From: a virus
Taxonomy: Duplodnaviria; Caudoviricetes
Virus record (IMG/VR): IMGVR_UViG_3300032289_001903
Span: 1 to 61,757 of that record
Reading direction: 5' to 3' (one strand)
Length of the DNA: 61,757 bases
Shown: positions 1 through 61,757 of the stretch, piece by piece
Numbering within the stretch: the stretch's first letter is position 1
Layout: every line of letters begins with the position of its first letter
Program-made: the position numbers and the translations under genes
Notes under the pieces: generated by a model
The model's input: the letters and a program-made list of their open reading frames with translations, nothing else
Database searches by the model: none
Told to the model about the DNA's origin: nothing

Positions 1-423
1 AAAAAATGGACTATAAAAAACGGAATCAAACAAACAGTAACACGTTTCGACGCTATCAAAAAACAAATATTCACACCTATTACATGTCCTAACTGCAATA
101 AACCAATGACAAAAGGTCATTTTGATAAATATATGTTTAAAATACACCAGAAATGTTCTGATTGTGTAATTGATTATGAAACTAAACTAAAGGTTAGAGG
201 CGAATACAAGGAATATGAACAAAACATGATTAAACAGGGCGTTGCATACCATATCAAAGAAATGGAAAACGTGTTGCTAGAATTACTCATGGGTCAATCT
301 GGCGAATCATACGTTACTGAAGCGGGTGACATTGAAGAATGGAAAGGTAAAAGTCTTGACAATCAATTTATACAAGATATACAAGAATACATCCAAAAAC
401 TCAAGGATGCCATGAATGCATAA
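1..423 (+). CDS. Zn-finger (CxxC...CxxC) phage protein, 5'-truncated by window edge
   Basis: Frame is open from base 1 (KKWTIKNGIKQ...TCPNCNKPM...KCSDC), so the track start at 106 is internal. Confidence 0.6.
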   Translation, partial: KKWTIKNGIKQTVTRFDAIKKQIFTPITCPNCNKPMTKGHFDKYMFKIHQKCSDCVIDYETKLKVRGEYKEYEQNMIKQGVAYHIKEMENVLLELLMGQSGESYVTEAGDIEEWKGKSLDNQFIQDIQEYIQKLKDAMNA

Positions 424-430
424 TATTTAT
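423..430 (+). promoter_or_regulatory. ATATTTAT putative late promoter (first of ~21 copies at gene boundaries)
   Basis: Same octamer at 423, 6762, 14421, 16669, 18804, 20726, 25045, 25625, 29444, 33116, 40396, 40856, 41287, 44692, 45529, 47705, 48298, 49353, 52086, 59757, 60188, nearly always shortly upstream of an ATG. Confidence 0.65.
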
Positions 431-463
431 TGGTAATAATTTACACAATAATTCTTAAATATT

Positions 464-748
464 ATGGATAGTAACATTTGGTCAGTATTAATCACAGCAA
501 TAACAGTTTTGGGTGGTACTACAGCTTTCCGCTATTATGAGAAAAGAGCAATGAATAGAGAACGTGATGATGATTTTATTCGTCACGACTGCAAAGATCG
601 TATCTCTAAATTAGAAGCATTATTAGAAGCATCTTCTAGAGAAAAAGATGATTTACGTAACTTAGTGTTGAAATTAACATCAGAAGTAGCAGAACTACGT
701 GTTAAAGTTGATTTTTTATCTACTGAAAACGCTAAATTAAAAAAGTAA
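464..748 (+). CDS. Small membrane-anchored coiled-coil protein (holin-like possible)
   Basis: N-terminal hydrophobic segment WSVLITAITVLGG followed by a heptad coiled coil. Confidence 0.4.
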   Translation: MDSNIWSVLITAITVLGGTTAFRYYEKRAMNRERDDDFIRHDCKDRISKLEALLEASSREKDDLRNLVLKLTSEVAELRVKVDFLSTENAKLKK

Positions 749-756
749 TGTTTAAC

Positions 757-1344
757 ATGATTAAACTAATTAATTTATTATATGAAATTAATGAAGGAAC
801 CTGTGGTTACAACATAGATGCTAATACTAACAAAAAACTAAATACACCAGGTGGTTTAGAAGAGGCAGATCCTAAAACAGGCACTGGTAAAAAACCTAAA
901 GGATCCAGTCGTCGCTTATACACAGATGAAAATCCAAAAGATACTGTATCTATTAAATTTAAAACTAAAGAAGATATCGTTGATACATTAAATAAAGATT
1001 CATTTAAAGCTAAACCACATGCTCGTAAATCTCAGATTATTAATTTAATTCATCAACGTGTTAGAGCAGCATATGGTAAAGCTAAAGATCCTGAAGTTAA
1101 AAAACGTTTGAAACGTGCTTTAGATTACATTGAAGCGCGTAAAGAAACATCTAAAAGAAAAACTAAAACTTTAAATAAAGAAACAGCAGATCCTCAATCC
1201 GGCAAAGCAGCACCATATGGTTCCGGATATGCTCCTATACAACAGAACGAAGACATATTAAATGAAAAATGCTGGCCTGGATATACTAAAAAAGGAATGA
1301 AAACAATGTTTGGTAAAAAATATCCTAATTGTGTAAAAAAATAA
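757..1344 (+). CDS. Tagged modular putative head cargo protein (class I tag)
   Basis: Starts MIKLINLLYEINE (second ATG; 748 also possible). Basic modules are separated by LEE/NKE/LNE and it ends with KCWPGY...PNCVKK. Confidence 0.55.
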   Translation: MIKLINLLYEINEGTCGYNIDANTNKKLNTPGGLEEADPKTGTGKKPKGSSRRLYTDENPKDTVSIKFKTKEDIVDTLNKDSFKAKPHARKSQIINLIHQRVRAAYGKAKDPEVKKRLKRALDYIEARKETSKRKTKTLNKETADPQSGKAAPYGSGYAPIQQNEDILNEKCWPGYTKKGMKTMFGKKYPNCVKK

Positions 1345-1350
1345 AAAATA

Positions 1351-1671
1351 ATGATTAAATTAACTGATATACTAAACGAAGTAAAAGAAACATTTGAAAA
1401 TTTTGCTGTTACCCGTGGTAAAGGTGCTGCTAAAATAGCATCAACTGCTGAAGAAAAAGGTGGATTAGCATTATTAACGTGGCATCATTTCAAAGTAAAA
1501 GCTCCGTATTATAAAAAAGCCGAAGAAGGTAAATTTGATAAAGAAGCAGCTATAAAAGAATTTGAAAAAACACTAAAAAGCATATCATTAAATATGACTC
1601 AAATTGAATTTCAACGTGAAGTGGGTCGTATGGAAGTATTAGGCGAATTAATAATTCGAGATAAAAAATAA
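1351..1671 (+). CDS. Tagged putative head cargo protein (class I tag)
   Basis: MIKLTDILNE N-terminus. Confidence 0.55.
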   Translation: MIKLTDILNEVKETFENFAVTRGKGAAKIASTAEEKGGLALLTWHHFKVKAPYYKKAEEGKFDKEAAIKEFEKTLKSISLNMTQIEFQREVGRMEVLGELIIRDKK

Positions 1672-1672
1672 T

Positions 1673-2317
1673 ATGTTAAATGAAAATATACCATATTTTA
1701 AGTGTCTTATAAAAGAATCGTATTTTACTAAAAATCCTAAAGATTCTAATAAGTATCATAACGCTTATGCTTTTGGTATACAATCAATAATGGGTAAAAT
1801 ACTTACATTTCATATCATGACTGATTATGGAATGTTAAGATCTAGAGTACCAATATCTGAAATTTATCTACAAGAACCTAAAAAAGATTTGCCATTTTAC
1901 TACAAACAATTATGGGATTGTTTTGATAATGACGCGACAATAATAACTTATAGTTATTTAAAAGAAAAGAAATGTAAGGTTATATTAAGAGATAAAACAT
2001 ATGTTTGGGCTACATATTTATTTACAATAGACTGGCAAAATAACCCATACTCAGACGAACCTACTGACTACAAATGTGGACATGTATTAGCGGCTGATGA
2101 TGGATATTTAATGTGTATGCCAAATAATAGAATATTTTGGAAAGACTCTAATTGGATAACTAAAGAATTTCCAATAGAACCTAAAACTATAAAGGTAGAT
2201 ACAGAATTATTAGCTGTAGAATCAGTAGCAGATAGATGGGTATCTGAAGATACAGATTCTTTTTATTATGATATTAAAGAAATTAACAATGATAAAATTA
2301 TCAAAACTATTAAATGA
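1673..2317 (+). CDS. Phage protein of unknown function
   Basis: 214 aa ORF with globular composition (QLWDCF, YLFTIDW, KCGHVL, PNNRI), tightly packed in the operon. Confidence 0.6.
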   Translation: MLNENIPYFKCLIKESYFTKNPKDSNKYHNAYAFGIQSIMGKILTFHIMTDYGMLRSRVPISEIYLQEPKKDLPFYYKQLWDCFDNDATIITYSYLKEKKCKVILRDKTYVWATYLFTIDWQNNPYSDEPTDYKCGHVLAADDGYLMCMPNNRIFWKDSNWITKEFPIEPKTIKVDTELLAVESVADRWVSEDTDSFYYDIKEINNDKIIKTIK

Positions 2318-2876
2318 GAATGAAGTGGATTATTATGTAGACAGAGATGGAAATCAATTCCAAACTGTCGATGTAAATTATCTACAATACCCGGGCCTAG
2401 TAATGGTGAAATATGATGACGGGGAACCAGTGGAATACAAAGGTAATTTTGAAGCAGATTTAAAATCAGGTATGATTGAACGTTTAAAAAGTGAAATTGA
2501 TGAAGCCTTCTTCATTGGTGAAGATGACATAGAGGAATATGATGTTGTAAATGAACAAGACATTAAAGAATTTATTGAGTTCATGCGTGAATATCAACAA
2601 CAACTAAACGAGGCGGATTGTGATTGTTTATTAGAAGCCAAGTATCAAGGTCGTACTGTACCACTAGGTAAACCAATGAGAGGTGACAGTAAGAAATTTA
2701 AAGTATATGTTAAAAACCCTAAAACTGGTAAAGTTGTTAAAGTAAACTTCGGTGCTAAGGGAATGAATATAAAAAAGAACAATCCTGTAAGACGCAAAGC
2801 ATTTAGAGCAAGACACAATTGTGCTAACCCAGGACCACGTACTAAAGCTAGATACTGGTCTTGTAGAAAATGGTAA
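2289..2876 (+). CDS. Tagged modular putative head cargo protein with basic Cys-containing C-terminal module
   Basis: Start moved to MIKLSKLLNE at 2289. Acidic middle, then LLE|AKYQGR...FRARHNC...ARYWSCRKW. Confidence 0.6.
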   Translation: MIKLSKLLNENEVDYYVDRDGNQFQTVDVNYLQYPGLVMVKYDDGEPVEYKGNFEADLKSGMIERLKSEIDEAFFIGEDDIEEYDVVNEQDIKEFIEFMREYQQQLNEADCDCLLEAKYQGRTVPLGKPMRGDSKKFKVYVKNPKTGKVVKVNFGAKGMNIKKNNPVRRKAFRARHNCANPGPRTKARYWSCRKW

Positions 2877-2879
2877 ATC

Positions 2880-3491
2880 ATGATTAAACTAACAGACATA
2901 TTACTTGAAATGATGCTTGAGAAAAAAGCAGATCGTTGTAAGCGAATTGCTGATCGCAAATATGATAAACCATCTGCCTATAAATCAGGGGCTATTGTAC
3001 GTTGTCGCAAAGGTAATATATGGAAAGGTATTAAAGAAGATCAAATAAATGAATTAGGTGAAGGTGATTATCGTTACGAAGATATTTTAAAGTTTTTTGA
3101 TACAGCAGATAAAACAAAACAAAATAATATCTTAAATACAATTAATAATAATAAGCAATATAGTAATGATGAAAATATTAAAGATAGAGATGATTTAGAA
3201 AATTACATGAAGCAGTGGGAAAAAGAATATGCATCAGAAATATATAATGAATTATTTATTAACGAAGCAAAAAAAGAAACTCTCCGCACTTGGTTTAAAC
3301 GCAAAGGCGCTCCTGGTAAAACAGGTGGATGGGTTGATTGTAATACATGTCGCGAAGTAGATGGTAAAACCAAATGCAAACCTTGCGGCAGACAAAAAGG
3401 CGAAAAACGAGCAAAATACCCATCATGTCGCCCAACAGTATCAGCATGTAAGCAACCAGGTAAAGGTAAAAAATGGGGTAAAACAAAATGA
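2880..3491 (+). CDS. Tagged modular putative head cargo protein with two basic Cys-rich modules
   Basis: MIKLTDILLE; modules DRCKR...SAYKSGAIVRCRK and LRTWF...GGWVDC...KPCGR...YPSCRP separated by INE sites. Confidence 0.6.
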   Translation: MIKLTDILLEMMLEKKADRCKRIADRKYDKPSAYKSGAIVRCRKGNIWKGIKEDQINELGEGDYRYEDILKFFDTADKTKQNNILNTINNNKQYSNDENIKDRDDLENYMKQWEKEYASEIYNELFINEAKKETLRTWFKRKGAPGKTGGWVDCNTCREVDGKTKCKPCGRQKGEKRAKYPSCRPTVSACKQPGKGKKWGKTK

Positions 3492-4141
3492 TCAAATTAA
3501 TTGACATATTAAAAGAGGGCGCTTATGATTCTATGACTAGAAAAATAGTCACTGATATCATGAGAGAATGGAAAGACCAATATATGAACGAACCAGGTGA
3601 TTTGATATTTGATACTGATTATAATTTAACAGACGCTAAAGGTCGTAATTTTGAATTTGAATTATATGCTGTCCTAAGAGTAAAAAAATCACCAGGACAA
3701 AAATATATTGTTGATGGTGGTGTTGATCAATTAGAAGACCCTCCATATATGATAATTACATTTCAGGTTGATCCAAGAGATTTACCTCAAAAGTGGGAAG
3801 ATATATACTTTGATCTAATTGATGTTATTAGACATGAATTAGAACACTTTACTCAAGAAGGTATAAATGTTATTCCTTCTAAAGAAATGAATGATGATGA
3901 AATATTACGTGGTTTAATTAAGATGAAATTGGCTCCAAATACTGAATATTTTAAATTAGAAAAAGAGGTAGATGCTATGTTACAAGGTATGTATTTAAAA
4001 GCTAAAAAAACACGTACACCATTTAAAGATGTAATTAACGATTATTTTAATAAAGTAGGATTAAGAAAACAAGAAAGACAAGACATATTAGATGTGTGGT
4101 CTACTAGACTAAGAGCATTAAATTTACCCCCAATACAATGA
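3488..4141 (+). CDS. Tagged putative zincin-like metallopeptidase
   Basis: MIKLIDILKE tag; HELEH (HExxH) with downstream EVDA as candidate third ligand. Confidence 0.5.
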   Translation: MIKLIDILKEGAYDSMTRKIVTDIMREWKDQYMNEPGDLIFDTDYNLTDAKGRNFEFELYAVLRVKKSPGQKYIVDGGVDQLEDPPYMIITFQVDPRDLPQKWEDIYFDLIDVIRHELEHFTQEGINVIPSKEMNDDEILRGLIKMKLAPNTEYFKLEKEVDAMLQGMYLKAKKTRTPFKDVINDYFNKVGLRKQERQDILDVWSTRLRALNLPPIQ

Positions 4142-6762
4142 GAGCAATAGATAAATTCATATTACATGTAGTACATAACATTTTCCCTTTGAATGAATAT
4201 TCTGAGGGTGAATTAAAACGTTTAATGGCTCAATTTAGAGAAGAGGCGGACGATTTAAATATAAACATCAGTGATGATACATTAAAAACATATATCCAAC
4301 GTTTTGATGCTATTAAAAACTCACCTAAAATACCAGAAAAAGATTTACGTAAATATAGCTTATCTAAACTAATAAAATTAGTTACATCATCCGCAGGAGC
4401 AGAAGCACCAGATGATGAAGAAGATCAAACACCAGATGTTGTATACCAAGATGGTGGTAAGACAATATGGAATGGTTCTAAAGAAGGTAATTGTATTACA
4501 TATGGTGCTGGTGAAAAATGGTGTATAACTAGAGGATCATTTGGTAATTATCGTTATGATTCATCTAAAGGTTATCCAACATTCTATTTAGCTAAAAATG
4601 CTAATATGTCAGATAGCGATAAATTAAGTTTTGTTGCTATTCAAGTTAGAGACGTAGAGGATGAAAATAAAAAATATGTTTATACTAATAGACAAAATTC
4701 ACCATACGAATCATCTCCAATGTCTTTTAGTAAATTATCATCTGAAATACCTTGGTTAAATGATATTCCAAATATTAGAGGTATATTACGTTATATTCCT
4801 TTATCTAATCAAGAAAAAGTAACTCAAAAATATAAAAGAGATTCAATTAGTATTAGAGAATGGAATAAATTACCATTTAATGTTAAAAAACAATATTTGG
4901 TTATTAAGAAAAATAGTACATTATTTAATGATATTACTAACGATGTATTCGTATCTGATGTTTTACCACAATATCCCCAAATAGCGGAATTTATTGCAGT
5001 TACTCCTGGTATTGTAAAACCAGAACTTTTATTAAGAAATTTAGGCAAATTTAATAATCAAGATAGAAAATCTATAACAGCTAATTTACATGATAAAGTT
5101 GATTTAAAATGGCTTCCTTCTGAATTATTTCCATTTGATGTTAGGAAACTATTAACAGTATTAGATAAATGGAATCTTCCCGTTACTGATAGAATGTATG
5201 TTACAAAAAACGGTGAAGCTATAGTTAGATTAAAATTTGGAGATGACATATCTGTAGGCGTATATACAGCAGAAGACGATTATCCAAACATCAAATTAAA
5301 TCAACGTACAGCAAAATATCTACTTGATTACCCAGAACTAGATAAATTACCATTTAATGGCTTACTTAAACTAGCTACTGATGGTATTGTAAATAAAGAA
5401 TTTATTGATAAAGTTATTGATAAAGCTAAATCAGAAGAAAATTCAGCTATTATAGTTAAGAAAGTAGAAGATGGTGAAATATTAGTTGATGCTAATTCAT
5501 TTTCATCATATAAAATAAAAGATGGCAAAATAACCAAAGTACCATTTACTGATGAAGATGTACAAGCAGTATTAAGTGCTGAAAAAGATAATACATCCTT
5601 CCAACAAGGTGTTGTTAATATAGTTAAACAATCAGCAGATACCTATGAAAATCTCCCCCCAACTATTGATAAAGATGCTTTTGTATCTATTATAAAATCA
5701 ACTCCATATGATAATAGAACATTTTTTTCTCGTAATATAACTGGAGAACAAGTAATTCTTGTACCTGATGGAGAAAGTGAATATACTTTATTTACAAGAA
5801 CAATAGGAAGTCAAGGATTATATAATTTCAATGCATTAATGGATTATGGAAGAAGGGGTGATTGGAGAGATAGAGATACTAATGATAGTATGGATGAAGG
5901 AGCATGGAGATCTTATTTTAATTATTTAAGAAATGAAAATATAGTTTATGAAGGAAATCAATTACAACAATGGTTTAGAGGAGGATATGCTGTAGATGCT
6001 AAAAGGGCGTGGTTTAGAGCACAACCACCAATGTCTCCAACAGATCGATATGCCGTAGTAATAGGACCAAATGATGTTAATTATGTAGTAAATAAAGCTA
6101 ACCCAAGAGAATCACTTAAATTATCTGATTCAGGTAAATTAGTTAAAGCAAATATTCCTGTAGGAATGGCTCGTCAATTAACAGGTGCCACACCAGATGC
6201 CGCTACACCAGTAGCAGCCGCTGCTGCTACAGGTAGAAGAGGTAGACCAGCAGGTGTAGCTAATGCTCCACGTGCCGCGGCACCAGCAGCAGGAGGTGGT
6301 GATATAGGTGTAGCTGAAGTGATGGATGAAACGGGATTAACTAATGCTTTTATGCGTTTACCACGTGCTGATTATAGACGATTAAATGTAGATAATGCAA
6401 CACGTGTTGCTCCAAATGGTGATAGAGGTGCTGCACGTCGTAACAATCAATTAGGAGGAGCAGGTAGTGTAGGTCGAGTTATCAGTGTTGGTCCTAGTAA
6501 AATATATATTATTCGTTTAGCAAATCAACAAATAATTGCATCTATTAATATACAACCCGGTAATAGAAATTATATATTACTACCAGATGGTACAGCGGTA
6601 ACATTAAATTCACCATCTGACTTAATGCAGGCACTACAACGTCGTAATTTAGCTGAAGTACGTAATTATTTAGTACGTGAATACGTTGCTAATAATCCAC
6701 AACATTTAGATGAAGTACGTGAATTGATAAGACAACACGTTAATGAAACCACAAATCAATAA
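4138..6762 (+). CDS. Large putative internal virion protein (874 aa)
   Basis: N-terminal ...PLNE site, KWCIT motif, Ala-rich linker with AT-hook-like GRRGRP, C-terminal VRELIRQHVNE. Confidence 0.45.
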   Translation: MRAIDKFILHVVHNIFPLNEYSEGELKRLMAQFREEADDLNINISDDTLKTYIQRFDAIKNSPKIPEKDLRKYSLSKLIKLVTSSAGAEAPDDEEDQTPDVVYQDGGKTIWNGSKEGNCITYGAGEKWCITRGSFGNYRYDSSKGYPTFYLAKNANMSDSDKLSFVAIQVRDVEDENKKYVYTNRQNSPYESSPMSFSKLSSEIPWLNDIPNIRGILRYIPLSNQEKVTQKYKRDSISIREWNKLPFNVKKQYLVIKKNSTLFNDITNDVFVSDVLPQYPQIAEFIAVTPGIVKPELLLRNLGKFNNQDRKSITANLHDKVDLKWLPSELFPFDVRKLLTVLDKWNLPVTDRMYVTKNGEAIVRLKFGDDISVGVYTAEDDYPNIKLNQRTAKYLLDYPELDKLPFNGLLKLATDGIVNKEFIDKVIDKAKSEENSAIIVKKVEDGEILVDANSFSSYKIKDGKITKVPFTDEDVQAVLSAEKDNTSFQQGVVNIVKQSADTYENLPPTIDKDAFVSIIKSTPYDNRTFFSRNITGEQVILVPDGESEYTLFTRTIGSQGLYNFNALMDYGRRGDWRDRDTNDSMDEGAWRSYFNYLRNENIVYEGNQLQQWFRGGYAVDAKRAWFRAQPPMSPTDRYAVVIGPNDVNYVVNKANPRESLKLSDSGKLVKANIPVGMARQLTGATPDAATPVAAAAATGRRGRPAGVANAPRAAAPAAGGGDIGVAEVMDETGLTNAFMRLPRADYRRLNVDNATRVAPNGDRGAARRNNQLGGAGSVGRVISVGPSKIYIIRLANQQIIASINIQPGNRNYILLPDGTAVTLNSPSDLMQALQRRNLAEVRNYLVREYVANNPQHLDEVRELIRQHVNETTNQ

Positions 6763-6789
6763 TATTTATACATATAAACATAAAAAACA

Positions 6790-7344
6790 ATGAACCAATT
6801 CGCATTACGTCTATTCGTACGTAGCTTAATAAATGAAGCTAAAGAAACTAAAGATAAAGAACCAAAGAAAACAGTAAAAAAAGAAGCTGAAGAAAAAGCT
6901 CCTAAAAGCTCTGGCAAATTAGTTGATCTTAAAAAAGAATTAGCTGCTCTTAAGCAATATAAAGATGAATTAATGGTTGCTAAATTTGCTGAAAAAACAG
7001 CTGAAACTGAAGTTGAATTTGCTAATTTAGCTAAATTTGCTAAAGAATTAGATAAACTTAAAGCGGGTGGTGTTGCATTAGAAGCGAGTATTGATGAACA
7101 AATCAAAACCCTTGAAGATAAAATCTCAGCTGAGAAAGATAAGATTAAAGAAATGATGGGTTTAGTTCCTGAAGCTGGACAAAAGGAAATGGTAGATGAA
7201 AAAAAGAAAATGACATCTGCTCAAAAAAATAAAAAAGAAGATATCGTTAAAGGTATGAAAAAATCAGGTAGCTTTGGTAAGTCTAAAGAAGATAAAAGTG
7301 AAATGTATGCAACAGCTACTAAGTTAGCTACTAAAAAGAAATAA
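6790..7344 (+). CDS. Tagged coiled-coil/basic putative head protein (class II tag)
   Basis: LRLFVRSLINE N-terminus; C-terminal basic module KKEDIVKGMKK...MYATATKLA. Confidence 0.5.
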   Translation: MNQFALRLFVRSLINEAKETKDKEPKKTVKKEAEEKAPKSSGKLVDLKKELAALKQYKDELMVAKFAEKTAETEVEFANLAKFAKELDKLKAGGVALEASIDEQIKTLEDKISAEKDKIKEMMGLVPEAGQKEMVDEKKKMTSAQKNKKEDIVKGMKKSGSFGKSKEDKSEMYATATKLATKKK

Positions 7345-7346
7345 TA

Positions 7347-7721
7347 ATGGAAAACGAAATAATAGGTCAATTCATATCAACTTTGTTTGCATCACGCACA
7401 CAAGCTCATGTATTCCATCTTCAGACACCATCATTTGCTGCTCATAAAGCATTGAATGATTATTACGATGAAATCGTAGGCATAACTGATGGAATAGCAG
7501 AATCATATCAAGGTAAATATGGTATTATTACTGGATATGGTAATATTGCATTACAAGAATACCAAAGCTGTGAAGCAATAATTATGTTTTTTGAAACGCT
7601 TTGTATGTATGTTGAAAAAAGTAGACAAATGCTTCCACAAGATTCATACCTTCAAAACCAAATTGATGAAATTGTTGCTTTAATTAAATCTACAATATAT
7701 AAATTACGCTTTTTAAAATGA
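7347..7721 (+). CDS. Dps/ferritin-like four-helix protein
   Basis: HVFHLQT..SFAAHKALNDYYD...DGIAE pattern resembles Dps ferroxidase residues. Confidence 0.6.
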   Translation: MENEIIGQFISTLFASRTQAHVFHLQTPSFAAHKALNDYYDEIVGITDGIAESYQGKYGIITGYGNIALQEYQSCEAIIMFFETLCMYVEKSRQMLPQDSYLQNQIDEIVALIKSTIYKLRFLK

Positions 7722-8587
7722 TAAAATTACTTGATATATTAAACGAAGGTCCACAAATTGGTAAACGTCCTGTAAGAACATATAAACTTGTTCAAGGAAA
7801 AGAAGCTGAATTAGATAAAATAAAAAATTCTAAAGTAGTAGATTATATTAAAAAGAATCCTGAAAATATAAATATAGAAGATTTAGCTAAATTTCTTTCT
7901 GTACGAGAGCAAGTTGCTTTACAATTTATAAATGCCCTAAAACAAGTAGGAGCTTTAGTATCAAAAGATGGTACTACTAGTAAACCTATGAGTAGTGATG
8001 ATGTTGATGATTTATTTAAAGAAGCTACATTCACTAGTAAGTATGATGATAGTCCTAAATTAAAAGGTAAACAAACTAAATTACCTGATGAATTACAAGC
8101 TAAACTTGTTAAAGAAGGTGATGATCACGAAGTGGCAATGGCACAAGCTAGTTTAAAATCAATTATTAAATCAGCTGCTCAACTAATGAATAAATTAGGA
8201 ATGATGGAGCGTGATATACCAGGTTGGATTCAAGACCATATTACAAATGCTGAAAACTATATTGACCAAGCTGCTCAAGGTTTTCATGAATTAAATCATA
8301 ATGAAATGAATGAACAATTAAAAAGATTACAAGAATTAGCTAATGTTAAAGAAGCATTTTCTAATAAAGATGAGAGTGTATATCAAGATTTTATAAAACT
8401 TGATGGGGAATCAAAACTTAAATTCTTTGGTAAAATTAGAGATTGGTATAAGACAGCGAGTGACCCTGCAGTTAAAGCAGGATTACCAAAACAAAAAATA
8501 GTAGGGGCTATTAATAGCTTTATGGACGAGTATGGTTCTTATGTTAAAAAAGGAGAAGATGAAGGAGATAAATATGATTTCTCGTAA
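7718..8587 (+). CDS. Tagged modular putative head cargo polyprotein
   Basis: MIKLLDILNE tag; internal FKE/VKE/MNE junctions; internal KRLQELAN class III-like motif. Confidence 0.55.
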   Translation: MIKLLDILNEGPQIGKRPVRTYKLVQGKEAELDKIKNSKVVDYIKKNPENINIEDLAKFLSVREQVALQFINALKQVGALVSKDGTTSKPMSSDDVDDLFKEATFTSKYDDSPKLKGKQTKLPDELQAKLVKEGDDHEVAMAQASLKSIIKSAAQLMNKLGMMERDIPGWIQDHITNAENYIDQAAQGFHELNHNEMNEQLKRLQELANVKEAFSNKDESVYQDFIKLDGESKLKFFGKIRDWYKTASDPAVKAGLPKQKIVGAINSFMDEYGSYVKKGEDEGDKYDFS

Positions 8588-8610
8588 TAAAATAAACAAC
8601 AATAATAACA

Positions 8611-8844
8611 ATGACTAAAAACGAATTAAAAAAACTTATCAGAGAAATGTTAAGTGAAGAAGTAGAATCTACTCAATCTCGTTATGCTCATATGAGACCA
8701 TTTAAATTGGAAATTGCCAAGATAATATCTCAGCTTGGAGCACTTAATGATAAAATTGAAGAAAAGGGTCCTTTAAGTGAAGAAATCGTAGATGCATTAG
8801 AAGCATTAGGTGAGCTTATTTCAAATATCAATACTGGCCGTTAG
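8611..8844 (+). CDS. Small tagged protein (class II tag)
   Basis: MTKNELKKLIREMLSE. Confidence 0.5.
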   Translation: MTKNELKKLIREMLSEEVESTQSRYAHMRPFKLEIAKIISQLGALNDKIEEKGPLSEEIVDALEALGELISNINTGR

Positions 8845-8850
8845 AATATA

Positions 8851-9408
8851 ATGAATAAACAATTAATATTAGAAAAATACATTAAGGTAGCTGTTAAAAA
8901 AGCTCTTAAAGAGCAAGAAGAACAACAGCGAAAAGCAGAGAAGGCGATGTACATGGTATATCGCTTTCCTGGGCTAAAAAAGTTAATGGAAGAATTGATG
9001 TCTCCAGCTTTTGGCCGTTACGTTAATGGTATTAACATTATTGCTCCAAAACCAACAACATTTAAAGTTGATTTGATTAATGGACAAGATTTTAGTATTA
9101 AATACATTGGTAGAGGTAATTTTAATGTTAAGATAGCAGGTAAAAAGTATGATCCACTTAATTTAGGTGAATTAGAAAGAGCTTCACAAGGAATAGCTGA
9201 TTTATTAGAATTAAACTATGCACCTAAAGAAGGTGCTGAAAGTATACCATCAGGAGGAGCAGAAACTCCACCATCTGAATCTCCAGCAGCATCAGGAGCT
9301 GAATTAGGTCCTGAATTAGCAGCAGCTGGTCCTGAAACTACAGCACCTGCAGCAGGAGCTGAAACTACCCCACCAGCAGAAGAAGAAACCCCACCAGCAG
9401 AAGCATAA
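8851..9408 (+). CDS. Phage protein with Pro/Ala/Glu-rich C-tail
   Basis: ILEKYIKVAVKKALKE N-terminus, globular core, low-complexity tail. Confidence 0.5.
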   Translation: MNKQLILEKYIKVAVKKALKEQEEQQRKAEKAMYMVYRFPGLKKLMEELMSPAFGRYVNGINIIAPKPTTFKVDLINGQDFSIKYIGRGNFNVKIAGKKYDPLNLGELERASQGIADLLELNYAPKEGAESIPSGGAETPPSESPAASGAELGPELAAAGPETTAPAAGAETTPPAEEETPPAEA

Positions 9409-9409
9409 T

Positions 9410-10396
9410 ATGAATGTTATAGATAAAATATTACTAGAGTGGTCATACCGTTGCCACGATGGAATCGTTGATATGAACGATCCTAAAAAGAAAGCTATAT
9501 TAGATCAAATATTAAAAGAAAATAATATAGAAGAAATAGAATTACTTAATGAGAATGATGAAACTTATGATAAAGTAATTAAAAATGCTTTAAAAGTAGA
9601 AGATATTCCTCGAGTACAAGGTCAATATAATTTAGGAACAGATACTAATATTAATGGAGAAGACGCAGAAATATTTAAAAAATTATACCCAGTAGCTCCT
9701 CCTAAAAAAGGTAAAGAAATAGACTCAGCTGGATCTAAAGGTACAGGTAATGGAGAAATAGCTATGTATTGGTTATTTGCTCATCAAGAAGGACATACAG
9801 CTCAAGGTACACAAGGTGGTGGTAAGCCGGATTTAGAAATAGATGGTAAAGGTGTTGAAGTAAAAGCATATGACTCTAATCGTATAACATTGGGTAGATT
9901 TGGATCAGATAAAGCTAATATTGATTTATTAAACACTTTATTTGGACTAGATACTTTAGTATCCAGTATAGAAAAAACTGGAGATAAAGATAAACGAGCT
10001 AGTTCTTTAAATTTTTCAAAATCAGATATAGTTCGTGCTTTTAATACTTTAGTTGATTTCAGCGATAATGAAGAACTTAGAGGATTAGCATCAAAATATC
10101 CTTTAATTGGAAATATATATTCTAAAATAGATGCTCTTAATCAACAAATAGGATTAAAAAAGGGGTCTTCATCTGAAGAATATGCTGGTGCTTTGGTAAA
10201 ACGTATGTTATTAAGAAAATTTGGAGAAAAACCAGGGTTTGGTGGTTACATTGTTAATGTAAGTGAAAATGGAAATTTGAAATATATTCAAATAACCGAA
10301 GAAAAGATTAAAAATATAAGTAATGAAGATATACTAGAAAATACCTTCATAAATCAAGGATCAATTATAATCAACCCAGAAGGATTATTAAAATAG
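9410..10396 (+). CDS. Putative PD-(D/E)xK nuclease-fold protein with tag-like N-terminus
   Basis: GNGEIA...KPDLEIDGKGVEVK matches E...PD-x(n)-ExK; N-terminus IDKILLE...LLNE. Confidence 0.5.
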   Translation: MNVIDKILLEWSYRCHDGIVDMNDPKKKAILDQILKENNIEEIELLNENDETYDKVIKNALKVEDIPRVQGQYNLGTDTNINGEDAEIFKKLYPVAPPKKGKEIDSAGSKGTGNGEIAMYWLFAHQEGHTAQGTQGGGKPDLEIDGKGVEVKAYDSNRITLGRFGSDKANIDLLNTLFGLDTLVSSIEKTGDKDKRASSLNFSKSDIVRAFNTLVDFSDNEELRGLASKYPLIGNIYSKIDALNQQIGLKKGSSSEEYAGALVKRMLLRKFGEKPGFGGYIVNVSENGNLKYIQITEEKIKNISNEDILENTFINQGSIIINPEGLLK

Positions 10397-10402
10397 TTAT
10401 TT

Positions 10403-10678
10403 ATGAGACAAATGCAAAATAATTTTAGACGATCAATAGCAATTAATCAAGCTTTAGAAGCAGCAAAACAGCCATCATCTAAAATAATAAAAACAAAAAC
10501 AACAATAGAACCTCCTGTAGCTGAACAACCACAACCAATAGTTGAATCAAAACCAGAACCTATTGTTGAACAACCTAAAGTTGAACAACAACCAACTATT
10601 GAACAACAACCTAAGGTTGAAGAATTTAAACCAAAACAACAACAACAACAAAACAGATTACCTAATTTAGGTAAATAA
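10403..10678 (+). CDS. Low-complexity Gln/Pro/Glu-rich protein
   Basis: Repeated EQQP/EQPKV units. Confidence 0.45.
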   Translation: MRQMQNNFRRSIAINQALEAAKQPSSKIIKTKTTIEPPVAEQPQPIVESKPEPIVEQPKVEQQPTIEQQPKVEEFKPKQQQQQNRLPNLGK

Positions 10679-10684
10679 CATATA

Positions 10685-10731
10685 GACAGATTCATAGCCT
10701 GTCGACTAATAAACAATATTAAGCAGCTGTG
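10685..10731 (+). ncRNA. Candidate H-type pseudoknot RNA element
   Basis: Stem GACAG/CTGTC (10685-89/10699-703); loop CATAGC can pair with GCTGTG (10726-31) after an A-rich linker. Confidence 0.3.
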
Positions 10732-10760
10732 GCGCACCCAAAAGGTGCGCTCTCTCTTTG
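10732..10760 (+). terminator. Putative intrinsic terminator
   Basis: GCGCACC-CAAAA-GGTGCGC hairpin with a pyrimidine tail. Confidence 0.55.
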
Positions 10761-10787
10761 CTTGTCAAAATAAAAATTTTATATTTA
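10757..10787 (+). promoter_or_regulatory. Bacteroidota-type sigma70 promoter candidate
   Basis: TTTG-N19-TATATTTA versus consensus TTTG-N19..21-TAnnTTTG; GTCAAAATA in the spacer. Confidence 0.45.
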
Positions 10788-10792
10788 ATTAT

Positions 10793-12094
10793 ATGCAAAA
10801 GAAAATCGTAATCGTAGGCGCCGGTGTAGCGGGCATAAACGCTGCAACTAAATTAGTAGATAACGGCTATGATGGTAGCTTAATCACTATTATAGACAAA
10901 GGTAATGACCCACATAACCGCTTACCTGAAGAGGTAATGACAGGTATGTTAGGTGCTGGTGGATGGAGTGATGGTAAATTAACATACCACACAGCAATCG
11001 GTGGTCAACTATCTAAGTATTGTGGTGAGGATAAAGCAATGGAATTGATGGATCAAGTTATTAGTAACTTCAGACGCTTTCACCCTAAACCAGAAGAAAT
11101 ATTCTGTTCTGATCCAGTAGCTGAACCAGACTTTATTAAACCATACTTTGGATTACGTTTGTTTCCTGTATGGCATATTGGTAGTAATTATTTACACGAG
11201 ATTGCTAAAGCATGGTATCAATATTTAGTTGATAAGGGTGTTAGGTTTGCTTGGAATACTGAGATAGATGAAATTGACTTTAAAGGACAAATGGTGATAG
11301 GTAAACAAGGTAAAACAGCAATGTTACCATATGATAATTTAATATTCGCAGTAGGTAAATCAGGTATTGACTTTGCACAACAATTATCAGACGACTATAA
11401 ATTACCAACTGAACCTAAATCAGTTCAAATAGGTGTTCGATTTGAAGCACCACAAAAATATTTTCAAAAATTAATAGATATTTCTTATGACTTCAAATTA
11501 TATCAGAAATATGAAAATGTTTCTTTACGTAGCTTTTGTACTAATAACAATGCCGCTTACGTGGCCGTGGAGGAAACGTACGGCGATGTTACGTACAACG
11601 GCCATGCGAAAAAGGGCGAACAATACAGAAACGATATGACCAATTTTGGTATATTGATGGAAATTAAAGGTATTGAAGATCCATTTAAATGGTCTAGAAA
11701 TGTAGTAAACAACATTCAGAGAAATGGAAAAGGATTGTATTACTCACCAAGTCGTAAACCATCAAATACATCAGAAGGAAATAATATTTCTTGTCACCAA
11801 GTAGATAATTGTTTGGTGTTTAAAGGAGAAATGGGAGAATATGCAGATTATATTCTTACCTTTATTGATAATATGAACGAAGTATTCAACTTTGGTGATG
11901 ATTGGGGTATGTATATTCCTGAAGTAAAGTACCTATCACCAGAACCACTAGTAAACTATACTAATTTAGCATTAACTGATTATCCAAATGTATATTTTGT
12001 TGGTGATGCATTAAGTGCTCGTGGTATTACTGTATCAGGTGCACATGGAATTTATGTTGCTGAATATTTATTGACAAACGTAACTAATGACTAA
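10793..12094 (+). CDS. FAD/NAD(P)-dependent oxidoreductase (COG2509-like)
   Basis: Rossmann IVGAGVAG, GAGGWSDGKL, FCTN, VGD..ARGI motifs. Start set at ATG 10793, downstream of the terminator and promoter. Confidence 0.8.
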   Translation: MQKKIVIVGAGVAGINAATKLVDNGYDGSLITIIDKGNDPHNRLPEEVMTGMLGAGGWSDGKLTYHTAIGGQLSKYCGEDKAMELMDQVISNFRRFHPKPEEIFCSDPVAEPDFIKPYFGLRLFPVWHIGSNYLHEIAKAWYQYLVDKGVRFAWNTEIDEIDFKGQMVIGKQGKTAMLPYDNLIFAVGKSGIDFAQQLSDDYKLPTEPKSVQIGVRFEAPQKYFQKLIDISYDFKLYQKYENVSLRSFCTNNNAAYVAVEETYGDVTYNGHAKKGEQYRNDMTNFGILMEIKGIEDPFKWSRNVVNNIQRNGKGLYYSPSRKPSNTSEGNNISCHQVDNCLVFKGEMGEYADYILTFIDNMNEVFNFGDDWGMYIPEVKYLSPEPLVNYTNLALTDYPNVYFVGDALSARGITVSGAHGIYVAEYLLTNVTND

Positions 12095-12338
12095 ACAACA
12101 ATTACGCGAGGCTATCCGTCGCATTATTAGACAAGAATTAAACGAAAATGCTCCTGCAGAAACAAAACCAAAACCAGGAGTTAAAGAAAAAGAACCGCCT
12201 GCAGAAAAACCAGGTAAACGCCGTGAATTTGTTCCAAAACCAGGAGCTGATCCAAGACCAAAAGCTAAAACTAAAGTAACTATGGAAGAAGCTAGTAAAC
12301 TTAAAGATATTATTCAACGCTTTAAATCTAAGAAATAA
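12087..12338 (+). CDS. Small tagged Pro/Lys-rich protein (class II tag)
   Basis: MTKQQLREAIRRIIRQELNE. Confidence 0.5.
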   Translation: MTKQQLREAIRRIIRQELNENAPAETKPKPGVKEKEPPAEKPGKRREFVPKPGADPRPKAKTKVTMEEASKLKDIIQRFKSKK

Positions 12339-13360
12339 TGGCTCGTTTATTAGAAGTAGAATACGAAAAAATATTCTCCCCTAAAACAATGGCTGGTTTA
12401 AAAGGTAAATCAGGTGAATCTTTACGCTCAATGCTTGGTAATAAATCATTAATGCAAACAATGATGAAATCTCAAGAAGTATTAGATGAAATTATTGATG
12501 CTGAAGAAGGATATCGTGATGAATTAGAAATGGTAGCTGCTCAAATGGTAACTGATGCCTACCCAATTATTGACTATGCTAATATCAGAATTGATGCTAA
12601 AATAGTTGGTATGGGTGATATGAATATTCAGGAACCCCCACCAAATGAAGATCCAACATCTCCTGATTTTGGTGAAGATGATCCTGAAAAACTAAAAGCA
12701 AAACGCCGTATTATTAATGGTATAACCCAAGGTGCTTCAATTAGAGGGGCATTTGGATTTATGCTATTTAAAGAATATCTAGATAACATTAACCCAGCAT
12801 TAGTAGAAAAATATAATGAAATACTTAAATTAGCATTTGGTATTTATGATGACGAAAATGCAATTGCAATGATGTTAGCAGCATTGGCTCAAGGTCAAAA
12901 AATGCAAGGTGGCGAAAGTGAAATGGAATATGATGAAGAAAATAGCCAGTTTGTTATTAAAGCAAAAGCAATTTGCTTTCCAATGCTCGTACATGAAATT
13001 GTAAAAGGATTGTATGAAATTGTTGGTACACAAGGATTTGGAATGGATGCTGAAAAAAATAAAGCTATTATAGGTGCTGTAGATAAATTATCTAACGAAC
13101 CAAATGATTTACGTTTTGGTAAGTTTTTATATGATGCTATTAATAAGTTATACGCTGAAAGCGATATTGATGATGCACGTGTTCGTGAATTATTTTTTGC
13201 AGCCTTATATAAATTAGAAGACGATGAATTTTTCCCATTTGTAGAAAATGCTGTTAATGATGAATTAACTACATCACAAAAACAATGGGCTATAGGTGAA
13301 ATGAAAGATATTGAAAAAGATCTAAGAAAAGACGATACTGGTTTAGAAGATTTAGATTAG
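12338..13360 (+). CDS. Acidic phage protein of unknown function
   Basis: 340 aa, MARLLE start, KRRIINGITQGA and HEIVKGLYE motifs; translationally coupled (TAATG). Confidence 0.5.
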   Translation: MARLLEVEYEKIFSPKTMAGLKGKSGESLRSMLGNKSLMQTMMKSQEVLDEIIDAEEGYRDELEMVAAQMVTDAYPIIDYANIRIDAKIVGMGDMNIQEPPPNEDPTSPDFGEDDPEKLKAKRRIINGITQGASIRGAFGFMLFKEYLDNINPALVEKYNEILKLAFGIYDDENAIAMMLAALAQGQKMQGGESEMEYDEENSQFVIKAKAICFPMLVHEIVKGLYEIVGTQGFGMDAEKNKAIIGAVDKLSNEPNDLRFGKFLYDAINKLYAESDIDDARVRELFFAALYKLEDDEFFPFVENAVNDELTTSQKQWAIGEMKDIEKDLRKDDTGLEDLD

Positions 13361-13383
13361 TCAAAATAACTTTCATACCTTTA
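13352..13383 (+). promoter_or_regulatory. Bacteroidota-type promoter candidate
   Basis: TTAG-N20-TACCTTTA with GTCAAAATA in the spacer. Confidence 0.35.
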
Positions 13384-13395
13384 AAATAAAAACGT

Positions 13396-13653
13396 ATGAA
13401 AGAAACACTAGAAACACAAAGATTAGTACAAGCAGACGGAACAGTAGTACATTATGTTCGTATCAACGGAGTAAATAAAATACATAACTGGGATGGAGCT
13501 GCACTAATACCACAAGGTAATAAACGTCAAGCAGAATACTATTTATTTGGTATTAAGTATAGCAAAGATCAGTGGTTAGAATTTAAGAAAGGTGTTAATG
13601 GTGTACCATTCTATAAAACAGCAGCTGGTAAAGCAGCAGGCGCAAGAGTATAA
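13396..13653 (+). CDS. Small phage protein with HxxDG(P/A)A-type motif
   Basis: IHNWDGAALI...EYYLFG. Confidence 0.5.
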   Translation: MKETLETQRLVQADGTVVHYVRINGVNKIHNWDGAALIPQGNKRQAEYYLFGIKYSKDQWLEFKKGVNGVPFYKTAAGKAAGARV

Positions 13654-13659
13654 AATATT

Positions 13660-13682
13660 AGGGGCTGCAAAGCCCCTTTCTT
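13660..13682 (+). terminator. Putative intrinsic terminator
   Basis: AGGGGCT-GCAA-AGCCCCT then TTCTT. Confidence 0.6.
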
Positions 13683-13693
13683 AATTTAATGTT

Positions 13694-13903
13694 ATGAAAA
13701 TAGATAAGAAATTTACTCGGGTTTTTGAAAATGATAATTCAACAGAAACATGGTTATATGACCCTAATAAATCAACTAAAGGACCAATTAGTGTTGAAAT
13801 TAAGTACAAAGCTGGTGCTGAAAAAGCTATGAAACAAGGAGCTAAAGATGCTAAACAAGAGAAGAAAGCAGCACGTCAAATGAAAAAAATCAATAACAAA
13901 TGA
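13694..13903 (+). CDS. Small basic hypothetical protein
   Basis: 69 aa ORF, ATGA overlap with the next gene. Confidence 0.5.
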   Translation: MKIDKKFTRVFENDNSTETWLYDPNKSTKGPISVEIKYKAGAEKAMKQGAKDAKQEKKAARQMKKINNK

Positions 13904-14421
13904 AAATAGGATTATGCGGTACAATTAGTGTAGGTAAGACTACATTAGTAAATGCACTTAAACAACTCGATCAATTTAAAGATTACGAAACAGCAACTGA
14001 ACGTAGTAAATATCTACGCGATCAAGGTATCAGTTTAAATACTGATTCAACATTAAAAGGTCAAATAGTATTTGCTGCTGAACGTAGTATTGAATTAATG
14101 AAGCCAAACATCATTACTGATAGAACAATATATGATGTTTGTGCATTTACATTATCAGCAAAATCAATTGGTTGGTATGACAGACGTAGATTTGTTGAAT
14201 TAATGATGAATTTACGTGATGAATATGACGTGATTATTTATGTATCACCTGAAGGTGTTGATATTGAAGATAATGGTGTTCGTACAACGGATGCAGAATA
14301 TCGTAAAAATATAGACATTACCATTCAGGAAATGTTAACTGAATACCCACCTAAAAAATTAATCAATATTAAAGGTTCAACAGAAGAACGCATAAACACT
14401 ATTATTTCACAACTAATCTAA
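13900..14421 (+). CDS. P-loop NadR/AAA_28-like nucleotide kinase
   Basis: Walker A GTISVGKTT, DRT..D motif, EDNGVR lid. Confidence 0.7.
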   Translation: MKIGLCGTISVGKTTLVNALKQLDQFKDYETATERSKYLRDQGISLNTDSTLKGQIVFAAERSIELMKPNIITDRTIYDVCAFTLSAKSIGWYDRRRFVELMMNLRDEYDVIIYVSPEGVDIEDNGVRTTDAEYRKNIDITIQEMLTEYPPKKLINIKGSTEERINTIISQLI

Positions 14422-14456
14422 TATTTATGGATATCACACTAAACGAACTAAAAACA

Positions 14457-15455
14457 ATGAAAGTTAAACAACTTCGTAGATTAATACGCGAATCCGTAAT
14501 GGAGATTTTAAATGAAGATGAAGCTAAATCAAAACAATTAAAAATTCAAGCTGCTAAATTAGATCAACAGTCTGCTACATTAAAAAAACAAGCTGCTGAT
14601 GAAGAAGTAAAAGATGCTCAACAAGATGCACAAGCTGCTACTAACGAAAATTTGGAAGAAATGGCTCGTATTCCTAAAGGATTTAAATTATCTAATCCAG
14701 AAATGAATACAACTACATACACAAAAATGATTAGCGGTACACCATTATCATCAGTTCTAGATTATTTCCGCCAGAACCCAGGAGCTGATGTAAAATCAAT
14801 CCAAAACCACTTCCAATTTGTTCGTCCACAAATAGCAAACGGATTAGTTAAAGGTTTATTAGATGCAGGTGTATTAGTTAAATTAACTGCAAGTGGTGAA
14901 GAAGTAGCTCCTGTAGCACCAGGTGAAGAATCACCAACACAAGCTTCTGAACCAGAAGATTTATTTATGGGTAGTGCTGAAAATCCATTATCAATGTATT
15001 TCGATAATGTACCTAATGCTGATGGAGATGAAGATTTTAATGATAGTGAAGAACCAACAACAGGTGAATTAGAACCAGCAGAACCAACAGCTGGTAGTAT
15101 GAGTGATGAAGATTATGAAGCATTTATGAAATATGATGATTTAAAAAATCGTTTAGATGCTACTAAATCTAATATCTTAAAATCAAAACGTAGTAAAGGT
15201 GGTACAGCAGGTGATATTGGTGATAAACCAGGAACTGAATTAGCACGTTTACAAGCATTAAAAACATCATTAGAATCTAGAATAGATAATATTGTAAAAG
15301 ATTCTCCATACTTACAAAAACGTATTGAAAAATTAACAGGTAAAGCATACGAACCAATTGAGATTGAGCCTGAAGATACAGATACATTAGATGAAGCATA
15401 TAATACTGAATATGAAAAACGCAAATTACAATTCTATGCTGGAATTATTAAATAA
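14457..15455 (+). CDS. Tagged acidic putative head protein (class II N-tag, class III-like C-tag)
   Basis: MKVKQLRRLIRESVMEILNE; C-terminus RKLQFYAGIIK. ATATTTAT at 14421 overlaps the 14427 ATG, favouring the 14457 start. Confidence 0.55.
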   Translation: MKVKQLRRLIRESVMEILNEDEAKSKQLKIQAAKLDQQSATLKKQAADEEVKDAQQDAQAATNENLEEMARIPKGFKLSNPEMNTTTYTKMISGTPLSSVLDYFRQNPGADVKSIQNHFQFVRPQIANGLVKGLLDAGVLVKLTASGEEVAPVAPGEESPTQASEPEDLFMGSAENPLSMYFDNVPNADGDEDFNDSEEPTTGELEPAEPTAGSMSDEDYEAFMKYDDLKNRLDATKSNILKSKRSKGGTAGDIGDKPGTELARLQALKTSLESRIDNIVKDSPYLQKRIEKLTGKAYEPIEIEPEDTDTLDEAYNTEYEKRKLQFYAGIIK

Positions 15456-15789
15456 GTATAAAAAACAAATAGCCTACGTTATTGTAGGCTTATTTTTATT
15501 ATACGGTATTATATGGATTGCAACTCGTAAACCACAAATACCTGCTAATATTAAAGCAACAATTGATTCATTAACTAATATTAATAAACAATTAATAGAA
15601 CATCAAAAACAAATTGATAGTACTATCCATGTTTATGAAGCTGAAGTTAAACAAGTTGATTATGCTATAGATCATATCAAAGAAAAAACAACAATTATTA
15701 AAGAATACTATCACGAACAGAGTCAACAAGTAAATAATTATACTCCTACTGAATTAGATTCATTCTTTAAAGCAAGATACAATTACTAA
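15436..15789 (+). CDS. Type II membrane coiled-coil protein (i-spanin-like)
   Basis: KYKK then TM IAYVIVGLFLLYGIIWIA then coiled coil. Confidence 0.45.
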   Translation: MLELLNKYKKQIAYVIVGLFLLYGIIWIATRKPQIPANIKATIDSLTNINKQLIEHQKQIDSTIHVYEAEVKQVDYAIDHIKEKTTIIKEYYHEQSQQVNNYTPTELDSFFKARYNY

Positions 15790-16226
15790 TGAAATATCTA
15801 TTAACTATACTATTAATATCATTATCATTTATAAGCAAAGCACAACGAATGCCTACATATGATAGTTTAGGTAACGTTACTTACTATACAGAAGATACAA
15901 TTAAATTGCCATATTCAGTAGCTAAACAAGTAGCTAAAGATTTAGTTAGCGGTGATAGTGCTAAAGCAGTACTTGAATTAACTAAAGAACAACTTATATT
16001 AACTGAAAGTAAATTAGTGCTAAAAGATAGTATTATATCTAATCATGTACAGAAAGGTATTATGTATGAAGAGCGTATTAAAAACGAACAACTAAAATTT
16101 GAAACACAAGGTAAATGGGTTGATCAATTACGTAAACAAAATAAAAATCTAAAAGTAAAATTAGTATTTACTAAAATAACACTTAGTGCTATTGTTGGTG
16201 GATTAACATATCTTTATTTTAAATAA
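15789..16226 (+). CDS. Exported coiled-coil protein with C-terminal TM (spanin-partner-like)
   Basis: Signal peptide MKYLLTILLISLSFISKA|Q, coiled coil, C-terminal hydrophobic ITLSAIVGGLTYLYF. Confidence 0.45.
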   Translation: MKYLLTILLISLSFISKAQRMPTYDSLGNVTYYTEDTIKLPYSVAKQVAKDLVSGDSAKAVLELTKEQLILTESKLVLKDSIISNHVQKGIMYEERIKNEQLKFETQGKWVDQLRKQNKNLKVKLVFTKITLSAIVGGLTYLYFK

Positions 16227-16235
16227 TTACAACAA

Positions 16236-16586
16236 ATGAACGAAATTAAAAGAATGCAGCAATTAGCTGGATTAATTAGTGAAGGTCAATTAAATGAAGC
16301 TACTTTTGGACCTCATGATAATTTTCAATGGAAATCTACTCCTGCCCATCCTGGGGATATGGTAAGAGATGAAGAAGAGGGAGATTATTTAACTAAAGAC
16401 GAATTTTGGAGACATAATGTAACAGGATTAGGAGATGGCTCTCACCCAAACCAAGGAAGACAACTACCAGATGGTACTTGGGTATTTTATTGGGATGCTG
16501 GAGAAATGAGTGGATTTGTAGAAGGAGAAGATTTTACATATAGTAATAAAGAAAAGGATAATGTATTAGGAGATTTTGATTTTTAA
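16236..16586 (+). CDS. Tagged putative head cargo protein (class III tag)
   Basis: MNEIKRMQQLAGLISEGQLNE. Confidence 0.55.
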   Translation: MNEIKRMQQLAGLISEGQLNEATFGPHDNFQWKSTPAHPGDMVRDEEEGDYLTKDEFWRHNVTGLGDGSHPNQGRQLPDGTWVFYWDAGEMSGFVEGEDFTYSNKEKDNVLGDFDF

Positions 16587-16593
16587 AATAATC

Positions 16594-16631
16594 GTCCTGC
16601 TACCATAGGACTGCCTATCTAGACCATAGGT
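16594..16631 (+). other. Two tandem hairpins sharing ACCATAGG
   Basis: GTCCT-gctaccat-AGGAC and CCTAT-ctagacc-ATAGG. Confidence 0.4.
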
Positions 16632-16634
16632 GCA

Positions 16635-16665
16635 AGCTCTAATCCCGTAAGGTTAGGGCTTTTTT
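16635..16665 (+). terminator. Intrinsic terminator
   Basis: AGCTCTAATC-CCGTAA-GGTTAGGGCT then a T run. Confidence 0.7.
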
Positions 16666-16680
16666 GATATATTTATATAC

Positions 16681-17211
16681 ATGGGTATGTCAACTAAAAT
16701 ATATTTAGTAGAAAATATAGAACCTGGTACTAACAAAGTTTATATAGGTAAAACTAAAAATAACGATAGGTACTATGGTCATCAATCTAAATATGGTTTA
16801 CAAATACAATATACTATAATAGATGAAATTAATTCATTAAATCATAGTGATTGGGAACCATTAGAAACATATTGGATTGAACAATTTAAACAATGGGGAT
16901 TTGAGGTAATAAATAAACGCAAAAAAGGTGGAAGTGGTCCAATATCTCATACTACTGAAACAAAACAAAAAATACGCAAAGGTAAAATAGGTCATGAGTG
17001 TTACTCTAATATAGAAAGAGGTAATAAAATTAGTAAAGCTTTACAAAATCATTCAAAACATTACACTGAAGAAATAATTCAAAAGATGAAAAAACCAAAA
17101 CCTAAAGATTTTGGTGAAAGAATAAGTAAAGCTTTAAAAGGTAGATCACGTCCTGATATAAAAGGTAGAGTAAGCCCTAATAAAGGTAAAACAAAGAAAA
17201 ATGAACAATAA
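16681..17211 (+). mobile_element. Free-standing GIY-YIG homing endonuclease with NUMOD3-like repeats
   Basis: KIYLV...VYIGKT, conserved E and N, then HTTETKQKI and KISKALKG-type repeats. Confidence 0.8.
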
Positions 17212-18796
17212 CAATAATCAACAGATAAAGGATATAATAAAGCAAGAATATATAAAATGCTTTCAAGATCCAATCCATTTTTTCCGCAAATATTGTTACA
17301 TCACTCACCCGGTTAAAGGTAGAGTATTATTCCATTTATACCCATTCCAAGAAGACACATTAAGAGAATTTAGAGCAAATCGTTTTTCTATTGTAAATAA
17401 ATCACGTCAGTTAGGTATCTCTACTCTAGTAGCAGGATACGCTTTATGGACAATGATATTTAATAAAGATAAAACAGTACTTTGTATAGCAACAAAACAA
17501 GAAACCGCTAAAGGTATGGTTGAAAAAGTACAATTCATGTATAATAATTTACCAGCTTGGTTACGCGGTAATCAAAAACCAATATCAGATAATAAGTTAT
17601 CACTCAAACTAGCAAATAACTCTCAAATTGTAGCAACATCAGCTGCATCAGATGCAGGTAGATCTTACGCCGTATCTTTATTATTAATAGATGAGGCTGC
17701 GTTTATTGAAGGTATTGATAAAATATATACAAGTATTAAACCAACAATTGCTACGGGTGGAGGAATTATAGCACTATCATCTCCAAATGGTATTGGTAAC
17801 TGGTTCCATAAAATGTATACTGAAGCTCAAATTGGTAAAAATGACTTTAAAGCAATAGAGTTAAAATGGAATTTACATCCTGATAGAGTAGCACCAATAG
17901 ATGCAGGGTGGGAAGATCGTGAACGTGCAAATATGTCACCACGTGAATTTGCTCAAGAATATGATTGTGACTTTTTAGGATCAGGTAATTCAGTAATTGA
18001 ACCAGATAATTTATCATTTTATGAACAAACATATATACAAGAGCCTGTTGAACGTCGGTTCATGGGCGGCGATTTTTGGATTTGGAATTATCCTGATTAT
18101 AGCCGTAACTATATCATCAGTGCTGACGTTGCTCGTGGAGACGGTTCGGATTACTCAGCGTTTCATGTTATCGATGTCGAATCGTGTGAGCAAGTTGCTG
18201 AATATAAATCTCAGATAGGAACAAGGGAATTTGGTCATATGTTAGTATCTGTTGCAACTGAGTATAACAACGCTTTATTAGTCCCTGAAAACGCTAATAT
18301 CGGTTGGGATGTTATTAATACCATCATCGAGAAAGGTTATCAAAATTTATATTATTCTCCACGCGCTTATGGCGAAATGAATATTGATAAATGGATGGCT
18401 AAGATGGACAGTGAACAAACAGTACCCGGATTTACAAACTCTCAAAAAACAAGACCACTTGTTATCTCAAAAATGGAGTCGTATATTAGAGATAGACATT
18501 TTATCTTTCGCTCTAAGCGCTTACTAGAGGAATTACGTGTATTCATTTGGAATCATGGTAAAGCACAAGCACAAAACGGATATAATGATGATTTGGTAAT
18601 GGCTTTAGGAATTGGATTATTTACTAGAGATACTGGTGTTAAATTTCACCAACAAGGTATGGATATAACTAGAAAATCTATTGATAATATATCTAGTACA
18701 TCTCAAGGTTATACACCAAGGATGCTAAATGGTATACCAAATCCATACCAAATAGATACTCCATATGGTACTGAAGATATTACATGGATACTATAA
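17201..18796 (+). CDS. terL: Terminase large subunit (T4 gp17-like)
   Basis: LYPFQ, KSRQLGIS Walker A, LLLIDEAAF Walker B, SSPNG, FAQEYDCDF, ADVARG..DYS and DDLVMA nuclease motifs. Confidence 0.95.
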   Translation: MNNNNNQQIKDIIKQEYIKCFQDPIHFFRKYCYITHPVKGRVLFHLYPFQEDTLREFRANRFSIVNKSRQLGISTLVAGYALWTMIFNKDKTVLCIATKQETAKGMVEKVQFMYNNLPAWLRGNQKPISDNKLSLKLANNSQIVATSAASDAGRSYAVSLLLIDEAAFIEGIDKIYTSIKPTIATGGGIIALSSPNGIGNWFHKMYTEAQIGKNDFKAIELKWNLHPDRVAPIDAGWEDRERANMSPREFAQEYDCDFLGSGNSVIEPDNLSFYEQTYIQEPVERRFMGGDFWIWNYPDYSRNYIISADVARGDGSDYSAFHVIDVESCEQVAEYKSQIGTREFGHMLVSVATEYNNALLVPENANIGWDVINTIIEKGYQNLYYSPRAYGEMNIDKWMAKMDSEQTVPGFTNSQKTRPLVISKMESYIRDRHFIFRSKRLLEELRVFIWNHGKAQAQNGYNDDLVMALGIGLFTRDTGVKFHQQGMDITRKSIDNISSTSQGYTPRMLNGIPNPYQIDTPYGTEDITWIL

Positions 18797-18828
18797 ATGA
18801 TAAATATTTATTGACATAATAAAACAAA

Positions 18829-20718
18829 ATGGCTGAACAAAATACAGGATTATTTACTCGATTAAAACGTTTATTTAGTACTGATGTAGTAATCAGAAAT
18901 ATAGGCGGTGATCAACTAAGAACAATAGACGTTGATAGAATACAAGCATATGGTAATGTAAAAACCAATGCTCTTATAGATAGATTCACTAAGTTACACA
19001 GATATGGCGCTAATATGCCATATAACCCAACGATGAATTATCAAACACTTCGTATTCAGTTATATACTGACTATGAAGCAATGGATACTGAATCAATCAT
19101 CGCTTCTGCACTTGATATCATTGCTGATGAATCTACACTTAAAAATGAAACACAAGAAGTAATACAAATTAGATCAGCAGACGAAAATATTCAACGTATA
19201 CTTTATAATTTATTTTATGATGTATTAAATATAGAATTTAATCTATGGTTATGGATTAGAAATATGTGTAAGTATGGTGATTTCTATTTACATCTAGAAA
19301 TAGCTGAAAAATTTGGTGTATATAATGTAACACCATTGTCAGTTTATGATATGGTTCGTGAAGAAGGTATGGATCCTCAAAATCCATCTTACGTTTGTTT
19401 TAAAATTGATCCAATGGTTATTGCAGCTGGTGGTATCAACTCACGTGTTAAAGATAGAGATGGTAAGATTAAATTTGAAAACTACGAAATAGCTCACTTT
19501 AGGTTATTAACTGATGCTAACTACCTTCCTTATGGTAGATCATATATAGAACCAGCTCGTAAAACATACAAACAGTATGTGTTGATGAAGGATGCAATGT
19601 TGCTCCATCGTATAACTCGTGCCCCGGAAAAACGTGTGTTTTATGTTGATATTGGAAACATGCCACCAAATGAGGTTGATGGGTACATGGAACGTTTAAA
19701 GCAAAAAATGCAAAAAACTCCATATATTGATAAACATACAGGTGAATACAATTTGAAGTATAATATGATGAACGTGATGGAAGATTTTTATATTCCTCAA
19801 CGTGGTGCATCATCAAATACTAAAATTGATACAATCAAAGGATTAGAATATAATGCAATTGATGACGTAAACTTCTTACGTGATGAAATGTTAGCTGCAC
19901 TTAAAGTACCTAAAGCATTCTTTGGCTTTGAAAAAGATTTGACTGGTAAAGCTACATTAGCTGCTGAAGATATTCGTTTCGCTCGTACAGTAGAACGTAT
20001 CCAACGTATTGCATTATCTGAATTGTATAAAATTGCATTAGTACATTTATACACACAAGGATTTGATGGTGCTTCATTAGCTAATTTTGAATTATCATTA
20101 ACTGTTCCATCTATAATCTATGAACAAGAAAAGATAGCATTATGGAAGGAAAAAATTTCATTAGCTAAAGATATGCAAGATACTAAATTAATATCTTCCG
20201 ATTGGATTTATGATAATATATTCCAATTTAGTGAAGATCAATATGATGATATAAGAGATTTAGTAACTGAAGATATGAAACGTACTTTCCGCTTATCACA
20301 AATTGAAAATGAAGGTAATGACCCAGCTAAATCAGGTAAATCATACGGTACACCACATGATCTAGCATCATTATATGGTAAAGGCAGAGCAGGTATGAAT
20401 GTAGATGGACCTATCCCTCCAGGGTATAATGAAAAACGCTCAGTTGGTCGTCCTGAAGAAAAAGCATCTATAGTTGGTACACAAAAAGACCCATTAGGTA
20501 AAGATAGATTAGGTAGTAAAGAAAATGGCACATTATATACCGCAAATATTCCTGATGAAGGAAGTGGTACACCAAAAAGCTATGGTGCTTTAGCATTAGC
20601 TGAATCACTACGCTTTAAAGATATGTTAAAATCTATACCAAGAGAAGGCAAACAAATGGTGTTTGAAACAGAACAGGAATCTTCATTATTAGATGAAAAA
20701 AATATTAAGGACATATAA
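18829..20718 (+). CDS. gp20: Portal protein (T4 gp20-like)
   Basis: ALDIIADE, YGD..LH, DAML.HR..RAPEKRVFYVD.GN.P, EDFYIP.RG, ALKVP; directly after terL. Confidence 0.93.
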   Translation: MAEQNTGLFTRLKRLFSTDVVIRNIGGDQLRTIDVDRIQAYGNVKTNALIDRFTKLHRYGANMPYNPTMNYQTLRIQLYTDYEAMDTESIIASALDIIADESTLKNETQEVIQIRSADENIQRILYNLFYDVLNIEFNLWLWIRNMCKYGDFYLHLEIAEKFGVYNVTPLSVYDMVREEGMDPQNPSYVCFKIDPMVIAAGGINSRVKDRDGKIKFENYEIAHFRLLTDANYLPYGRSYIEPARKTYKQYVLMKDAMLLHRITRAPEKRVFYVDIGNMPPNEVDGYMERLKQKMQKTPYIDKHTGEYNLKYNMMNVMEDFYIPQRGASSNTKIDTIKGLEYNAIDDVNFLRDEMLAALKVPKAFFGFEKDLTGKATLAAEDIRFARTVERIQRIALSELYKIALVHLYTQGFDGASLANFELSLTVPSIIYEQEKIALWKEKISLAKDMQDTKLISSDWIYDNIFQFSEDQYDDIRDLVTEDMKRTFRLSQIENEGNDPAKSGKSYGTPHDLASLYGKGRAGMNVDGPIPPGYNEKRSVGRPEEKASIVGTQKDPLGKDRLGSKENGTLYTANIPDEGSGTPKSYGALALAESLRFKDMLKSIPREGKQMVFETEQESSLLDEKNIKDI

Positions 20719-20754
20719 CAGCTACATATTTATTGGTAGTGCACACTAACTTAT

Positions 20755-21609
20755 ATGAAAATAAAACATAGCAAATTTAAAAATACTGGTATATTATTTG
20801 AATTACTAGTAAGACAAGTCGCATCAGATACTGTATCTGGTAAAGACTCTGCAGCTATTAATTTAATTAGAAAATATTTTTCCAATTCAGAATTGGCTAA
20901 GGAACATAAATTATACCAAGCTTTAATTGGCTCAAAAGCACTAACTGAAGGTAAAGCTGAATCGCTAATTAATGCAACTCTTGAAATATCTTCACGTTTA
21001 AATCGTTCTGCATTACGCAAAGAAAAATACAATATTATTAAAGATATTCGTGAATCTTACGATTTAGAAGAATTTTTTAAATCAAAGATTAATAATTATT
21101 CACAATACGCTGCGGCATTCAATTTAATTGAAGCACATAACTCACTAGAATTTATTGAACCATCTCAGGTTATTGAAAATAAAGTAAATTTACTTGAACA
21201 TATTACACGTAAAGAAGTTAATAAAGAAGATGTTACTGATCGTGTAATGGAAGAATATATGAGTATGGATAAAGGTACACGTATCTTAGTATATAGAACA
21301 TTACTTGAAAGATTTAATAGTAAATATAGTAATATGTCTAATACACAAAAATCTGTGTTGAAAGAATATATTAATAATATATCTAATACTGTTAAATTAC
21401 GTGAATTTGTTAATAATCATTTTGCTGCTATTAGAGCGGAATTAAACAAAATGAACAAAACAGTAACAGATAAAACTACTCAGATTAAAATAAATGAGGT
21501 AGTAAATATACTAAAGCCACTTGATAAAAATCAAAACGTAAAAGATGATAATATCATGGCTTTATTACAATTCCATCAGTTAATAGCAGAATTAAAATCA
21601 GTAAAGTAA
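20755..21609 (+). CDS. Head morphogenesis-region protein (helical)
   Basis: KHSKFKNTGILFELL start; lies between portal and protease. Confidence 0.5.
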   Translation: MKIKHSKFKNTGILFELLVRQVASDTVSGKDSAAINLIRKYFSNSELAKEHKLYQALIGSKALTEGKAESLINATLEISSRLNRSALRKEKYNIIKDIRESYDLEEFFKSKINNYSQYAAAFNLIEAHNSLEFIEPSQVIENKVNLLEHITRKEVNKEDVTDRVMEEYMSMDKGTRILVYRTLLERFNSKYSNMSNTQKSVLKEYINNISNTVKLREFVNNHFAAIRAELNKMNKTVTDKTTQIKINEVVNILKPLDKNQNVKDDNIMALLQFHQLIAELKSVK

Positions 21610-22268
21610 TGACTTTAAAAGAGTATATTAAACAACTTACACAAGAAGTACTAGATGAAATGTCTACGTCAGGTGGTGCTGGTGGTTATTTAAGCCCAAT
21701 GGCTTTTTCCCCTAAAGGACAAGGTAAAAACGCAGCAACAAAATATGCTGAAAAAGAAGGTTGGAAAGTAACTAAAGGTGAAACTACAATGCCTGGTGAC
21801 TCTAAAGTAAAAGATTATGTATCATTAACAGGTAAAAAGAAAAAGAAAATAAAAATATACCAGGAAAGTGGGTATGATCAACCATCACAATATGGAGCAG
21901 CATCTAAATACGGAGCAGCATCACCATATAGTGCTGCATCTAAATATGGCGCTGCAAGTGATTATACAAAAAACGAATCACTAATTGATATTGTTAAAGA
22001 AGAATTACTTAACGAAGTAACATACCATAAATTTAAAAACGAAGTTAAATTTCGTACTAAAAACGAACAACTCCACAAAGCAATACGTGAAGTAAAACGT
22101 AAATTAATGGAAATTGATCGTATTGTTGAATATACATCTCGTATGAAGCAAGAATTAAGCGAAGGTGAAGAAGGATTAAAATATTGGAAAAAAACAGAAA
22201 GTAACATCTCAACAATATCAGAAATGGTAAACCATTTAAATAATAAAATTAAAAATCTTAATCAATAA
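21609..22268 (+). CDS. Tagged modular putative head protein with hexapeptide repeat
   Basis: MTLKEYIKQLTQEVLDE|MSTSGGAGGY; YGAASx repeats; C-terminal coiled coil. Confidence 0.5.
   Translation: MTLKEYIKQLTQEVLDEMSTSGGAGGYLSPMAFSPKGQGKNAATKYAEKEGWKVTKGETTMPGDSKVKDYVSLTGKKKKKIKIYQESGYDQPSQYGAASKYGAASPYSAASKYGAASDYTKNESLIDIVKEELLNEVTYHKFKNEVKFRTKNEQLHKAIREVKRKLMEIDRIVEYTSRMKQELSEGEEGLKYWKKTESNISTISEMVNHLNNKIKNLNQ
21873..21965 (+). repeat. 5 x 18-bp imperfect tandem repeat (Y-x-x-x-S-x)
   Basis: YDQPSQ YGAASK YGAASP YSAASK YGAASD Y. Confidence 0.85.
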
Positions 22269-22396
22269 TGGCTAAAGCAAAAGGTTCAAGCGAAGCTAGA
22301 AAAGTAACATTTGGAGCTCGCAAAAAAGGTAACGCAAAAAAATCATTCAATAAACATACACCAAGACCAAAAAAATATGTTGGTCAAGGAAGATAA
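22268..22396 (+). CDS. 42-aa highly basic peptide ending KKYVGQGR (not in ORF track)
   Basis: ATG overlaps the upstream stop (TAATG) and the ORF fills the gap: MAKAKGSSEARKVTFGARKKGNAKKSFNKHTPRPKKYVGQGR. Confidence 0.7.
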   Translation: MAKAKGSSEARKVTFGARKKGNAKKSFNKHTPRPKKYVGQGR

Positions 22397-22408
22397 AAAC
22401 TAATAACA

Positions 22409-22726
22409 ATGAAAGTAAAAGATTTACGCAAATTAATTCAAGAAGTAATATCTGAAGCTAATGAGTCATGGCCTTTCCTAGATGATTCAGAAGAAGTAAT
22501 TCAAGATACAGTAGATAAATTTATATCAGGTAGCCAAAGCGCTTTTACTTATTTAGCTACTAGAGCAAACAATGAAGAAAAATTAAACATTGTTTTAGAT
22601 ATGATAAAGAAAAGACTAAAATCAGAAGCTTCTAGAATGTCTACTAAAAATCAAAAATCATTTCAATCAAGATTTGGTCTTGGTGGAGGACAAGAAACAC
22701 CAGCAGGTACATATACAGGAGACTAA
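22409..22726 (+). CDS. Small tagged protein (class II tag)
   Basis: MKVKDLRKLIQEVISEANE. Confidence 0.5.
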   Translation: MKVKDLRKLIQEVISEANESWPFLDDSEEVIQDTVDKFISGSQSAFTYLATRANNEEKLNIVLDMIKKRLKSEASRMSTKNQKSFQSRFGLGGGQETPAGTYTGD

Positions 22727-22742
22727 TAAATAAAAATATACA

Positions 22743-24413
22743 ATGAAAAGTATTAAACAACAATACATCGATCTACGCGAGGGTAACATGACTCAAGCAA
22801 ATTTCATGCGTAATTTACGTATGACATTACCTCAATACATTACTAACTTATCTTCATTTGAAGATTCAGTTCGTATTCTTAAAAATAAGGGTATATTAAC
22901 TGAAGCTGATGAAAAAACAAATGAATCTTGGATGGATCGATGGTTAAAAGATGTTAAAGATATTATAGAAGATAAATGGCAAAATGGTGAAATATCACAA
23001 GCTAAATATGGTAGTTTAATGAATAAATTGAGTACTCAATCAGAAGACATAATAGCTAAGTATGGTGAAGATAGTGCAGAAGCAGCAGCAGAAGAATTAC
23101 TTTATAGTGTATCTCATCTAAGTAATGATTTAGGCCCAGGAGAAGATGAAGATTTTGAAAGAGATTATGATATGGATTATGAAGAACCAAATGAACCCTT
23201 TGATATGGCTGAATCATTAAATGAAGCTAAAGACGGATCAACTGAAGGTAAATGGAAAACAGTTACTGGTAAAGATTTGTATGGTCAGTTTAAAGAAATT
23301 GACAATTTAAATGGTCAAGAAGTATTGATTGGTATTAATTATGAAATGATTAAAAATCCTGAGCTAACTAAATTAGAAGCTCAAAAGATTGTAATTAAAA
23401 ATCTAAAGAAAAACCCAATCTACTATACAGCAGAAGATATGTCTGGTGTTGAAGGATATGAACCAGAATATATAGGCGGTAAATCAGCAAATCCAGAAGC
23501 ACATCAAATGCAATACCTTGAAAAAAATATGGGTAATGTAGTTGATAAGAAAAGAGGAATGCAACCCGTAAAAAATGTAGAAAAAGTAAAGAAAGATTCT
23601 GATAAAGGTGGTGAAACCAATAAAATGGAAAAAGGTGTTTCATTGATGTCACTTATTGCTAAATCAACTCGTGGTGTTCAAAAAATGGATGCTACTGGTG
23701 AGAAGATGAAAAAAGTATCTGTTAAAGAAAATAAAGTAGCAAGCACTATTTTTGATAAAAACGCAAATATCACTAAAGGTGTTAATAAAATAGCTAAAGA
23801 AGACGATAAGAAAAAATCAATTAAGGATAAACTTAAAGAAATGATCCGTAAAGAATTAAGAGAAATGGCGGATGGTATGGAACCAATGGTTCGTACAAGA
23901 CTAGATGAAAATGAATTATCTTCTCAAGAACAAACTGTTGTAGATGATATTCTAAATTCATTAGATGAAGGAATATTTGGAGATGTATTAGATAAAGTTA
24001 AATCATATGCTAAAAAAGGTTTAATGACTGCCGCTATATTAGGTGCTTTATTATCTGCTCCTAATTTCACTCAGGCACAACAACAACAGATTAAACAAGT
24101 TGCACAAACTGAAATGTCTTCTACTCAAAATAAAAAGGGAGGTGGTATTGAAAAAATGAGCGATCAGGAAGCATATAATTATGTATATAATATGGCTGAA
24201 AAAAATCCAGATGGGCTTATTAAACAATTACAAAATTATAAACCATCTACTCAAGAAGATAAAGCTGATGTTAATATGCTTTTAACTTTTGTTAGATCTG
24301 TAAAAAATGGAAGTCCTATAAAAGATACTAAATATATGGGTAAAAGATTTAAAATGGCTGCTAAGGTAATAATTACTTTAGATCCTGTTCGTAGTATAGC
24401 TTATATTAATTAA
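22743..24413 (+). CDS. Modular putative prohead core/cargo polyprotein
   Basis: Many LxE junctions (LRE, LTE, LNE, LDE), internal KLKEMIRKELRE, internal hydrophobic segment; immediately upstream of the protease. Confidence 0.5.
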   Translation: MKSIKQQYIDLREGNMTQANFMRNLRMTLPQYITNLSSFEDSVRILKNKGILTEADEKTNESWMDRWLKDVKDIIEDKWQNGEISQAKYGSLMNKLSTQSEDIIAKYGEDSAEAAAEELLYSVSHLSNDLGPGEDEDFERDYDMDYEEPNEPFDMAESLNEAKDGSTEGKWKTVTGKDLYGQFKEIDNLNGQEVLIGINYEMIKNPELTKLEAQKIVIKNLKKNPIYYTAEDMSGVEGYEPEYIGGKSANPEAHQMQYLEKNMGNVVDKKRGMQPVKNVEKVKKDSDKGGETNKMEKGVSLMSLIAKSTRGVQKMDATGEKMKKVSVKENKVASTIFDKNANITKGVNKIAKEDDKKKSIKDKLKEMIRKELREMADGMEPMVRTRLDENELSSQEQTVVDDILNSLDEGIFGDVLDKVKSYAKKGLMTAAILGALLSAPNFTQAQQQQIKQVAQTEMSSTQNKKGGGIEKMSDQEAYNYVYNMAEKNPDGLIKQLQNYKPSTQEDKADVNMLLTFVRSVKNGSPIKDTKYMGKRFKMAAKVIITLDPVRSIAYIN

Positions 24414-24421
24414 ATTTATAT

Positions 24422-25045
24422 ATGAAACAACTTTTAATAGATCATATCCCCTTTAAAGTAGCCAAACTAACACTTAACGAAAGTAAGTCATCTAGCGGTC
24501 GTATGGTACTAGAAGGTAAACTACAAGCAGCTGACACCAAAAATGGTAACGGCCGTGTTTACCCTAAAGATATATTAAATAGAGAAATCGAAAAATATAT
24601 TAAAGGACCAGTAGCAAACAACAATGCTATGGGAGAATTAGATCATCCAGAAGCATCTATCATCAATTTAGCAAACGTATCACACAATATCACTAAAGTA
24701 TGGTGGGAAGGTGATGATGTAATGGGTAGATTAACACTACTTAATACACCATCAGGTAAAATTGCAATGGAATTAGTAAGCGCTGGAATACCATTAGGTA
24801 TATCATCACGCGGTATGGGTTCTGTTAAGCAATTAGGTGAAACAGTTGAAGTACAAGACGATTTTGAGTTGCTCTGCTGGGACCTTGTAAGTGTACCTTC
24901 AACTCCCGAGGCATATATGCACCCTGTAGGTAAATTAGGTGCTATGAACGAGAGCAAACAATATAAAACTAAAGACTACAGCAAGGTAAACTCACTCATT
25001 ACAGAAATAATATGCAGTCAGATGGGTGTCTGTCCACTATGCTAA
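24422..25045 (+). CDS. gp21: Prohead maturation protease (T4 gp21-like)
   Basis: NGNGRVYP, GELDHP (His), GISSRGMGS (Ser), WDLVSVPS. Confidence 0.93.
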   Translation: MKQLLIDHIPFKVAKLTLNESKSSSGRMVLEGKLQAADTKNGNGRVYPKDILNREIEKYIKGPVANNNAMGELDHPEASIINLANVSHNITKVWWEGDDVMGRLTLLNTPSGKIAMELVSAGIPLGISSRGMGSVKQLGETVEVQDDFELLCWDLVSVPSTPEAYMHPVGKLGAMNESKQYKTKDYSKVNSLITEIICSQMGVCPLC

Positions 25046-25076
25046 TATTTATAATAAACATAACAATTAAAATAAA

Positions 25077-25601
25077 ATGGCACAATTCATTAATGAAGCA
25101 AAAAGATTCCAGAAATTAGCTGGATTAATAACTGAATCACAGTTAAACGAAGAAGTAATTAATTTTGGAGATAAAGATGAATATTCTGAATTTCTTATGA
25201 ACGGAACAAAGAAATTAGAAGGTAGTAAAATTAAATTGAAAATACACGATACTTTCTCTATGTCAGATCCAAATGCAAAAGAATTTAGTGGATTTATTAC
25301 TGCATCTGGTTTAAAAAGAATTACTGGCCAAGCAGGTTCAGATCTTTCATATGAGTGTACTTTAGTAGATAATGGAGGTTATACAACAATGGAACCTTTA
25401 AAAGGAAAAAAGATAAGTCTAACTATTCCTAATACTACAGGAGGAAAAGGTGGATTCAGATGTGAAGATCCTAAAGTAGGTGGTTTATTTAAAGTAGAAT
25501 CTCTTGAAATTTTAGGAGCACCAACTTCTCAATCACAACAAGAATCAATCGAAAAAGCAGTAAACGAAGCACTAGCTAAATTCCGCAAAACAGGAAAATA
25601 A
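25077..25601 (+). CDS. Tagged putative head cargo protein (class III tag) between protease and scaffold
   Basis: INEAKRFQKLAGLITESQLNE; own ATATTTAT at 25045. Confidence 0.55.
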   Translation: MAQFINEAKRFQKLAGLITESQLNEEVINFGDKDEYSEFLMNGTKKLEGSKIKLKIHDTFSMSDPNAKEFSGFITASGLKRITGQAGSDLSYECTLVDNGGYTTMEPLKGKKISLTIPNTTGGKGGFRCEDPKVGGLFKVESLEILGAPTSQSQQESIEKAVNEALAKFRKTGK

Positions 25602-25624
25602 TTCGCGGTTTTTAGTATCTACAT

Positions 25625-25750
25625 ATATTTATGGATAGCCCACAATAGCTATCCATTTTTTATCCTCATGATAGCTCGGCATTTTTACAACCCCACTATT
25701 AAGATTCCCAATAATCTTATTTCCTAAAAAAAATTTAAGGAGAACATTTT
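25625..25750 (+). promoter_or_regulatory. Structured 5' leader of the scaffold/capsid operon
   Basis: ATATTTAT, 9-bp hairpin ATGGATAGC/GCTATCCAT plus T run, second hairpin TAAGATT/AATCTTA, third weak hairpin covering AAGGAG. Confidence 0.45.
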
Positions 25751-26989
25751 ATGGACAACAAAAACTTATTTAAAGAGGCTATCGCCGACGCAAAAGCCGT
25801 TCGCGAAGCAGCGTTAGCAAACGCAAAAGCCGCTCTAGAAGAGGCACTAACTCCAAAATTGCAATCTATGTTAGCTGCAAAGCTACAAGAAATGGATTAC
25901 GATGAAGCAGTTGATGATGCTGAAGAGGCAGAAGATGAAGTAGATGAAATGGAAGAAGGATTTTTATCATCTCACGAAGAAAACAGCGATGTAAATCTTG
26001 ATTTCAATTTAGAAGAAGATTTCGATTTATCTGAAATTTTAGCTGAATTAGATGAAGAAAATTCACTAGAAGAAGCTAAAAAAGAAAAAGATGAAAAGAA
26101 AAAGAAAATGATGAAAGAAGCTGAAGAAGAAGAAGAAGAAGAAGAAGAAACGGAAGAAGAATCTGAAGACGTTGCTGATATGTCTGTTGAAGATTTGAAA
26201 GCTCTTATCAAAGACATCGTTGCTCAAGAAATGGGTAATGAAGAAGGTGATGAAGAAGCTGGAGAAGAAATGTCAATGGATATGGGTGGCGAAGAAGAAT
26301 CTGACGAAATTGATCTTAACGAATTATTAGCTGAACTTGACGCTTTAGGCGAAGGTGATGGTGATGAACTTGAAGAAATTGATATCGTAGGTGGTATTAA
26401 AAAAGGTCTTAAAAAAGCAGGTCAGGCTATTACTGGTGCTGCCGCAAGAGCTAAGTATGTTGTAGGAGCTACTCCTGAAGATACTAAAGGTGCTTTAGGC
26501 TTGAACTTGTCAGCTAAACAAGTATTTGATATCGTAAAGGCTAACTACGAAAAAAGAACAGGTAAAACAGGCGAACCTAGCGATGCTTATAAAAGTTTAG
26601 TTACTGCAAAAGCACAAGGATTTGATTCTACAGGCGGAGAAATGTCAGAAGCAATTCGTACAATCAATACTCTTCGTAATGAATTAAATGAAGTTAACTT
26701 GCTAAACGCTAAGTTGCTTTATGTTAATAAAATCTTCAAAGCTAAGAATTTATCTGAATCACAAAAATTAAAAGTTATTGCTTCATTTGATAAAGCAACT
26801 ACAGCTAAAGAAGCTAAAGTTGTATTCGAATCATTGAACAATACTTTAACTACCGCTGCTCCTAAACAAGCAATAAAAGAATCTATTGGATTCGCTTCAA
26901 GAGCTGCTGGTGTTGCACCTAAAAAAGCAATCGTTGAAACAAACGATGCAATTACTAGAATGCAAAAACTCGCAAACATTATTAAATAA
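25751..26989 (+). CDS. Prohead scaffold/core protein (T4 gp22-like role)
   Basis: Very acidic coiled coil between protease and MCP; many LxE sites; C-terminal ITRMQKLANIIK. Confidence 0.8.
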   Translation: MDNKNLFKEAIADAKAVREAALANAKAALEEALTPKLQSMLAAKLQEMDYDEAVDDAEEAEDEVDEMEEGFLSSHEENSDVNLDFNLEEDFDLSEILAELDEENSLEEAKKEKDEKKKKMMKEAEEEEEEEEETEEESEDVADMSVEDLKALIKDIVAQEMGNEEGDEEAGEEMSMDMGGEEESDEIDLNELLAELDALGEGDGDELEEIDIVGGIKKGLKKAGQAITGAAARAKYVVGATPEDTKGALGLNLSAKQVFDIVKANYEKRTGKTGEPSDAYKSLVTAKAQGFDSTGGEMSEAIRTINTLRNELNEVNLLNAKLLYVNKIFKAKNLSESQKLKVIASFDKATTAKEAKVVFESLNNTLTTAAPKQAIKESIGFASRAAGVAPKKAIVETNDAITRMQKLANIIK

Positions 26990-27013
26990 AAAACAAAACA
27001 AAACTTCATTAAA

Positions 27014-28678
27014 ATGAACGTACAACAACTTTTAGAATCGTCTAATCAGTATAAAGTAATTGCTGATGACGCAAAAAAGCTTAGCTCAAAGTGGGTTAAG
27101 TCTGGCCTTTTAGAAGGTCTTAAAAGCGAAACTGATCGCAACACAATGGCTATGCTATTGGAAAATCAGGCAAAACAATTAGTAACAGAAGCATCATCTA
27201 CAGGTACTGCATCTCCAGGTGCTGGATCGTACAGTGGTGAATCTTGGAATGGCGTTGCTCTTCCATTAGTTCGTCGTGTATTCGGTGAAATTGCTGCTAA
27301 AGAATTCGTTAGTGTACAACCAATGAACTTACCTTCAGGCCTTGTATTCTATCTTGATTTCAAATATGGTACTAACATTAATCCATTTGCTAATAATGGT
27401 TCTTTGTATGGTGCTAACGCGTCTACAAACGTAACTGATATTGCTTCAGCTTCATTGTATGGTGCTGGTAAATTTGGTTATTCTGTTAACCAATATACTC
27501 AATCTGCGGTAGCTGCTACAATTTCTGCAACATCTGCTAGCTGGGCTGAATTTAACTTTGATTCTGACTACTCAGCTTCTGCTGCTGCTGGTGGGTTTAA
27601 AAAAGTATTAGTTCCATTACCAGCAGGATATGATATAGATGCTGTTCGTGCCTTCACAATTACTTCAGGTTCAACAATTTTAGCTACTGATGTTCAGCAA
27701 GCATTCACAACTGTATCTAGCAATACTGCTTCTTTCTTTATAACTGGTTCTAAGTTTGCTACAGCAGGTGCAAATGGTGCTATTACTTTAGCAGCATTAT
27801 TCTATCAATTCTCTCCACAAGATTCTGGTAGTGGTCAGTTCCGTGGTGATTTTGAAGATGGTGTTTCTAAACAACCAAGTTCAGCAGCTCCTTCAACAAT
27901 CAATATCCCAGAAATTAACGTTCAGTTAAAATCTGAAGCAATCGTTGCTAAAACTCGTAAGTTAAAAGCACAATGGACACCGGAATTCGCTCAAGATCTT
28001 AACGCTTACCATAGCGTAGATGCTGAAGCTGAATTAACTGGTATCTTATCTCAATACATTTCAATGGAAATTGATTTGGAATTGTTAGATATGTTGATTG
28101 AAAATGCTTTCACAGTTGATGCATGGTCTGCAATTAACAACACAACTATTTCTGTTACTGGTGGTACTGGTGCTAGTACAACTTTCTCAAATCCTACTGT
28201 TAATACAGCCGGTTTTTATAACACACAAGGTGGTTGGTTCCAAACTTTAGGTACTAAATTACAAAAAGTTTCTAACAAAATCCATCAGTTGACTTTAAGA
28301 GGTGGTGCTAATTTCATCGTAACTTCTCCTACAGTTGCTACAATTTTGGAATCAATTCCAGGATTTGCTGCTGATGGTACTGGTGAGAAAATGGAATACA
28401 ACTTCGGTATTCAGAAAGTTGGTAGCTTGAACAGCCGTTACAAGGTTTACAAGAACCCATACATGACTGAGAACGTTATCTTAATGGGTTACAAAGGTGC
28501 TCAATTCTTGGAATGTGGTGCTGTATTTGCTCCGTATGTTCCATTAATCATGACTCCATTGTTATACGATCCAAGTACATTCACACCAAGAAAAGGTTTG
28601 ATGACTAGATATGCTAAGAAAATGATCCGTCCTGACTACTATGGTAAGATCTTCGTTAGTGGTTTAAATACTATCTAA
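27014..28678 (+). CDS. gp23: Major capsid protein (T4 gp23-like)
   Basis: LLENQ, PLVRR, VQPMNLPSGLVF, AKTRKLKAQWTPEFAQDL.AYH..DAEAEL, APYVPL, P.KG.MTRY. Confidence 0.96.
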   Translation: MNVQQLLESSNQYKVIADDAKKLSSKWVKSGLLEGLKSETDRNTMAMLLENQAKQLVTEASSTGTASPGAGSYSGESWNGVALPLVRRVFGEIAAKEFVSVQPMNLPSGLVFYLDFKYGTNINPFANNGSLYGANASTNVTDIASASLYGAGKFGYSVNQYTQSAVAATISATSASWAEFNFDSDYSASAAAGGFKKVLVPLPAGYDIDAVRAFTITSGSTILATDVQQAFTTVSSNTASFFITGSKFATAGANGAITLAALFYQFSPQDSGSGQFRGDFEDGVSKQPSSAAPSTINIPEINVQLKSEAIVAKTRKLKAQWTPEFAQDLNAYHSVDAEAELTGILSQYISMEIDLELLDMLIENAFTVDAWSAINNTTISVTGGTGASTTFSNPTVNTAGFYNTQGGWFQTLGTKLQKVSNKIHQLTLRGGANFIVTSPTVATILESIPGFAADGTGEKMEYNFGIQKVGSLNSRYKVYKNPYMTENVILMGYKGAQFLECGAVFAPYVPLIMTPLLYDPSTFTPRKGLMTRYAKKMIRPDYYGKIFVSGLNTI

Positions 28679-28702
28679 TAATAATCTTAGTATTATAATT
28701 TT

Positions 28703-28732
28703 GAACCCAGGCCCGTAAGCCTGGGTTCTTTT
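28703..28732 (+). terminator. Intrinsic terminator after MCP
   Basis: GAACCCAGGC-CCGTAA-GCCTGGGTTC-TTTT. Confidence 0.85.
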
Positions 28733-28764
28733 ATTATATGTATACGTAACCAACATATAGTCTT

Positions 28765-29430
28765 ATGCAAGATGAAAAATCCAAGCAGAAAAAAGTGTTG
28801 AAAAGCGATATAAAATATCAAATCACACTTAACGACGAACAAAAGGAAGCTAAGCGGTTAATAATAGATAACCAAATAGTAGTTATAACAGGTAGAGCAG
28901 GTTGTGGTAAATCACTAGTATCCGCTCAAACAGCATTAGATTTCCTATTCAAGAAACAATTCGACAAAATTTTAGTAACAAGAGCAGCAGTAGAAGTAGG
29001 CCATTCACTTGGATTTCTACCGGGTTCTCTTAACGAAAAATTTAATCCATATCTCGAAGCATTTCAAGAAAATTTAGTTAAATGTTACGATAAAGTTAGG
29101 ATTGAAGAATTAATTAAAGATAATAAAGTTGAAGCACTTCCAGTCCAATTCATACGTGGTAAAACAATCGATGATGTTCTTGTGGTGGAAGAAGCACAAA
29201 ACCTTACTAAAGCTGAAATGCTCGCAATTCTTACACGTCTTGGTAAGAATGGTAGGATTATAATTAATGGTGATAATGAGCAAAAAGACATTAAAGATCC
29301 ATATAATGGATTATCATATATAATAGATCTCTCTAAGAAAATAGATGAAATTAAGTGGGTAAAACTTAAACATAATCATCGCTCTGATTTAGTAGGTAAG
29401 ATACTAGATTACGAATATAGTGGTAAATAA
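28765..29430 (+). CDS. phoH: PhoH-like ATPase
   Basis: GRAGCGKS, LGFLPG, FIRGKT, EEAQN, LTRLG, GD..Q.D, HRS motifs. Confidence 0.92.
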   Translation: MQDEKSKQKKVLKSDIKYQITLNDEQKEAKRLIIDNQIVVITGRAGCGKSLVSAQTALDFLFKKQFDKILVTRAAVEVGHSLGFLPGSLNEKFNPYLEAFQENLVKCYDKVRIEELIKDNKVEALPVQFIRGKTIDDVLVVEEAQNLTKAEMLAILTRLGKNGRIIINGDNEQKDIKDPYNGLSYIIDLSKKIDEIKWVKLKHNHRSDLVGKILDYEYSGK

Positions 29431-29470
29431 CACATCTCTCAGTATATTTATACGTGTTAAATACTAATTA

Positions 29471-30655
29471 ATGGCTAATATACCAATTTGGAATAATAAC
29501 CCGGGCCCAGTATGGGGCAATACACCATTCGGTTTTTATGATAATGACTTATCATTTCAACAAGAAGCACCATTATTTTCTACATGGTGTTCTAGACGTT
29601 TAGGATATCCTATTGTTAATATTGAATTACAAGACATAAATTTTTATGCTTGTTTTGAAGAAGCTATCACTACATATGGTAACGAAGTTTACCAATGGAA
29701 AATACGTGAAAGTTATCTTTCAATGGAAGGTAATATTGTTAATAATACAACTACATTCAATAATAAATTAGTTACACCAAATCTAGGTTCAATTATTCGT
29801 ATAGCTGAAAACTATGCATCCGAAGCAGGAGTAGGTGGTTATACAACATATTATACTGGCTCTCTTTACTTAACAGCAAGTGTACAAGATTATGATTTAA
29901 AACAATGGGCAATACAAGAAGGAATATCAGGTAGTGGTATTGAAATTAAAAAAATATTTTTTGAAGCACCACCAGCAATTGTTCGTTACTTTGACCCATA
30001 TGCTGGTACAGGTACTGGTATTCAATCATTACTTGAAACATTTGGATTTGGTCAATTTTCTCCTGGTATTAACTTCTTGTTAATGCCTATTTATTTTGAC
30101 GTTCAAAAACTACAAGCAATTGAATTAAACGACCAAATCAGAAAATCAGCATTTTCATTTGATTTAGTAAATAATAATTTAAGAATATTCCCTATACCAG
30201 GAGATAGAGCGGATGGAGCAGAACATAAATTATTTTTTCATTATATTAAAAAAGATGAAAGAAATGATGTAACTTCAGCTACACCAAATTATGATTCAGG
30301 TTCAAGTACATTAGTAACAAATGTTAGTAATGTACCTTACGCAAATCCTGTTTATGGTGATATTAATTCAATTGGTAAACAATGGGTTCGTCAATACGCA
30401 TTAGCAGCAGTAAAAGAAACATTAGCTTATGTTCGTAAAAAATATGCTAGTATTCCTATTCCTGGAGCTGAAGTAACATTAAATGGAGATGATTTATTAA
30501 CAGATGCTCGTGCTGAAAAAGCAGCATTGCTTGAACAACTAAGAGCAATGTTGGATGTAGCATCACGTAAAACACAATTAGAAAATCAAGCTGCTGAAGC
30601 TGAATCAATGCAAAAAACATTAACAAACGTAGCACTACCAATTTATATATTTTAA
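29471..30655 (+). CDS. Neck/head-tail adaptor protein (T4 gp13-like)
   Basis: RRLGYP.VNIEL, WVRQYALA..KE.L...R.KY, G..VTLNG..L..A; position after MCP. Confidence 0.75.
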   Translation: MANIPIWNNNPGPVWGNTPFGFYDNDLSFQQEAPLFSTWCSRRLGYPIVNIELQDINFYACFEEAITTYGNEVYQWKIRESYLSMEGNIVNNTTTFNNKLVTPNLGSIIRIAENYASEAGVGGYTTYYTGSLYLTASVQDYDLKQWAIQEGISGSGIEIKKIFFEAPPAIVRYFDPYAGTGTGIQSLLETFGFGQFSPGINFLLMPIYFDVQKLQAIELNDQIRKSAFSFDLVNNNLRIFPIPGDRADGAEHKLFFHYIKKDERNDVTSATPNYDSGSSTLVTNVSNVPYANPVYGDINSIGKQWVRQYALAAVKETLAYVRKKYASIPIPGAEVTLNGDDLLTDARAEKAALLEQLRAMLDVASRKTQLENQAAEAESMQKTLTNVALPIYIF

Positions 30656-30993
30656 TGATCAAATTATCAAACATATTATTAGAAGCAGTTAGTTTAGATA
30701 AGATAGATATCTTAATTAAAACATCTACTGATACAAATAAAGTAGAAGTATATAACCAAATTAGAGGATTATCTGGTGTTGTTGTTGTAACTGTAGAGCA
30801 AAGTGAATTTTTAGACAGTAAAGCAACAGATAAATTTGAATATTCTTTATTACATATGAAATATCTTGTAACATCTGATCCAAAAACAGATATTGATAAA
30901 ATTAAAGTAGATGCTCTAGTAACAACTAGAATACCAGGATTATTACAATTTATTCCAAGATATAAAACCGCTCAAAACATAGGAAAATATTAA
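30655..30993 (+). CDS. Small tagged protein (class I tag)
   Basis: MIKLSNILLE. Confidence 0.5.
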   Translation: MIKLSNILLEAVSLDKIDILIKTSTDTNKVEVYNQIRGLSGVVVVTVEQSEFLDSKATDKFEYSLLHMKYLVTSDPKTDIDKIKVDALVTTRIPGLLQFIPRYKTAQNIGKY

Positions 30994-30994
30994 T

Positions 30995-31531
30995 ATGTCA
31001 TTATACGGTGAAAATAGAGACGTCAGTCTATTTAGACATTTAAATAGAGAATTACTCAATAATATTATTGAGCAAAAAGTAGGATATTATAAATTAGCTT
31101 TAGATAAAACCTTACCAAATATGTATGGTGAATCTACTAAAAAGATTTATAATAATCCGGTATTAATAAATTGTCTAATAGAAAGAGGTGATACAGCACC
31201 ATTAACAAATGAATTTGGTATGGACGTTACTCGTCCTATGAAATTTAGATTTTTAAGAGACGATTTAGCAGGTATTGATCTAAGTACAGAATTAGGAGCA
31301 GACGGAAGAGGATTCACATATAACATAGTACCAGAAGTAGGTGATATTCTTTTATGGAATAATGATTATTACGAAGCAAATAACGTAAATGAAAATCAAC
31401 TTATAGTAGGTAAAGATCCACTTTATTCATACTCAAGCGATAATGATGGATATGGTAGCTCTTGGTCTATAATATTAGAATGTTTCCAAATACGCCCAGA
31501 AAAAGTAGGTATAACACAAGAAAGATTATAA
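30995..31531 (+). CDS. Head closure/neck protein (T4 gp14-like)
   Basis: NMYGES..K.Y, FGMD, PEVGDIL.W...YYE; synteny. Confidence 0.65.
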   Translation: MSLYGENRDVSLFRHLNRELLNNIIEQKVGYYKLALDKTLPNMYGESTKKIYNNPVLINCLIERGDTAPLTNEFGMDVTRPMKFRFLRDDLAGIDLSTELGADGRGFTYNIVPEVGDILLWNNDYYEANNVNENQLIVGKDPLYSYSSDNDGYGSSWSIILECFQIRPEKVGITQERL

Positions 31532-31533
31532 CA

Positions 31534-31860
31534 ATGATAAAATTAACTAATTTACTAAACGAAATATACGAGGAAAAACCAGAATCACCAGATGATTTAA
31601 TGAATAAAGGATTCAAATTAGGTGAACCAACTATAGATCCTGAAACCGGTACTAGTACTACTACAGTAACTTATTTACCTAAGTTTGAGCAAATTCGTAA
31701 GGATATAATTAATATGAGAAAAGAATTCCAACCATTTAAATTCTCATCTAACGAAGATGTAGCTGGTTTAGCTAAAAATATCAATACTAATTTGACCAAA
31801 TTAAGTCAAATGATATTCGCTATTGATAAAATGATAGAATTACAAAGAAAATCTAAATAA
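31534..31860 (+). CDS. Small tagged protein (class I tag)
   Basis: Start moved to MIKLTNLLNE at 31534, just after the upstream stop. Confidence 0.5.
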   Translation: MIKLTNLLNEIYEEKPESPDDLMNKGFKLGEPTIDPETGTSTTTVTYLPKFEQIRKDIINMRKEFQPFKFSSNEDVAGLAKNINTNLTKLSQMIFAIDKMIELQRKSK

Positions 31861-33116
31861 TGTCTAATAGACTAAAACCACTACCATTAAACCAATCACA
31901 GGTAACACAAGCATCACTAAATACACCATATTTAGCAAATGAGGGTAAACCTGTTAGTCAAACTGTATTTTCCGAGAATCGGGGTACAGATTATTCTATG
32001 AAGAATGATACTGTAAAGGATATCTCTATTGGTTTACAAGATATTGATAACGCTATTATGTTTTATTTTAATAATATAATTAAACCTAACGTAATACAAA
32101 ACGGAAAACAATTAGCTGTACCTGTAATTTACGGCTCACCTGAAAGATGGAAATCAGTACAAGCAGACGGCTTTTACCGCGATAATAGTGGCCGTTTAAT
32201 GGTACCTCTTATAATGTTTAAACGTGAAACTGTTGAAAAAGACAGATCAAAAGCAAATAAATTAGATGGCAACACAGCACATCTATATCAAGTAGTAGGT
32301 ACTAAATATAATGCAAGAAATGCATACGATCAATTTGATGTAATTAATAATAGAATACCATCAGAACAGTATTATGTTACAGCGGCACCAGATTATCTTA
32401 CATTAACCTACAATTGTGTTATATTTACTGATTTTGTTGAACAAAACAATAAACTAGTAGAGGCAGTTGAATATGCATCTGATTCATATTGGGGAGATCC
32501 AGCTAGATGGAAATTTAGGGCTGCAATCGACTCATTTGCAACGACTACTTTGCTAGAAGAAGGAACCGACAGAGCAGCTAAATCTACGTTTACTATCAAA
32601 GTAAACGGCTATATAATACCAAATACAGTAAATAAAGATATGGCTACAGCACGTAGCAAATTCTATACTAAATCACAAGTAGTATTTACACTAGAAACTA
32701 CATCTGATGTAGAATCATTGAGTACAGCAGGTAAATCAGCTCCTAAAACAGCAATGGGTGGTGCATCAATTGGGGTTGATGCATATAATGTAAACATTAC
32801 TAACAATTATGTAGGTATATCTACAGCTGCTGGATTATATATGAATTCAAATATTGAATTACTGGCTACACAAGCAACAATAACATCTAATACGGCAACA
32901 TTTCCTATGGGATGGGCTACAGCTCCACCACCATTACCAACAACATCTATTGCTAATTTTATATTCTTTGTAAACGGTCAATTAATTGAACCTGCTGCCT
33001 TAGTTAGTTTTGTAAATAATGGAAACGGCACATCAACATTAACTATTGATGTGGCGCAATTAGGATACTCTCTCAATATAACTGACGAAGTAGTAGGTAT
33101 AGGTAAATTTGCCTAA
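31860..33116 (+). CDS. Tail terminator/sheath stabiliser (T4 gp15-like) with C-terminal extension
   Basis: VPVIYGSPERW, P.Y..L.Y, F...V.GY..P; synteny. Confidence 0.65.
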   Translation: MSNRLKPLPLNQSQVTQASLNTPYLANEGKPVSQTVFSENRGTDYSMKNDTVKDISIGLQDIDNAIMFYFNNIIKPNVIQNGKQLAVPVIYGSPERWKSVQADGFYRDNSGRLMVPLIMFKRETVEKDRSKANKLDGNTAHLYQVVGTKYNARNAYDQFDVINNRIPSEQYYVTAAPDYLTLTYNCVIFTDFVEQNNKLVEAVEYASDSYWGDPARWKFRAAIDSFATTTLLEEGTDRAAKSTFTIKVNGYIIPNTVNKDMATARSKFYTKSQVVFTLETTSDVESLSTAGKSAPKTAMGGASIGVDAYNVNITNNYVGISTAAGLYMNSNIELLATQATITSNTATFPMGWATAPPPLPTTSIANFIFFVNGQLIEPAALVSFVNNGNGTSTLTIDVAQLGYSLNITDEVVGIGKFA

Positions 33117-33130
33117 TATTTATACATAGT

Positions 33131-34327
33131 ATGAGTACATTTCGTTCAGAACAATTACGTCAACCTTTAAGTTTAACTGGATCATTTACGGGATCTTTTA
33201 TTGGTTCTTTAGCCGGTACGGCTAGTTATGCTACTACAGCATCGTATGCAATGAATGGTGGTGGAGGAGCAGGAGTATCATATATAACAGCATCTGGTCC
33301 TTTTTCATTAACGGGTATTGAAGTAGCAGATTTTTCTAATGATGTAGCAGTTACCTTTATTAATAATACTCTTAAATTCGTATTTGGTACACCAACTATA
33401 CCATCTGCCCCTGCATTAACATTTAACAATACATTCTTAACAGATAGATTTAATAGAGTAAATGATAACTATGACTTAAGTGGAAGCTTTACAGTAAACG
33501 GATATACATTAGTCAGTGCATCTCTATATACAGGATCGGTATTACTAGCTCAAACAGGGACTGGAACAACACTTAGAACAAATCTAACAGCATCTGGTAG
33601 TCAAGTATATAGACTAGAAGTAACAGCAAGTAGTCCATTAGATGGAACATTTAATACTCAATCAGTAACATTAACAGGAACACTAAATAAAATATCACCT
33701 ACAGCACCTTCTATATCATCAACACCAGATGTACAGTTAGGAGCAAGCAGTAACCAAATAGAACAAGGAGCCACAGGTAGTATTAGTTTCTCATCTGCTT
33801 ATGGTACTAGTAATGGTTATACACAAGTAAGTTTAGTAAATTCACCTACAACATCACCAATATTTGTTACTGGTTCCGCAACTGGATCTACAAGTATAAC
33901 AATAACATCAACGGCTAACTATACATCCCCAGGAACAGATAATGTACCAACATTAACTCCATCAGTTCAATCAACAACAACATATAGTAAAATAAGAAGT
34001 GTAAGACACGGAGTATCTGCTATAACAAGCTTTACACAAGCTCAATTAGAAAATTTAGCGTTATGGGATACTACATTAGGTGGTACTATAGGAAGAATTG
34101 CTAAAGGAACAGTATATCCTTATGGATACCAATTTACAGCAGTTACAAATGCACAATACATTTATATAGTAATAGATTCAAGTTATACACTAACTGGAAT
34201 ACTGAATGTAAACAATTCAAATTCAAATGATTTAAATGTATTTACAGCAACAACAATAGGTGATTATAAAGTATATAGATCAAATAATTTATCAACAACA
34301 TCTATCCTTTACGAATTAAGAGTATAA
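33131..34327 (+). CDS. Virion fibre/appendage protein
   Basis: TGSFTGSF.GS..GTASYA motif shared with fibre genes; Ser/Thr-rich beta-type composition. Confidence 0.55.
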   Translation: MSTFRSEQLRQPLSLTGSFTGSFIGSLAGTASYATTASYAMNGGGGAGVSYITASGPFSLTGIEVADFSNDVAVTFINNTLKFVFGTPTIPSAPALTFNNTFLTDRFNRVNDNYDLSGSFTVNGYTLVSASLYTGSVLLAQTGTGTTLRTNLTASGSQVYRLEVTASSPLDGTFNTQSVTLTGTLNKISPTAPSISSTPDVQLGASSNQIEQGATGSISFSSAYGTSNGYTQVSLVNSPTTSPIFVTGSATGSTSITITSTANYTSPGTDNVPTLTPSVQSTTTYSKIRSVRHGVSAITSFTQAQLENLALWDTTLGGTIGRIAKGTVYPYGYQFTAVTNAQYIYIVIDSSYTLTGILNVNNSNSNDLNVFTATTIGDYKVYRSNNLSTTSILYELRV

Positions 34328-34328
34328 C

Positions 34329-34898
34329 ATGGCAATTAATATAATACAAGGATTTAATCCATCAACAACAGAACCAATTGATTCAAGGCAACTGGTGGCA
34401 AACTCAGCATCTAGATTTGATATTGCTACATTTAATGCGTATGAGGGAATGATTGTGTATCAACAAGATACAAAAGCTTTATGGGTACTTACAAATATAG
34501 CGGCTATAAGTGGTAGTGGTGGTTGGTCACCAGTTGGAAGTGGATCTGCAGCACCATCATCAGGATACAAACAATTCGACGGATTAATTACAACTGACCA
34601 AGCTACCCTCTCTCTTATCATTCTGTATGATCCAGAAAGCTGGGTTCCGACTATTACACCAGTTACAACAGGCACTTATCAAATAGATTTTGGATTATCT
34701 ACACCATTAGTTGGTAATAGAACACATGTACAAATAAGTGCAGGAATAAACCCCGCGGTCAACCCGGAAGTAACAATCTCGTGGGCTTTTGATAGTGTTA
34801 GTCCTACAAGATATATAAATTTGTATACATTTGGAGAAAAAAATCTTGCAAATAGTTTACTAAAAAATGCCTCAATCACAGTAAAAGTTTACGCTTAA
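34329..34898 (+). CDS. Putative virion structural protein
   Basis: PIDSR...AYEGMIVY N-terminal module; located in the fibre cluster. Confidence 0.45.
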   Translation: MAINIIQGFNPSTTEPIDSRQLVANSASRFDIATFNAYEGMIVYQQDTKALWVLTNIAAISGSGGWSPVGSGSAAPSSGYKQFDGLITTDQATLSLIILYDPESWVPTITPVTTGTYQIDFGLSTPLVGNRTHVQISAGINPAVNPEVTISWAFDSVSPTRYINLYTFGEKNLANSLLKNASITVKVYA

Positions 34899-34919
34899 AA
34901 TAAAAATAAATAATACAAT

Positions 34920-35285
34920 ATGCCAGCAGGAAAATACACATTACTAATAGAACAAGGTGCAACATTAAATTTATCTTTAGCATATAAAGATTCAGCTAAT
35001 GCTGCTGTTAATTTAACAGGGTATAGCGGTAAAATGCAAATTAGATCAGGATATGCAGATAGCAATCCTACTACTTATCTTACATTAAGTAGCTCATTAC
35101 AAGCAGATGGTACTGGTTTAACATTTGGTGGTGTAAGTGGCACTATTGGAATAGTAATATCAGCCGCGTCATCATCAGCATTAACATTTGATTCAGCATC
35201 ATATGATCTAGAAATAACATCAGGTAGTGTAGTAACAAGATTACTACAAGGTCCTGCATTTGTAAGTAAAGAAGTAACACGCTAA
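34920..35285 (+). CDS. Beta-sandwich virion/fibre-attachment protein
   Basis: IEQGAT...VNLTGY..KMQIR...YDLEI....V.RLLQG pattern. Confidence 0.55.
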   Translation: MPAGKYTLLIEQGATLNLSLAYKDSANAAVNLTGYSGKMQIRSGYADSNPTTYLTLSSSLQADGTGLTFGGVSGTIGIVISAASSSALTFDSASYDLEITSGSVVTRLLQGPAFVSKEVTR

Positions 35286-35286
35286 T

Positions 35287-38200
35287 ATGTCTTGTAACAA
35301 TGTACAAATATTAAATTTTAACCACAACATAGTTGAGGTAGGTAGTGATAATAAACTTATCATAACGGATAACGTTAAATGTAATTCTATTACTATACCT
35401 CAACCTGTAACTAATATATTACAGATTAATAGTCCTGGACCACAAGGACCAGCAGGAGCAAGTGTAAATACAGGTTCATTTGTAACTACAAGTTCATTTA
35501 ATGCTTATACTGGTTCTAGCACATCACAATTTGCAGGTACATCATCATTTGCTATAACAGCTTCACATGCTTTAAATGGAGGAGGAAGTACTTTATCAGG
35601 TGGAACTGATGGATATATCCCATTATGGAGTGGAAGTAGTGCTTTAACGAGTAGCTATTTAAATCAATCAAATGGTATATTAAAATCTACATACACCGGA
35701 ATCGATAAAGGTTTAAAATTAGATTTCTCAGCCAATTCATATACACTAGGCGACCCAGCAGGAAATACAATAACAGTATCAGATAATGGAGGTGGAGATA
35801 ATGCTACTTTATCCTTATTAAATGGTATTGTAACATTTAATGCTGATGATGAAATTAATATTAATGCAATTGGAGCAGTAGTATTAAATGCAGCTGCTAC
35901 ATACATTAAACAACTAACATCCTCCCCTCAATTAAATATATTAACAATTGATACAGCATCAGGCCAATTATATTATACAGCATCATCTGCTTTTGGAGGC
36001 GGTGGAGGAGGAGCATCACCTGGAGGATCAACAGGACAAATACAATATAACAATGCTGGAGTATTTGGTGGTGTAGATAAATTAATATTTGATGGTACTA
36101 ATTTAAGAGCAACAGGATCTTTTACAGGATCATTTACTGGTTCATTATTTGGAACTGCTACTACCGCTTCTTACGTTTTACAAGCAGTAAGTGCATCATT
36201 TGCTACTTTAGCACAAACAGCTAATACTGCATCTTATGTAGTAACAGCACAAACCGCTTCTTACGTTTTACAAGCAGTAAGTGCATCATATGCAGCAACC
36301 TCATCAAACATACTAGGTGGTAAAGCAACACATGTACCGTTCTTTATAACAGACACAACATTAGCTACAAGCTCAATATACCAATCAGGGTCAAGCACGG
36401 TTATCATAAACCAAGATAATGCCACAACAGCTAATCCTGAAGCGTTGTATGTTTATCAACCAAGTCAAACATCATTTAATGTAATAAGCGGTAAAGGTAA
36501 CTTAAATAACTACCTACAGCTTAATATACAAAATACAAATCAAGGAACAAGTGCTTCATCAGATGTAGTTGCTACAGCAGATAATGGTAATGAGACTACC
36601 AACTACATTGATATGGGTATCAATAGTGAAAATTATTCCCAAAACTTTGTTGGTGCTGCAAATGACGCTTATCTATATTCTACCGGAAGACATTTACATA
36701 TAGGCAATACCTCGAACTTTCCAGTTCAAATATTTGCAGGTGGTAGTGATGTTGATATACATAATAAACTTGAATTAAACCCTAACAACCAACATTTAAT
36801 GTCTGGTTCGTTAGATGTAAGTGGTAGTATTAAAGCATTTTCATTCACAGGATCATTACAAGGTAATGCTACCTCTGCTACAACATCAAACACATCATCT
36901 TATTCAACAACATTAGGAGCTAGCCTATCTCAACCAGCAAATAATCAAGTAAGATTATTAAATAGTGCTGGTGGAACATTAAGTACAGCAACTATTAATA
37001 ATGTAACATCAGCATCTTATGCTGATAATGCTGCTACAGCAAATTTTGCAACAACAGCAGGCAACGGTGGTGTTACTAATATAGTAGCAGGATCTGGTAT
37101 AACATTAATACCAACAAGTGGAGTAGGATCTGTAACAGTAATATCGTCAGGAGGCGGTGGAGTAACAATTATATCAGGATCAAATGTAACACAATCCTTT
37201 AGCAATACCTCTACGTGGACCTTTAATCACAACTTAGGAACACGAGTACCAATCATAACAGTATTTGATACTAACTACAAACAAATTATTCCACAAGACA
37301 TTGAGTTAGTAAGTACAAGTAGTGCAACTATAACATTCCCAACAGCCGAGAGTGGATTTGCAGTAGCATCGTTAGGTGGAGCTACAGGAACGGTATTATC
37401 ATCGTCATATGCTTTATTTTCAACTTATGCTGATACAGCCTCTTACTATGCTGAAACAGACCCTGTTTATATAGCTCAAAAACCAACTTTAGCAACAACT
37501 GGATCTAATATATTCAGGGGTAATCAAACAATAACAGGTTCATTGACTGTGTCTACGACATCAGATATTCCTTTACAAATTAAAGGAGGAACAGGAACAC
37601 TACTATCTATATCAAGTAGCACAAGTGAAATCTTTAAAATATCAGATACATTCTCACCAAATTTATTCACAGTATCAACAGGCAGCATAAATGTCTTTAA
37701 TATAGACAATACAAATAAGGTAGTTATTTCTGGTAGCTTAGTAGTAACAGGTAGTATAACAGGATCATTAGCTGGAACATCATCATATGCCGATAATGCT
37801 AATTTATTGGATGGAAAAGATAGTACAATATTTGCAACTACTGGCTCTAATAATTTTAACGGTAATCAAACAATAACAGGCTCGTTAATAGTATCAGGAT
37901 CAGGTACATTTACAAACATAGGTCCTGCTGTATTTACTGGTAGTGTTAATATAACGGGCTCTACAACTCAAACTGGTAACAACACCTTAATAGGTAACAC
38001 AGTATTAAGTGGTAGTATTAGTATTAGTGGATCACAAACATTTAATGGTACATCAATTAGTATAGGAACTCAAATAGTAACTGGCAGTTTAATTACAAGT
38101 GGATCAAACACATTAGTAGGAAATACGGTACTATCAGGATCAATTAATATTAGTGGCTCTAGTACAATACAAGGTACTACTATAATGAGTGGTTCACTAA

Positions 38201-39708
38201 ATATAAGTGGATCAACAACACAAAGAGGTAACAATACTCTAATAGGTACTACTACATTAACAGGTAGTATTAATATGAGCGGAGATATTATACCAACAGC
38301 ATCTAGCTCATTCGATCTAGGATCGGAGACTAATCCTTGGAGATCACTGTATGTTCAATCAGGATCAATTAGTATACAATCAGATATTCCTGGAGGTATA
38401 TCAGCAGTAATATCAAATGCAAACGGAAATGTTACAATCGCTGGAGCAGGTCTTCAATTAAAAAGCGGATCATTTGTACCATTTGAAATATCCTCTACAG
38501 CAAGAACAATAATAAGAGTACCTAATCTACCAGCTAATGATGTTGGTGGATTAAGTATAATAGGTAGTTCAGATGGATCATATCAAGGTGTAACAAACGC
38601 AGGAGGTTTATTACATCTTACTAGTAACGATGGTGCAAGCTCTAGAATTACAAGTGATGCTTTTGGAACAGCAGCGGTTGTAGTATATGCGGGTAGAAAA
38701 GCAAGAGGCACAGCAGCAAGTCCACTACCAGTACAATCAGGTGATACTCTAACAAGAATAAGTACAGTAGGATGGACTGGACCTGAGTACGGATTTACAA
38801 TGTCTGCTAGTGCAGTATTAGCAGTAACTGCTATAGAGACGGTAGCACTTGAAAACTTTACAACATCCAGCTTTGGTACTAGATATAATTTTTACAATGC
38901 TCCTTTAGGTGGTACAATAAGAACATTATCCGCTCAAATAGATACAACCGGTATAACAATACCATCAACTAGTAGATTCTTTGGAACTGCAAGTTGGGCT
39001 AGTAATGCTCAAACAGCATCTTATGTATTAAACACAGTAACGGCATCGTACGTTTTAAATGCAGTAAGTAGCTCATTTGCATCTACAGCATCATATGTCA
39101 ATCCACTCAGACAAGACGTAATAATAACCGGCTCACTAAAAGTATCAGGATCTTTAACTGAAATAGGTGATACAGTACTAACGGGTTCACTAACATTAAG
39201 CTCAGGGTCAAGATTAAATATAAATGATGGATTTTATGTAAACGGTAATAAGCAGTTTAACTATGGACAATTCAGTAGTACAGAAACACAATCAGGATCA
39301 GCAAATACCGCTTACTCAGCAACCTTTAATACAACTGATTTTTCACAAGGAGTAAGCTTAGTAGCTGGAAGTAGAATAACAGTAGCAAACACAGGAATAT
39401 ACAATATTCAATTTTCATCACAGCTACATACGACAGCCAATCAAGCGGTTGACTTTTCAATTTGGTTTGCTATGACTGGTTCCAACATTGCTAACTCAAA
39501 TACAGATTTTACCATTGAAAAAATAAATGGTGGTGGATATGTGGTAGCCGCTTTAAACTTTTTAACTCAAATAGCAAGTGGAAGCTATATAGAATTAAAA
39601 TATTCAAAAACAACTGCTCAAGGACAGCTACAAGCAAAAGGAACACAATCAACACCAACAAGACCAGCAACACCATCAGTAATATTAACAGTAACACAGA
39701 TAGCATAA
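35287..39708 (+). CDS. Long tail fibre protein (1473 aa)
   Basis: GPQGP, repeated TASY/TGS/SGS units, GQIQYN..G.FGG, HNLG module, C-terminal G.YNIQFS.Q beta domain. Confidence 0.8.
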   Translation: MSCNNVQILNFNHNIVEVGSDNKLIITDNVKCNSITIPQPVTNILQINSPGPQGPAGASVNTGSFVTTSSFNAYTGSSTSQFAGTSSFAITASHALNGGGSTLSGGTDGYIPLWSGSSALTSSYLNQSNGILKSTYTGIDKGLKLDFSANSYTLGDPAGNTITVSDNGGGDNATLSLLNGIVTFNADDEININAIGAVVLNAAATYIKQLTSSPQLNILTIDTASGQLYYTASSAFGGGGGGASPGGSTGQIQYNNAGVFGGVDKLIFDGTNLRATGSFTGSFTGSLFGTATTASYVLQAVSASFATLAQTANTASYVVTAQTASYVLQAVSASYAATSSNILGGKATHVPFFITDTTLATSSIYQSGSSTVIINQDNATTANPEALYVYQPSQTSFNVISGKGNLNNYLQLNIQNTNQGTSASSDVVATADNGNETTNYIDMGINSENYSQNFVGAANDAYLYSTGRHLHIGNTSNFPVQIFAGGSDVDIHNKLELNPNNQHLMSGSLDVSGSIKAFSFTGSLQGNATSATTSNTSSYSTTLGASLSQPANNQVRLLNSAGGTLSTATINNVTSASYADNAATANFATTAGNGGVTNIVAGSGITLIPTSGVGSVTVISSGGGGVTIISGSNVTQSFSNTSTWTFNHNLGTRVPIITVFDTNYKQIIPQDIELVSTSSATITFPTAESGFAVASLGGATGTVLSSSYALFSTYADTASYYAETDPVYIAQKPTLATTGSNIFRGNQTITGSLTVSTTSDIPLQIKGGTGTLLSISSSTSEIFKISDTFSPNLFTVSTGSINVFNIDNTNKVVISGSLVVTGSITGSLAGTSSYADNANLLDGKDSTIFATTGSNNFNGNQTITGSLIVSGSGTFTNIGPAVFTGSVNITGSTTQTGNNTLIGNTVLSGSISISGSQTFNGTSISIGTQIVTGSLITSGSNTLVGNTVLSGSINISGSSTIQGTTIMSGSLNISGSTTQRGNNTLIGTTTLTGSINMSGDIIPTASSSFDLGSETNPWRSLYVQSGSISIQSDIPGGISAVISNANGNVTIAGAGLQLKSGSFVPFEISSTARTIIRVPNLPANDVGGLSIIGSSDGSYQGVTNAGGLLHLTSNDGASSRITSDAFGTAAVVVYAGRKARGTAASPLPVQSGDTLTRISTVGWTGPEYGFTMSASAVLAVTAIETVALENFTTSSFGTRYNFYNAPLGGTIRTLSAQIDTTGITIPSTSRFFGTASWASNAQTASYVLNTVTASYVLNAVSSSFASTASYVNPLRQDVIITGSLKVSGSLTEIGDTVLTGSLTLSSGSRLNINDGFYVNGNKQFNYGQFSSTETQSGSANTAYSATFNTTDFSQGVSLVAGSRITVANTGIYNIQFSSQLHTTANQAVDFSIWFAMTGSNIANSNTDFTIEKINGGGYVVAALNFLTQIASGSYIELKYSKTTAQGQLQAKGTQSTPTRPATPSVILTVTQIA
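36163..36289 (+). repeat. 37-bp exact direct repeat, 90 bp apart
   Basis: ACCGCTTCTTACGTTTTACAAGCAGTAAGTGCATCAT at 36163 and 36253. Confidence 0.9.
37567..37779 (+). repeat. 213-bp module duplicated at 40959-41171
   Basis: IPLQIKGGTGTLLS...EIFKISDTFS.NLFTV.TGSI.VFNIDN...ISGSLVVTGSITGSL in both genes. Confidence 0.85.
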
Positions 39709-39709
39709 G

Positions 39710-40405
39710 ATGAAAATATTTCAACCCATAGTATCAGGATCACTAACATCATCGGGATCAGTATTCTTCCCGAGTCTGGTAACATCATCAACTACTGTTA
39801 GCAACGTGGTAATGTATGGTACTAGTGGACAGCTATTCATAACAGCATCATCTGCAATAGGCGGAGGTGGTGGCGGTGGAACAACTAATCCGGGTGGATC
39901 TAATACCCAAATACAGTATAATAATTCAAATACATTTGGTGGGGTTGATAAACTAACATACGACGGAACTAATTTAATAGGTACGGGATCGTTTACAGGC
40001 AGCTTTACAGGGCAATTTAACGGAAGTATTACAACTGCTGCTACCGCATCATTTGCTACAAACTTTACTGTAGCTAATCGATTAACTTTAGATGAAACAT
40101 TATTAGACTTTGCTAAAGTAGCATCAACAATAGTTGGATCAGATAACCTGTTTCAACAAGCAACTGGATCATATACATCTGCTCACGGTAGATATACAGT
40201 ATACAAAGGAGCTAATTCAAGAGCAGGAGAATTTGTAACATCATGGAACGGAACAACTGTATCATACTACGATAATGCAACAGTTGATATAGGATCAACA
40301 TCGGATATAACTTTTCAATCATTAATTGTAACAAGCCAAATACAAATCAATGCAGTAGCAGCTTCATCAGGATGGACAGTTAAGATGATTGTAACATATT
40401 TATAA
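39710..40405 (+). CDS. Tail fibre-associated protein
   Basis: Shares the SGQL..TASSA.GGGG...QIQYNN...FGGVDKL module with the long fibre. Confidence 0.65.
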   Translation: MKIFQPIVSGSLTSSGSVFFPSLVTSSTTVSNVVMYGTSGQLFITASSAIGGGGGGGTTNPGGSNTQIQYNNSNTFGGVDKLTYDGTNLIGTGSFTGSFTGQFNGSITTAATASFATNFTVANRLTLDETLLDFAKVASTIVGSDNLFQQATGSYTSAHGRYTVYKGANSRAGEFVTSWNGTTVSYYDNATVDIGSTSDITFQSLIVTSQIQINAVAASSGWTVKMIVTYL

Positions 40406-40440
40406 TAGACTATTAGTTGGATAGTGAAAACTAATTAAAC

Positions 40441-40854
40441 ATGGCAATACAAATAGGAAATCAAGGTACTATTATAGCAAGCACTAACATTACAGTAGAT
40501 AGTGCTAAACAGACAATTCCACCGGCGAGCTCATTTGATTTTACATTTAACCAGCAATACGGATCTCCAAACGCAACCGTAAATAGTATTGGCGGATTTA
40601 CGAGCACTCCATCTTTTACACCGACATCAAATGCATTTACGTTTAATTCTACAGGTTCTCCCATTGGTACAATAACATTTAGTTTTACAATGACAGCACC
40701 TACTAGTATTAATATCGGGGCAGATCTGATACAAAACGGTGTACCATTAGAAACTTTTACTAACAATATTGGTGGTGGTTATACATTTGTTTTTACACCG
40801 ATTTTAGTATCACAAAATGATACAATACAAATATCAACTTACGCACCAGATTAA
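40441..40854 (+). CDS. Ser/Thr-rich beta protein in fibre cluster
   Basis: Composition and location. Confidence 0.45.
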   Translation: MAIQIGNQGTIIASTNITVDSAKQTIPPASSFDFTFNQQYGSPNATVNSIGGFTSTPSFTPTSNAFTFNSTGSPIGTITFSFTMTAPTSINIGADLIQNGVPLETFTNNIGGGYTFVFTPILVSQNDTIQISTYAPD

Positions 40855-40868
40855 AATATTTATAAAAA

Positions 40869-41282
40869 ATGGCAAATGAATTTGTAGCAAAGAATGGATT
40901 AATATCTCAAAATAATACCACTATAAGTGGATCGCTAGCAATATCTGCATCATCTGGTATTCCATTACAAATTAAAGGTGGAACAGGAACATTACTATCA
41001 GTATCAGGTAGCACAAGTGAAATATTTAAAATATCAGATACATTCTCATCAAATTTATTTACAGTAACTACTGGCAGTATAACTGTTTTTAATATAGATA
41101 ATAATAATACAGTTAGTATATCTGGTAGTTTAGTAGTAACAGGTAGTATAACCGGATCACTACAAGGTACAGCATCATTTGCAACAACAGCATCGTTTGC
41201 ATTAAACGCTGGTAGTGGAGAAGGAGGTATTTCACAAGGAAAAGTAGTAGCAATAGCAACAGGATATTCAAATTTATTTTAA
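40869..41282 (+). CDS. Short fibre-like protein
   Basis: MANEFVAKNGL start; duplicated fibre module; GTASFATTASFA. Confidence 0.6.
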   Translation: MANEFVAKNGLISQNNTTISGSLAISASSGIPLQIKGGTGTLLSVSGSTSEIFKISDTFSSNLFTVTTGSITVFNIDNNNTVSISGSLVVTGSITGSLQGTASFATTASFALNAGSGEGGISQGKVVAIATGYSNLF

Positions 41283-41311
41283 AAATATATTTATATATAA
41301 ACACATAAACA

Positions 41312-41746
41312 ATGGCATTAAACACAGCACCAATTTATTCCGGAGTAGGAGACGTACAGTGGGGATCAACATCATTAGTAAACGCAAATCCAAGCTATGA
41401 AGCTAATGGAACAGGATCTGTAGTAGTATTTACAGCAAGTGCGTCAGGTAGTTTTGTACAAAGAATCCGTTTTAAAGCATCCGGCTCTACTACAGCAACA
41501 GCCGCTCGTATATTCATTGGCAATGCAACAGCAGGAACTCTTAGTGGATCAAATGTGATACTATTTGATGAAATAACATTACCCGCAACAACATTATCAC
41601 AAACTGCGGCTCAAGCAGTATACGAGTTACCAATCAACGCTGCTCTACCGGCTAACTATAAAATTCAAGCCACTATAGCAACGCAGCAAGTAGCAGGGGG
41701 TGGATGGTATGTTTCAGCTGTTGGGGGCTCTTATACAACACCATAA
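41312..41746 (+). CDS. Putative fibre-tip/virion protein
   Basis: Beta-rich 144 aa ORF in the fibre cluster with ATATTTAT upstream. Confidence 0.45.
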   Translation: MALNTAPIYSGVGDVQWGSTSLVNANPSYEANGTGSVVVFTASASGSFVQRIRFKASGSTTATAARIFIGNATAGTLSGSNVILFDEITLPATTLSQTAAQAVYELPINAALPANYKIQATIATQQVAGGGWYVSAVGGSYTTP

Positions 41747-41758
41747 AATTAATATAAT

Positions 41759-41941
41759 ATGAGATATGTTCTAATGCAGGGTTCTGACGACCCGACTATT
41801 GAATTCTATTATGTGATGGACGACACATTACAAAATGTAATACAAGTAATAGATAAAGACTGCAATGTTATAACACCAGGAATATCACATCAAACAAAAG
41901 AAGTTGATGTAAAACCACCTTGTATTGATCTTCAACCCTAA
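41759..41941 (+). CDS. Small hypothetical protein
   Basis: 60 aa ORF filling the gap in the operon. Confidence 0.45.
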   Translation: MRYVLMQGSDDPTIEFYYVMDDTLQNVIQVIDKDCNVITPGISHQTKEVDVKPPCIDLQP

Positions 41942-41949
41942 ACTAGTTT

Positions 41950-42900
41950 ATGTTAGACCTCTTTCACATACCATCTAATATAGATAGTACTAAAATATTT
42001 TATGCTCAAGGAGCAACAGCTTGGCAAACATGGGAAAAACCACGTAATGCTAAATTCATACAAATATTTTGTTTAGGCGGCGGAGCAGGAGGAGGTGGAG
42101 GAGCCGCTTCAACTTCTAATGCAACCCTGACCCGTGGAGGTGGAGGAGGTGGAGCTAGCGGAGGTATAACTAAAGCAATATATCCGGCTTTTCTACTACC
42201 AGACGTATTATATATTCAAGTTGGACTTGGAGGAGCAGGAGGAGCTGGTGCCCCTGGTAATGGTAATGGGGTAGGTGGTACAGCGGGAGGGTTAAGTTAT
42301 GTATCAATATCACCATCAACAACAGCTATAAATTTATTAGCCCAATCAAGTAACTTAGCAGCAGCTGCAGGAGGAGGAGCAGCTGCTAATGCTGGTTCGG
42401 CAGGAGCATCAGGAGCAGCTTGGGTAACAACATCAAGTCCCTTTGTATCGCTAGGATTAGTATTAACGTCGGTAACAGTAGCTGGTACAATTGGGGGTAG
42501 TGCAACAACAACAGGTTCAAATACAACTGCATTAACAACCAACGTAATGATGGGTGGAGCTGGAGGAGCTGGTGGTACATCAGGTTCTGGTGCTTTTAAT
42601 GGAGGAGCTATATCAGGATCTACTGTTATATTAACAACAACTCTTTTAGGTGGATTAGCGGGTGGTGGAACTACTGCTAGTGGATCTAATGGCTATGGAT
42701 CTCTAATACCTTTTTGTGGAACTGGAGGAGCAGGTGGTGGATCATCACAAGGAAATCCATCACCAGCAGTTGGAGGAAATGGGGGAAATGGATACTATGG
42801 ATGTGGAGGTGGTGGTGGTGGTGCCGCTTTTACTGGACCTGTAGCTGGCAGAGGTGGTCGTGGAGGAGATGGTTTAGTAATAATAACAACAATATTCTAA
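41950..42900 (+). CDS. Glycine-rich adhesin-like protein 1
   Basis: MLD...W.TW.KPR..KF...C.GGG; C-terminus GGRGGDGLVII.T.F. Confidence 0.65.
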   Translation: MLDLFHIPSNIDSTKIFYAQGATAWQTWEKPRNAKFIQIFCLGGGAGGGGGAASTSNATLTRGGGGGGASGGITKAIYPAFLLPDVLYIQVGLGGAGGAGAPGNGNGVGGTAGGLSYVSISPSTTAINLLAQSSNLAAAAGGGAAANAGSAGASGAAWVTTSSPFVSLGLVLTSVTVAGTIGGSATTTGSNTTALTTNVMMGGAGGAGGTSGSGAFNGGAISGSTVILTTTLLGGLAGGGTTASGSNGYGSLIPFCGTGGAGGGSSQGNPSPAVGGNGGNGYYGCGGGGGGAAFTGPVAGRGGRGGDGLVIITTIF

Positions 42901-42901
42901 A

Positions 42902-43804
42902 ATGTTAGATTTATCATATTTTCAAAATAGTGGAAATGTAAATACACAAACATTTACAAACGCAGGTTCTTGGGTGACATGGGTTAAACCAAGAGGGGCT
43001 AAGTTTGTAAACATATTCTGTATGGGAGCAGGATCGGGAGGAGGAGGTGGATTTCAAACTGGTTCTGCTACAAGATTTGCAGGAGCTGGAGGTAGTTCTG
43101 GAGGCGTTGTAAGTGCTCAATTTCAAGCTTCTATACTTCCGGATATACTATACGTTTACACAGGAGTAGGAGGAGTAGGTGGTACTGGTGGAGCAGCAGG
43201 AATAGTAACAGCAGGAGGTAATGGAGAAAGATCATTTGTTTGCTTAATACCAAGCACATCATCAATACAAAATATAGTAGTAACATCAGGAGCTGTAGCA
43301 GCTATCGGGGGTCAATCAGGATCAGCAGTTAGCCCAGCAGGTAGAAGTGGTGAAACACAAGCAACAACAGCAAATGCTATATTTTTAAATTTAGGAACTT
43401 TTATTGCAGCAGCAGGTACGGCAGGATCCGCTCCTCAATCAAGTACAACCTCAACAATAAATTTTATTAATTTTCCTGGAGCAGGAGGTGGAAGCACAGG
43501 TAATGGAGCTAATGTCACAGTAGCTGGACCATTTCCTATAACGACCCCAGTAGCAATCGCTGGGTCAGGCGCAACTAATGGCCAAAATGGAAGAAACGGA
43601 TATACGTTAACAAAGCCTATTTTAGGATTTATGGGAGGGAATGGAGGTGGTGGAATAGCTTCCGGAGGTACAGGCAATGCCGGTAATGGAGGAAATGCAT
43701 CATATGGATCAGGTGGAGGTGGTGGTGGTAGTGCTCAAACAGGTATAGCAGGTAATGGTGGTAGAGGTGGCGACGGACTTATAATTATAACAACAAGTTT
43801 TTAA
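42902..43804 (+). CDS. Glycine-rich adhesin-like protein 2
   Basis: Paralog of 41950 with the same terminal motifs. Confidence 0.65.
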   Translation: MLDLSYFQNSGNVNTQTFTNAGSWVTWVKPRGAKFVNIFCMGAGSGGGGGFQTGSATRFAGAGGSSGGVVSAQFQASILPDILYVYTGVGGVGGTGGAAGIVTAGGNGERSFVCLIPSTSSIQNIVVTSGAVAAIGGQSGSAVSPAGRSGETQATTANAIFLNLGTFIAAAGTAGSAPQSSTTSTINFINFPGAGGGSTGNGANVTVAGPFPITTPVAIAGSGATNGQNGRNGYTLTKPILGFMGGNGGGGIASGGTGNAGNGGNASYGSGGGGGGSAQTGIAGNGGRGGDGLIIITTSF

Positions 43805-43808
43805 TAAT

Positions 43809-44660
43809 ATGTTAGATATATTTGATATACCGGGACAACAAGATAATGTAAAGATATTTTATGCTGCTGGTATAACTGCTTGGCAAACATGGACTAAACC
43901 AAGAAACTGTAAGTTTATTTGGATGATGTGTATTGGAGGTGGTAGTGGTGGATTTGGAGGAGCAGGTGCCGGAGGAGCAGCTAATGCCCCCGGTGGACCA
44001 GGAGGAGCAGTTACTAAAGCATTATTTCCCGCTAACACACTACCAGATACTTTATTTATCCAACCAGGAACAGGAAGTATAGGAGGAGTAGGAGCAGCGA
44101 ATAATACTAATCCATCACCAAGCGTACCTGGAAGAAGTTTTATTGCTATAGCACCGAGTAGTGCTACTGTAATGAATATAGTATGCACATCAGGATTAGC
44201 TAATGCGTCTGGTACAACACCTGAATCAGCAGCAACTGTAGCCGCAGCTGGATTACTATCATTAGGGAATTTCACATCTATAGCAGGAGTTGCAGCTGCC
44301 GCTGGTGGATCTAATTTAACACCACTAACTACAACTATAACATGTGCTGGAGCTAATGGATCCGCCGCAGGAGCTGTTGCAGGAGCTAGTATATTATCTG
44401 TAAATTTGGGAACATTTAATACACCACTCATTTCGGGAGGAGCTTCAGGATTGATTGGAAACAGTGGAGTATGGTTTTGGAAACCAATGTTTGGTTTAGG
44501 AGCATCAGGAGGAGGCGGAGTTACAAGTGGATTAGCAGGTAATGGAGGTAGTGCAAATTCATATGGTTGTGGAGGAGGAGGAGGAGGAAACTCAGGAGCC
44601 GGTACTGGAGGTAATGGAGGTAGAGGAGGAGACGGTTTAGTAATTATAGCAACTTTCTAA
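43809..44660 (+). CDS. Glycine-rich adhesin-like protein 3
   Basis: Paralog of 41950 with the same terminal motifs. Confidence 0.65.
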   Translation: MLDIFDIPGQQDNVKIFYAAGITAWQTWTKPRNCKFIWMMCIGGGSGGFGGAGAGGAANAPGGPGGAVTKALFPANTLPDTLFIQPGTGSIGGVGAANNTNPSPSVPGRSFIAIAPSSATVMNIVCTSGLANASGTTPESAATVAAAGLLSLGNFTSIAGVAAAAGGSNLTPLTTTITCAGANGSAAGAVAGASILSVNLGTFNTPLISGGASGLIGNSGVWFWKPMFGLGASGGGGVTSGLAGNGGSANSYGCGGGGGGNSGAGTGGNGGRGGDGLVIIATF

Positions 44661-44666
44661 AATAAA

Positions 44667-44699
44667 TTTGGTTGTCTCCATTTTCTTGTATATATTTAT
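44667..44699 (+). promoter_or_regulatory. Composite promoter candidate
   Basis: TTTG-N20-TATATTTA overlapping ATATTTAT. Confidence 0.4.
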
Positions 44700-44721
44700 A
44701 TCAAACAAAAATAAATAAATT

Positions 44722-44985
44722 ATGTCAATCGTTATTACAATTATCATTGTAGTATTAGTAAGCGTATTAGTTGCTAAATACTATCCAAAACAAAAACAAA
44801 CAACAATTTTAGCTCAAGGTGAAATATTAATACCAGAGCCAGAAGTTCTACCAAAACCAGTTGTAGAATCAATTCCTGAAGTTGTAGTTGAACCTACTCC
44901 TGTAGTTGAAGCACCTAAAATGGATGCTAAACCAAAGAAAAAACCACAACCAAAAAAGAAACAACAACCAAAGAGTAATGCTTAA
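44722..44985 (+). CDS. Small membrane-anchored Pro/Glu/Lys-rich protein
   Basis: N-terminal TM IVITIIIVVLVSVLVA, extended linker, basic tail. Confidence 0.55.
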   Translation: MSIVITIIIVVLVSVLVAKYYPKQKQTTILAQGEILIPEPEVLPKPVVESIPEVVVEPTPVVEAPKMDAKPKKKPQPKKKQQPKSNA

Positions 44986-45211
44986 ATTAGTAGAAATAGC
45001 TAAGGCATGGATTGCTGCAGCTAATCCTACCCCTGAGCAAAAATATATAGCTGAACAACGCATAACAACGTGTAATGCTTGTCCATACAAGGAATATCAA
45101 AAACATTTGAATATATATACTTGTGGATTATGTGGTTGTCCTTTAGATAAAAAAATATTTTCACCTCTTTCCGGTGATAAGGCATGTCCTGATAAACGCT
45201 GGGAAGTATAA
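44978..45211 (+). CDS. Small Cys-rich metal-binding protein
   Basis: R...CNAC...CGLCGCPL..K...CP..RW; start moved to ATG 44978. Confidence 0.6.
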   Translation: MLKLVEIAKAWIAAANPTPEQKYIAEQRITTCNACPYKEYQKHLNIYTCGLCGCPLDKKIFSPLSGDKACPDKRWEV

Positions 45212-45220
45212 ATAAAGATT

Positions 45221-45496
45221 ATGTCAGAAGAAGTAAAAAAATTAACAGAAGAAGAAATTGCACAGATTAAAGAAATGCAAACACAATACAACAAGTTTGT
45301 ATTTGAATTAGGTAGTGTTGAAGCACAATTATCTGAAGTAGCTGCTCATAGAATAGCTATGGAAACAGAAAAAAACAATATATTAGGTGATATCAAATCA
45401 CTTACTGTTAGAGAAAAAGAATTATTAACATCACTTCAAGAAAAATATGGTGTTGGTAATATCAATATAGAAACTGGTGAAATAACACCATTCTAA
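45221..45496 (+). CDS. Small coiled-coil protein
   Basis: Heptad repeat ending LQEKYG.GNINIETGE. Confidence 0.55.
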   Translation: MSEEVKKLTEEEIAQIKEMQTQYNKFVFELGSVEAQLSEVAAHRIAMETEKNNILGDIKSLTVREKELLTSLQEKYGVGNINIETGEITPF

Positions 45497-45579
45497 TAAT
45501 AGCTTCTGCGTTTTGCATGGTTTTGTAGATATTTATTACTAGGTAACACAATATATAAATTTAAAACAAATCACATAAA

Positions 45580-47688
45580 ATGTCAGAAGTAATTCTATCT
45601 CCTGGTGTATTCCAGATTGAATCAGACCAAAGCTTATATACGCAAGGTCCACAAGTAGTGGGTGCCGCTATCGTAGGCCCTACAGTAGGCGGTCGTCCTT
45701 TAGTACCGACTTACGTTACTACTTATACACAATACCAATCATTATTTGGTGACGTATTTAAAAGTGGTAGCTACTATTATGAATACTTTACATCAATGGC
45801 TGCTAGGGAATATTTCCAAAATGGTGGTCAAACATTGTTAGTAACTAAAATCATTAGTGGTAGTGCAGCCGCATCAACATATGCTACATCAAATCTACCA
45901 TCAAATATTTTATCTACTACCTCATCTGTTACTTTTAGTAGTGCTAGTTTGATTCCATTTACATCTCCAACAGGTTCATTTATAGTAAATGGTATTACAA
46001 TTGCTATAACAGGTAGTACTCTACCAGCAAATACTTCAACAACAATATTTGTACCTACAGGATCAAGTTTTGCCGCAACATTAGGTAATATAACAGCATC
46101 ATTTAATGTTAGTGCTTCTTTAGCAACATATAGTGCATCTTTACAATATATAACGTCAGCTACATCTGGTTCTCCAGCAGCTGGTTTATTTTTCAATTCA
46201 ACAACAACTGCATCATATACAGCAGCTTCTTCATATTATCTAACTTCAGGAAGTACAACAACATTATTTTCTGGAGCTACAGCTGTTGATTCATTCCAAT
46301 TAGAAGTATTAAATTGGGGAACACAGATGAATAACACATCTAGTGCAGCAAACGGTGCCTTAGATAGTGGTTCAGCATTAAACGTACGTTGGGAAGTAAC
46401 TAACGTAGATACAGGAAGTGGTCAATTTACACTTGTAGTTCGTCGTGGTGATGATAATCAATCTCAAAAGAATATATTAGAAACATGGGCAAATATGAGT
46501 TTGGATCCTCAATTACCAAACTACGTAGCTCGTGTTATTGGTGATTTAAAACCAGCATATAATCCTACAACAGGTATAGTAGAATTCTTAGGTAATTATG
46601 GTAATAATTCAAGATACGTTCGTGTATCATCTATAACTACTCCAAACGTAGATTCAATTGATAATAGTGGATATTTTAAATCAGGTTCATACGGTCAAAC
46701 ATTACCAATAGTTGGTAGTGGTTCATATGGTGGATCATTTGCAGGTGGAGTTACAGATACTAATGCTATTAAACAAATGTTTGAAACTATAGGAACAGGT
46801 CAAACTATATCTACAGGACCAACAGGTAATATACAAGGATTCCAAGCATCAGATTATACTCCAGCATTTACTTTATTATCAAATCAAGACGATTATCAAT
46901 TTAATGTATTGATGGCACCAGGTGTTGGGTTGGATTGTTCAGCTGCTACAACTATGATTTCATGTGCAGAAGGTAGAGGTGATGCTATTGCAATTACAGA
47001 TGCTGGAGATTATGGAACTACAATCACACAAGCAACAGCTAACGCTGCTGGTCAATCAAGCAACTATGCAGCAACATATTATCCTTGGGTTCAATTATTC
47101 TCAAGTAATTTAGGTAAGACTGTATGGTGTCCTCCATCAACTGTAATCGGTGGTGTATTAGCATTCAACGATCAAGTAGGTGCTGAATGGTTCGCACCAG
47201 CAGGTTTAAATAGAGGTGGTATTCCATCAGTAGTACGTGCAGAACGTAGATTATCTCAAACAGATCGCGATACATTATATAGCAGAAATGTTAACCCATT
47301 AGCTACATTCCCAGGAACTGGAGTATGTGTTTGGGGTCAAAAGACATTACAACGTAAACCAACAGCTCTTGATAGAGTAAATGTTCGTCGTTTGTTGATT
47401 GCATTAAAAGGATTTATCGGTGGTGTTGCTCGTAATTTAGTATTTGAACAAAATACAACAGTAACTCGTAATAGATTCTTATCTCAAGTAAATCCATACT
47501 TATCATCAGTAGTACAACGTCAAGGTTTATATGCTTATAAAGTAGTAATGGACGATACAAACAATACACCTGAGGTAGTAGATCGTAACCAATTAGTAGG
47601 TCAGATTTATATTCAACCAACTAAAACTGCTGAATTTATTATCTTAAATTACAATATTCTTCCAACTGGCGCTACATTCCCTGCATAA
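45580..47688 (+). CDS. gp18: Tail sheath protein (T4 gp18-like)
   Basis: SPGV...E.D, YYPW, PPS, WFAPAGLNRG, VNP..TFPG.G...WGQKTL, DRVNVRRL, P.KTAEFI. Confidence 0.95.
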   Translation: MSEVILSPGVFQIESDQSLYTQGPQVVGAAIVGPTVGGRPLVPTYVTTYTQYQSLFGDVFKSGSYYYEYFTSMAAREYFQNGGQTLLVTKIISGSAAASTYATSNLPSNILSTTSSVTFSSASLIPFTSPTGSFIVNGITIAITGSTLPANTSTTIFVPTGSSFAATLGNITASFNVSASLATYSASLQYITSATSGSPAAGLFFNSTTTASYTAASSYYLTSGSTTTLFSGATAVDSFQLEVLNWGTQMNNTSSAANGALDSGSALNVRWEVTNVDTGSGQFTLVVRRGDDNQSQKNILETWANMSLDPQLPNYVARVIGDLKPAYNPTTGIVEFLGNYGNNSRYVRVSSITTPNVDSIDNSGYFKSGSYGQTLPIVGSGSYGGSFAGGVTDTNAIKQMFETIGTGQTISTGPTGNIQGFQASDYTPAFTLLSNQDDYQFNVLMAPGVGLDCSAATTMISCAEGRGDAIAITDAGDYGTTITQATANAAGQSSNYAATYYPWVQLFSSNLGKTVWCPPSTVIGGVLAFNDQVGAEWFAPAGLNRGGIPSVVRAERRLSQTDRDTLYSRNVNPLATFPGTGVCVWGQKTLQRKPTALDRVNVRRLLIALKGFIGGVARNLVFEQNTTVTRNRFLSQVNPYLSSVVQRQGLYAYKVVMDDTNNTPEVVDRNQLVGQIYIQPTKTAEFIILNYNILPTGATFPA

Positions 47689-47747
47689 GGGATTGTAGTT
47701 CCTAATATTTATTGATATAACAATAACAAAATAAAATACAACATAAA

Positions 47748-48236
47748 ATGGCAGTATTAGATCCAAATGAAATAATGTTTACAGCGTTCGAACCAAAGGT
47801 TCAAAATCGCTTTATCATGTATATAGATGGTATCCCAGCATACCTAATTAAGAAAGCAGCAGCTCCTGGTTTTGAAGCTAACGAAATAATTTTAGATCAT
47901 ATCAACGTTTACCGTAAAGTAAAAGGTAAGGTAAAATGGGATGATATATCTTTAGAATTATACGATCCAATCACTCCAAGTGGTGCTCAATCAGTAATGG
48001 AATGGGCTCGTTTAGCTCACGAATCAGTAACAGGTAGAGATGGTTATAGTGATTTCTATAAAAAAGATCTTACATTAAATATCTTAGGACCAGTTGGTGA
48101 TATCGTTGGTGAGTGGATTATTAAAGGTGCTTTTGTTAAGACAGCCAAATTTGGTGATTATGACTGGTCATCAGGAGATGCAGCAGTTACTTTAGCAGTA
48201 ACAGTTGCTATGGATTACTGCGTATTGAACTTCTAA
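47748..48236 (+). CDS. gp19: Tail tube protein (T4 gp19-like)
   Basis: EPK..NRF, GK.KW, EW, YKKD, W.IKGAF; follows the sheath. Confidence 0.9.
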   Translation: MAVLDPNEIMFTAFEPKVQNRFIMYIDGIPAYLIKKAAAPGFEANEIILDHINVYRKVKGKVKWDDISLELYDPITPSGAQSVMEWARLAHESVTGRDGYSDFYKKDLTLNILGPVGDIVGEWIIKGAFVKTAKFGDYDWSSGDAAVTLAVTVAMDYCVLNF

Positions 48237-48260
48237 GGAAAAACCACAATTATAAAAAGA

Positions 48261-48290
48261 AGCGTTTGCCTATTTGGCAAGCGCTTTTTT
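48261..48290 (+). terminator. Intrinsic terminator after tube
   Basis: AGCGTTTGCC-TATTT-GGCAAGCGCT then a T run. Confidence 0.8.
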
Positions 48291-48325
48291 CTTGCATATA
48301 TTTATATACGCAACAAAAATAAAAT

Positions 48326-49090
48326 ATGTTTATGGCAGAATTAAAGTTACCAACAGAAATCGTTACATTACCATCAAAAGGTTTATTGTATCCAAAAGAA
48401 TCACCACTTTCTAAAGGTGAAATTGAAATGAAATATATGACGGCTAGAGAGGAAGATATCCTTACTAACCAAAATTACATTCGTCAAGGCACAGTAATTG
48501 ATAAATTATTACAATCATTAATTGTAACTCCTATTAATTATGATGACTTATTAATTGGAGATAAAAATGCAATATTAATTGCAGCGCGTATTTTAGGATA
48601 TGGAGCTGATTATTCATTTAAATATACTAATGAACGTGGACAAGAAGTAGAAACATCCGTTGATTTATCATCATTAAAGGAAAAAACAATAGATGAAACA
48701 TTGTTAGAAAAAGGTGTAAATGAATTTACATTTGATTTACCTAAATCAGGTAATGTAGTAACATTTAAATTGTTAACACATGGTGATGAAAAGAAAATTG
48801 AGCAAGAAATAAAAGGATTGCAAAAAATAAACCCAAATACTACTACAGATATTACTACAAGAATGAAATATACTATTACTTCAATTAATAGTAATCGTGA
48901 ACAAAAATCAATACGTGAATTTGTAGATACATACTTACTAGCACCAGATTCTAGAGCATTACGTGAATATTATAATAAAGTACAACCAGATATTGAATTA
49001 AAATTCATCCCTGAAGATGAAAATTATACAGGGGAGGGTATAAATATTCCAATTTCACTTAACTTTTTTTGGCCTGACGCCGGAGTATAG
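48326..49090 (+). CDS. Tail/baseplate hub assembly chaperone (T4 gp26-like)
   Basis: LPSKG..Y, MTAREEDIL, L..GD.NAIL.AARI..YG, ends NFFWP; between tube and tape measure. Confidence 0.75.
   Translation: MFMAELKLPTEIVTLPSKGLLYPKESPLSKGEIEMKYMTAREEDILTNQNYIRQGTVIDKLLQSLIVTPINYDDLLIGDKNAILIAARILGYGADYSFKYTNERGQEVETSVDLSSLKEKTIDETLLEKGVNEFTFDLPKSGNVVTFKLLTHGDEKKIEQEIKGLQKINPNTTTDITTRMKYTITSINSNREQKSIREFVDTYLLAPDSRALREYYNKVQPDIELKFIPEDENYTGEGINIPISLNFFWPDAGV
49064..49070 (+). other. Putative programmed +1 (or -2) frameshift site, T7 run
   Basis: AAC TTT TTT TGG; the +1 frame is open from 49044 to 49343. Confidence 0.55.
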
Positions 49091-49343
49091 ACCATATCTA
49101 TTCAAACAAATACATGAAATAGTGTTTCATGGAAGTGGTGGATATGATTGGGATACTGTTTATAATATGCCATTATGGTTACGTAGAACTACGTTTAATT
49201 TATTAAGAGAGCATTATGAAAAACAGAATGAAGAAGCAGAAAAGCAACAAAAAATGTTATCAAATAATAAAACAAGTAAAGATATATCACGCCCAAATAT
49301 AGCTCCATCTCCAACTTATACTGCAAAGGCGCCTAGAAAATAG
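49065..49343 (+). CDS. Chaperone C-terminal extension (gp51/GT-like), probably made by frameshift
   Basis: FFGLTPEYRPYLFKQIHEIVFHGSGGYDWDTVYNMPLWLR...; the only 5' start is GTG 49122. Confidence 0.6.
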   Translation, partial: FFGLTPEYRPYLFKQIHEIVFHGSGGYDWDTVYNMPLWLRRTTFNLLREHYEKQNEEAEKQQKMLSNNKTSKDISRPNIAPSPTYTAKAPRK

Positions 49344-49351
49344 GCGCTTTT
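49328..49351 (+). terminator. Putative terminator
   Basis: GCGCCTA-GAAAA-TAGGCGC-TTTT. Confidence 0.6.
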
Positions 49352-49381
49352 AATATTTATACATATAATACTGTATTACTT

Positions 49382-52078
49382 ATGGCAACACCTCCAAATC
49401 AAGCAACCCAGGCAGACATTCAAAATAGTGAAAAACTATTAGATTTGTCCAACCAGTTAATTGATTCTATTAATGAACGTAGAAAATTATTAAAGGGAAT
49501 TAATGCAGAGGAACAGCTATATTTTTCAACTGTTAAGCAACAACAAAAATTATCTCAGGATATTGCAGCAAATGCTGAAAAATATTTAGGCTATCAGATT
49601 AAATCAAAAGATTTAAGTAAGCAAATTAAAGCAACTGAAGATAATAAATCTAAAACAGCACAAGCCTTTGCAAAAATTCAAGGTAATATTACAAAAAATT
49701 ACCAAGATGCTTTAAAAGCAAATACTCAGTTACTTCAACAAATTGATAAGGAAAATAAATTAAATACTTCTCTTTCAAATGAATTAGATAGAAGAGTAAG
49801 AATATATAATGATTTAAAAACACGAAAAGAGCAAGGAGAGAAAATATCAGCTAGAGACTTAAGATTAGCTTATTTGGCACAAAAAAATCTTATTGAAGAA
49901 GTAAAAACCTCAGACCGTCTTTTAAAAACTCTTGAAAAACAACAACAAGAACAAGAAGATAAAGCTAGAACGGCAGCTGAAATTCTTAAAAATGGTCAAG
50001 AATCATTAAAAGCTCAACAAGAAGAATTAGCATTTCTTGAGCGAAATTTATATGTTCGAAAACAAATAGAAAAATCTACCGGTTTATTAGGAGGATTAGC
50101 TAAAGCTGCTTCTAAAATACCAGGTATAGGCCAATATCTTAATGCTGATGAAGCCGTTGATGAAATGGAAAAATTAGCAGCTAAAATGGAAGAATCAGGA
50201 CAAAGTGCAACTAGCTTTGGCAACAGATTAGAAATAGGACTTAAGGGACTATCAGTATTAGGTAAAGGATTGGTAGAAAATTTAAAATCTCCTGAAGCTA
50301 TATTTACCTTTATTATATCTCAAGCATTAAAAGCTAACGCTCAATCCGTTGCTTTAGGGAAATCATTAGGATTTGGAGCTGATAAAGCAAATAAATTTAG
50401 AGAAAATTTAGCTGACATAGCTAGATCTTCTACTAATGTAAATGTTACAGCAGAAAGTTTAGTTGAATCTTTTAATGAATTATCATCCACAACAGGATTT
50501 GTAGCAAATTACTCAGCCGATACTTTAGAAACTCAGGTAATGTTAACTAAACAGTTAGGATTATCTGGAGAAGAAGCAGCTCATATTTACGAAATGTCTG
50601 TTTTAACTGGAAAGTCATCCAGTAAAGTAAATGATGAAATGTTAGGAGCATTTGTCAATACTAGAAACGCAGCAAAAGTAGGAGTTAATTTTAAACAAGT
50701 AATGGCTGAAGCTTCTAAAGTATCAGGACAATTACAAGCAAATTTTGCTGGAAACCCAGCTAAAATAACAGCAGCTATTGTTAAAGCAAAAGCATTAGGT
50801 ACAACATTAGAACAAACTAAAGATCAAGGTGCTAAATTACTTGATTTTGCTTCATCATTAGAAAGTGAATTAAAAGCAGAATTATTAACAGGTAAACAAT
50901 TAAATCTTGAAAGAGCAAGAGCAGCAGCATTATCAGGTGATCAAGTAGCATTAGCTGAAGAATTAAATAAAAATGTTGGTACATATGAGGATTTCTCTAA
51001 AATGAATGTACTTCAACAACAATCATTAGCTGAAGCAGTAGGTTTAACAGCAGATCAATTAGCTGAACAACTTAAAAAACAAAAATTAGCACAAGAAAGC
51101 GGTAAATCATTAGCTGAAATTACTAAAGATGAAGCGGCAGAAGCAGAAAAACGACAATCTGTACAAGATAAATTTAACGCTGCTATATTAAAATTACAAG
51201 ATTTCTTTGGTAATTTAATAGCAGGACCTGTAGGACAATTATTAGAAGTATTTTCAAATATAGTAGGTATTATAACAGGTACTTTACAACCAGTATTAGC
51301 GGCAGTATTTACACCTATTAAGTGGGCTACTGATATGTTAGCTAAAATGGGAAGTTATTTAAAATATATTTTAGGAATATATATTGCTATTAAAGGAATA
51401 CAATTAGGAATTAATATAGCTAAACAAGTTCAATTTGGTCTTGATGCTGCTAGTTTAATGCAAGAAGAAGGTAGTTTAGGTTTTAAAACAGCATCAGCAT
51501 TAGTAGAAAATGAAACATTAGCTACAAAAATAGCAACATATACTGTAACAGGAGCTATATTAGCTTATGAAAAGGCTAAACAAGTTATATTAGGTATTCA
51601 AAAAGGTTATGAAGCTATAATGTTATCAATTAAACAACGATCATTATTAATGACTATAAGAGAAGCTTGGAAAAGTATAGCAGGAGCAGCTATGTCTGCT
51701 TATGAATCCGCTGCTAAAATACCTGTCATTGGTTGGGCTATTGGATTAGCAGCCGCTGGTGGAGCAATAGCTTTAGGGGCCTCATTGATGTCTAAAGGTA
51801 ATGACGTTGTATCTCCAGGATATGGTAAACGTACATTAATGGCTCCAGAAGGAGCTATAGCTTTAAATGATAAAGATACAGTAATTGCTGGTACAGATTT
51901 AGGTGGAGGAAAAGGTAACGGAGGACCAGCAGTATCAATTGATTTATCACCAATGATAAATGCTATAAACGCTACAACAGCAGCTATTAATAAATTATAT
52001 ACTAAAGATTCATCAATTCATATGGATGGTAAGAAAGTAGGTACAACATTATCACAAGGTTCACATAAAGTTGCATAA
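49382..52078 (+). CDS. Tape measure protein
   Basis: 898 aa, Ala/Leu/Gln-rich helical with hydrophobic C-terminal segments; canonical position. Confidence 0.8.
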   Translation: MATPPNQATQADIQNSEKLLDLSNQLIDSINERRKLLKGINAEEQLYFSTVKQQQKLSQDIAANAEKYLGYQIKSKDLSKQIKATEDNKSKTAQAFAKIQGNITKNYQDALKANTQLLQQIDKENKLNTSLSNELDRRVRIYNDLKTRKEQGEKISARDLRLAYLAQKNLIEEVKTSDRLLKTLEKQQQEQEDKARTAAEILKNGQESLKAQQEELAFLERNLYVRKQIEKSTGLLGGLAKAASKIPGIGQYLNADEAVDEMEKLAAKMEESGQSATSFGNRLEIGLKGLSVLGKGLVENLKSPEAIFTFIISQALKANAQSVALGKSLGFGADKANKFRENLADIARSSTNVNVTAESLVESFNELSSTTGFVANYSADTLETQVMLTKQLGLSGEEAAHIYEMSVLTGKSSSKVNDEMLGAFVNTRNAAKVGVNFKQVMAEASKVSGQLQANFAGNPAKITAAIVKAKALGTTLEQTKDQGAKLLDFASSLESELKAELLTGKQLNLERARAAALSGDQVALAEELNKNVGTYEDFSKMNVLQQQSLAEAVGLTADQLAEQLKKQKLAQESGKSLAEITKDEAAEAEKRQSVQDKFNAAILKLQDFFGNLIAGPVGQLLEVFSNIVGIITGTLQPVLAAVFTPIKWATDMLAKMGSYLKYILGIYIAIKGIQLGINIAKQVQFGLDAASLMQEEGSLGFKTASALVENETLATKIATYTVTGAILAYEKAKQVILGIQKGYEAIMLSIKQRSLLMTIREAWKSIAGAAMSAYESAAKIPVIGWAIGLAAAGGAIALGASLMSKGNDVVSPGYGKRTLMAPEGAIALNDKDTVIAGTDLGGGKGNGGPAVSIDLSPMINAINATTAAINKLYTKDSSIHMDGKKVGTTLSQGSHKVA

Positions 52079-52117
52079 AATATTAATATTTATACCAAAC
52101 AATTAAAATAACATAAC

Positions 52118-52480
52118 ATGGCATCAGTACTCGATCAATTATCAACTAGCACATTAAGCTTGCAGGGTAATGGACTAAATCCAAATCCACAATCACCATC
52201 TTGGGGATATGTAGATTCAACAAATCAATTAGATCCTGCATTAAGTAATTTACAAAATACATACTCTGTAGATGGTAATCCTAATGAACGTATTGTAGAT
52301 TTCAATAGGGCCGCATTAGGAGGAGTTACAACAATTACCTCTCCATCTTCTCTTGATGAATTAGACCCTTCAGCACCTAGAAATACAGAAGCAGGAACAG
52401 GTGGTGTTGTATCTCAAATTTACAAATCAGCTCAAGGTCGCAGATATAAAGATTTAGGCCCTCAACCAGGAAGATATTAA
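52118..52480 (+). CDS. Hypothetical baseplate-region protein
   Basis: 120 aa ORF with ATATTTAT upstream. Confidence 0.45.
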   Translation: MASVLDQLSTSTLSLQGNGLNPNPQSPSWGYVDSTNQLDPALSNLQNTYSVDGNPNERIVDFNRAALGGVTTITSPSSLDELDPSAPRNTEAGTGGVVSQIYKSAQGRRYKDLGPQPGRY

Positions 52481-52489
52481 TATTAATAC

Positions 52490-54604
52490 ATGCCAGGATT
52501 ACTAACATTAAAAACTGACTTAAAATCACTTAAGTACGGACAGGATCAGCCTGGTGGTGGTAGTAGTGGTCAACCTTATATTAAAACCGATATTAATACA
52601 GTTGATAGTGGGATTAATAAATTACGTTTTACTAAATTTGATGATGGTTTAATTAGAGGTGGTACTGTAGGAGCAATAGGAGCATCAGTAGTAGATACTC
52701 TTCGTATTGGAAAATTCTTAACCGATTTTCCAAAGGGTCCTTTATTTATTACAAAACAAATTGGACTTCAATTATCAAATCCTCGTTTAGAATCTAAAGA
52801 ATTAGGAACAAATCAAGCAACTAGCGGACAGGGTTTTTTTAATAATGTAAGTAATCTTGTATCTAAGATAGCCAATAGAATTGAAAATGCAGTAGGTCCT
52901 ACTCGTATTTATAATTTAGGTATTAATACATTAGCACAAGTACCAATTAATGCAATTGGTGGTCATATTGTAAGACATGGATTTTTACCTATTGAGGATG
53001 AAAGTAAATATTATTTTAATGTAGTTAGAGATAATAATTTTGTAAATAATAATAATAGATTAGTAAGATACTCTAAAGAATTAATAGGAAATTCAAATGA
53101 TATTGATAGCTACTTAGGAGGCCCAAGTTCAGTTTATGGTATAGGAAATACTACTATTAGACGTCGTGGAGATTACATTTGGTTAAATCAAGATACTACT
53201 GCTAATAAATTTGCAACAACTGAATCTTTCATACTTAGTAATGATCTAGCAGGTAAAACTAGAGGTGATAATGGTAATATTGAACCTGTACAAATGGAGT
53301 ATAGATTTAAAGGAGCTTCTAATTTTTCCTCTTCGATTTATGCTTCTGGTTCTTTTCCGGCTTTAGGAGATCCTATTGGATTAGATGATAGAAATGCTGT
53401 TTCTAATATTAATGAAGATAAAACAGGTATATATCATTGGAACAAAAATTCACCTGTAGAAAGTATTAAAATAAAAGATACTATTGATTATAACCTATCA
53501 GAAAAAACAGGATCAATATTTTCTGATTCTGATTTCCCTACATTACCAACTTTAATTAATAATAATACACCATTTTTTTTCAACCCAGCAACAAGTGCTG
53601 ATAAAAATTTAAAACAATTTACATCAAGATTAGGGAATAATGATTTACCTGAATTAAAAAATATAAACGATACTGTTTCAGGTTCAGGCCCATCTAGTTA
53701 TCCTGGAACAAATGCCAATTCTGTACAAAATAAAGATGGAGTACTATCTTTACCAGCATTAGTTTATAATTATCCAAATCCAGCATTAAAAAAATATAGT
53801 GAAATAAAACAACAAGTAGATAGAAAAAATGTTGTTAAACAAACTAATTTTAAAACAACTCCTGTTTTTAATAATAGAGATAGTAAAATTTTTAAATACA
53901 ATACAGGGGCTAAAATTACTTTTAATAGGGTAAATGATAGACAATTAGATAAAGATGAAATTAAAGTAATTTTCTCTCCAATACAACCATTTACAGGTAA
54001 AGAATCACCAATTCAATTCTTAGCATATATAACAAATTATAGTGAAGATTATAATAGTGATTGGGGTGATGTAAAATATGTAGGTAGAGCTGAATCATTT
54101 TACATATTTAAAGGATTTAAAAAAACTGTATCACTTGGCTTTCATGTACCTTGTTTCAAGTCAGCTGAATTAACAGAAAATCATGCTAAATTATTTAAAT
54201 TAGGTGGTAAAAGTTTAGCGTATGCTTTAGCAGGACAATATAACGAAGATAGCCTTTTAGGTGGTGTTATTATTAAATTAACAGTAGGAAATTATTTAGT
54301 TAATAGTCCTGGAATAATAACAAGTTTAAAATTTGATATTGTAGATGGTTCATCGTGGGACTTAAATAAAAAATATGCTCATATACTAAAAATTGACATT
54401 GGATTTACAGTTATTGGTGATGAATTACCTATATATGAATCAACAACATTTACTGCACCACCACCAGGAGATCCTCCTAAAGAAGCAGATGATGACCCAG
54501 CACCACCAGAAGAGATTGATTTCGATTTTCAATTACCACCACCAGTAAGAGATAATACTAATAATGTATTTGGTACAGGACAAGGACCTGGTGGGGGATT
54601 TTAA
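52490..54604 (+). CDS. Baseplate/tube-initiator-like protein
   Basis: C-terminal W..VKYVGRAE.FY..KGF.K.VSL.F...KLTVGNYL...PG.I.SL domain; synteny. Confidence 0.55.
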   Translation: MPGLLTLKTDLKSLKYGQDQPGGGSSGQPYIKTDINTVDSGINKLRFTKFDDGLIRGGTVGAIGASVVDTLRIGKFLTDFPKGPLFITKQIGLQLSNPRLESKELGTNQATSGQGFFNNVSNLVSKIANRIENAVGPTRIYNLGINTLAQVPINAIGGHIVRHGFLPIEDESKYYFNVVRDNNFVNNNNRLVRYSKELIGNSNDIDSYLGGPSSVYGIGNTTIRRRGDYIWLNQDTTANKFATTESFILSNDLAGKTRGDNGNIEPVQMEYRFKGASNFSSSIYASGSFPALGDPIGLDDRNAVSNINEDKTGIYHWNKNSPVESIKIKDTIDYNLSEKTGSIFSDSDFPTLPTLINNNTPFFFNPATSADKNLKQFTSRLGNNDLPELKNINDTVSGSGPSSYPGTNANSVQNKDGVLSLPALVYNYPNPALKKYSEIKQQVDRKNVVKQTNFKTTPVFNNRDSKIFKYNTGAKITFNRVNDRQLDKDEIKVIFSPIQPFTGKESPIQFLAYITNYSEDYNSDWGDVKYVGRAESFYIFKGFKKTVSLGFHVPCFKSAELTENHAKLFKLGGKSLAYALAGQYNEDSLLGGVIIKLTVGNYLVNSPGIITSLKFDIVDGSSWDLNKKYAHILKIDIGFTVIGDELPIYESTTFTAPPPGDPPKEADDDPAPPEEIDFDFQLPPPVRDNTNNVFGTGQGPGGGF

Positions 54605-54615
54605 AACAATAAAAT

Positions 54616-54921
54616 ATGGACCGTTATAATTCAAAAGATACATCAAAGACAGCTCAAGGTAAACCCTACTATAAAAGTAGATTTTATCCTAATGTACCTT
54701 TATCCTCAGATGATATATATGTTATTACAACTGTAGGAGATAGACTTGATTACTTATCATATACTTATTATAATGATAGTACCTTATGGTGGATTATATC
54801 TATGGCGAATAATAACATAACAAAAGGTTCATTATTCCCAACACCCGGTACACAATTAAGAATACCACAAAATATAAGTAGTATTATAAATCAATTTAAT
54901 AATTTTAATAAAGAAAGATAA
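54616..54921 (+). CDS. LysM-like baseplate protein (gp53/tail X-like)
   Basis: GDRLDYLSYTYYNDSTLWWII..AN...PGTQLRIP. Confidence 0.8.
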   Translation: MDRYNSKDTSKTAQGKPYYKSRFYPNVPLSSDDIYVITTVGDRLDYLSYTYYNDSTLWWIISMANNNITKGSLFPTPGTQLRIPQNISSIINQFNNFNKER

Positions 54922-54926
54922 ATGTT

Positions 54927-57857
54927 ATGTCTATATTTAAAGCAACTTTTCCTGAAGGTATTCAAAAGCAATTAAAGGCTCGTCAAGATAAAATATTTAA
55001 AAGAGATTTTGAAGCAATAAAATATCTTAATTCACGAACAGCATGGATTAGAATGACATCTGCTGTTAATACAGGAGCTAGTGAAGGAAATGATGGTACA
55101 AATGCATTAGCAAATAATAATGTTTTATTAGGTGGAGCTTTATACAATAATGCTCCTAGAAGTGGTGTTGGTACAACTGGTACAGAAGCATATAGTTTAA
55201 AAACATCATCTGGTGTTACTCATAGACTTGGTATAAGACCAATGCCCGGTATTACGGGAATAGAAATTAAGTCTAAAGGTGGATATGGTTCATTAAGAGA
55301 AATAACAGTTAATTTTAATTGTTGGGATATACGTCAATTAGAAGAATTAGAATTATTATATATGCGTCCTGGTTATACTGCTTTAGTAGAATGGGGATGG
55401 GTACCTTATTTAGATAATAATGGAAATTTATCTACGGTTATTAATCTTACAAATGATGTTTTAACTGGTGGAAAAACCAAAGAAGAAATTTGGAAAAATA
55501 TATTTACAAAAGCATCTTCTGATGGTAATTATGATGCTATATATGGTTTTATAAAAAATTATAGTTGGTCCGCTAGAGATGATGGTGGATATGATTGTAC
55601 TACTAGTCTCATAACAATGGGCGAAGTTTTAGAATCATTGAAAATTAACTACATATCATCTCAAAAAATATCATCACCACAATCTAAAGGATTATTTAAA
55701 GTATTAGATGGTTCTCAATTTCAAAAAAACACATCAATAAGCAAATCTTATTCCCAAAATAAACTAGCAGGGATATTAAATGAAATGTGGGCTATTGCTA
55801 AAGAAAAGATTACTGCATCCCCTGTAGGTGCTCAAAATATTACATTAGGAGGATATGAATATCATTTTCTTAGATACGATATTACTATAGCGGGAAGAGA
55901 TGCAACCGCTATTAAAGATTCTTTTGTAGAAGAAGATCAACAAATATATATTACCTTAAAAGATTTTATTCATTTACTTAATAGTTATATTTTACTAAGT
56001 GATGAATTGTCAGGTACAGCAGTAGTACCTGTTTCTGTAACAGAAGGAGCTCATAATGGTGGAAAAGAAGGTGATCCTCTTTTATGCTTAGGAAATAAAT
56101 TTCAGTTATCAACAGATCCTACAATATGTCAAATAAAAAATATGGCTTGGACTAACTTAGCAAGTTTAGGACTAAGTGTAGAAGCATTTTTACAAGCCAC
56201 AGATACAGAAACTTTAAAAAGTTTAATGAATACAATGACAGAAAATTTTCTACAAGATCCTGATAATAAACAATTAGGTATTATAGGAAATATATATGTT
56301 AATTTAGGTTATATTTATTCTTTAATTGTAAATGATGATTTAGCTAATGCTGATTCGAAAGAAAAAAAAGATGTAAATTTATATGATTTTTTAAAAAACA
56401 TGTTGAGTGGAATCAATTCATGTATAGGAAACGTAGCGACACTTGAATTATTTGTAGACCCAGTAGATTCAGTAGCAAGAATTATAGATTTAAATTATGT
56501 TGAACTACAAGATAGAGCAACAACATATAAAAATGCTTTCACTCTTGAAATTGCAAATTTAAAATCAACTGTAAGATCATATAAACTAGAATCTCAAATA
56601 TTTCCAGATCAAACAACAACAATTGCAATTGGAGCTCAAGTAAAAGGTGGAGCATTAGCTTCTGATGATAATACTTTATTGGATTTTAATAAGGGTTTAT
56701 TAGATAGAATAGTTCCAAGAAAAGTAGAACCACCTATAGCAGAAGATAAAAAAACAAAAGATGAAGAAATAGCAACAAAACTAACAAATTTAAAATCAAA
56801 TGTTGATGTTATACTTAGCTATATCAACACAGCCGATCCTAGTTGGTATGAACATGCAGGTGATTTTGATGTTGCAAATTCTGGTAAATATGCTAACGCT
56901 TTAAAAGATATAATTAATTTCTATAGATCATTTGTAAAAGATAATAATAAAAATAGATCTATTATCCCTACTAAATTATCTTTAGATATGGATGGTATTG
57001 GTGGAATAGTAGTAGGAAATCTATTTAAAATACCAGATGATCTATTACCTAAAGGATATAAAGGAGGGGATGGTATTGGTTCAAAAATAGCATTTACTGT
57101 AAACGAAATAGGGGCATCCGTTCAGAATAATGATTGGGTAACTAAAATAGGAACACAATTCATTATATTAGATGAACCAGGAACAGGAACAACATCAGCA
57201 GCTTGGGCTGCGGCTACGGCAGAACTTATAAAGGTAGCAACAACAGTAAAAGAAGAAACAAAAGCTGTAGATACTGTTAATAAAATTGTTGGAAACTTAA
57301 ATAATTTACCTGCTACCCCCTCAGGAAATGGAAATTGGAATACTTTAAATAATACTCTTTTAACTATATCTACTCAATTAGATCAATGGAAAGAAGCTCG
57401 TTCTAATCCTAATATTATTAATGCGTATAAAGAAGTAGGAGCACCTCAAAGTTCAGATTCAGTAGCATGGTGTGCTGCTTTTGTAGGGTATGTTTTAAAA
57501 ACATCTGGATTACCTTATTTAAAAGGTAATTTAAGCAGTGTAGCTTATGCTAGATATGGAAATGAAGTTTCTCTTAATGATCCAACCCAATGGAGAAAAT
57601 GGGACATAATAGTTTGGAAACATACTAGCAAACCAGGAACAGGACACGTTTCTTTTTTAACAGGGGTAACTAAAAGCGGAGTAACAGTACTAGAACCAGC
57701 AAGTGCTTTCGGTGGTAATCAAGGAGATAAAGTAAGAGTTTCAAAATATCCTTATAGAGGATCAGATATGGTTCTAATTGGTGTTAGAAGAAATTGGGTT
57801 CCACCAACTGATGGTCTTCCTGTAGCTTCTGGTGAGATAGGAGGTAATACTAGATAA
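54927..57857 (+). CDS. Baseplate hub with C-terminal CHAP/NlpC-P60-like hydrolase
   Basis: RPMPGITG, PG...LVEWGW hub region; C-terminal WCAAFV...GHVSF...GGNQ (Cys/His). Confidence 0.75.
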   Translation: MSIFKATFPEGIQKQLKARQDKIFKRDFEAIKYLNSRTAWIRMTSAVNTGASEGNDGTNALANNNVLLGGALYNNAPRSGVGTTGTEAYSLKTSSGVTHRLGIRPMPGITGIEIKSKGGYGSLREITVNFNCWDIRQLEELELLYMRPGYTALVEWGWVPYLDNNGNLSTVINLTNDVLTGGKTKEEIWKNIFTKASSDGNYDAIYGFIKNYSWSARDDGGYDCTTSLITMGEVLESLKINYISSQKISSPQSKGLFKVLDGSQFQKNTSISKSYSQNKLAGILNEMWAIAKEKITASPVGAQNITLGGYEYHFLRYDITIAGRDATAIKDSFVEEDQQIYITLKDFIHLLNSYILLSDELSGTAVVPVSVTEGAHNGGKEGDPLLCLGNKFQLSTDPTICQIKNMAWTNLASLGLSVEAFLQATDTETLKSLMNTMTENFLQDPDNKQLGIIGNIYVNLGYIYSLIVNDDLANADSKEKKDVNLYDFLKNMLSGINSCIGNVATLELFVDPVDSVARIIDLNYVELQDRATTYKNAFTLEIANLKSTVRSYKLESQIFPDQTTTIAIGAQVKGGALASDDNTLLDFNKGLLDRIVPRKVEPPIAEDKKTKDEEIATKLTNLKSNVDVILSYINTADPSWYEHAGDFDVANSGKYANALKDIINFYRSFVKDNNKNRSIIPTKLSLDMDGIGGIVVGNLFKIPDDLLPKGYKGGDGIGSKIAFTVNEIGASVQNNDWVTKIGTQFIILDEPGTGTTSAAWAAATAELIKVATTVKEETKAVDTVNKIVGNLNNLPATPSGNGNWNTLNNTLLTISTQLDQWKEARSNPNIINAYKEVGAPQSSDSVAWCAAFVGYVLKTSGLPYLKGNLSSVAYARYGNEVSLNDPTQWRKWDIIVWKHTSKPGTGHVSFLTGVTKSGVTVLEPASAFGGNQGDKVRVSKYPYRGSDMVLIGVRRNWVPPTDGLPVASGEIGGNTR

Positions 57858-57868
57858 TAAATAAAATT

Positions 57869-58420
57869 ATGGGAATAAGAATACCTAAAAATCAAATTGT
57901 AACAAGTAAGTATACTATTGGAAAAGAATACTTAGTTTTAAGTACTTATAAAGAGTATCAAGGGTATTTCTATGAAATAAATAATAAATTTTTTGCTGGT
58001 AAGGAATTTAGTACTAGTGCTCCTGAATTAATAAAAATGGATTCTGATAGAGTTAATTCATTATTATTAAATCCTGCAACAGCTACTTATGGAAAGATAT
58101 CAAATATAAAAATAAATAATGTAACTCCTTCTCCTTACTATTTTATTCCTTCTGAAAAAGATGTTCAAGAAGGATATGCTTTTAGATATTTTTTAAGTAA
58201 AATAAATTCAAATCCAATTTTAATTAAAGAAATAAATGAAGATGATTATAATATTTTTTCTACTAATCCTCTTTATATAACTGTTAAACTTATAAATTAT
58301 ATTATACAAGACGGAGAGAGTAGAGATAATAACAATAATAACTTTACTTTTCTTTCAAAAGATATTGAAACCGCTGAAAAAACAATGCCTGGAATAAAAT
58401 ATTTTCTAGATATGGGGTAA
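57869..58420 (+). CDS. Hypothetical protein
   Basis: 183 aa ORF at the end of the structural block. Confidence 0.5.
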   Translation: MGIRIPKNQIVTSKYTIGKEYLVLSTYKEYQGYFYEINNKFFAGKEFSTSAPELIKMDSDRVNSLLLNPATATYGKISNIKINNVTPSPYYFIPSEKDVQEGYAFRYFLSKINSNPILIKEINEDDYNIFSTNPLYITVKLINYIIQDGESRDNNNNNFTFLSKDIETAEKTMPGIKYFLDMG

Positions 58421-58463
58421 AGCAAAATCCCTTTCGTATCTTCAATCTCAAAGGTTATGAATT

Positions 58464-59756
58464 ATGTTTTACATTATCGAAAGACAAGATCAATTACAAC
58501 AACTAGGTCCGTTTAATGATTGCTTCGTTCAGTTTATTCAACAAAACGACAACTATCATCCTAAACTAAGTCCACTAAGTTTAATTTATGTTCGTGATAT
58601 AACACAACATAAAGGGTATATGCTGTGTTTAGACCACAACGAATCATTTTCACTACAACAACAAGATGTGTTTGAGTGGTTATTAGGAAATACTGATAGA
58701 ATGTTTATATTGAATAAGAAAGAAGCAATGTACCACTTCCCATACCCAGATAAGTTATATGACATCAACTTTATTGAACACCCAGATCTAACAGGTATAT
58801 TTACACCTTGTCATACATTCTATTATAGACTCCACACAGCAAGTCCAATAACAAATAAACTAATTCCAATTAGTAAACACTATGAAGAATGCGAGAATGC
58901 ATTTGATGTAGTACTTCCAATAATACAACAGTACCGCTCAGATAACGCCGTTTATGCGTTTAATAACGGCCCTTTAACGCGCGTGTTTCACGCTATAGAA
59001 TCAAATGGTATTAAAGTAGATAAACAATGCTTTATTGATGCTTATGGTAAAGATTTACTTTACCCACAACTCAACCTTAGTAAAGGTAGAATATACAGCC
59101 AATACAATCTATACACATTAACGGGTAGACCATCAAACACATACAACAGTATTAACTTTGCTGCATTAGATAAAAATAATGGTGAGCGTTTATGCTATAG
59201 ACCAACAAACGATAAATTTGTTGAATTTGATATTCAGGGATATCACCCACGCATATTAGGTGATATGATTGATTTTAATTTTGGTGATAAAAACACATAC
59301 GAAACGCTAAGTGAATTGTTAGGTGTAACAACACAAGAAGCTAAGGAACTAACATTCAAACAATTATATGGTGGTGTATGGAAAGATTATCGCAATCAAC
59401 CCTTCTTTAAAGATATAGTAACATTAACCGATGGTATATGGGATGAATACCAATATGGTAAACAATATGCAACTCGCAATCGCGTATTTACATTAGATAA
59501 GGAAATGACACAATCTAAATTACTAAATTATATTATTCAGAGTCATGAAACATCAAACAACGTAGCGATGTTAGACAACATATTAAACTATTTGAAAGAT
59601 AAGAAAACAAAATTAGTGCTATACACATATGATGCATTCTTATTTGATTATAGTAAGGAAGATGGTACCCAATTGTTAACCGATATCAAAGAACTGATAC
59701 ACTACCCTATCAACGTTAAACAGGGTAAGTCGTATCATGGTTTGGAGAAAATATAA
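58464..59756 (+). CDS. Short atypical family A DNA polymerase-like protein
   Basis: TGRPS, motif A FDIQGYHPR, motif B AKELTFKQLYGG, NYIIQ, motif C YTYDAFLFD. Confidence 0.75.
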   Translation: MFYIIERQDQLQQLGPFNDCFVQFIQQNDNYHPKLSPLSLIYVRDITQHKGYMLCLDHNESFSLQQQDVFEWLLGNTDRMFILNKKEAMYHFPYPDKLYDINFIEHPDLTGIFTPCHTFYYRLHTASPITNKLIPISKHYEECENAFDVVLPIIQQYRSDNAVYAFNNGPLTRVFHAIESNGIKVDKQCFIDAYGKDLLYPQLNLSKGRIYSQYNLYTLTGRPSNTYNSINFAALDKNNGERLCYRPTNDKFVEFDIQGYHPRILGDMIDFNFGDKNTYETLSELLGVTTQEAKELTFKQLYGGVWKDYRNQPFFKDIVTLTDGIWDEYQYGKQYATRNRVFTLDKEMTQSKLLNYIIQSHETSNNVAMLDNILNYLKDKKTKLVLYTYDAFLFDYSKEDGTQLLTDIKELIHYPINVKQGKSYHGLEKI

Positions 59757-59765
59757 ATATTTATA

Positions 59766-60188
59766 ATGGAACAACTAAACGAATTTTTTGACTTGAACAA
59801 ATTATTCTGCACATTTACCTCACCAGCAGATTTAGAGGAAACGGTAGCGACGATTAATCGTAAATATGCAATATTATTTAATAAAGTATTTGTATTGGAA
59901 TCACCACAAAGTGATGAACTAATATGTACTTATAATATTGATACAGGCAATATGGCGGCAGCACCTATGGCTAATACTATCCTATTACATCGCAAAAAGG
60001 AATCCAATACATTATATACTATCAATGCATTAAATACATTGATTAAATCATTGAATGGTGGTGTATTAGATACACGATTCATAGTGAATTGGCAGGATTA
60101 TAAAAACAGCATATTATTAACTAATGGCCCTGATTTAAGAAAATTAGATACTGCTATACATAAGATTGTAGATTTTAGTAGAAATTAA
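59766..60188 (+). CDS. Phage protein of unknown function next to PolA
   Basis: KLFCTF, TYNI, HRKKESNTLYTINALN motifs. Confidence 0.55.
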   Translation: MEQLNEFFDLNKLFCTFTSPADLEETVATINRKYAILFNKVFVLESPQSDELICTYNIDTGNMAAAPMANTILLHRKKESNTLYTINALNTLIKSLNGGVLDTRFIVNWQDYKNSILLTNGPDLRKLDTAIHKIVDFSRN

Positions 60189-60220
60189 TATTTATATACA
60201 CAAGTACATTTAATAAAAAA

Positions 60221-60733
60221 ATGAAACAACAAATTAACGAAATTAGAAGAATGCAGCAATTAGCTGGATTGATTATTGAAGCATTTAACTCATTTTTAGA
60301 TACTAATATGGGAGGATGGATAAGAGAATATATAGATGATGTAGTTGAAGATAATATGGGCGAACCAGAGTCATTAAATTTAGAATATCGTTCTGATTTT
60401 GATATAGCTTTCAATTTAGCACTTTCTAAACTTTCCCAAGAACAATTCCCACTATATATATCAGATGATTCTAAATTAGCTTCTGGGTTTATTAAACCTA
60501 AAGGGATTGGGTTTATAATGAATAGCAATGGAGAAACAACAGTAACACCAGAAATAGTTCAGATATTTAATGATAACTATGGTATAATTGATATTAATTA
60601 TATTAAAGATTTCTTTACAAATGCAAGTAATTGGAAAATGATTACTGATGAAAATGATATATCTAATTATAAAAAATTATATTTAATTGATACTGAAAGT
60701 AATCAAATAGGTAATAAAGAAAATTTCTTTTAG
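60221..60733 (+). CDS. Tagged putative head cargo protein (class III tag) inserted in replication module
   Basis: INEIRRMQQLAGLIIE; own ATATTTAT at 60188. Confidence 0.55.
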   Translation: MKQQINEIRRMQQLAGLIIEAFNSFLDTNMGGWIREYIDDVVEDNMGEPESLNLEYRSDFDIAFNLALSKLSQEQFPLYISDDSKLASGFIKPKGIGFIMNSNGETTVTPEIVQIFNDNYGIIDINYIKDFFTNASNWKMITDENDISNYKKLYLIDTESNQIGNKENFF

Positions 60734-60744
60734 TAGAAATAAGT

Positions 60745-60775
60745 TTTGGAAGTCAAAATAAGAATCATAGATTCA
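60745..60775 (+). promoter_or_regulatory. Bacteroidota-type promoter candidate
   Basis: TTTG-N19-TAGATTCA with GTCAAAATA in the spacer. Confidence 0.4.
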
Positions 60776-60821
60776 ACTAATATTGTGTTCATAGAACACC
60801 TCACTTAAAAACAAACATAAC

Positions 60822-61649
60822 ATGGACTTATCAGTCATCAAGCAGAAGTTGTCCGCTTCTCAAACTAAAGGACAAAAACGTGAAAAAGTCGATTACTCCA
60901 AGATTTTTTTCAAGCCAAAACCAGGCAAGTATCAGATCAGGATTCTCCCCTCTAAGTTCGACAAATCAAACCCATTCCGCGAAGTTTACTTCCACTATGG
61001 CTTTTCAAAAGGACCAATCTTAGCATTGACCAATTGGAACGAGAAAGACCCAATCGCTGAATTCTCAAAGAACCTCCGCAAATCCGCTGACAAAGAAGAC
61101 TGGATGCTTGCAAAGAAAATTGAACCAAAATTACGCTACTTCGTTCCAGTATTGGTACGTGGTGAAGAAGCACAAGGCCCTCGCCTATGGGAATTTGGTA
61201 AATTAATTTATGAGCAATTGTTAGGTATCGCTGCAGACGAAGATTATGGTGATTTTACAGACATCACTGATGGACGTGACTTTACAATCGATGCTGTTGA
61301 AGATGTAGTTGCTGGTAGAAAAGGTATCAAATGTAACATTCGTGTTAAACCTAAGACATCCGCTATTTCTGAAGACGCAGCTGTAGTAACAAAAGCATTG
61401 GATGAACAACCAGACATTCTCGGTATCAACAAACACTATTCATTTGATGAATTGAAAGATTTATTGGATAAGTGGTTAAATCCTGATAGCGAAGAAGATA
61501 CTGATGCTCCAATTGCATCTAAGGATGAAGAAGAGGAAGAAGACGATTTCTTAGCTGAAATGAACAAGCCAGTAGAACAAACCTACAAGCTTGACACTAC
61601 AGCAGCAAAGACGTCTAACGCAGACAAGTTCGACGATTTATTTTCGTAA
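60822..61649 (+). CDS. Single-stranded DNA-binding protein (T4 gp32-like)
   Basis: IRILP, PF..V.FHY, DPI.E, RYF.PVLVRG, W.FGK.IY..L, D.TD...GRDF, acidic tail ending DKFDDLFS. Confidence 0.8.
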   Translation: MDLSVIKQKLSASQTKGQKREKVDYSKIFFKPKPGKYQIRILPSKFDKSNPFREVYFHYGFSKGPILALTNWNEKDPIAEFSKNLRKSADKEDWMLAKKIEPKLRYFVPVLVRGEEAQGPRLWEFGKLIYEQLLGIAADEDYGDFTDITDGRDFTIDAVEDVVAGRKGIKCNIRVKPKTSAISEDAAVVTKALDEQPDILGINKHYSFDELKDLLDKWLNPDSEEDTDAPIASKDEEEEEDDFLAEMNKPVEQTYKLDTTAAKTSNADKFDDLFS

Positions 61650-61666
61650 TTAATTAAACAAAATTT

Positions 61667-61757
61667 ATGGCAAAAAGTAAGAGCTCACTGAGTGAGGTGG
61701 TAAGCAATTCGCTTAACAAGACATTTGATCTGTCTTCATTCAAAAAGAGCAAGTTTT
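61667..61757 (+). CDS. 5' end of next gene (possibly RecA/UvsX-like, by synteny only)
   Basis: MAKSKSSLSEVVSNSLNKTFDLSSFKKSKF runs off the window; no diagnostic motif visible. Confidence 0.3.
   Translation, partial: MAKSKSSLSEVVSNSLNKTFDLSSFKKSKF

Follow-up and report, generated by a model that had tools for sequence, protein, structure and literature searches.

What does a T4-like phage do with a cluster of short genes whose products open with the same decapeptide and are otherwise unrelated, and are these products cut apart inside the head? The window analysed here, a stretch of 61,757 nucleotides, represents 37% of the genome of an uncultured far-T4-like myophage; all features described below lie on its plus strand. 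Eight of its ORFs begin with the leader MIKLxxILxE. For three of them, ORFs 757, 2289 and 2880, a first-pass annotation had proposed polyproteins of small modules, separated by Glu-ending sites and released by the prohead protease. All strings cited there for the three ORFs are present where they were placed, and we re-derived their coordinates and charges. From sequence comparisons we favour, with moderate confidence, the reading that the three ORFs of this T4-like phage encode precursors whose products reside inside the capsid. The tagged proteins would then probably be loaded into the head and cleaved into pieces inside it.

The window encodes a prohead serine protease of the gp21 type (24422..25045; Pfam Peptidase_S77, E 6.5e-33; phrog_207, 2.8e-55), which is presumed to be the enzyme that does the processing. 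An acidic protein at 25751..26989 (net charge -51; 21 [LIVM]xE sites, or 22 with Phe allowed at P3) is called scaffold-like by position and composition only. The gp23-type major capsid protein (27014..28678) contains a candidate maturation site, LVTE|A (nt 27179-27190), whose counterpart in phage immuto is IVSE|A. A Pfam profile search found a gp20 portal alongside the capsid protein and the S77 protease. No near-identical DNA to positions 1-8600 of the window was found among GenBank phages. A T4-like late promoter, TATAAATA, was considered as an element preceding the tagged genes and rejected; it matches the window four times, and none of these matches lies upstream of a tagged ORF at the locus.

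The leader is a short sequence common to otherwise unrelated proteins of one phage. Across the window and six related loci, 31 ORFs (25 distinct DNA versions) begin with M-I-K-L-x-x-[IL]-[LI]-x-E. Residues L4, [IL]7, [LI]8 and E10 are fixed in these 31 tags, but the search pattern itself demanded them; positions 5, 6 and 9 are variable. In homologue alignments that were not chosen by the tag, the leader carries Leu at P3 in 106 of 112 sequences and Glu at P1 in 108 of 112. Synonymous codons are used at I2, K3, L4, L8 and E10, and mean pairwise DNA identity is 0.73 within the tag versus 0.35 for the upstream 30 nt, which indicates that the peptide and not the DNA is conserved. The capsid targeting sequence (CTS) of T4, MKTYQEFIAE, also comprises 10 residues, and the available account assigns targeting to residues 4 and 7, and processing to residues 8 (aliphatic) and 10 (Glu), an Asp in place of Glu10 being reported to prevent processing (PMC9026906). 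The MIKL leader has the same layout, with the targeting positions 4 and 7, an aliphatic residue 8 and Glu10, and by this analogy we infer that it is a candidate CTS.

Homologous cargo also bears other leaders, which likewise end in [IL]xE directly before the conserved part. Thus, immuto has ...IIKEILSE|KKADRC where the window has MMLE|KKADRC, and one related locus (L002) has MKLKELIKQIIKESINE where the window has MIKLSKLLNE. In two relatives (P0243 and P0248) the leader sequence is retained although it is internal and lacks its Met. No leader was recognised by our ad hoc patterns in 31 of 150 precursors. These observations bear on the alternative that the leader is no capsid address at all. 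It might instead provide a context for translation start, with A/T-rich first codons where the host lacks Shine-Dalgarno sites, or serve as a sorting signal of another kind or as a handle for recombination, and the ORFs would be ordinary cytoplasmic proteins of several domains. The first codons are A/T-rich, and some tagged relatives are enzymes, such as a P-loop kinase-like ORF in three related loci (L002, L003 and L005). However, the synonymous variation with residues 4, 7, 8 and 10 fixed, the unconserved upstream DNA, the retention of Met-less internal leaders and the shared [IL]xE end of differing leaders all argue against it. So does the tendency of the precursor form to occur where an S77 protease is encoded, and T4 is described as packaging an enzyme too, Alt. 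We therefore regard a non-capsid role of the leader as quite improbable, and continue with the leader as a putative capsid address.

ORF 757 (757..1344; 195 aa; alternative start ATG at 748) is built of several exchangeable pieces. Tag comparison delimits a 10-aa leader and candidate CTS, MIKLINLLYE (757..786), which is separated by INE from a 23-aa GTCGY...GGLEE mini-module (796..864) with a conserved L-x-E at its junction. In relatives the GTCGY piece is kept here, missing (P0308, P0311) or relocated to just ahead of the CW module (P0368, P0377). Module A (ADPK...LNKE; 865..1182; 106 aa; net +17) is predicted to be helical in a structure model (pLDDT about 70) and is a stand-alone 96-aa protein, gp40, in the Pelagibacter podophage HTVC033P. 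The following 28-aa linker, TADPQSGKAAPYGSGY...ILNE (TADPQ...ILNE; 1183..1266; net -3), is predicted to be disordered and recurs in immuto between the two halves of a DUF5872 protein. The C-terminal CW..NC[VI] mini-module (KCWPGY...NCVKK; 1267..1341; 25 aa; +8, two Cys), a predicted beta-hairpin, is optional across ORF 757 relatives and was found in 33 of 150 unrelated precursors, at positions 8-407. Relatives of ORF 757 also contain an inserted Zn-ribbon piece shared with ORF 2289 relatives, and one domain of ~185 aa is inserted both in the ORF 757 family (P0383) and between DUF5872 halves (L003).

ORF 2289 (2289..2876; the longest ORF begins at 2268) has a simpler plan. Its leader MIKLSKLLNE (2289..2318) precedes an acidic pro-region of 106 aa (2319..2636; net -22), which contains ten [LIVMF]xE sites and an EAFFIGE element and ends in LLE, and a basic module of 79 aa, AKYQGR...YWSCRKW (2637..2873; +23, two Cys), that matches phrog_7595. 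We considered EAFFIGE as a linker frozen at the DNA level; silent-site variation (seven DNA versions in eight copies) makes it a peptide-level feature instead. A phmmer search with the 79-aa module against 1.84 billion cluster representatives returned 3778 matches. In the best 150 of these, the module is C-terminal, behind 22-685 aa of mostly unrelated sequence. A junction alignment of 150 rows (the window ORF and 149 of the best 150 matches) has Glu at P1 in 147, L/V/I/M at P3 in 142 and Ala at P1' in 147, with P2 and P4 variable, and a regex count concurs, placing [LVIM]-x-E|A at the junction in about 95% of 150 cluster representatives.

The same module exists alone. Six viruses without S77 encode it as a separate Met-Ala-x-Tyr... 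protein (HTVC111P, HTVC026P, HTVC106P, CRP-901, Aegir and a Nitrosopumilaceae spindle virus), and these stand-alone homologues start exactly at P1'. It is C-terminal and follows [LVM]xE in each of the four named phages that encode S77 (HTVC008M, C48C1, Melnitz-3 and immuto). S77 is encoded in 11 of the 17 IMG/VR records that show the precursor form, among them all four that are at least 90% complete. The module holds no Glu-ending site of its own and is almost always last in the chain. In Roseobacter phage CRP-6, it forms one protein with a putative prohead protease domain of the XkdF type (7.2e-18).

The 79-aa module weakly resembles DUF5754/Tlr6F. PF19058 matches its hairpin region with 14.9-17 bits, below the gathering threshold of 27.4 bits; a scan of 19 proteins gave three sub-threshold matches and none among the six stand-alone phage proteins. 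Precomputed PF19058 assignments are found on none of the 120 close short homologues listed, and on 25% of the members of one nearby Atlas cluster. When the ORF 2289 model was compared with the PDB by Foldseek, no match reached E <= 0.001, the top rows (E about 1) including Cren7 and integrase C-terminal domains; with VIA-align, the highest Z among 48,161 chains was 2.3. No fold was assigned. The first-pass annotation had suggested that the released peptides might be DNA-condensing or host-takeover effectors; the modules are strongly basic, but fold and family searches gave no match pointing to function.

In ORF 2880 (2880..3491), homologue comparison delimits the leader MIKLTDILLE and a second site, MMLE (2880..2921). 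These are followed by a DUF5872 N-half (2922..3038; 39 aa; +10, two Cys), a variable acidic insert (3039..3266; 76 aa; -10) that ends in INE, and a DUF5872 C-half (3267..3488; 74 aa; +18, six Cys). On its own, ORF 2880 scores 21.2 bits against DUF5872 (PF19197; gathering threshold 27.5 bits), over aa 16-53 only. An insert-free orthologue (L005:9603-10004) reaches 31 bits over aa 13-119, and precomputed PF19197 assignments cover most of the 120 ORF 2880 homologues listed; judged by sequence similarity through the insert-free orthologues, ORF 2880 is a DUF5872 member. The insert between the halves ranges from 6 to 221 aa in homologues and is at times a whole enzyme-like domain. All 119 parsed homologues keep the halves themselves collinear; ORF 2880 is thus a constant frame around an insert that varies, and its parts do not assort freely. 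This collinearity fits a single protein with a loop insert equally well as two peptides. A complex prediction for the N-half and C-half returned a score of 0.00 and gave no verdict in either direction.

The modules, searched separately, thus recur with other partners, elsewhere in the chain or alone, with boundaries at [LIVM]xE, as the first-pass annotation had anticipated. Its picture of mix-and-match precursors fits ORFs 757 and 2289, in which modules are exchanged; it does not extend to ORF 2880 with its invariably collinear halves. The abrupt charge switches that it described at the junctions are also borne out (-22 versus +23 in ORF 2289; +10, -10 and +18 in ORF 2880), and two structure models predict ordered modules with low-confidence linkers, not a single domain.

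As to whether the Glu-ending junctions exceed chance, the strong part of the evidence is comparative, namely the junction columns and the agreement of module boundaries with the termini of stand-alone homologues. In homologue alignments, P3 and P1 are conserved at three junctions while P2 and P4 vary. Besides the ORF 2289 junction, these include E36 of ORF 757 (P3 Leu 116/121, P1 Glu 115/121, P2 mixed) and E129 of ORF 2880 (P3 L/I 115/116, P1 Glu 115/116, P2 mixed); homologues of these two ORFs are mostly 60-90% identical to the window proteins, and the column counts are therefore non-independent events. The NKE|T junction of ORF 757 (E142) has Asn, not a hydrophobic residue, at P3, with Leu at P4 in 120 of 121 relatives. 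Site density is weak and non-specific as proof of cleavage sites, and we discarded it. Against whole-protein shuffles (300 per protein; motif [LIVM]xE), observed over expected counts were 4/1.9 for ORF 757 (p=0.11), 10/3.5 for ORF 2289 (reached in 0 of 300 shuffles) and 6/2.5 for ORF 2880 (p=0.023), compared to 341/268 across the whole window, and the untagged ferredoxin-like ORF 1673 is similarly enriched (7/2.6). Indel boundaries fall within +/-3 residues of xxE in 27 of 48 cases (6.2 expected) and 76 of 105 cases (15.7 expected), but these events reuse few insertion points and we give them little weight; exact coincidence is low as gaps slide among similar xxE ends.

It may be that the leader is removed as a capsid-targeting propeptide and the internal junctions stay uncut; the proteins would then persist in the head as chains of several domains joined by flexible acidic linkers. 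T4 internal proteins are, as far as they are described in the sources available, cleaved only beside the CTS, the DUF5872 halves are always collinear, and xxE is common in Glu-rich linkers. In addition, residues 116-119 at the ORF 2289 junction lie in a predicted strand at the module edge, so the conserved LxE-Ala could be partly structural. On the other hand, conserved P3 and P1 flanked by variable P2 and P4, stand-alone homologues that begin exactly at P1', and the nearly always terminal position of a module without its own Glu-ending site are at odds with uncut chains, and an attached pro-region of -22 would neutralise the +23 module. We consider uncut junctions unlikely. For release by the prohead protease, as first proposed, an S77 enzyme is encoded (E 6.5e-33) and the junction motif fits, with cleavage itself predicted from these patterns.

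A different enzyme might also act at these sites. In this scenario, a zincin-type metallopeptidase would process the precursors, as proposed for polyvalent proteins, and the prohead protease would not be involved; the candidates are a neighbouring tagged HExxH protein (3488..4141; leader MIKLIDILKE; 217 aa) or HExxH domains embedded in some relatives. ORF 3488 is conserved and adjoins the variable locus. The part around its HELEH (nt 3833-3847) aligns locally with the HExxH region of a relative, P0019 (E 0.02, single comparison), which itself has weak Pfam matches to DUF3920 (1.2e-5) and Peptidase_M76 (4.9e-4), and an embedded metallopeptidase is thought, in the account available, to cut polyvalent proteins. 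Yet ORF 3488 matches no credible Pfam peptidase family at E up to 5, a chance-level M16_C hit aside, there is no peptidase domain within ORFs 757, 2289 and 2880, and Glu at P1 with an aliphatic P3 is the rule described for gp21-type enzymes. Processing by a zincin is, in our view, highly improbable.

Further ORFs also carry the tag. ORF 1351 (1351..1671; MIKLTDILNE; 106 aa) consists of one module, and its immuto homologue has the variant leader MRLLELLRE. Two further tagged ORFs lie at 30655..30993 (MIKLSNILLE; 112 aa), within the structural gene block, and at 31534..31860 (MIKLTNLLNE; 108 aa). The polyprotein pattern had also been claimed for ORFs 7718, 21609 and 22743, to which it applies only loosely. 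ORF 7718 (7718..8587; MIKLLDILNE; 289 aa) carries the tag but no basic or Cys modules, and relatives' ORFs at its position are mosaic; ORFs 21609 and 22743 have other leaders, no Cys and larger segments.

We propose that precursor processing by the S77 protease would proceed in three steps. First, to judge by its layout, the leader would act like the T4 CTS, with hydrophobic residues 4 and 7 docking the precursor onto the scaffolding core, and Leu8 and Glu10 marking where the S77 protease (24422-25045) cuts the leader off. Second, comparative conservation suggests that the same protease would cleave the internal [LIVM]-x-E junctions and free small, strongly basic, Cys-containing modules. The acidic spacers, which before cleavage would about neutralise the basic modules (-22 versus +23 in ORF 2289), would be broken to short peptides that exit the head like T4 scaffold fragments. 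In a third, speculative step, the freed basic modules may remain on the packaged DNA and enter the host with the genome.

More tentatively, the basic Cys mini-domains might be DNA-associated proteins of the virion core that marine T4-like phages captured into a cassette system, a possibility that we hold to be doubtful. The mini-domains concerned are the DUF5872 halves, the Tlr6F/DUF5754-like 79-aa module, a DUF5824 piece in Melnitz and the CW..NCV hairpin, some of them common to giant viruses, polinton-like viruses, archaeal spindle viruses and phages. Such a cassette would combine an exchangeable capsid address, an acidic pro-region that masks charge and sites for the prohead protease, and could load and release any peptide mix in the head, including whole enzymes inserted between.

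Precursor clusters of this kind seem to number in the thousands in metagenomes. If cutting occurs as proposed, this would be a way for abundant marine and freshwater T4-like phages to package enzymes and numerous small DNA-binding peptides along with the genome and set them free. The leader together with [LIVM]xE|A would then provide a sequence rule for predicting injected cargo from metagenomes, and widespread viral 'DUF' mini-proteins, possibly including Tlr6F, would gain a testable role. Should the 79-aa module be a true Tlr6F relative, this would be the first functional context for Tlr6F, whose role has been open since 2015 in the sources available. A preprint on PgVV-14T concerning Tlr6F peptides in particles may bear on this reading. 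The cultured relatives, Flavobacterium phage immuto (on strain LMO8), Methylophilales phage Melnitz and Pelagibacter phage HTVC008M, make testing practical.

The closest known parallel is the set of T4 internal proteins. In IPI, IPII, IPIII and Alt, as here, a 10-residue N-terminal leader precedes unrelated cargo and the protease is a gp21-family S77 enzyme; the cargo is likewise basic and the locus varies between close relatives. The leader sequence differs, however, and T4 has a handful of tagged genes, whereas here there are at least eight in 37% of the genome. T4 internal proteins are described in the available accounts as cut once, beside the CTS, so that release of cargo at several sites would be without T4 precedent; the precursors here, known from their genes, combine multiple tiny modules with long acidic pro-regions that contain internal sites.

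The giant phages phiKZ, 201phi2-1 and SPN3US also have long propeptides with several Glu-ending sites, which are thought to yield small fragments that clear the capsid, a gp21 relative processing many head proteins. As far as it is described, their motif is S/A/G-x-E or A-x-E (PMC5694885), in contrast to [LIVM]-x-E here (P3 L/V/I/M in 142/150), and their cargo consists of large proteins without such a common 10-residue leader, compared to the basic modules of 25-106 aa here. Polyvalent proteins (Iyer et al. 2017, PMC5512222) resemble the window ORFs, on the available account, in carrying several unrelated domains in one chain, shuffled extensively among homologues, and are believed to accompany the DNA and to be cut into units. 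Some relatives of the window ORFs bear ParB-like, GNAT-like and HExxH pieces. Polyvalent proteins are, however, described as large, with enzymatic conflict domains and an embedded zincin-like peptidase, whereas the window ORFs are about 200 aa and their junctions fit a prohead protease acting in trans. No zincin-like metallopeptidase or hallmark conflict domain was found in ORFs 757, 2289 and 2880; a bare HExxH is confined to the neighbouring ORF 3488.

DUF5872 (PF19197) and DUF5754/Tlr6F (PF19058) are small proteins of giant viruses, polinton-like viruses and phages, known in the sources available only in stand-alone form; Tlr6F is reported there to be conserved across nearly all polinton-like viruses. 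In the window, they stand behind a capsid-type leader, with acidic spacers and protease-type sites (the DUF5754 link being below threshold). Literature on DUF5872, DUF5754, Tlr6F and prohead-protease polyproteins, in a search covering few subscription journals, described no modular tagged precursors. The T4 CTS is a textbook device, known from few proteins within a single phage group. In the phage studied here, CTS logic of the same kind seems to drive a large, fast-shuffling repertoire, with at least eight tagged genes in a third of one genome. Taken together, the modular tagged precursors would represent a variant of T4 internal-protein processing.

The first-pass annotation had described the tagged ORFs (named by their start nucleotide) as polyproteins of small modules separated by Glu sites. 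The strings it quoted for ORFs 757, 2289 and 2880 are exact, and coordinates, lengths and charges were re-derived. ORF 757 comprises the N-terminal leader, INE, a GTCGY...GGLEE piece of 23 aa and a module of 106 aa (charge +17), which a linker of 28 aa (-3) joins to a CW..NCV module of 25 aa (+8). ORF 2289 consists of the leader, a 106-aa acidic part (-22) and a 79-aa module (+23). In ORF 2880 the leader and MMLE precede a 39-aa module (+10), which a 76-aa insert (-10) separates from a 74-aa module (+18, six Cys). The presumed sites follow [LIVM]xE, with Glu at P1. When counts were compared with 300 whole-protein shuffles per ORF, ORF 2289 had 10 sites (3.5 expected; no shuffle as high), ORF 2880 had 6 (2.5 expected, p=0.023) and ORF 757 had 4 (1.9 expected, p=0.11). 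The untagged ORF 1673 has 7 (2.6 expected) and the window as a whole 341 (268 expected); taken alone, site density is weak evidence for processing.

The basic module of ORF 2289 occurs both by itself and at the end of longer proteins. A tblastn search of GenBank phages returned 27 records, with the match confined to the last ~80 residues. Stand-alone copies start with Met-Ala-x-Tyr-x-Gly-[RK], just where the module begins behind LLE in the window, and are carried by the Pelagibacter phages Aegir (a siphovirus) and HTVC111P, HTVC026P and HTVC106P (podoviruses), by Roseobacter phage CRP-901 and by a Nitrosopumilaceae spindle-shaped virus. In HTVC008M, C48C1, Melnitz-3 and immuto the module is C-terminal in a longer protein, after LEE, LTE, MME or LDE. 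A six-frame PF03420 search found an S77 protease in all four of these precursor-form phages; the eight further records searched, among them Roseobacter phage CRP-6 and Pelagibacter phage HTVC033P, gave no match. Among 17 IMG/VR precursor-form records, S77 is present in 11, including all four rated at least 90% complete; the six without it have completeness values of 2-24%. In CRP-6 the 79-aa module is fused N-terminal to an XkdF-type putative prohead protease domain (gp55, 638-1327 of comparison locus L023; S78_2, 7.2e-18).

Searching 1.84 billion cluster representatives with the 79-aa module (phmmer) gave 3778 matches at E <= 0.001. In nearly all of the best 150 the module lies at the extreme C-terminus, preceded by 22-685 aa of mostly unrelated sequence. 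A regular expression parsed the junction in 140 of these 150, with Glu at P1 in 137, L/V/I/M at P3 in 133 (Thr in 7) and Ala at P1' in 137. A 150-row MAFFT alignment of ORF 2289 and 149 of the best 150 gave 147, 142 and 147, respectively, with P2 and P4 variable. Leaders among the best 150 include 5 of MIKL type, 19 near the T4 form (e.g. MKTFKDYLSE) and 10 of the form MK[IL]x[DEQ][IL]xxE; ad hoc patterns recognised none in 31. The heptapeptide EAFFIGE (2502-2522; comparison loci L002 8839, L003 7472, L005 9753, L025 2507 and L026 2537) recurs in several kinds of precursor, directly behind a Glu site: it follows a leader, follows the N-half of DUF5872 or lies within the ORF 2289 spacer. Silent-site conservation was not found in its DNA (7 versions in 8 copies). 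Gene 18 of Melnitz-3 (locus L020) encodes a long precursor whose units include a CW..NCV piece and a DUF5824 domain (1.1e-17) and which ends in MME/SEYQGK (slash, presumed cut) plus the basic module. This Methylophilales phage is cultured and T4-like, and thus offers a good experimental handle.

A relationship of the 79-aa module to Pfam DUF5754 is a sequence-based lead only: it scores 14.9-17 bits (threshold 27.4), precomputed DUF5754 assignments are found on none of 120 close short homologues, and one nearby Atlas cluster carries them on 25% of its members. Excerpts of one source (PMC12220804) equate DUF5754 with Tlr6F. Another excerpted account gives Tlr6F as conserved in nearly all polinton-like viruses and lists no known function; in one virophage study, likewise excerpted, a few of its peptides were detected in particles, below threshold.

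ORF 757 points to exchange of pieces. Its module A (aa 37-142) matches the stand-alone HTVC033P gp40 (96 aa) over the full length, give or take about three residues. Across 120 listed homologues, the GTCGY piece either keeps its window position behind the leader, or is lacking (P0308, P0311), or has moved to directly precede the CW module (P0368, P0377; ...VKKE/GTCGY...GGLNE/KCW). In six of them a Zn-ribbon piece (CxxCGWxW...CHKC), common to the ORF 2289 relatives P0001 and L002, is inserted ahead of the CW module, which is itself missing from several. P0350 has a ParB-like insert, and inserted in P0383 is the ~185-aa domain that in L003 lies between the DUF5872 halves. The CW..NC[VI] piece recurs in 33 of the best 150 ORF 2289-type precursors, where it lies anywhere from position 8 to position 407; in 31 of these a site comes no more than 4 residues later. 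At junction E36, P3 is Leu in 116 and P1 Glu in 115 of 121 rows, with P2 mixed; at E170 (105 non-gap rows) Leu is found in 102 and Glu in 104. At E142 Glu is invariant (121/121), P3 is Asn in 103, and Leu is at P4.

For ORF 2880 the polyprotein description needs amending: its basic modules are two collinear halves of Pfam DUF5872 and not freely assorting modules. An insert-free 133-aa orthologue matches the family with 31 bits (threshold 27.5) over aa 13-119. Because the halves are collinear in the parsed homologues (119 of 120 listed), with 6-221 aa between them, we consider ORF 2880 a fixed two-piece frame with variable inserts, which include GNAT-like (P0199), ParB-like (P0203) and other domains. 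Of 116 non-gap rows, 115 have [LI]xE directly before the C-half, and P2 varies.

Predicted structures agree with a composite build, as neither ORF 2289 nor ORF 757 is modelled as anything resembling a single domain. In ORF 2289 (150-row alignment), residues 116-195 form two hairpins and two helices (pLDDT about 90) behind a helix at 89-110, with residues 1-16 and 25-43 below 50; comparison of the module model with solved structures gave no match. In the ORF 757 model (121 rows, mean pLDDT 55), helices over 71-142 reach about 70 and the hairpin at 176-194 reaches about 80; residues 1-47, 52-66 and 141-168 stay below 50.

The leader MIKLxxILxE starts eight window ORFs (757, 1351, 2289, 2880, 3488, 7718, 30655 and 31534), and six related IMG/VR loci (66-89% identity in an adjoining 874-aa gene) add 23, for a total of 31. 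These vary at positions 5, 6 and 9, and their constancy elsewhere is partly by construction, as the search pattern demanded L4, [IL]7, [LI]8 and E10. In homologue alignments not chosen by tag, the leader site has Leu at P3 in 106 and Glu at P1 in 108 of 112. The tags vary silently (ATT/ATA/ATC, AAA/AAG, CTA/TTA, GAA/GAG) and share a mean pairwise DNA identity of 0.73, versus 0.35 in the unrelated 30 nt upstream; selection therefore acts on the peptide, not on a DNA cassette. Cargo homologues with different leaders retain an [IL]xE end directly before the conserved part, as in the immuto DUF5872 protein (...IIKEILSE/KKADRC, versus MMLE/KKADRC in the window) and in the ORF 2289 homologues of L002, which begins MKLKELIKQIIKESINE, and L003, which begins MKLNKLKEIIKEAISE. 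The set of tagged ORFs enclosed by the conserved flanking genes differs from relative to relative.

The pattern had also been extended to ORFs 7718, 21609 and 22743. ORF 7718 has the tag but nothing further of it; the other two have different leaders and lack Cys modules. An [IL]xE ending is also seen in at least two other kinds of leader, the amphipathic M(T/K)x(x)ELRxLIRExxxE and (R/K)(M/F)Q(Q/K)LAGLIxE, the latter often followed by QLNE (ORFs 6790, 8611, 12087, 14427, 16236, 21609, 22409, 25077 and 60221). Several of these ORFs are head-block genes situated between those for the portal and the capsid protein. Including the MIKL set, about 17 of the 70 window ORFs may carry propeptides. Over its first ~70 aa, the head-block ORF 21609-22268 corresponds to a 73-aa protein of immuto after an ...EVL(D/E)E/MST leader; a further ~140 aa follow, which include (K/P)YGAAS-type repeats. 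In some metagenomic homologues (P0243, P0248, P0183, P0161, P0261, P0177) the leader is internal, with an acidic domain of ~85-105 aa fused upstream and Ser replacing its Met (...LKE/SIKLTDILFE/...); P0177 joins two complete DUF5872 units, the second keeping its own leader. A MIKL leader also precedes a P-loop kinase-like protein (L002 2385-3140, L003 2563-3318, L005 5429-6184; Pfam Zeta_toxin/AAA_33, E 3e-9), and the adjoining long protein (L002 3137-5590) starts with a cytidylyltransferase-like GxFxPxHxGH motif, so enzymes may be cargo too. The tagged ORF 3488-4141 (217 aa), conserved beside the variable locus, encodes HELEH (HExxH) at 3833-3847, a region that aligns locally with that of P0019 (E 0.02, single comparison). 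It matched no Pfam peptidase family; its product may be a packaged metallopeptidase.

Pfam and PHROG place a gp21-type prohead serine protease (Peptidase_S77, E 6.5e-33) at 24422-25045, along with a T4-type large terminase (17201-18796), a gp20 portal (18829-20718, E 2.5e-69) and a gp23 major capsid protein (27014-28678, E 3.3e-77), all on the + strand like every one of the 70 kept ORFs. PhoH, tail sheath, tail tube, baseplate parts and gp32 were also identified. The window spans an entire IMG/VR contig, which is rated 37% complete, with G+C of about 30-33%. By capsid protein its nearest named phage is Flavobacterium phage vB_FspM_immuto (59% aa), followed by Microcystis phage Mel-JY01 (48%) and Rhodothermus phage RM378 (37%). 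The capsid protein has LVTE/A at aa 56-59 and its immuto counterpart IVSE/A, both upstream of a conserved VSVQPMN core, at what we take to be about the cut position of T4 gp23. The scaffold-like protein has a net charge of -51 and 21 [LIVM]xE sites. Directly upstream of the terminase gene and overlapping it, ORF 16681-17211 matches homing-endonuclease family phrog_314 (E 5.3e-6). Three tandem Gly_rich_2 paralogues (Pfam; 316, 300 and 283 aa; 41950-44660) with near-identical ends (...GGRGGDGL.II.T) coincide with the sole G+C spike of the window (0.44, 42001-44000).

Taken together, we propose that the leader addresses proteins to the capsid and is cleaved off by the S77 protease, which we hold with good confidence. 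The internal junctions would be additional S77 sites, whose cutting would release the basic modules and break the acidic spacers into pieces; here the balance tips slightly in favour. Leader and internal processing combined we regard as reasonably probable. The charge of the freed modules suggests that they bind DNA.

The T4 capsid targeting sequence, MKTYQEFIAE, likewise has 10 residues (excerpted in PMC8442874); residues 4 and 7 direct targeting and residues 8 and 10 processing, and Asp at position 10 blocks cutting (PMC9026906, in excerpt). The MIKL tag has the same layout but a different sequence. As far as excerpted accounts describe them, the variable internal-protein loci of T-even phages resemble the variable tagged locus, long propeptides with several sites are known in phiKZ and SPN3US, and polyvalent proteins embody the underlying idea of shuffled domains released from a single chain.

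Follow-up and report, generated by a model that had tools for sequence, protein, structure and literature searches.

Phages resembling Flavobacterium phage immuto encode a divergent family A DNA polymerase, divPolA1, whose type member is immuto gp001 (Virol J 2024;21:200, PMC11348598; preprint 10.1101/2024.04.26.591309). The main text of the paper lists 14 such phages and reports a truncated thumb, a dead exonuclease domain in which all three catalytic aspartates are replaced, and a 'regular' polymerase encoded alongside divPolA1. Both texts only predict activity, and the words 'steric', 'ribonucleotide', 'Okazaki' and 'translesion' are absent from the running text searched. Proteins of the immuto type fall into one size class (~410-450 aa), with the palm and fingers kept and the thumb reduced, and lie upstream of similar replication and recombination genes.

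Outside this family, the best structural and profile match of divPolA1 is the large (Klenow-type) fragment of bacterial Pol I. The T-x-R motif and motifs A, B, 6 and C follow in the same order in both, and exonuclease-dead Pol I enzymes (Bst, Taq) likewise have the 3'-5' exonuclease fold without its catalytic residues. The homologue of the Pol I N-terminal domain is also present in divPolA1 phages as a nearby 5'-3' flap exonuclease (FEN), but encoded as a separate gene. Mutagenesis of Pol I has assigned E883 and R754 of the Klenow fragment roles in catalysis and triphosphate binding.

A divPolA1 gene near the end of the window

The window, meaning the whole 61,757-nucleotide stretch of DNA that was analyzed, carries at 58464..59756 (plus strand, as for all features below) an ATG-to-TAA open reading frame whose 430-aa product, P0001, matches immuto gp001 by tblastn at 32.7% identity over 97% of its length (E 6e-62). 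The orthologues of immuto and of the closest relative, G001, share 33% identity (E 5e-75). Searches with the single P0001 sequence against Pfam (E <= 1), PHROGs and PDB sequences gave no match, and PolA was reached by the family profile only, which found Aquifex Pol I, Klenow, the apicoplast enzyme and Bst PolA among PDB chains (E 1.7e-8 to 1e-6). The Pfam DNA_pol_A model (PF00476) is not passed, the best six-frame score being 15.1 bits on the orthologue in a second relative (G002) against a cut-off of 34.3. By its sequence the gene is one more member, with nothing different in kind, of a family in print since 2024: it has full-length homology to the immuto type, a kept catalytic palm, an exonuclease domain without catalytic aspartates and, going by the paper and by length, a truncated thumb.

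Membership extends far beyond the 14 phages that the text of PMC11348598 lists. Among 8000 scored candidates, 6371 match at E <= 0.001, with 1069 representatives at 50% clustering, and divPolA1 is abundant in environmental phages.

A reduced Klenow fold

The AF2 model of P0001 has a pLDDT of 97.1, and Foldseek returned 233 matches at E <= 0.001, with each of the 40 matches listed being a family A DNA polymerase. The earlier note on this DNA had proposed structural alignment to Klenow, T7 DNAP and T7 RNAP, for which VIA-align gives Z-scores of 22.9 (rmsd 3.3, 418 of 430 residues aligned to the 601 of Klenow), 20.0 and 11.6 (242 residues), respectively. DNA polymerases thus score Z 20-23 over ~400 residues, against 12.6, 11.6 and 8.7 over ~240 residues for RNA polymerases. 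With T7 RNAP the model has the palm and fingers core in common, but there is no profile similarity (hhalign probability 0.1%, versus 94.9% for Pol I), and P0001 lacks the N-terminal promoter-binding domain of T7-type RNA polymerases and has instead the exonuclease-fold domain typical of DNA polymerases. As modeled, fold and profile are much nearer DNA polymerases than T7 RNAP. A Klenow fold with the T-x-R motif, the motif A aspartate, the K...F/Y...YG of motif B and the motif C aspartate places the protein in family A.

The N-terminal domain (residues 1 to ~180, 58464..59003) resembles DEDD exonucleases in fold, with residues 1-176/183 of the model matching RNase D, ExnV1 and Rrp6 at Z 9-12 (VIA-align). 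Residue counts from an alignment of 95 family members, 28-60% identical to P0001, show no conserved D-x-E on the first central strand (residues 20-26), where column 23 is Glu in only 25 sequences and column 25 is Ile in 78. Across residues 1-136, an acidic residue reaches at least 90% conservation in just two columns, 60 (Glu 70, Asp 25) and 100 (Asp 86). The earlier note had seen no recognisable exonuclease motifs, and this stands in the sense that the DEDD-like fold is kept while its catalytic acidic motifs are not conserved. P0001 also falls ~175 residues short of the 605-residue Klenow chains; this length deficit and the truncation reported in PMC11348598 suggest that its thumb is shortened.

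A nucleotide pocket rebuilt in a fixed pattern

The same note had equated active-site residues with those of E. coli Pol I by eye. We checked these equivalences by aligning the family profile in two independent ways, with HMMER to Klenow chains and with hhalign to the complete E. coli Pol I (NC_000913.3; E 4.3e-8). HMMER places the family consensus 'vefDydayHlrL' opposite 'VSADYSQIELRI' and 'LYtYDsF' opposite 'MQVHDEL'; the corresponding residues of P0001 read VEFDIQGYHPRILG (253-266) and LYTYDAFLFD (386-395). In the hhalign alignment, R222 of the T-x-R motif (R222-P223, 59127..59132) pairs with R668. Motif A (DIQGYHPR, residues 256-263, 59229..59252) pairs catalytic D256 with D705, Y260 with I709 and H261 with E710. 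Motif B (residues 290-303, 59331..59372, ending in G303) pairs T290 with R754, K294 with K758, F298 with F762 and Y302 with Y766, and the segment at 59526..59552 pairs N355 with N845 and Q359 with Q849 and includes a family-specific invariant glutamate, E362. Motif C (YTYDA, residues 387-391, 59622..59636) pairs Y389 with H881, catalytic D390 with D882 and A391 with E883. Pol I residues R836-A842, including R841, lie opposite a gap.

Every substitution proposed by eye is borne out: the CAC codon at 59244-59246 encodes His261 at the E710 steric gate, Thr occupies the R754 position, and HDE has become YDA. The residues said to be retained (both catalytic Asp, K758, F762, Y766, R668 and Q849) are all kept, as is N845, and proper alignment does not restore a glutamate to the gate. 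Across the 95 family sequences, the gate column is His in 94 and Gln in one, and the neighboring I709 column is Tyr in 79 and Phe in 11. The R754 column (Tyr 57, Ile 11, Arg 7) is basic in only seven sequences, the H881 column is Tyr in 94, and the E883 column is Ser in 69, Ala in 24 and Gly in two, so that motif C reads Tyr-Asp-(Ser/Ala/Gly) throughout and Glu or any other acidic residue never follows the aspartate. The family A signature of a Glu gate and a His-Asp-Glu motif C is therefore absent. Conservation elsewhere in the site is high, with D256, K294, R222, Q359 and D390 invariant, F298 present in 89 sequences, Y302 in 92 and N355 in 72. Judged from these columns, the substitutions are neither chance nor an oddity of the P0001 copy: the nucleotide pocket of the whole family has been rebuilt in a fixed pattern, which the main text of PMC11348598 does not describe.

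Losing the counterparts of R754 and E883 would predict altered handling of triphosphate and metal, and probably slower catalysis. Taken to its extreme, this loss, together with that of the exonuclease site and the fast divergence of the gene, might mark a catalytically dead scaffold that binds only DNA or other replisome proteins. We regard this as highly improbable, because both metal-binding aspartates and the K758, R668 and Q849 equivalents are invariant in all 95 sequences at ~30-60% identity, and such invariance would be unexpected for a dead active site.

If active, divPolA1 is a natural experiment in the minimum size of a Klenow-type polymerase and in whether His and Tyr can rebuild the family A steric gate, with a bearing on compact polymerase engineering and on the evolution of sugar selectivity.

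Sugar selection and the primase question

A histidine serves as the sugar gate in two other polymerase families. In PolD (family D), H931 is an experimentally shown steric gate whose change to alanine abolishes discrimination (PMC7708050), and H760 of Pol III alpha (family C) is a proposed one (PMC8485763); in both, the His side chain abuts the 2' position of the nucleotide being added, which excludes rNTPs. The folds of PolD and Pol III are unrelated to that of divPolA1, in which the histidine is placed at the family A gate by alignment only. The position is Gly in T7 RNAP (DGSCSGIQH, five residues after the motif A aspartate), so that neither the profile similarity nor the small gate residue of T7-like single-subunit RNA polymerases is found in divPolA1. 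Together, His261 and Tyr260 most likely form an alternative gate that would still be closed against rNTPs.

The earlier note had read the altered gate as a sign that the enzyme may use rNTPs or act as a primase-like enzyme. A relaxed sugar selection, whether in an RNA-making primase-like enzyme, a transcriptase or a maker of RNA/DNA hybrid primers, would fit the replacement of E710 in all 95 sequences, the loss of R754 in most, and the Ser or Ala at the E883 position, which matches the IHDSF of T7 RNAP motif C (T7 DNAP reads VHDEI); the text of PMC11348598 raises an RNA-polymerase possibility for divPolA2, not divPolA1. We nevertheless consider it very unlikely, because the gate holds a bulky His and its neighbor is Tyr or Phe in 90/95 sequences; the F762 and Y766 equivalents are also retained, and the fold is that of a DNA polymerase.

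The primase part of the idea also has to contend with a candidate primase elsewhere in these genomes. Six-frame family searches found a DnaG-type primase frame of 314-322 aa in all four complete relatives examined, with summed DNAG_N scores of 29.9-36.1 bits (cut-off 26), a zinc ribbon below cut-off in all four and Toprim_2 at cut-off in two. divPolA1 itself is Klenow-type in fold, and rNTP use and primase function are both disfavored by the evidence.

Two other ideas about the primase were discarded. No primase turned up when the G001 proteins were scanned with Pfam and PHROG, which had suggested that one was missing until the six-frame searches found the DnaG-type frame. A split primase at window ORFs 1351-1671 and 1673-2317 was dropped when the G001 primase gave a best tblastn E of 6.8 against the window; on the synteny map, the primase position lies ~3 kb upstream of the window's start.

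A separate replisome in complete relatives

The conserved block headed by divPolA1 comprises p140 (a 140-aa protein), a gp32 single-strand DNA-binding protein, the UvsX recombinase, FEN and a DnaB-type helicase. G001, immuto and Microcystis phage Mel-JY01 each have the whole block, in the same gene order, and their FEN, which contains both Pfam 5'-3' exonuclease domains, is encoded three to five genes downstream of divPolA1. In the window, p140 (59766..60188) and the module's next conserved member, the gp32-type protein (60822..61649; Pfam gp32 E 3.7e-12, 95.6% identity to the G001 homologue), are seen before the sequence ends at 61757. divPolA1 is the fastest-evolving gene of the module: between G001 and immuto, gp32, FEN, DnaB, p140 and UvsX are 42-62% identical.

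Three near-complete relatives (G001-G003; 93-100% complete, divPolA1 identity 85%, 69% and 65%) each encode a family B polymerase of ~870 aa above the Pfam cut-off. In G001 the exonuclease domain of this PolB was identified, and genes for a clamp and two clamp-loader subunits, which complete the usual T4 replicase set, are no more than ~8 kb away; the same genome encodes gp32, UvsX, FEN and the DnaB-type helicase. Mel-JY01 also has a PolB over the Pfam cut-off. Immuto has an annotated 777-aa PolA, of which no counterpart was found in G001-G003; PolB stands there instead, and the only PolA signal in these three genomes is the sub-cut-off one from divPolA1 itself. A regular polymerase is therefore present in all five complete relatives, which answers the earlier suggestion to search for a second polymerase and agrees with its view, also that of the text of PMC11348598, that this is not the ordinary replicase. 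The window is a fragment, and we infer from the relatives that its phage has a PolB and a primase of its own. Very probably, divPolA1 is not the main replicase.

The opposite assignment would make divPolA1 the real core replicase, p140 perhaps being its accessory or processivity subunit, and would leave other work to the exchangeable regular PolA, PolB or PolC. It draws on the family's very large size and on divPolA1 being the constant element, placed with helicase, SSB and recombinase, while the regular polymerase varies (A, B or C) and adjoins GroES/GroEL and nucleotide-metabolism genes (PMC11348598). We think it unlikely: the genomes measure 155-190 kb, yet the enzyme lacks a proofreading site and its thumb is reduced; it evolves faster than every other gene of its module, and in G001 it coexists with the exonuclease-bearing PolB and its nearby clamp and clamp loader.

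G001 also encodes FolE, QueD, QueC and a QueE-like protein; the immuto annotation adds QueF and the DpdA transglycosylase, and QueC was found in four of the five divPolA1 genomes tested. divPolA1 might accordingly be specialized for copying or writing phage DNA with 7-deazaguanine or other modifications, on which the main replicase would perform badly. We hold this to be very doubtful: the altered residues contact sugar, phosphate and metal, not the base, and 7-deazaguanines are, as far as known, put in after replication by DpdA. An obligatory tie to the 7-deazaguanine genes is rejected, since Mel-JY01 has divPolA1 and p140 with no QueC match.

A proposed accessory role

On balance, we favor as probable that divPolA1 is a distributive, dNTP-using accessory polymerase of a recombination and lagging-strand module. 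It would be a miniaturized Klenow-type, DNA-templated DNA polymerase that uses dNTPs and does not proofread; its thumb appears shortened and it is therefore probably distributive. Genome replication would be left to a separate full replisome, which in the closest relatives consists of the T4-type PolB, clamp and clamp loader, while divPolA1, at the head of the block, would serve it with short-patch synthesis. This could be gap filling and displacement of RNA primers for the neighboring FEN, in effect a Pol I split into separate genes, or extension of the recombination intermediates produced by UvsX and gp32.

Several observations count against this reading. With an acidic residue at the E883 position in none of the 95 sequences and a basic one at the R754 position in seven, a slow enzyme or a different substrate geometry is possible; the Ser or Ala at E883 resembles T7 RNAP, and the gene evolves fastest in its module. 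According to the text of PMC11348598, moreover, divPolA1 has a more clearly replicative gene context than the 'regular' polymerases do, which leaves room for a more central divPolA1.

p140, a candidate partner

The earlier note had allowed that the polymerase may need a partner subunit. p140 lies directly downstream of it and is the better conserved of the two (57.5% identity to immuto gp002 by tblastn, 58% by BLASTP, against only 33% for the polymerase). It occurs in the same six of six phage records as the polymerase, at most 1.6 kb downstream, and in 18 of 19 testable IMG/VR divPolA1 loci, a pairing that goes beyond the main text of PMC11348598. This constant co-occurrence in phage records makes a role as partner subunit of divPolA1 plausible.

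Its fold is not recognized by the searches made: the one Pfam match at E <= 0.1, MNE1, is at chance level, the G001 orthologue had no match in PHROGs, the p140 profile found nothing in the PDB at E <= 10, and the ESM Atlas held no usable match. An AF2 model from a 23-row alignment of sequences 74-93% identical to the query was unusable (pLDDT 42.7), and a predicted complex with divPolA1, the partner fold being uncertain, scored 0.00 and is uninformative either way. At least 8000 p140 homologues were seen, but they resemble one another too closely to make a deep and varied alignment. Several p140 homologues carry a JGI label of 'MutS2', which no search supported. Nor is p140 recognizably UvsY, the Pfam UvsY model being silent in four genomes at E <= 1.

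The tight pairing, and the constancy of the pair despite exchange of the replicase, point to an unrecognized step in phage replication or recombination. One conceivable form of that step, to which we give little credence, is a two-subunit 'hand-off' polymerase of divPolA1 and p140 adapted to RNA-containing substrates, which would hand its product to a replicase of family A, B or C. Equally tentatively, such an enzyme would extend the short RNA primers made by the DnaG-type primase, tolerate or insert ribonucleotides, or copy RNA, tasks to which it would be suited by its rebuilt pocket, with the Tyr-His gate, the missing R754 and the Ser or Ala at E883. It would account for a constant divPolA1 alongside a swapped replicase and, if true, would give bacterial viruses a counterpart of the eukaryotic Pol alpha step.

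Between p140 and gp32 the window carries a 170-aa ORF (60221..60733) that has no similarity to immuto gp003 and matches G001 ORFs over its first 20-30 residues only. The slot is variable, and in other loci different ORFs or homing endonucleases follow p140.

A substituted active-site pocket fixed across a polymerase family

The window, 61.7 kb at 32.7% G+C, comes from a T4-like myovirus and has nearly all its genes on the + strand. Its Pfam matches include T4-type terminase, portal (gp20), prohead protease, major capsid protein (gp23), sheath, tube and PhoH, with a gp32-type single-stranded DNA-binding protein at the far right. The polymerase ORF (58464-59756, +, 430 aa) starts the replication block, after the last structural genes. 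An earlier note had read its motif A as DIQGYHPR, the steric-gate codon as His and motif C as YDA, and the sequence agrees: these are residues 256-263, codon 59244 (CAC, His261) and residues 389-391, respectively. As the single protein matched no entry in Pfam, the PHROGs or the PDB sequence set, the homology drawn by eye between these motifs and E. coli Pol I needed testing.

The protein belongs to a large family, with 6371 of 8000 scored candidates at E <= 0.001 and lengths of 363-438 aa among the 120 matches listed; an exhaustive search, clustered at 50%, gave 1069 representatives, of which 353 reached E <= 1e-30. We aligned the query with 94 of 150 listed representatives, chosen by eye for near-full-length coverage, which left aside 56 rows (fragments, partial matches and some others). 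The profile of these 95 sequences matches Aquifex Pol I, Klenow, apicoplast and Bst polymerases (E 1.7e-8 to about 1e-6), and hhalign aligns it to residues 650-907 of E. coli Pol I (NC_000913.3) with a probability of 94.9% and E 4.3e-8. Both alignments, to PDB chains and by hhalign, pair His261 with E710, the steric gate that governs sugar selection, and so do not restore Glu there. They likewise agree with the earlier reading in pairing Thr290 with R754 and Tyr389-Asp390-Ala391 with H881-D882-E883. Both retain R668, D705, K758, F762, Y766, N845 and Q849. Astatke and co-workers reportedly dealt with the role of E710 itself in 1998.

The pocket substitutions are fixed across the family: a Tyr-His gate, loss of R754, and YD[S/A] in motif C. 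Among the 95 aligned sequences, the gate column is His in 94 and the H881 column Tyr in 94; the I709 column holds Tyr (79) or Phe (11), the R754 column Tyr (57), Ile (11) or Arg (7), and the E883 column Ser (69), Ala (24) or Gly (2). The distant proteins of Flavobacterium phage immuto and Microcystis phage Mel-JY01 carry the same pattern.

These two phages were found by tblastn against 50,697 phage records, which gave six matches: four immuto records (32.7% identity, 97% coverage, annotated 'DNA polymerase family A'), Mel-JY01 and a 484-kb uncultured phage. The immuto polymerase is treated in the preprint 'Jumping DNA polymerases in bacteriophages', published as Virol J 2024;21:200 (PMC11348598), whose text names the family divPolA1, places it in 14 phages of 155-190 kb that also carry a regular PolA, PolB or PolC, and describes the replication genes downstream of it as conserved. 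From AlphaFold models, the same text reports retained palm catalytic residues, a truncated thumb and replacement of all three exonuclease aspartates, and predicts activity. Figures and supplements aside, the preprint text contains neither 'steric' nor 'ribonucleotide', and that of PMC11348598 none of 'steric', 'translesion' and 'Okazaki'; the gate residue may be visible in the alignment of its Figure 5. A 2023 reclassification that divides PolA among 19 clusters counts the gate, its 'position A2', as one of the functional positions and calls crucial catalytic residues strictly conserved within each cluster; the cluster names in its outline include no immuto-type group (PMC10201439). The window gene is a further member of divPolA1, a family in print since 2024, to which the present analysis adds its fixed pocket signature, its scale, the full T4-type replisome and primase of close relatives, and a 140-aa companion gene.

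A compacted Klenow fragment

AlphaFold2 with the family alignment gave a confident model (pLDDT 97.1, pTM 0.94). Among the 40 Foldseek matches listed against the PDB, all are family A DNA polymerases, the highest TM-score on the query being 0.72. VIA-align, run exhaustively over 48,161 chains, aligned 418 of the model's 430 residues to Klenow (Z 22.9, rmsd 3.3), followed by M. smegmatis Pol1 (Z 22.9, 400 residues), DpoZ (22.8, 404), phage G20c Pol I (22.2, 413), Pol nu (21.6, 402), Pol theta (20.3, 402) and T7 DNAP (20.0, 395), and then by yeast mitochondrial RNAP (12.6, 239), T7 RNAP (11.6, 242) and N4 vRNAP (8.7, 241). Comparison of sequence profiles shows no relation to T7 RNAP (probability 0.1%), whereas T7 DNAP aligns weakly but in the correct register (E 0.013). 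Residues 1 to about 180 alone align with DEDD exonucleases such as RNase D (Z 10-12). Given this and the full-length alignment to Klenow, the protein is a Klenow fragment in compacted form, with the exonuclease-fold domain still present; the family alignment columns of that domain hold no conserved D-x-E or other acidic set.

Separate replicase and primase in related genomes

The phage's own genome is known as the window alone, and other polymerases and primases were surveyed in relatives. IMG/VR holds 31 related loci, three of them on near-complete genomes: G001 (170 kb, terminal repeats, divPolA1 at 85% identity, collinear with the window from ~27.7 to 85.4 kb), G002 (169 kb, 69%) and G003 (155 kb, 65%). 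In these three the Pfam PolA model gives a weak signal (15.1 bits) confined to the divPolA1 gene itself, and PolB scores above cut-off in every one, in frames of 863-878 aa. This supports the proposal that divPolA1 is not the ordinary replicase. Mel-JY01 also encodes PolB; in immuto PolB was not found, and its record annotates a 777-aa PolA without counterpart in G001-G003.

Pfam and PHROG scans of 118, 17 and 69 proteins of G001 identified PolB with its exonuclease domain, a clamp, two clamp-loader subunits, gp32, UvsX, a DnaB-type helicase, FEN with both 5'-3' exonuclease domains, ribonucleotide reductase, thioredoxin, GroES, GroEL and preQ0-pathway genes. These scans returned no primase, and the primase-like function suggested for divPolA1 was briefly attractive. 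We dropped it because six-frame searches gave one DnaG-type frame of 314-322 aa in each of four genomes (G001-G003 and immuto), with DNAG_N at a summed 29.9-36.1 bits (cut-off 26), the DnaG Zn ribbon below cut-off at 18-20.7 bits, and Toprim_2 at cut-off in two of the four. The frame is detectable solely by summing these three weak domains and is too divergent for routine annotation. In G001 it lies at 24557-25495, surrounded by structural and early genes and some 57 kb away from the helicase, and in immuto at ~104.5-105.3 kb, the first 100 kb of that record having no annotated primase.

The preQ0 (7-deazaguanine) pathway occupies 92480-98337 in G001 (FolE, QueD, QueE-like, QueC) and 18.6-37 kb in immuto, where QueF and DpdA are additionally annotated; the pathway's presence implies that the DNA of these phages is modified. 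Mel-JY01 lacks QueC but has both divPolA1 and its companion. Between the nucleotide-metabolism genes and PolB of G001 (99161-108973) lie two giant ORFs, one of 2094 aa with a region of repeats rich in His (Plasmodium_HRP-like, E 6e-8, below cut-off) and one of 1170 aa whose sole match is the unknown-function family phrog_25468, in five stretches.

A companion gene and the likely role of divPolA1

Ten nucleotides past the polymerase stop begins a 140-aa ORF, p140 (59766-60188, +). It shares 55-58% identity with its immuto counterpart gp002, against 33% for the polymerases, and its identity to immuto exceeds that of every neighbour but UvsX. It occurs in exactly the six polymerase-bearing phage records, within 1.6 kb downstream of the polymerase, and in 18 of the 19 IMG/VR loci whose sequence continues for 450 nt or more past the polymerase. 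The single exception has just 643 nt there, and two loci carry a 919-nt insertion between the genes. Across 23 sequences 65 of 140 positions are invariant. A 'MutS2' label on homologues in some JGI records was supported by no search. The slot 3' of p140 is variable, holding a 170-aa ORF in the window and other ORFs or homing endonucleases elsewhere, within an order (divPolA1, p140, gp32, UvsX, FEN, helicase) conserved from Flavobacterium phages to the Microcystis cyanophage. p140 looks like an obligate companion gene of divPolA1, and the partner subunit proposed earlier is plausible.

Use of rNTPs, also proposed, is disfavoured. By analogy, the Glu-to-His change need not open the steric gate, because His serves as gate elsewhere and the neighbouring I709 position is now aromatic. 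In family D polymerases His is the experimentally established gate: discrimination is lost in H931A and follows the size of the gate side chain (PMC7708050); H760 is the proposed gate of Pol III alpha (PMC8485763). A substrate-specialised, not fully ordinary polymerase is kept alive as an unlikely reading by the loss of the E883 and R754 equivalents, a motif C closer to IHDSF, as in T7 RNAP, than to VHDE, as in both Pol I and T7 DNAP, and the fastest evolution among the module genes.

We infer instead an active, distributive, dNTP-using DNA polymerase. The two-Asp centre is intact within a Pol I-type fold, and the R668, K758, N845 and Q849 equivalents, which position primer terminus and triphosphate, are conserved family-wide. 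The enzyme is compact, lacks proofreading residues and holds a fixed position at the head of the recombination and lagging-strand block, in phages whose relatives possess their own replicase and primase. It would carry out short-patch synthesis for this block. With the separate FEN it would make up the domain content of bacterial Pol I, which would suggest primer removal and gap filling; alternatively or additionally, it might extend UvsX/gp32 recombination intermediates.

Other genes of the window

The genes upstream of terminase include an auxiliary oxidoreductase, a GTG-initiated ORF of 449 aa (10745-12094, +) that is 84% identical to a G001 protein and has an FAD/NAD(P) Rossmann motif at its N-terminus (Pyr_redox_2, E 2.5e-10). 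Immediately upstream of terminase, a 176-aa ORF (16681-17211, +) is 46% identical to a NUMOD1-domain homing endonuclease (PHROG 'homing endonuclease') that lies between p140 and gp32 in G001; it looks like a mobile endonuclease whose site differs among related phages. Three tandem paralogous ORFs of 316, 300 and 283 aa (41950-44660, +) each carry Pfam Gly_rich_2 (E 4e-8 to 2e-7) and probably encode tail-fibre or receptor-binding proteins; the synteny map pairs none of them with a G001 protein. Adjoining the baseplate genes is that of a likely tail-associated lysin (54927-57857, +), a 976-aa protein whose C-terminal part matches the CHAP peptidoglycan-hydrolase domain (E 1.9e-5).
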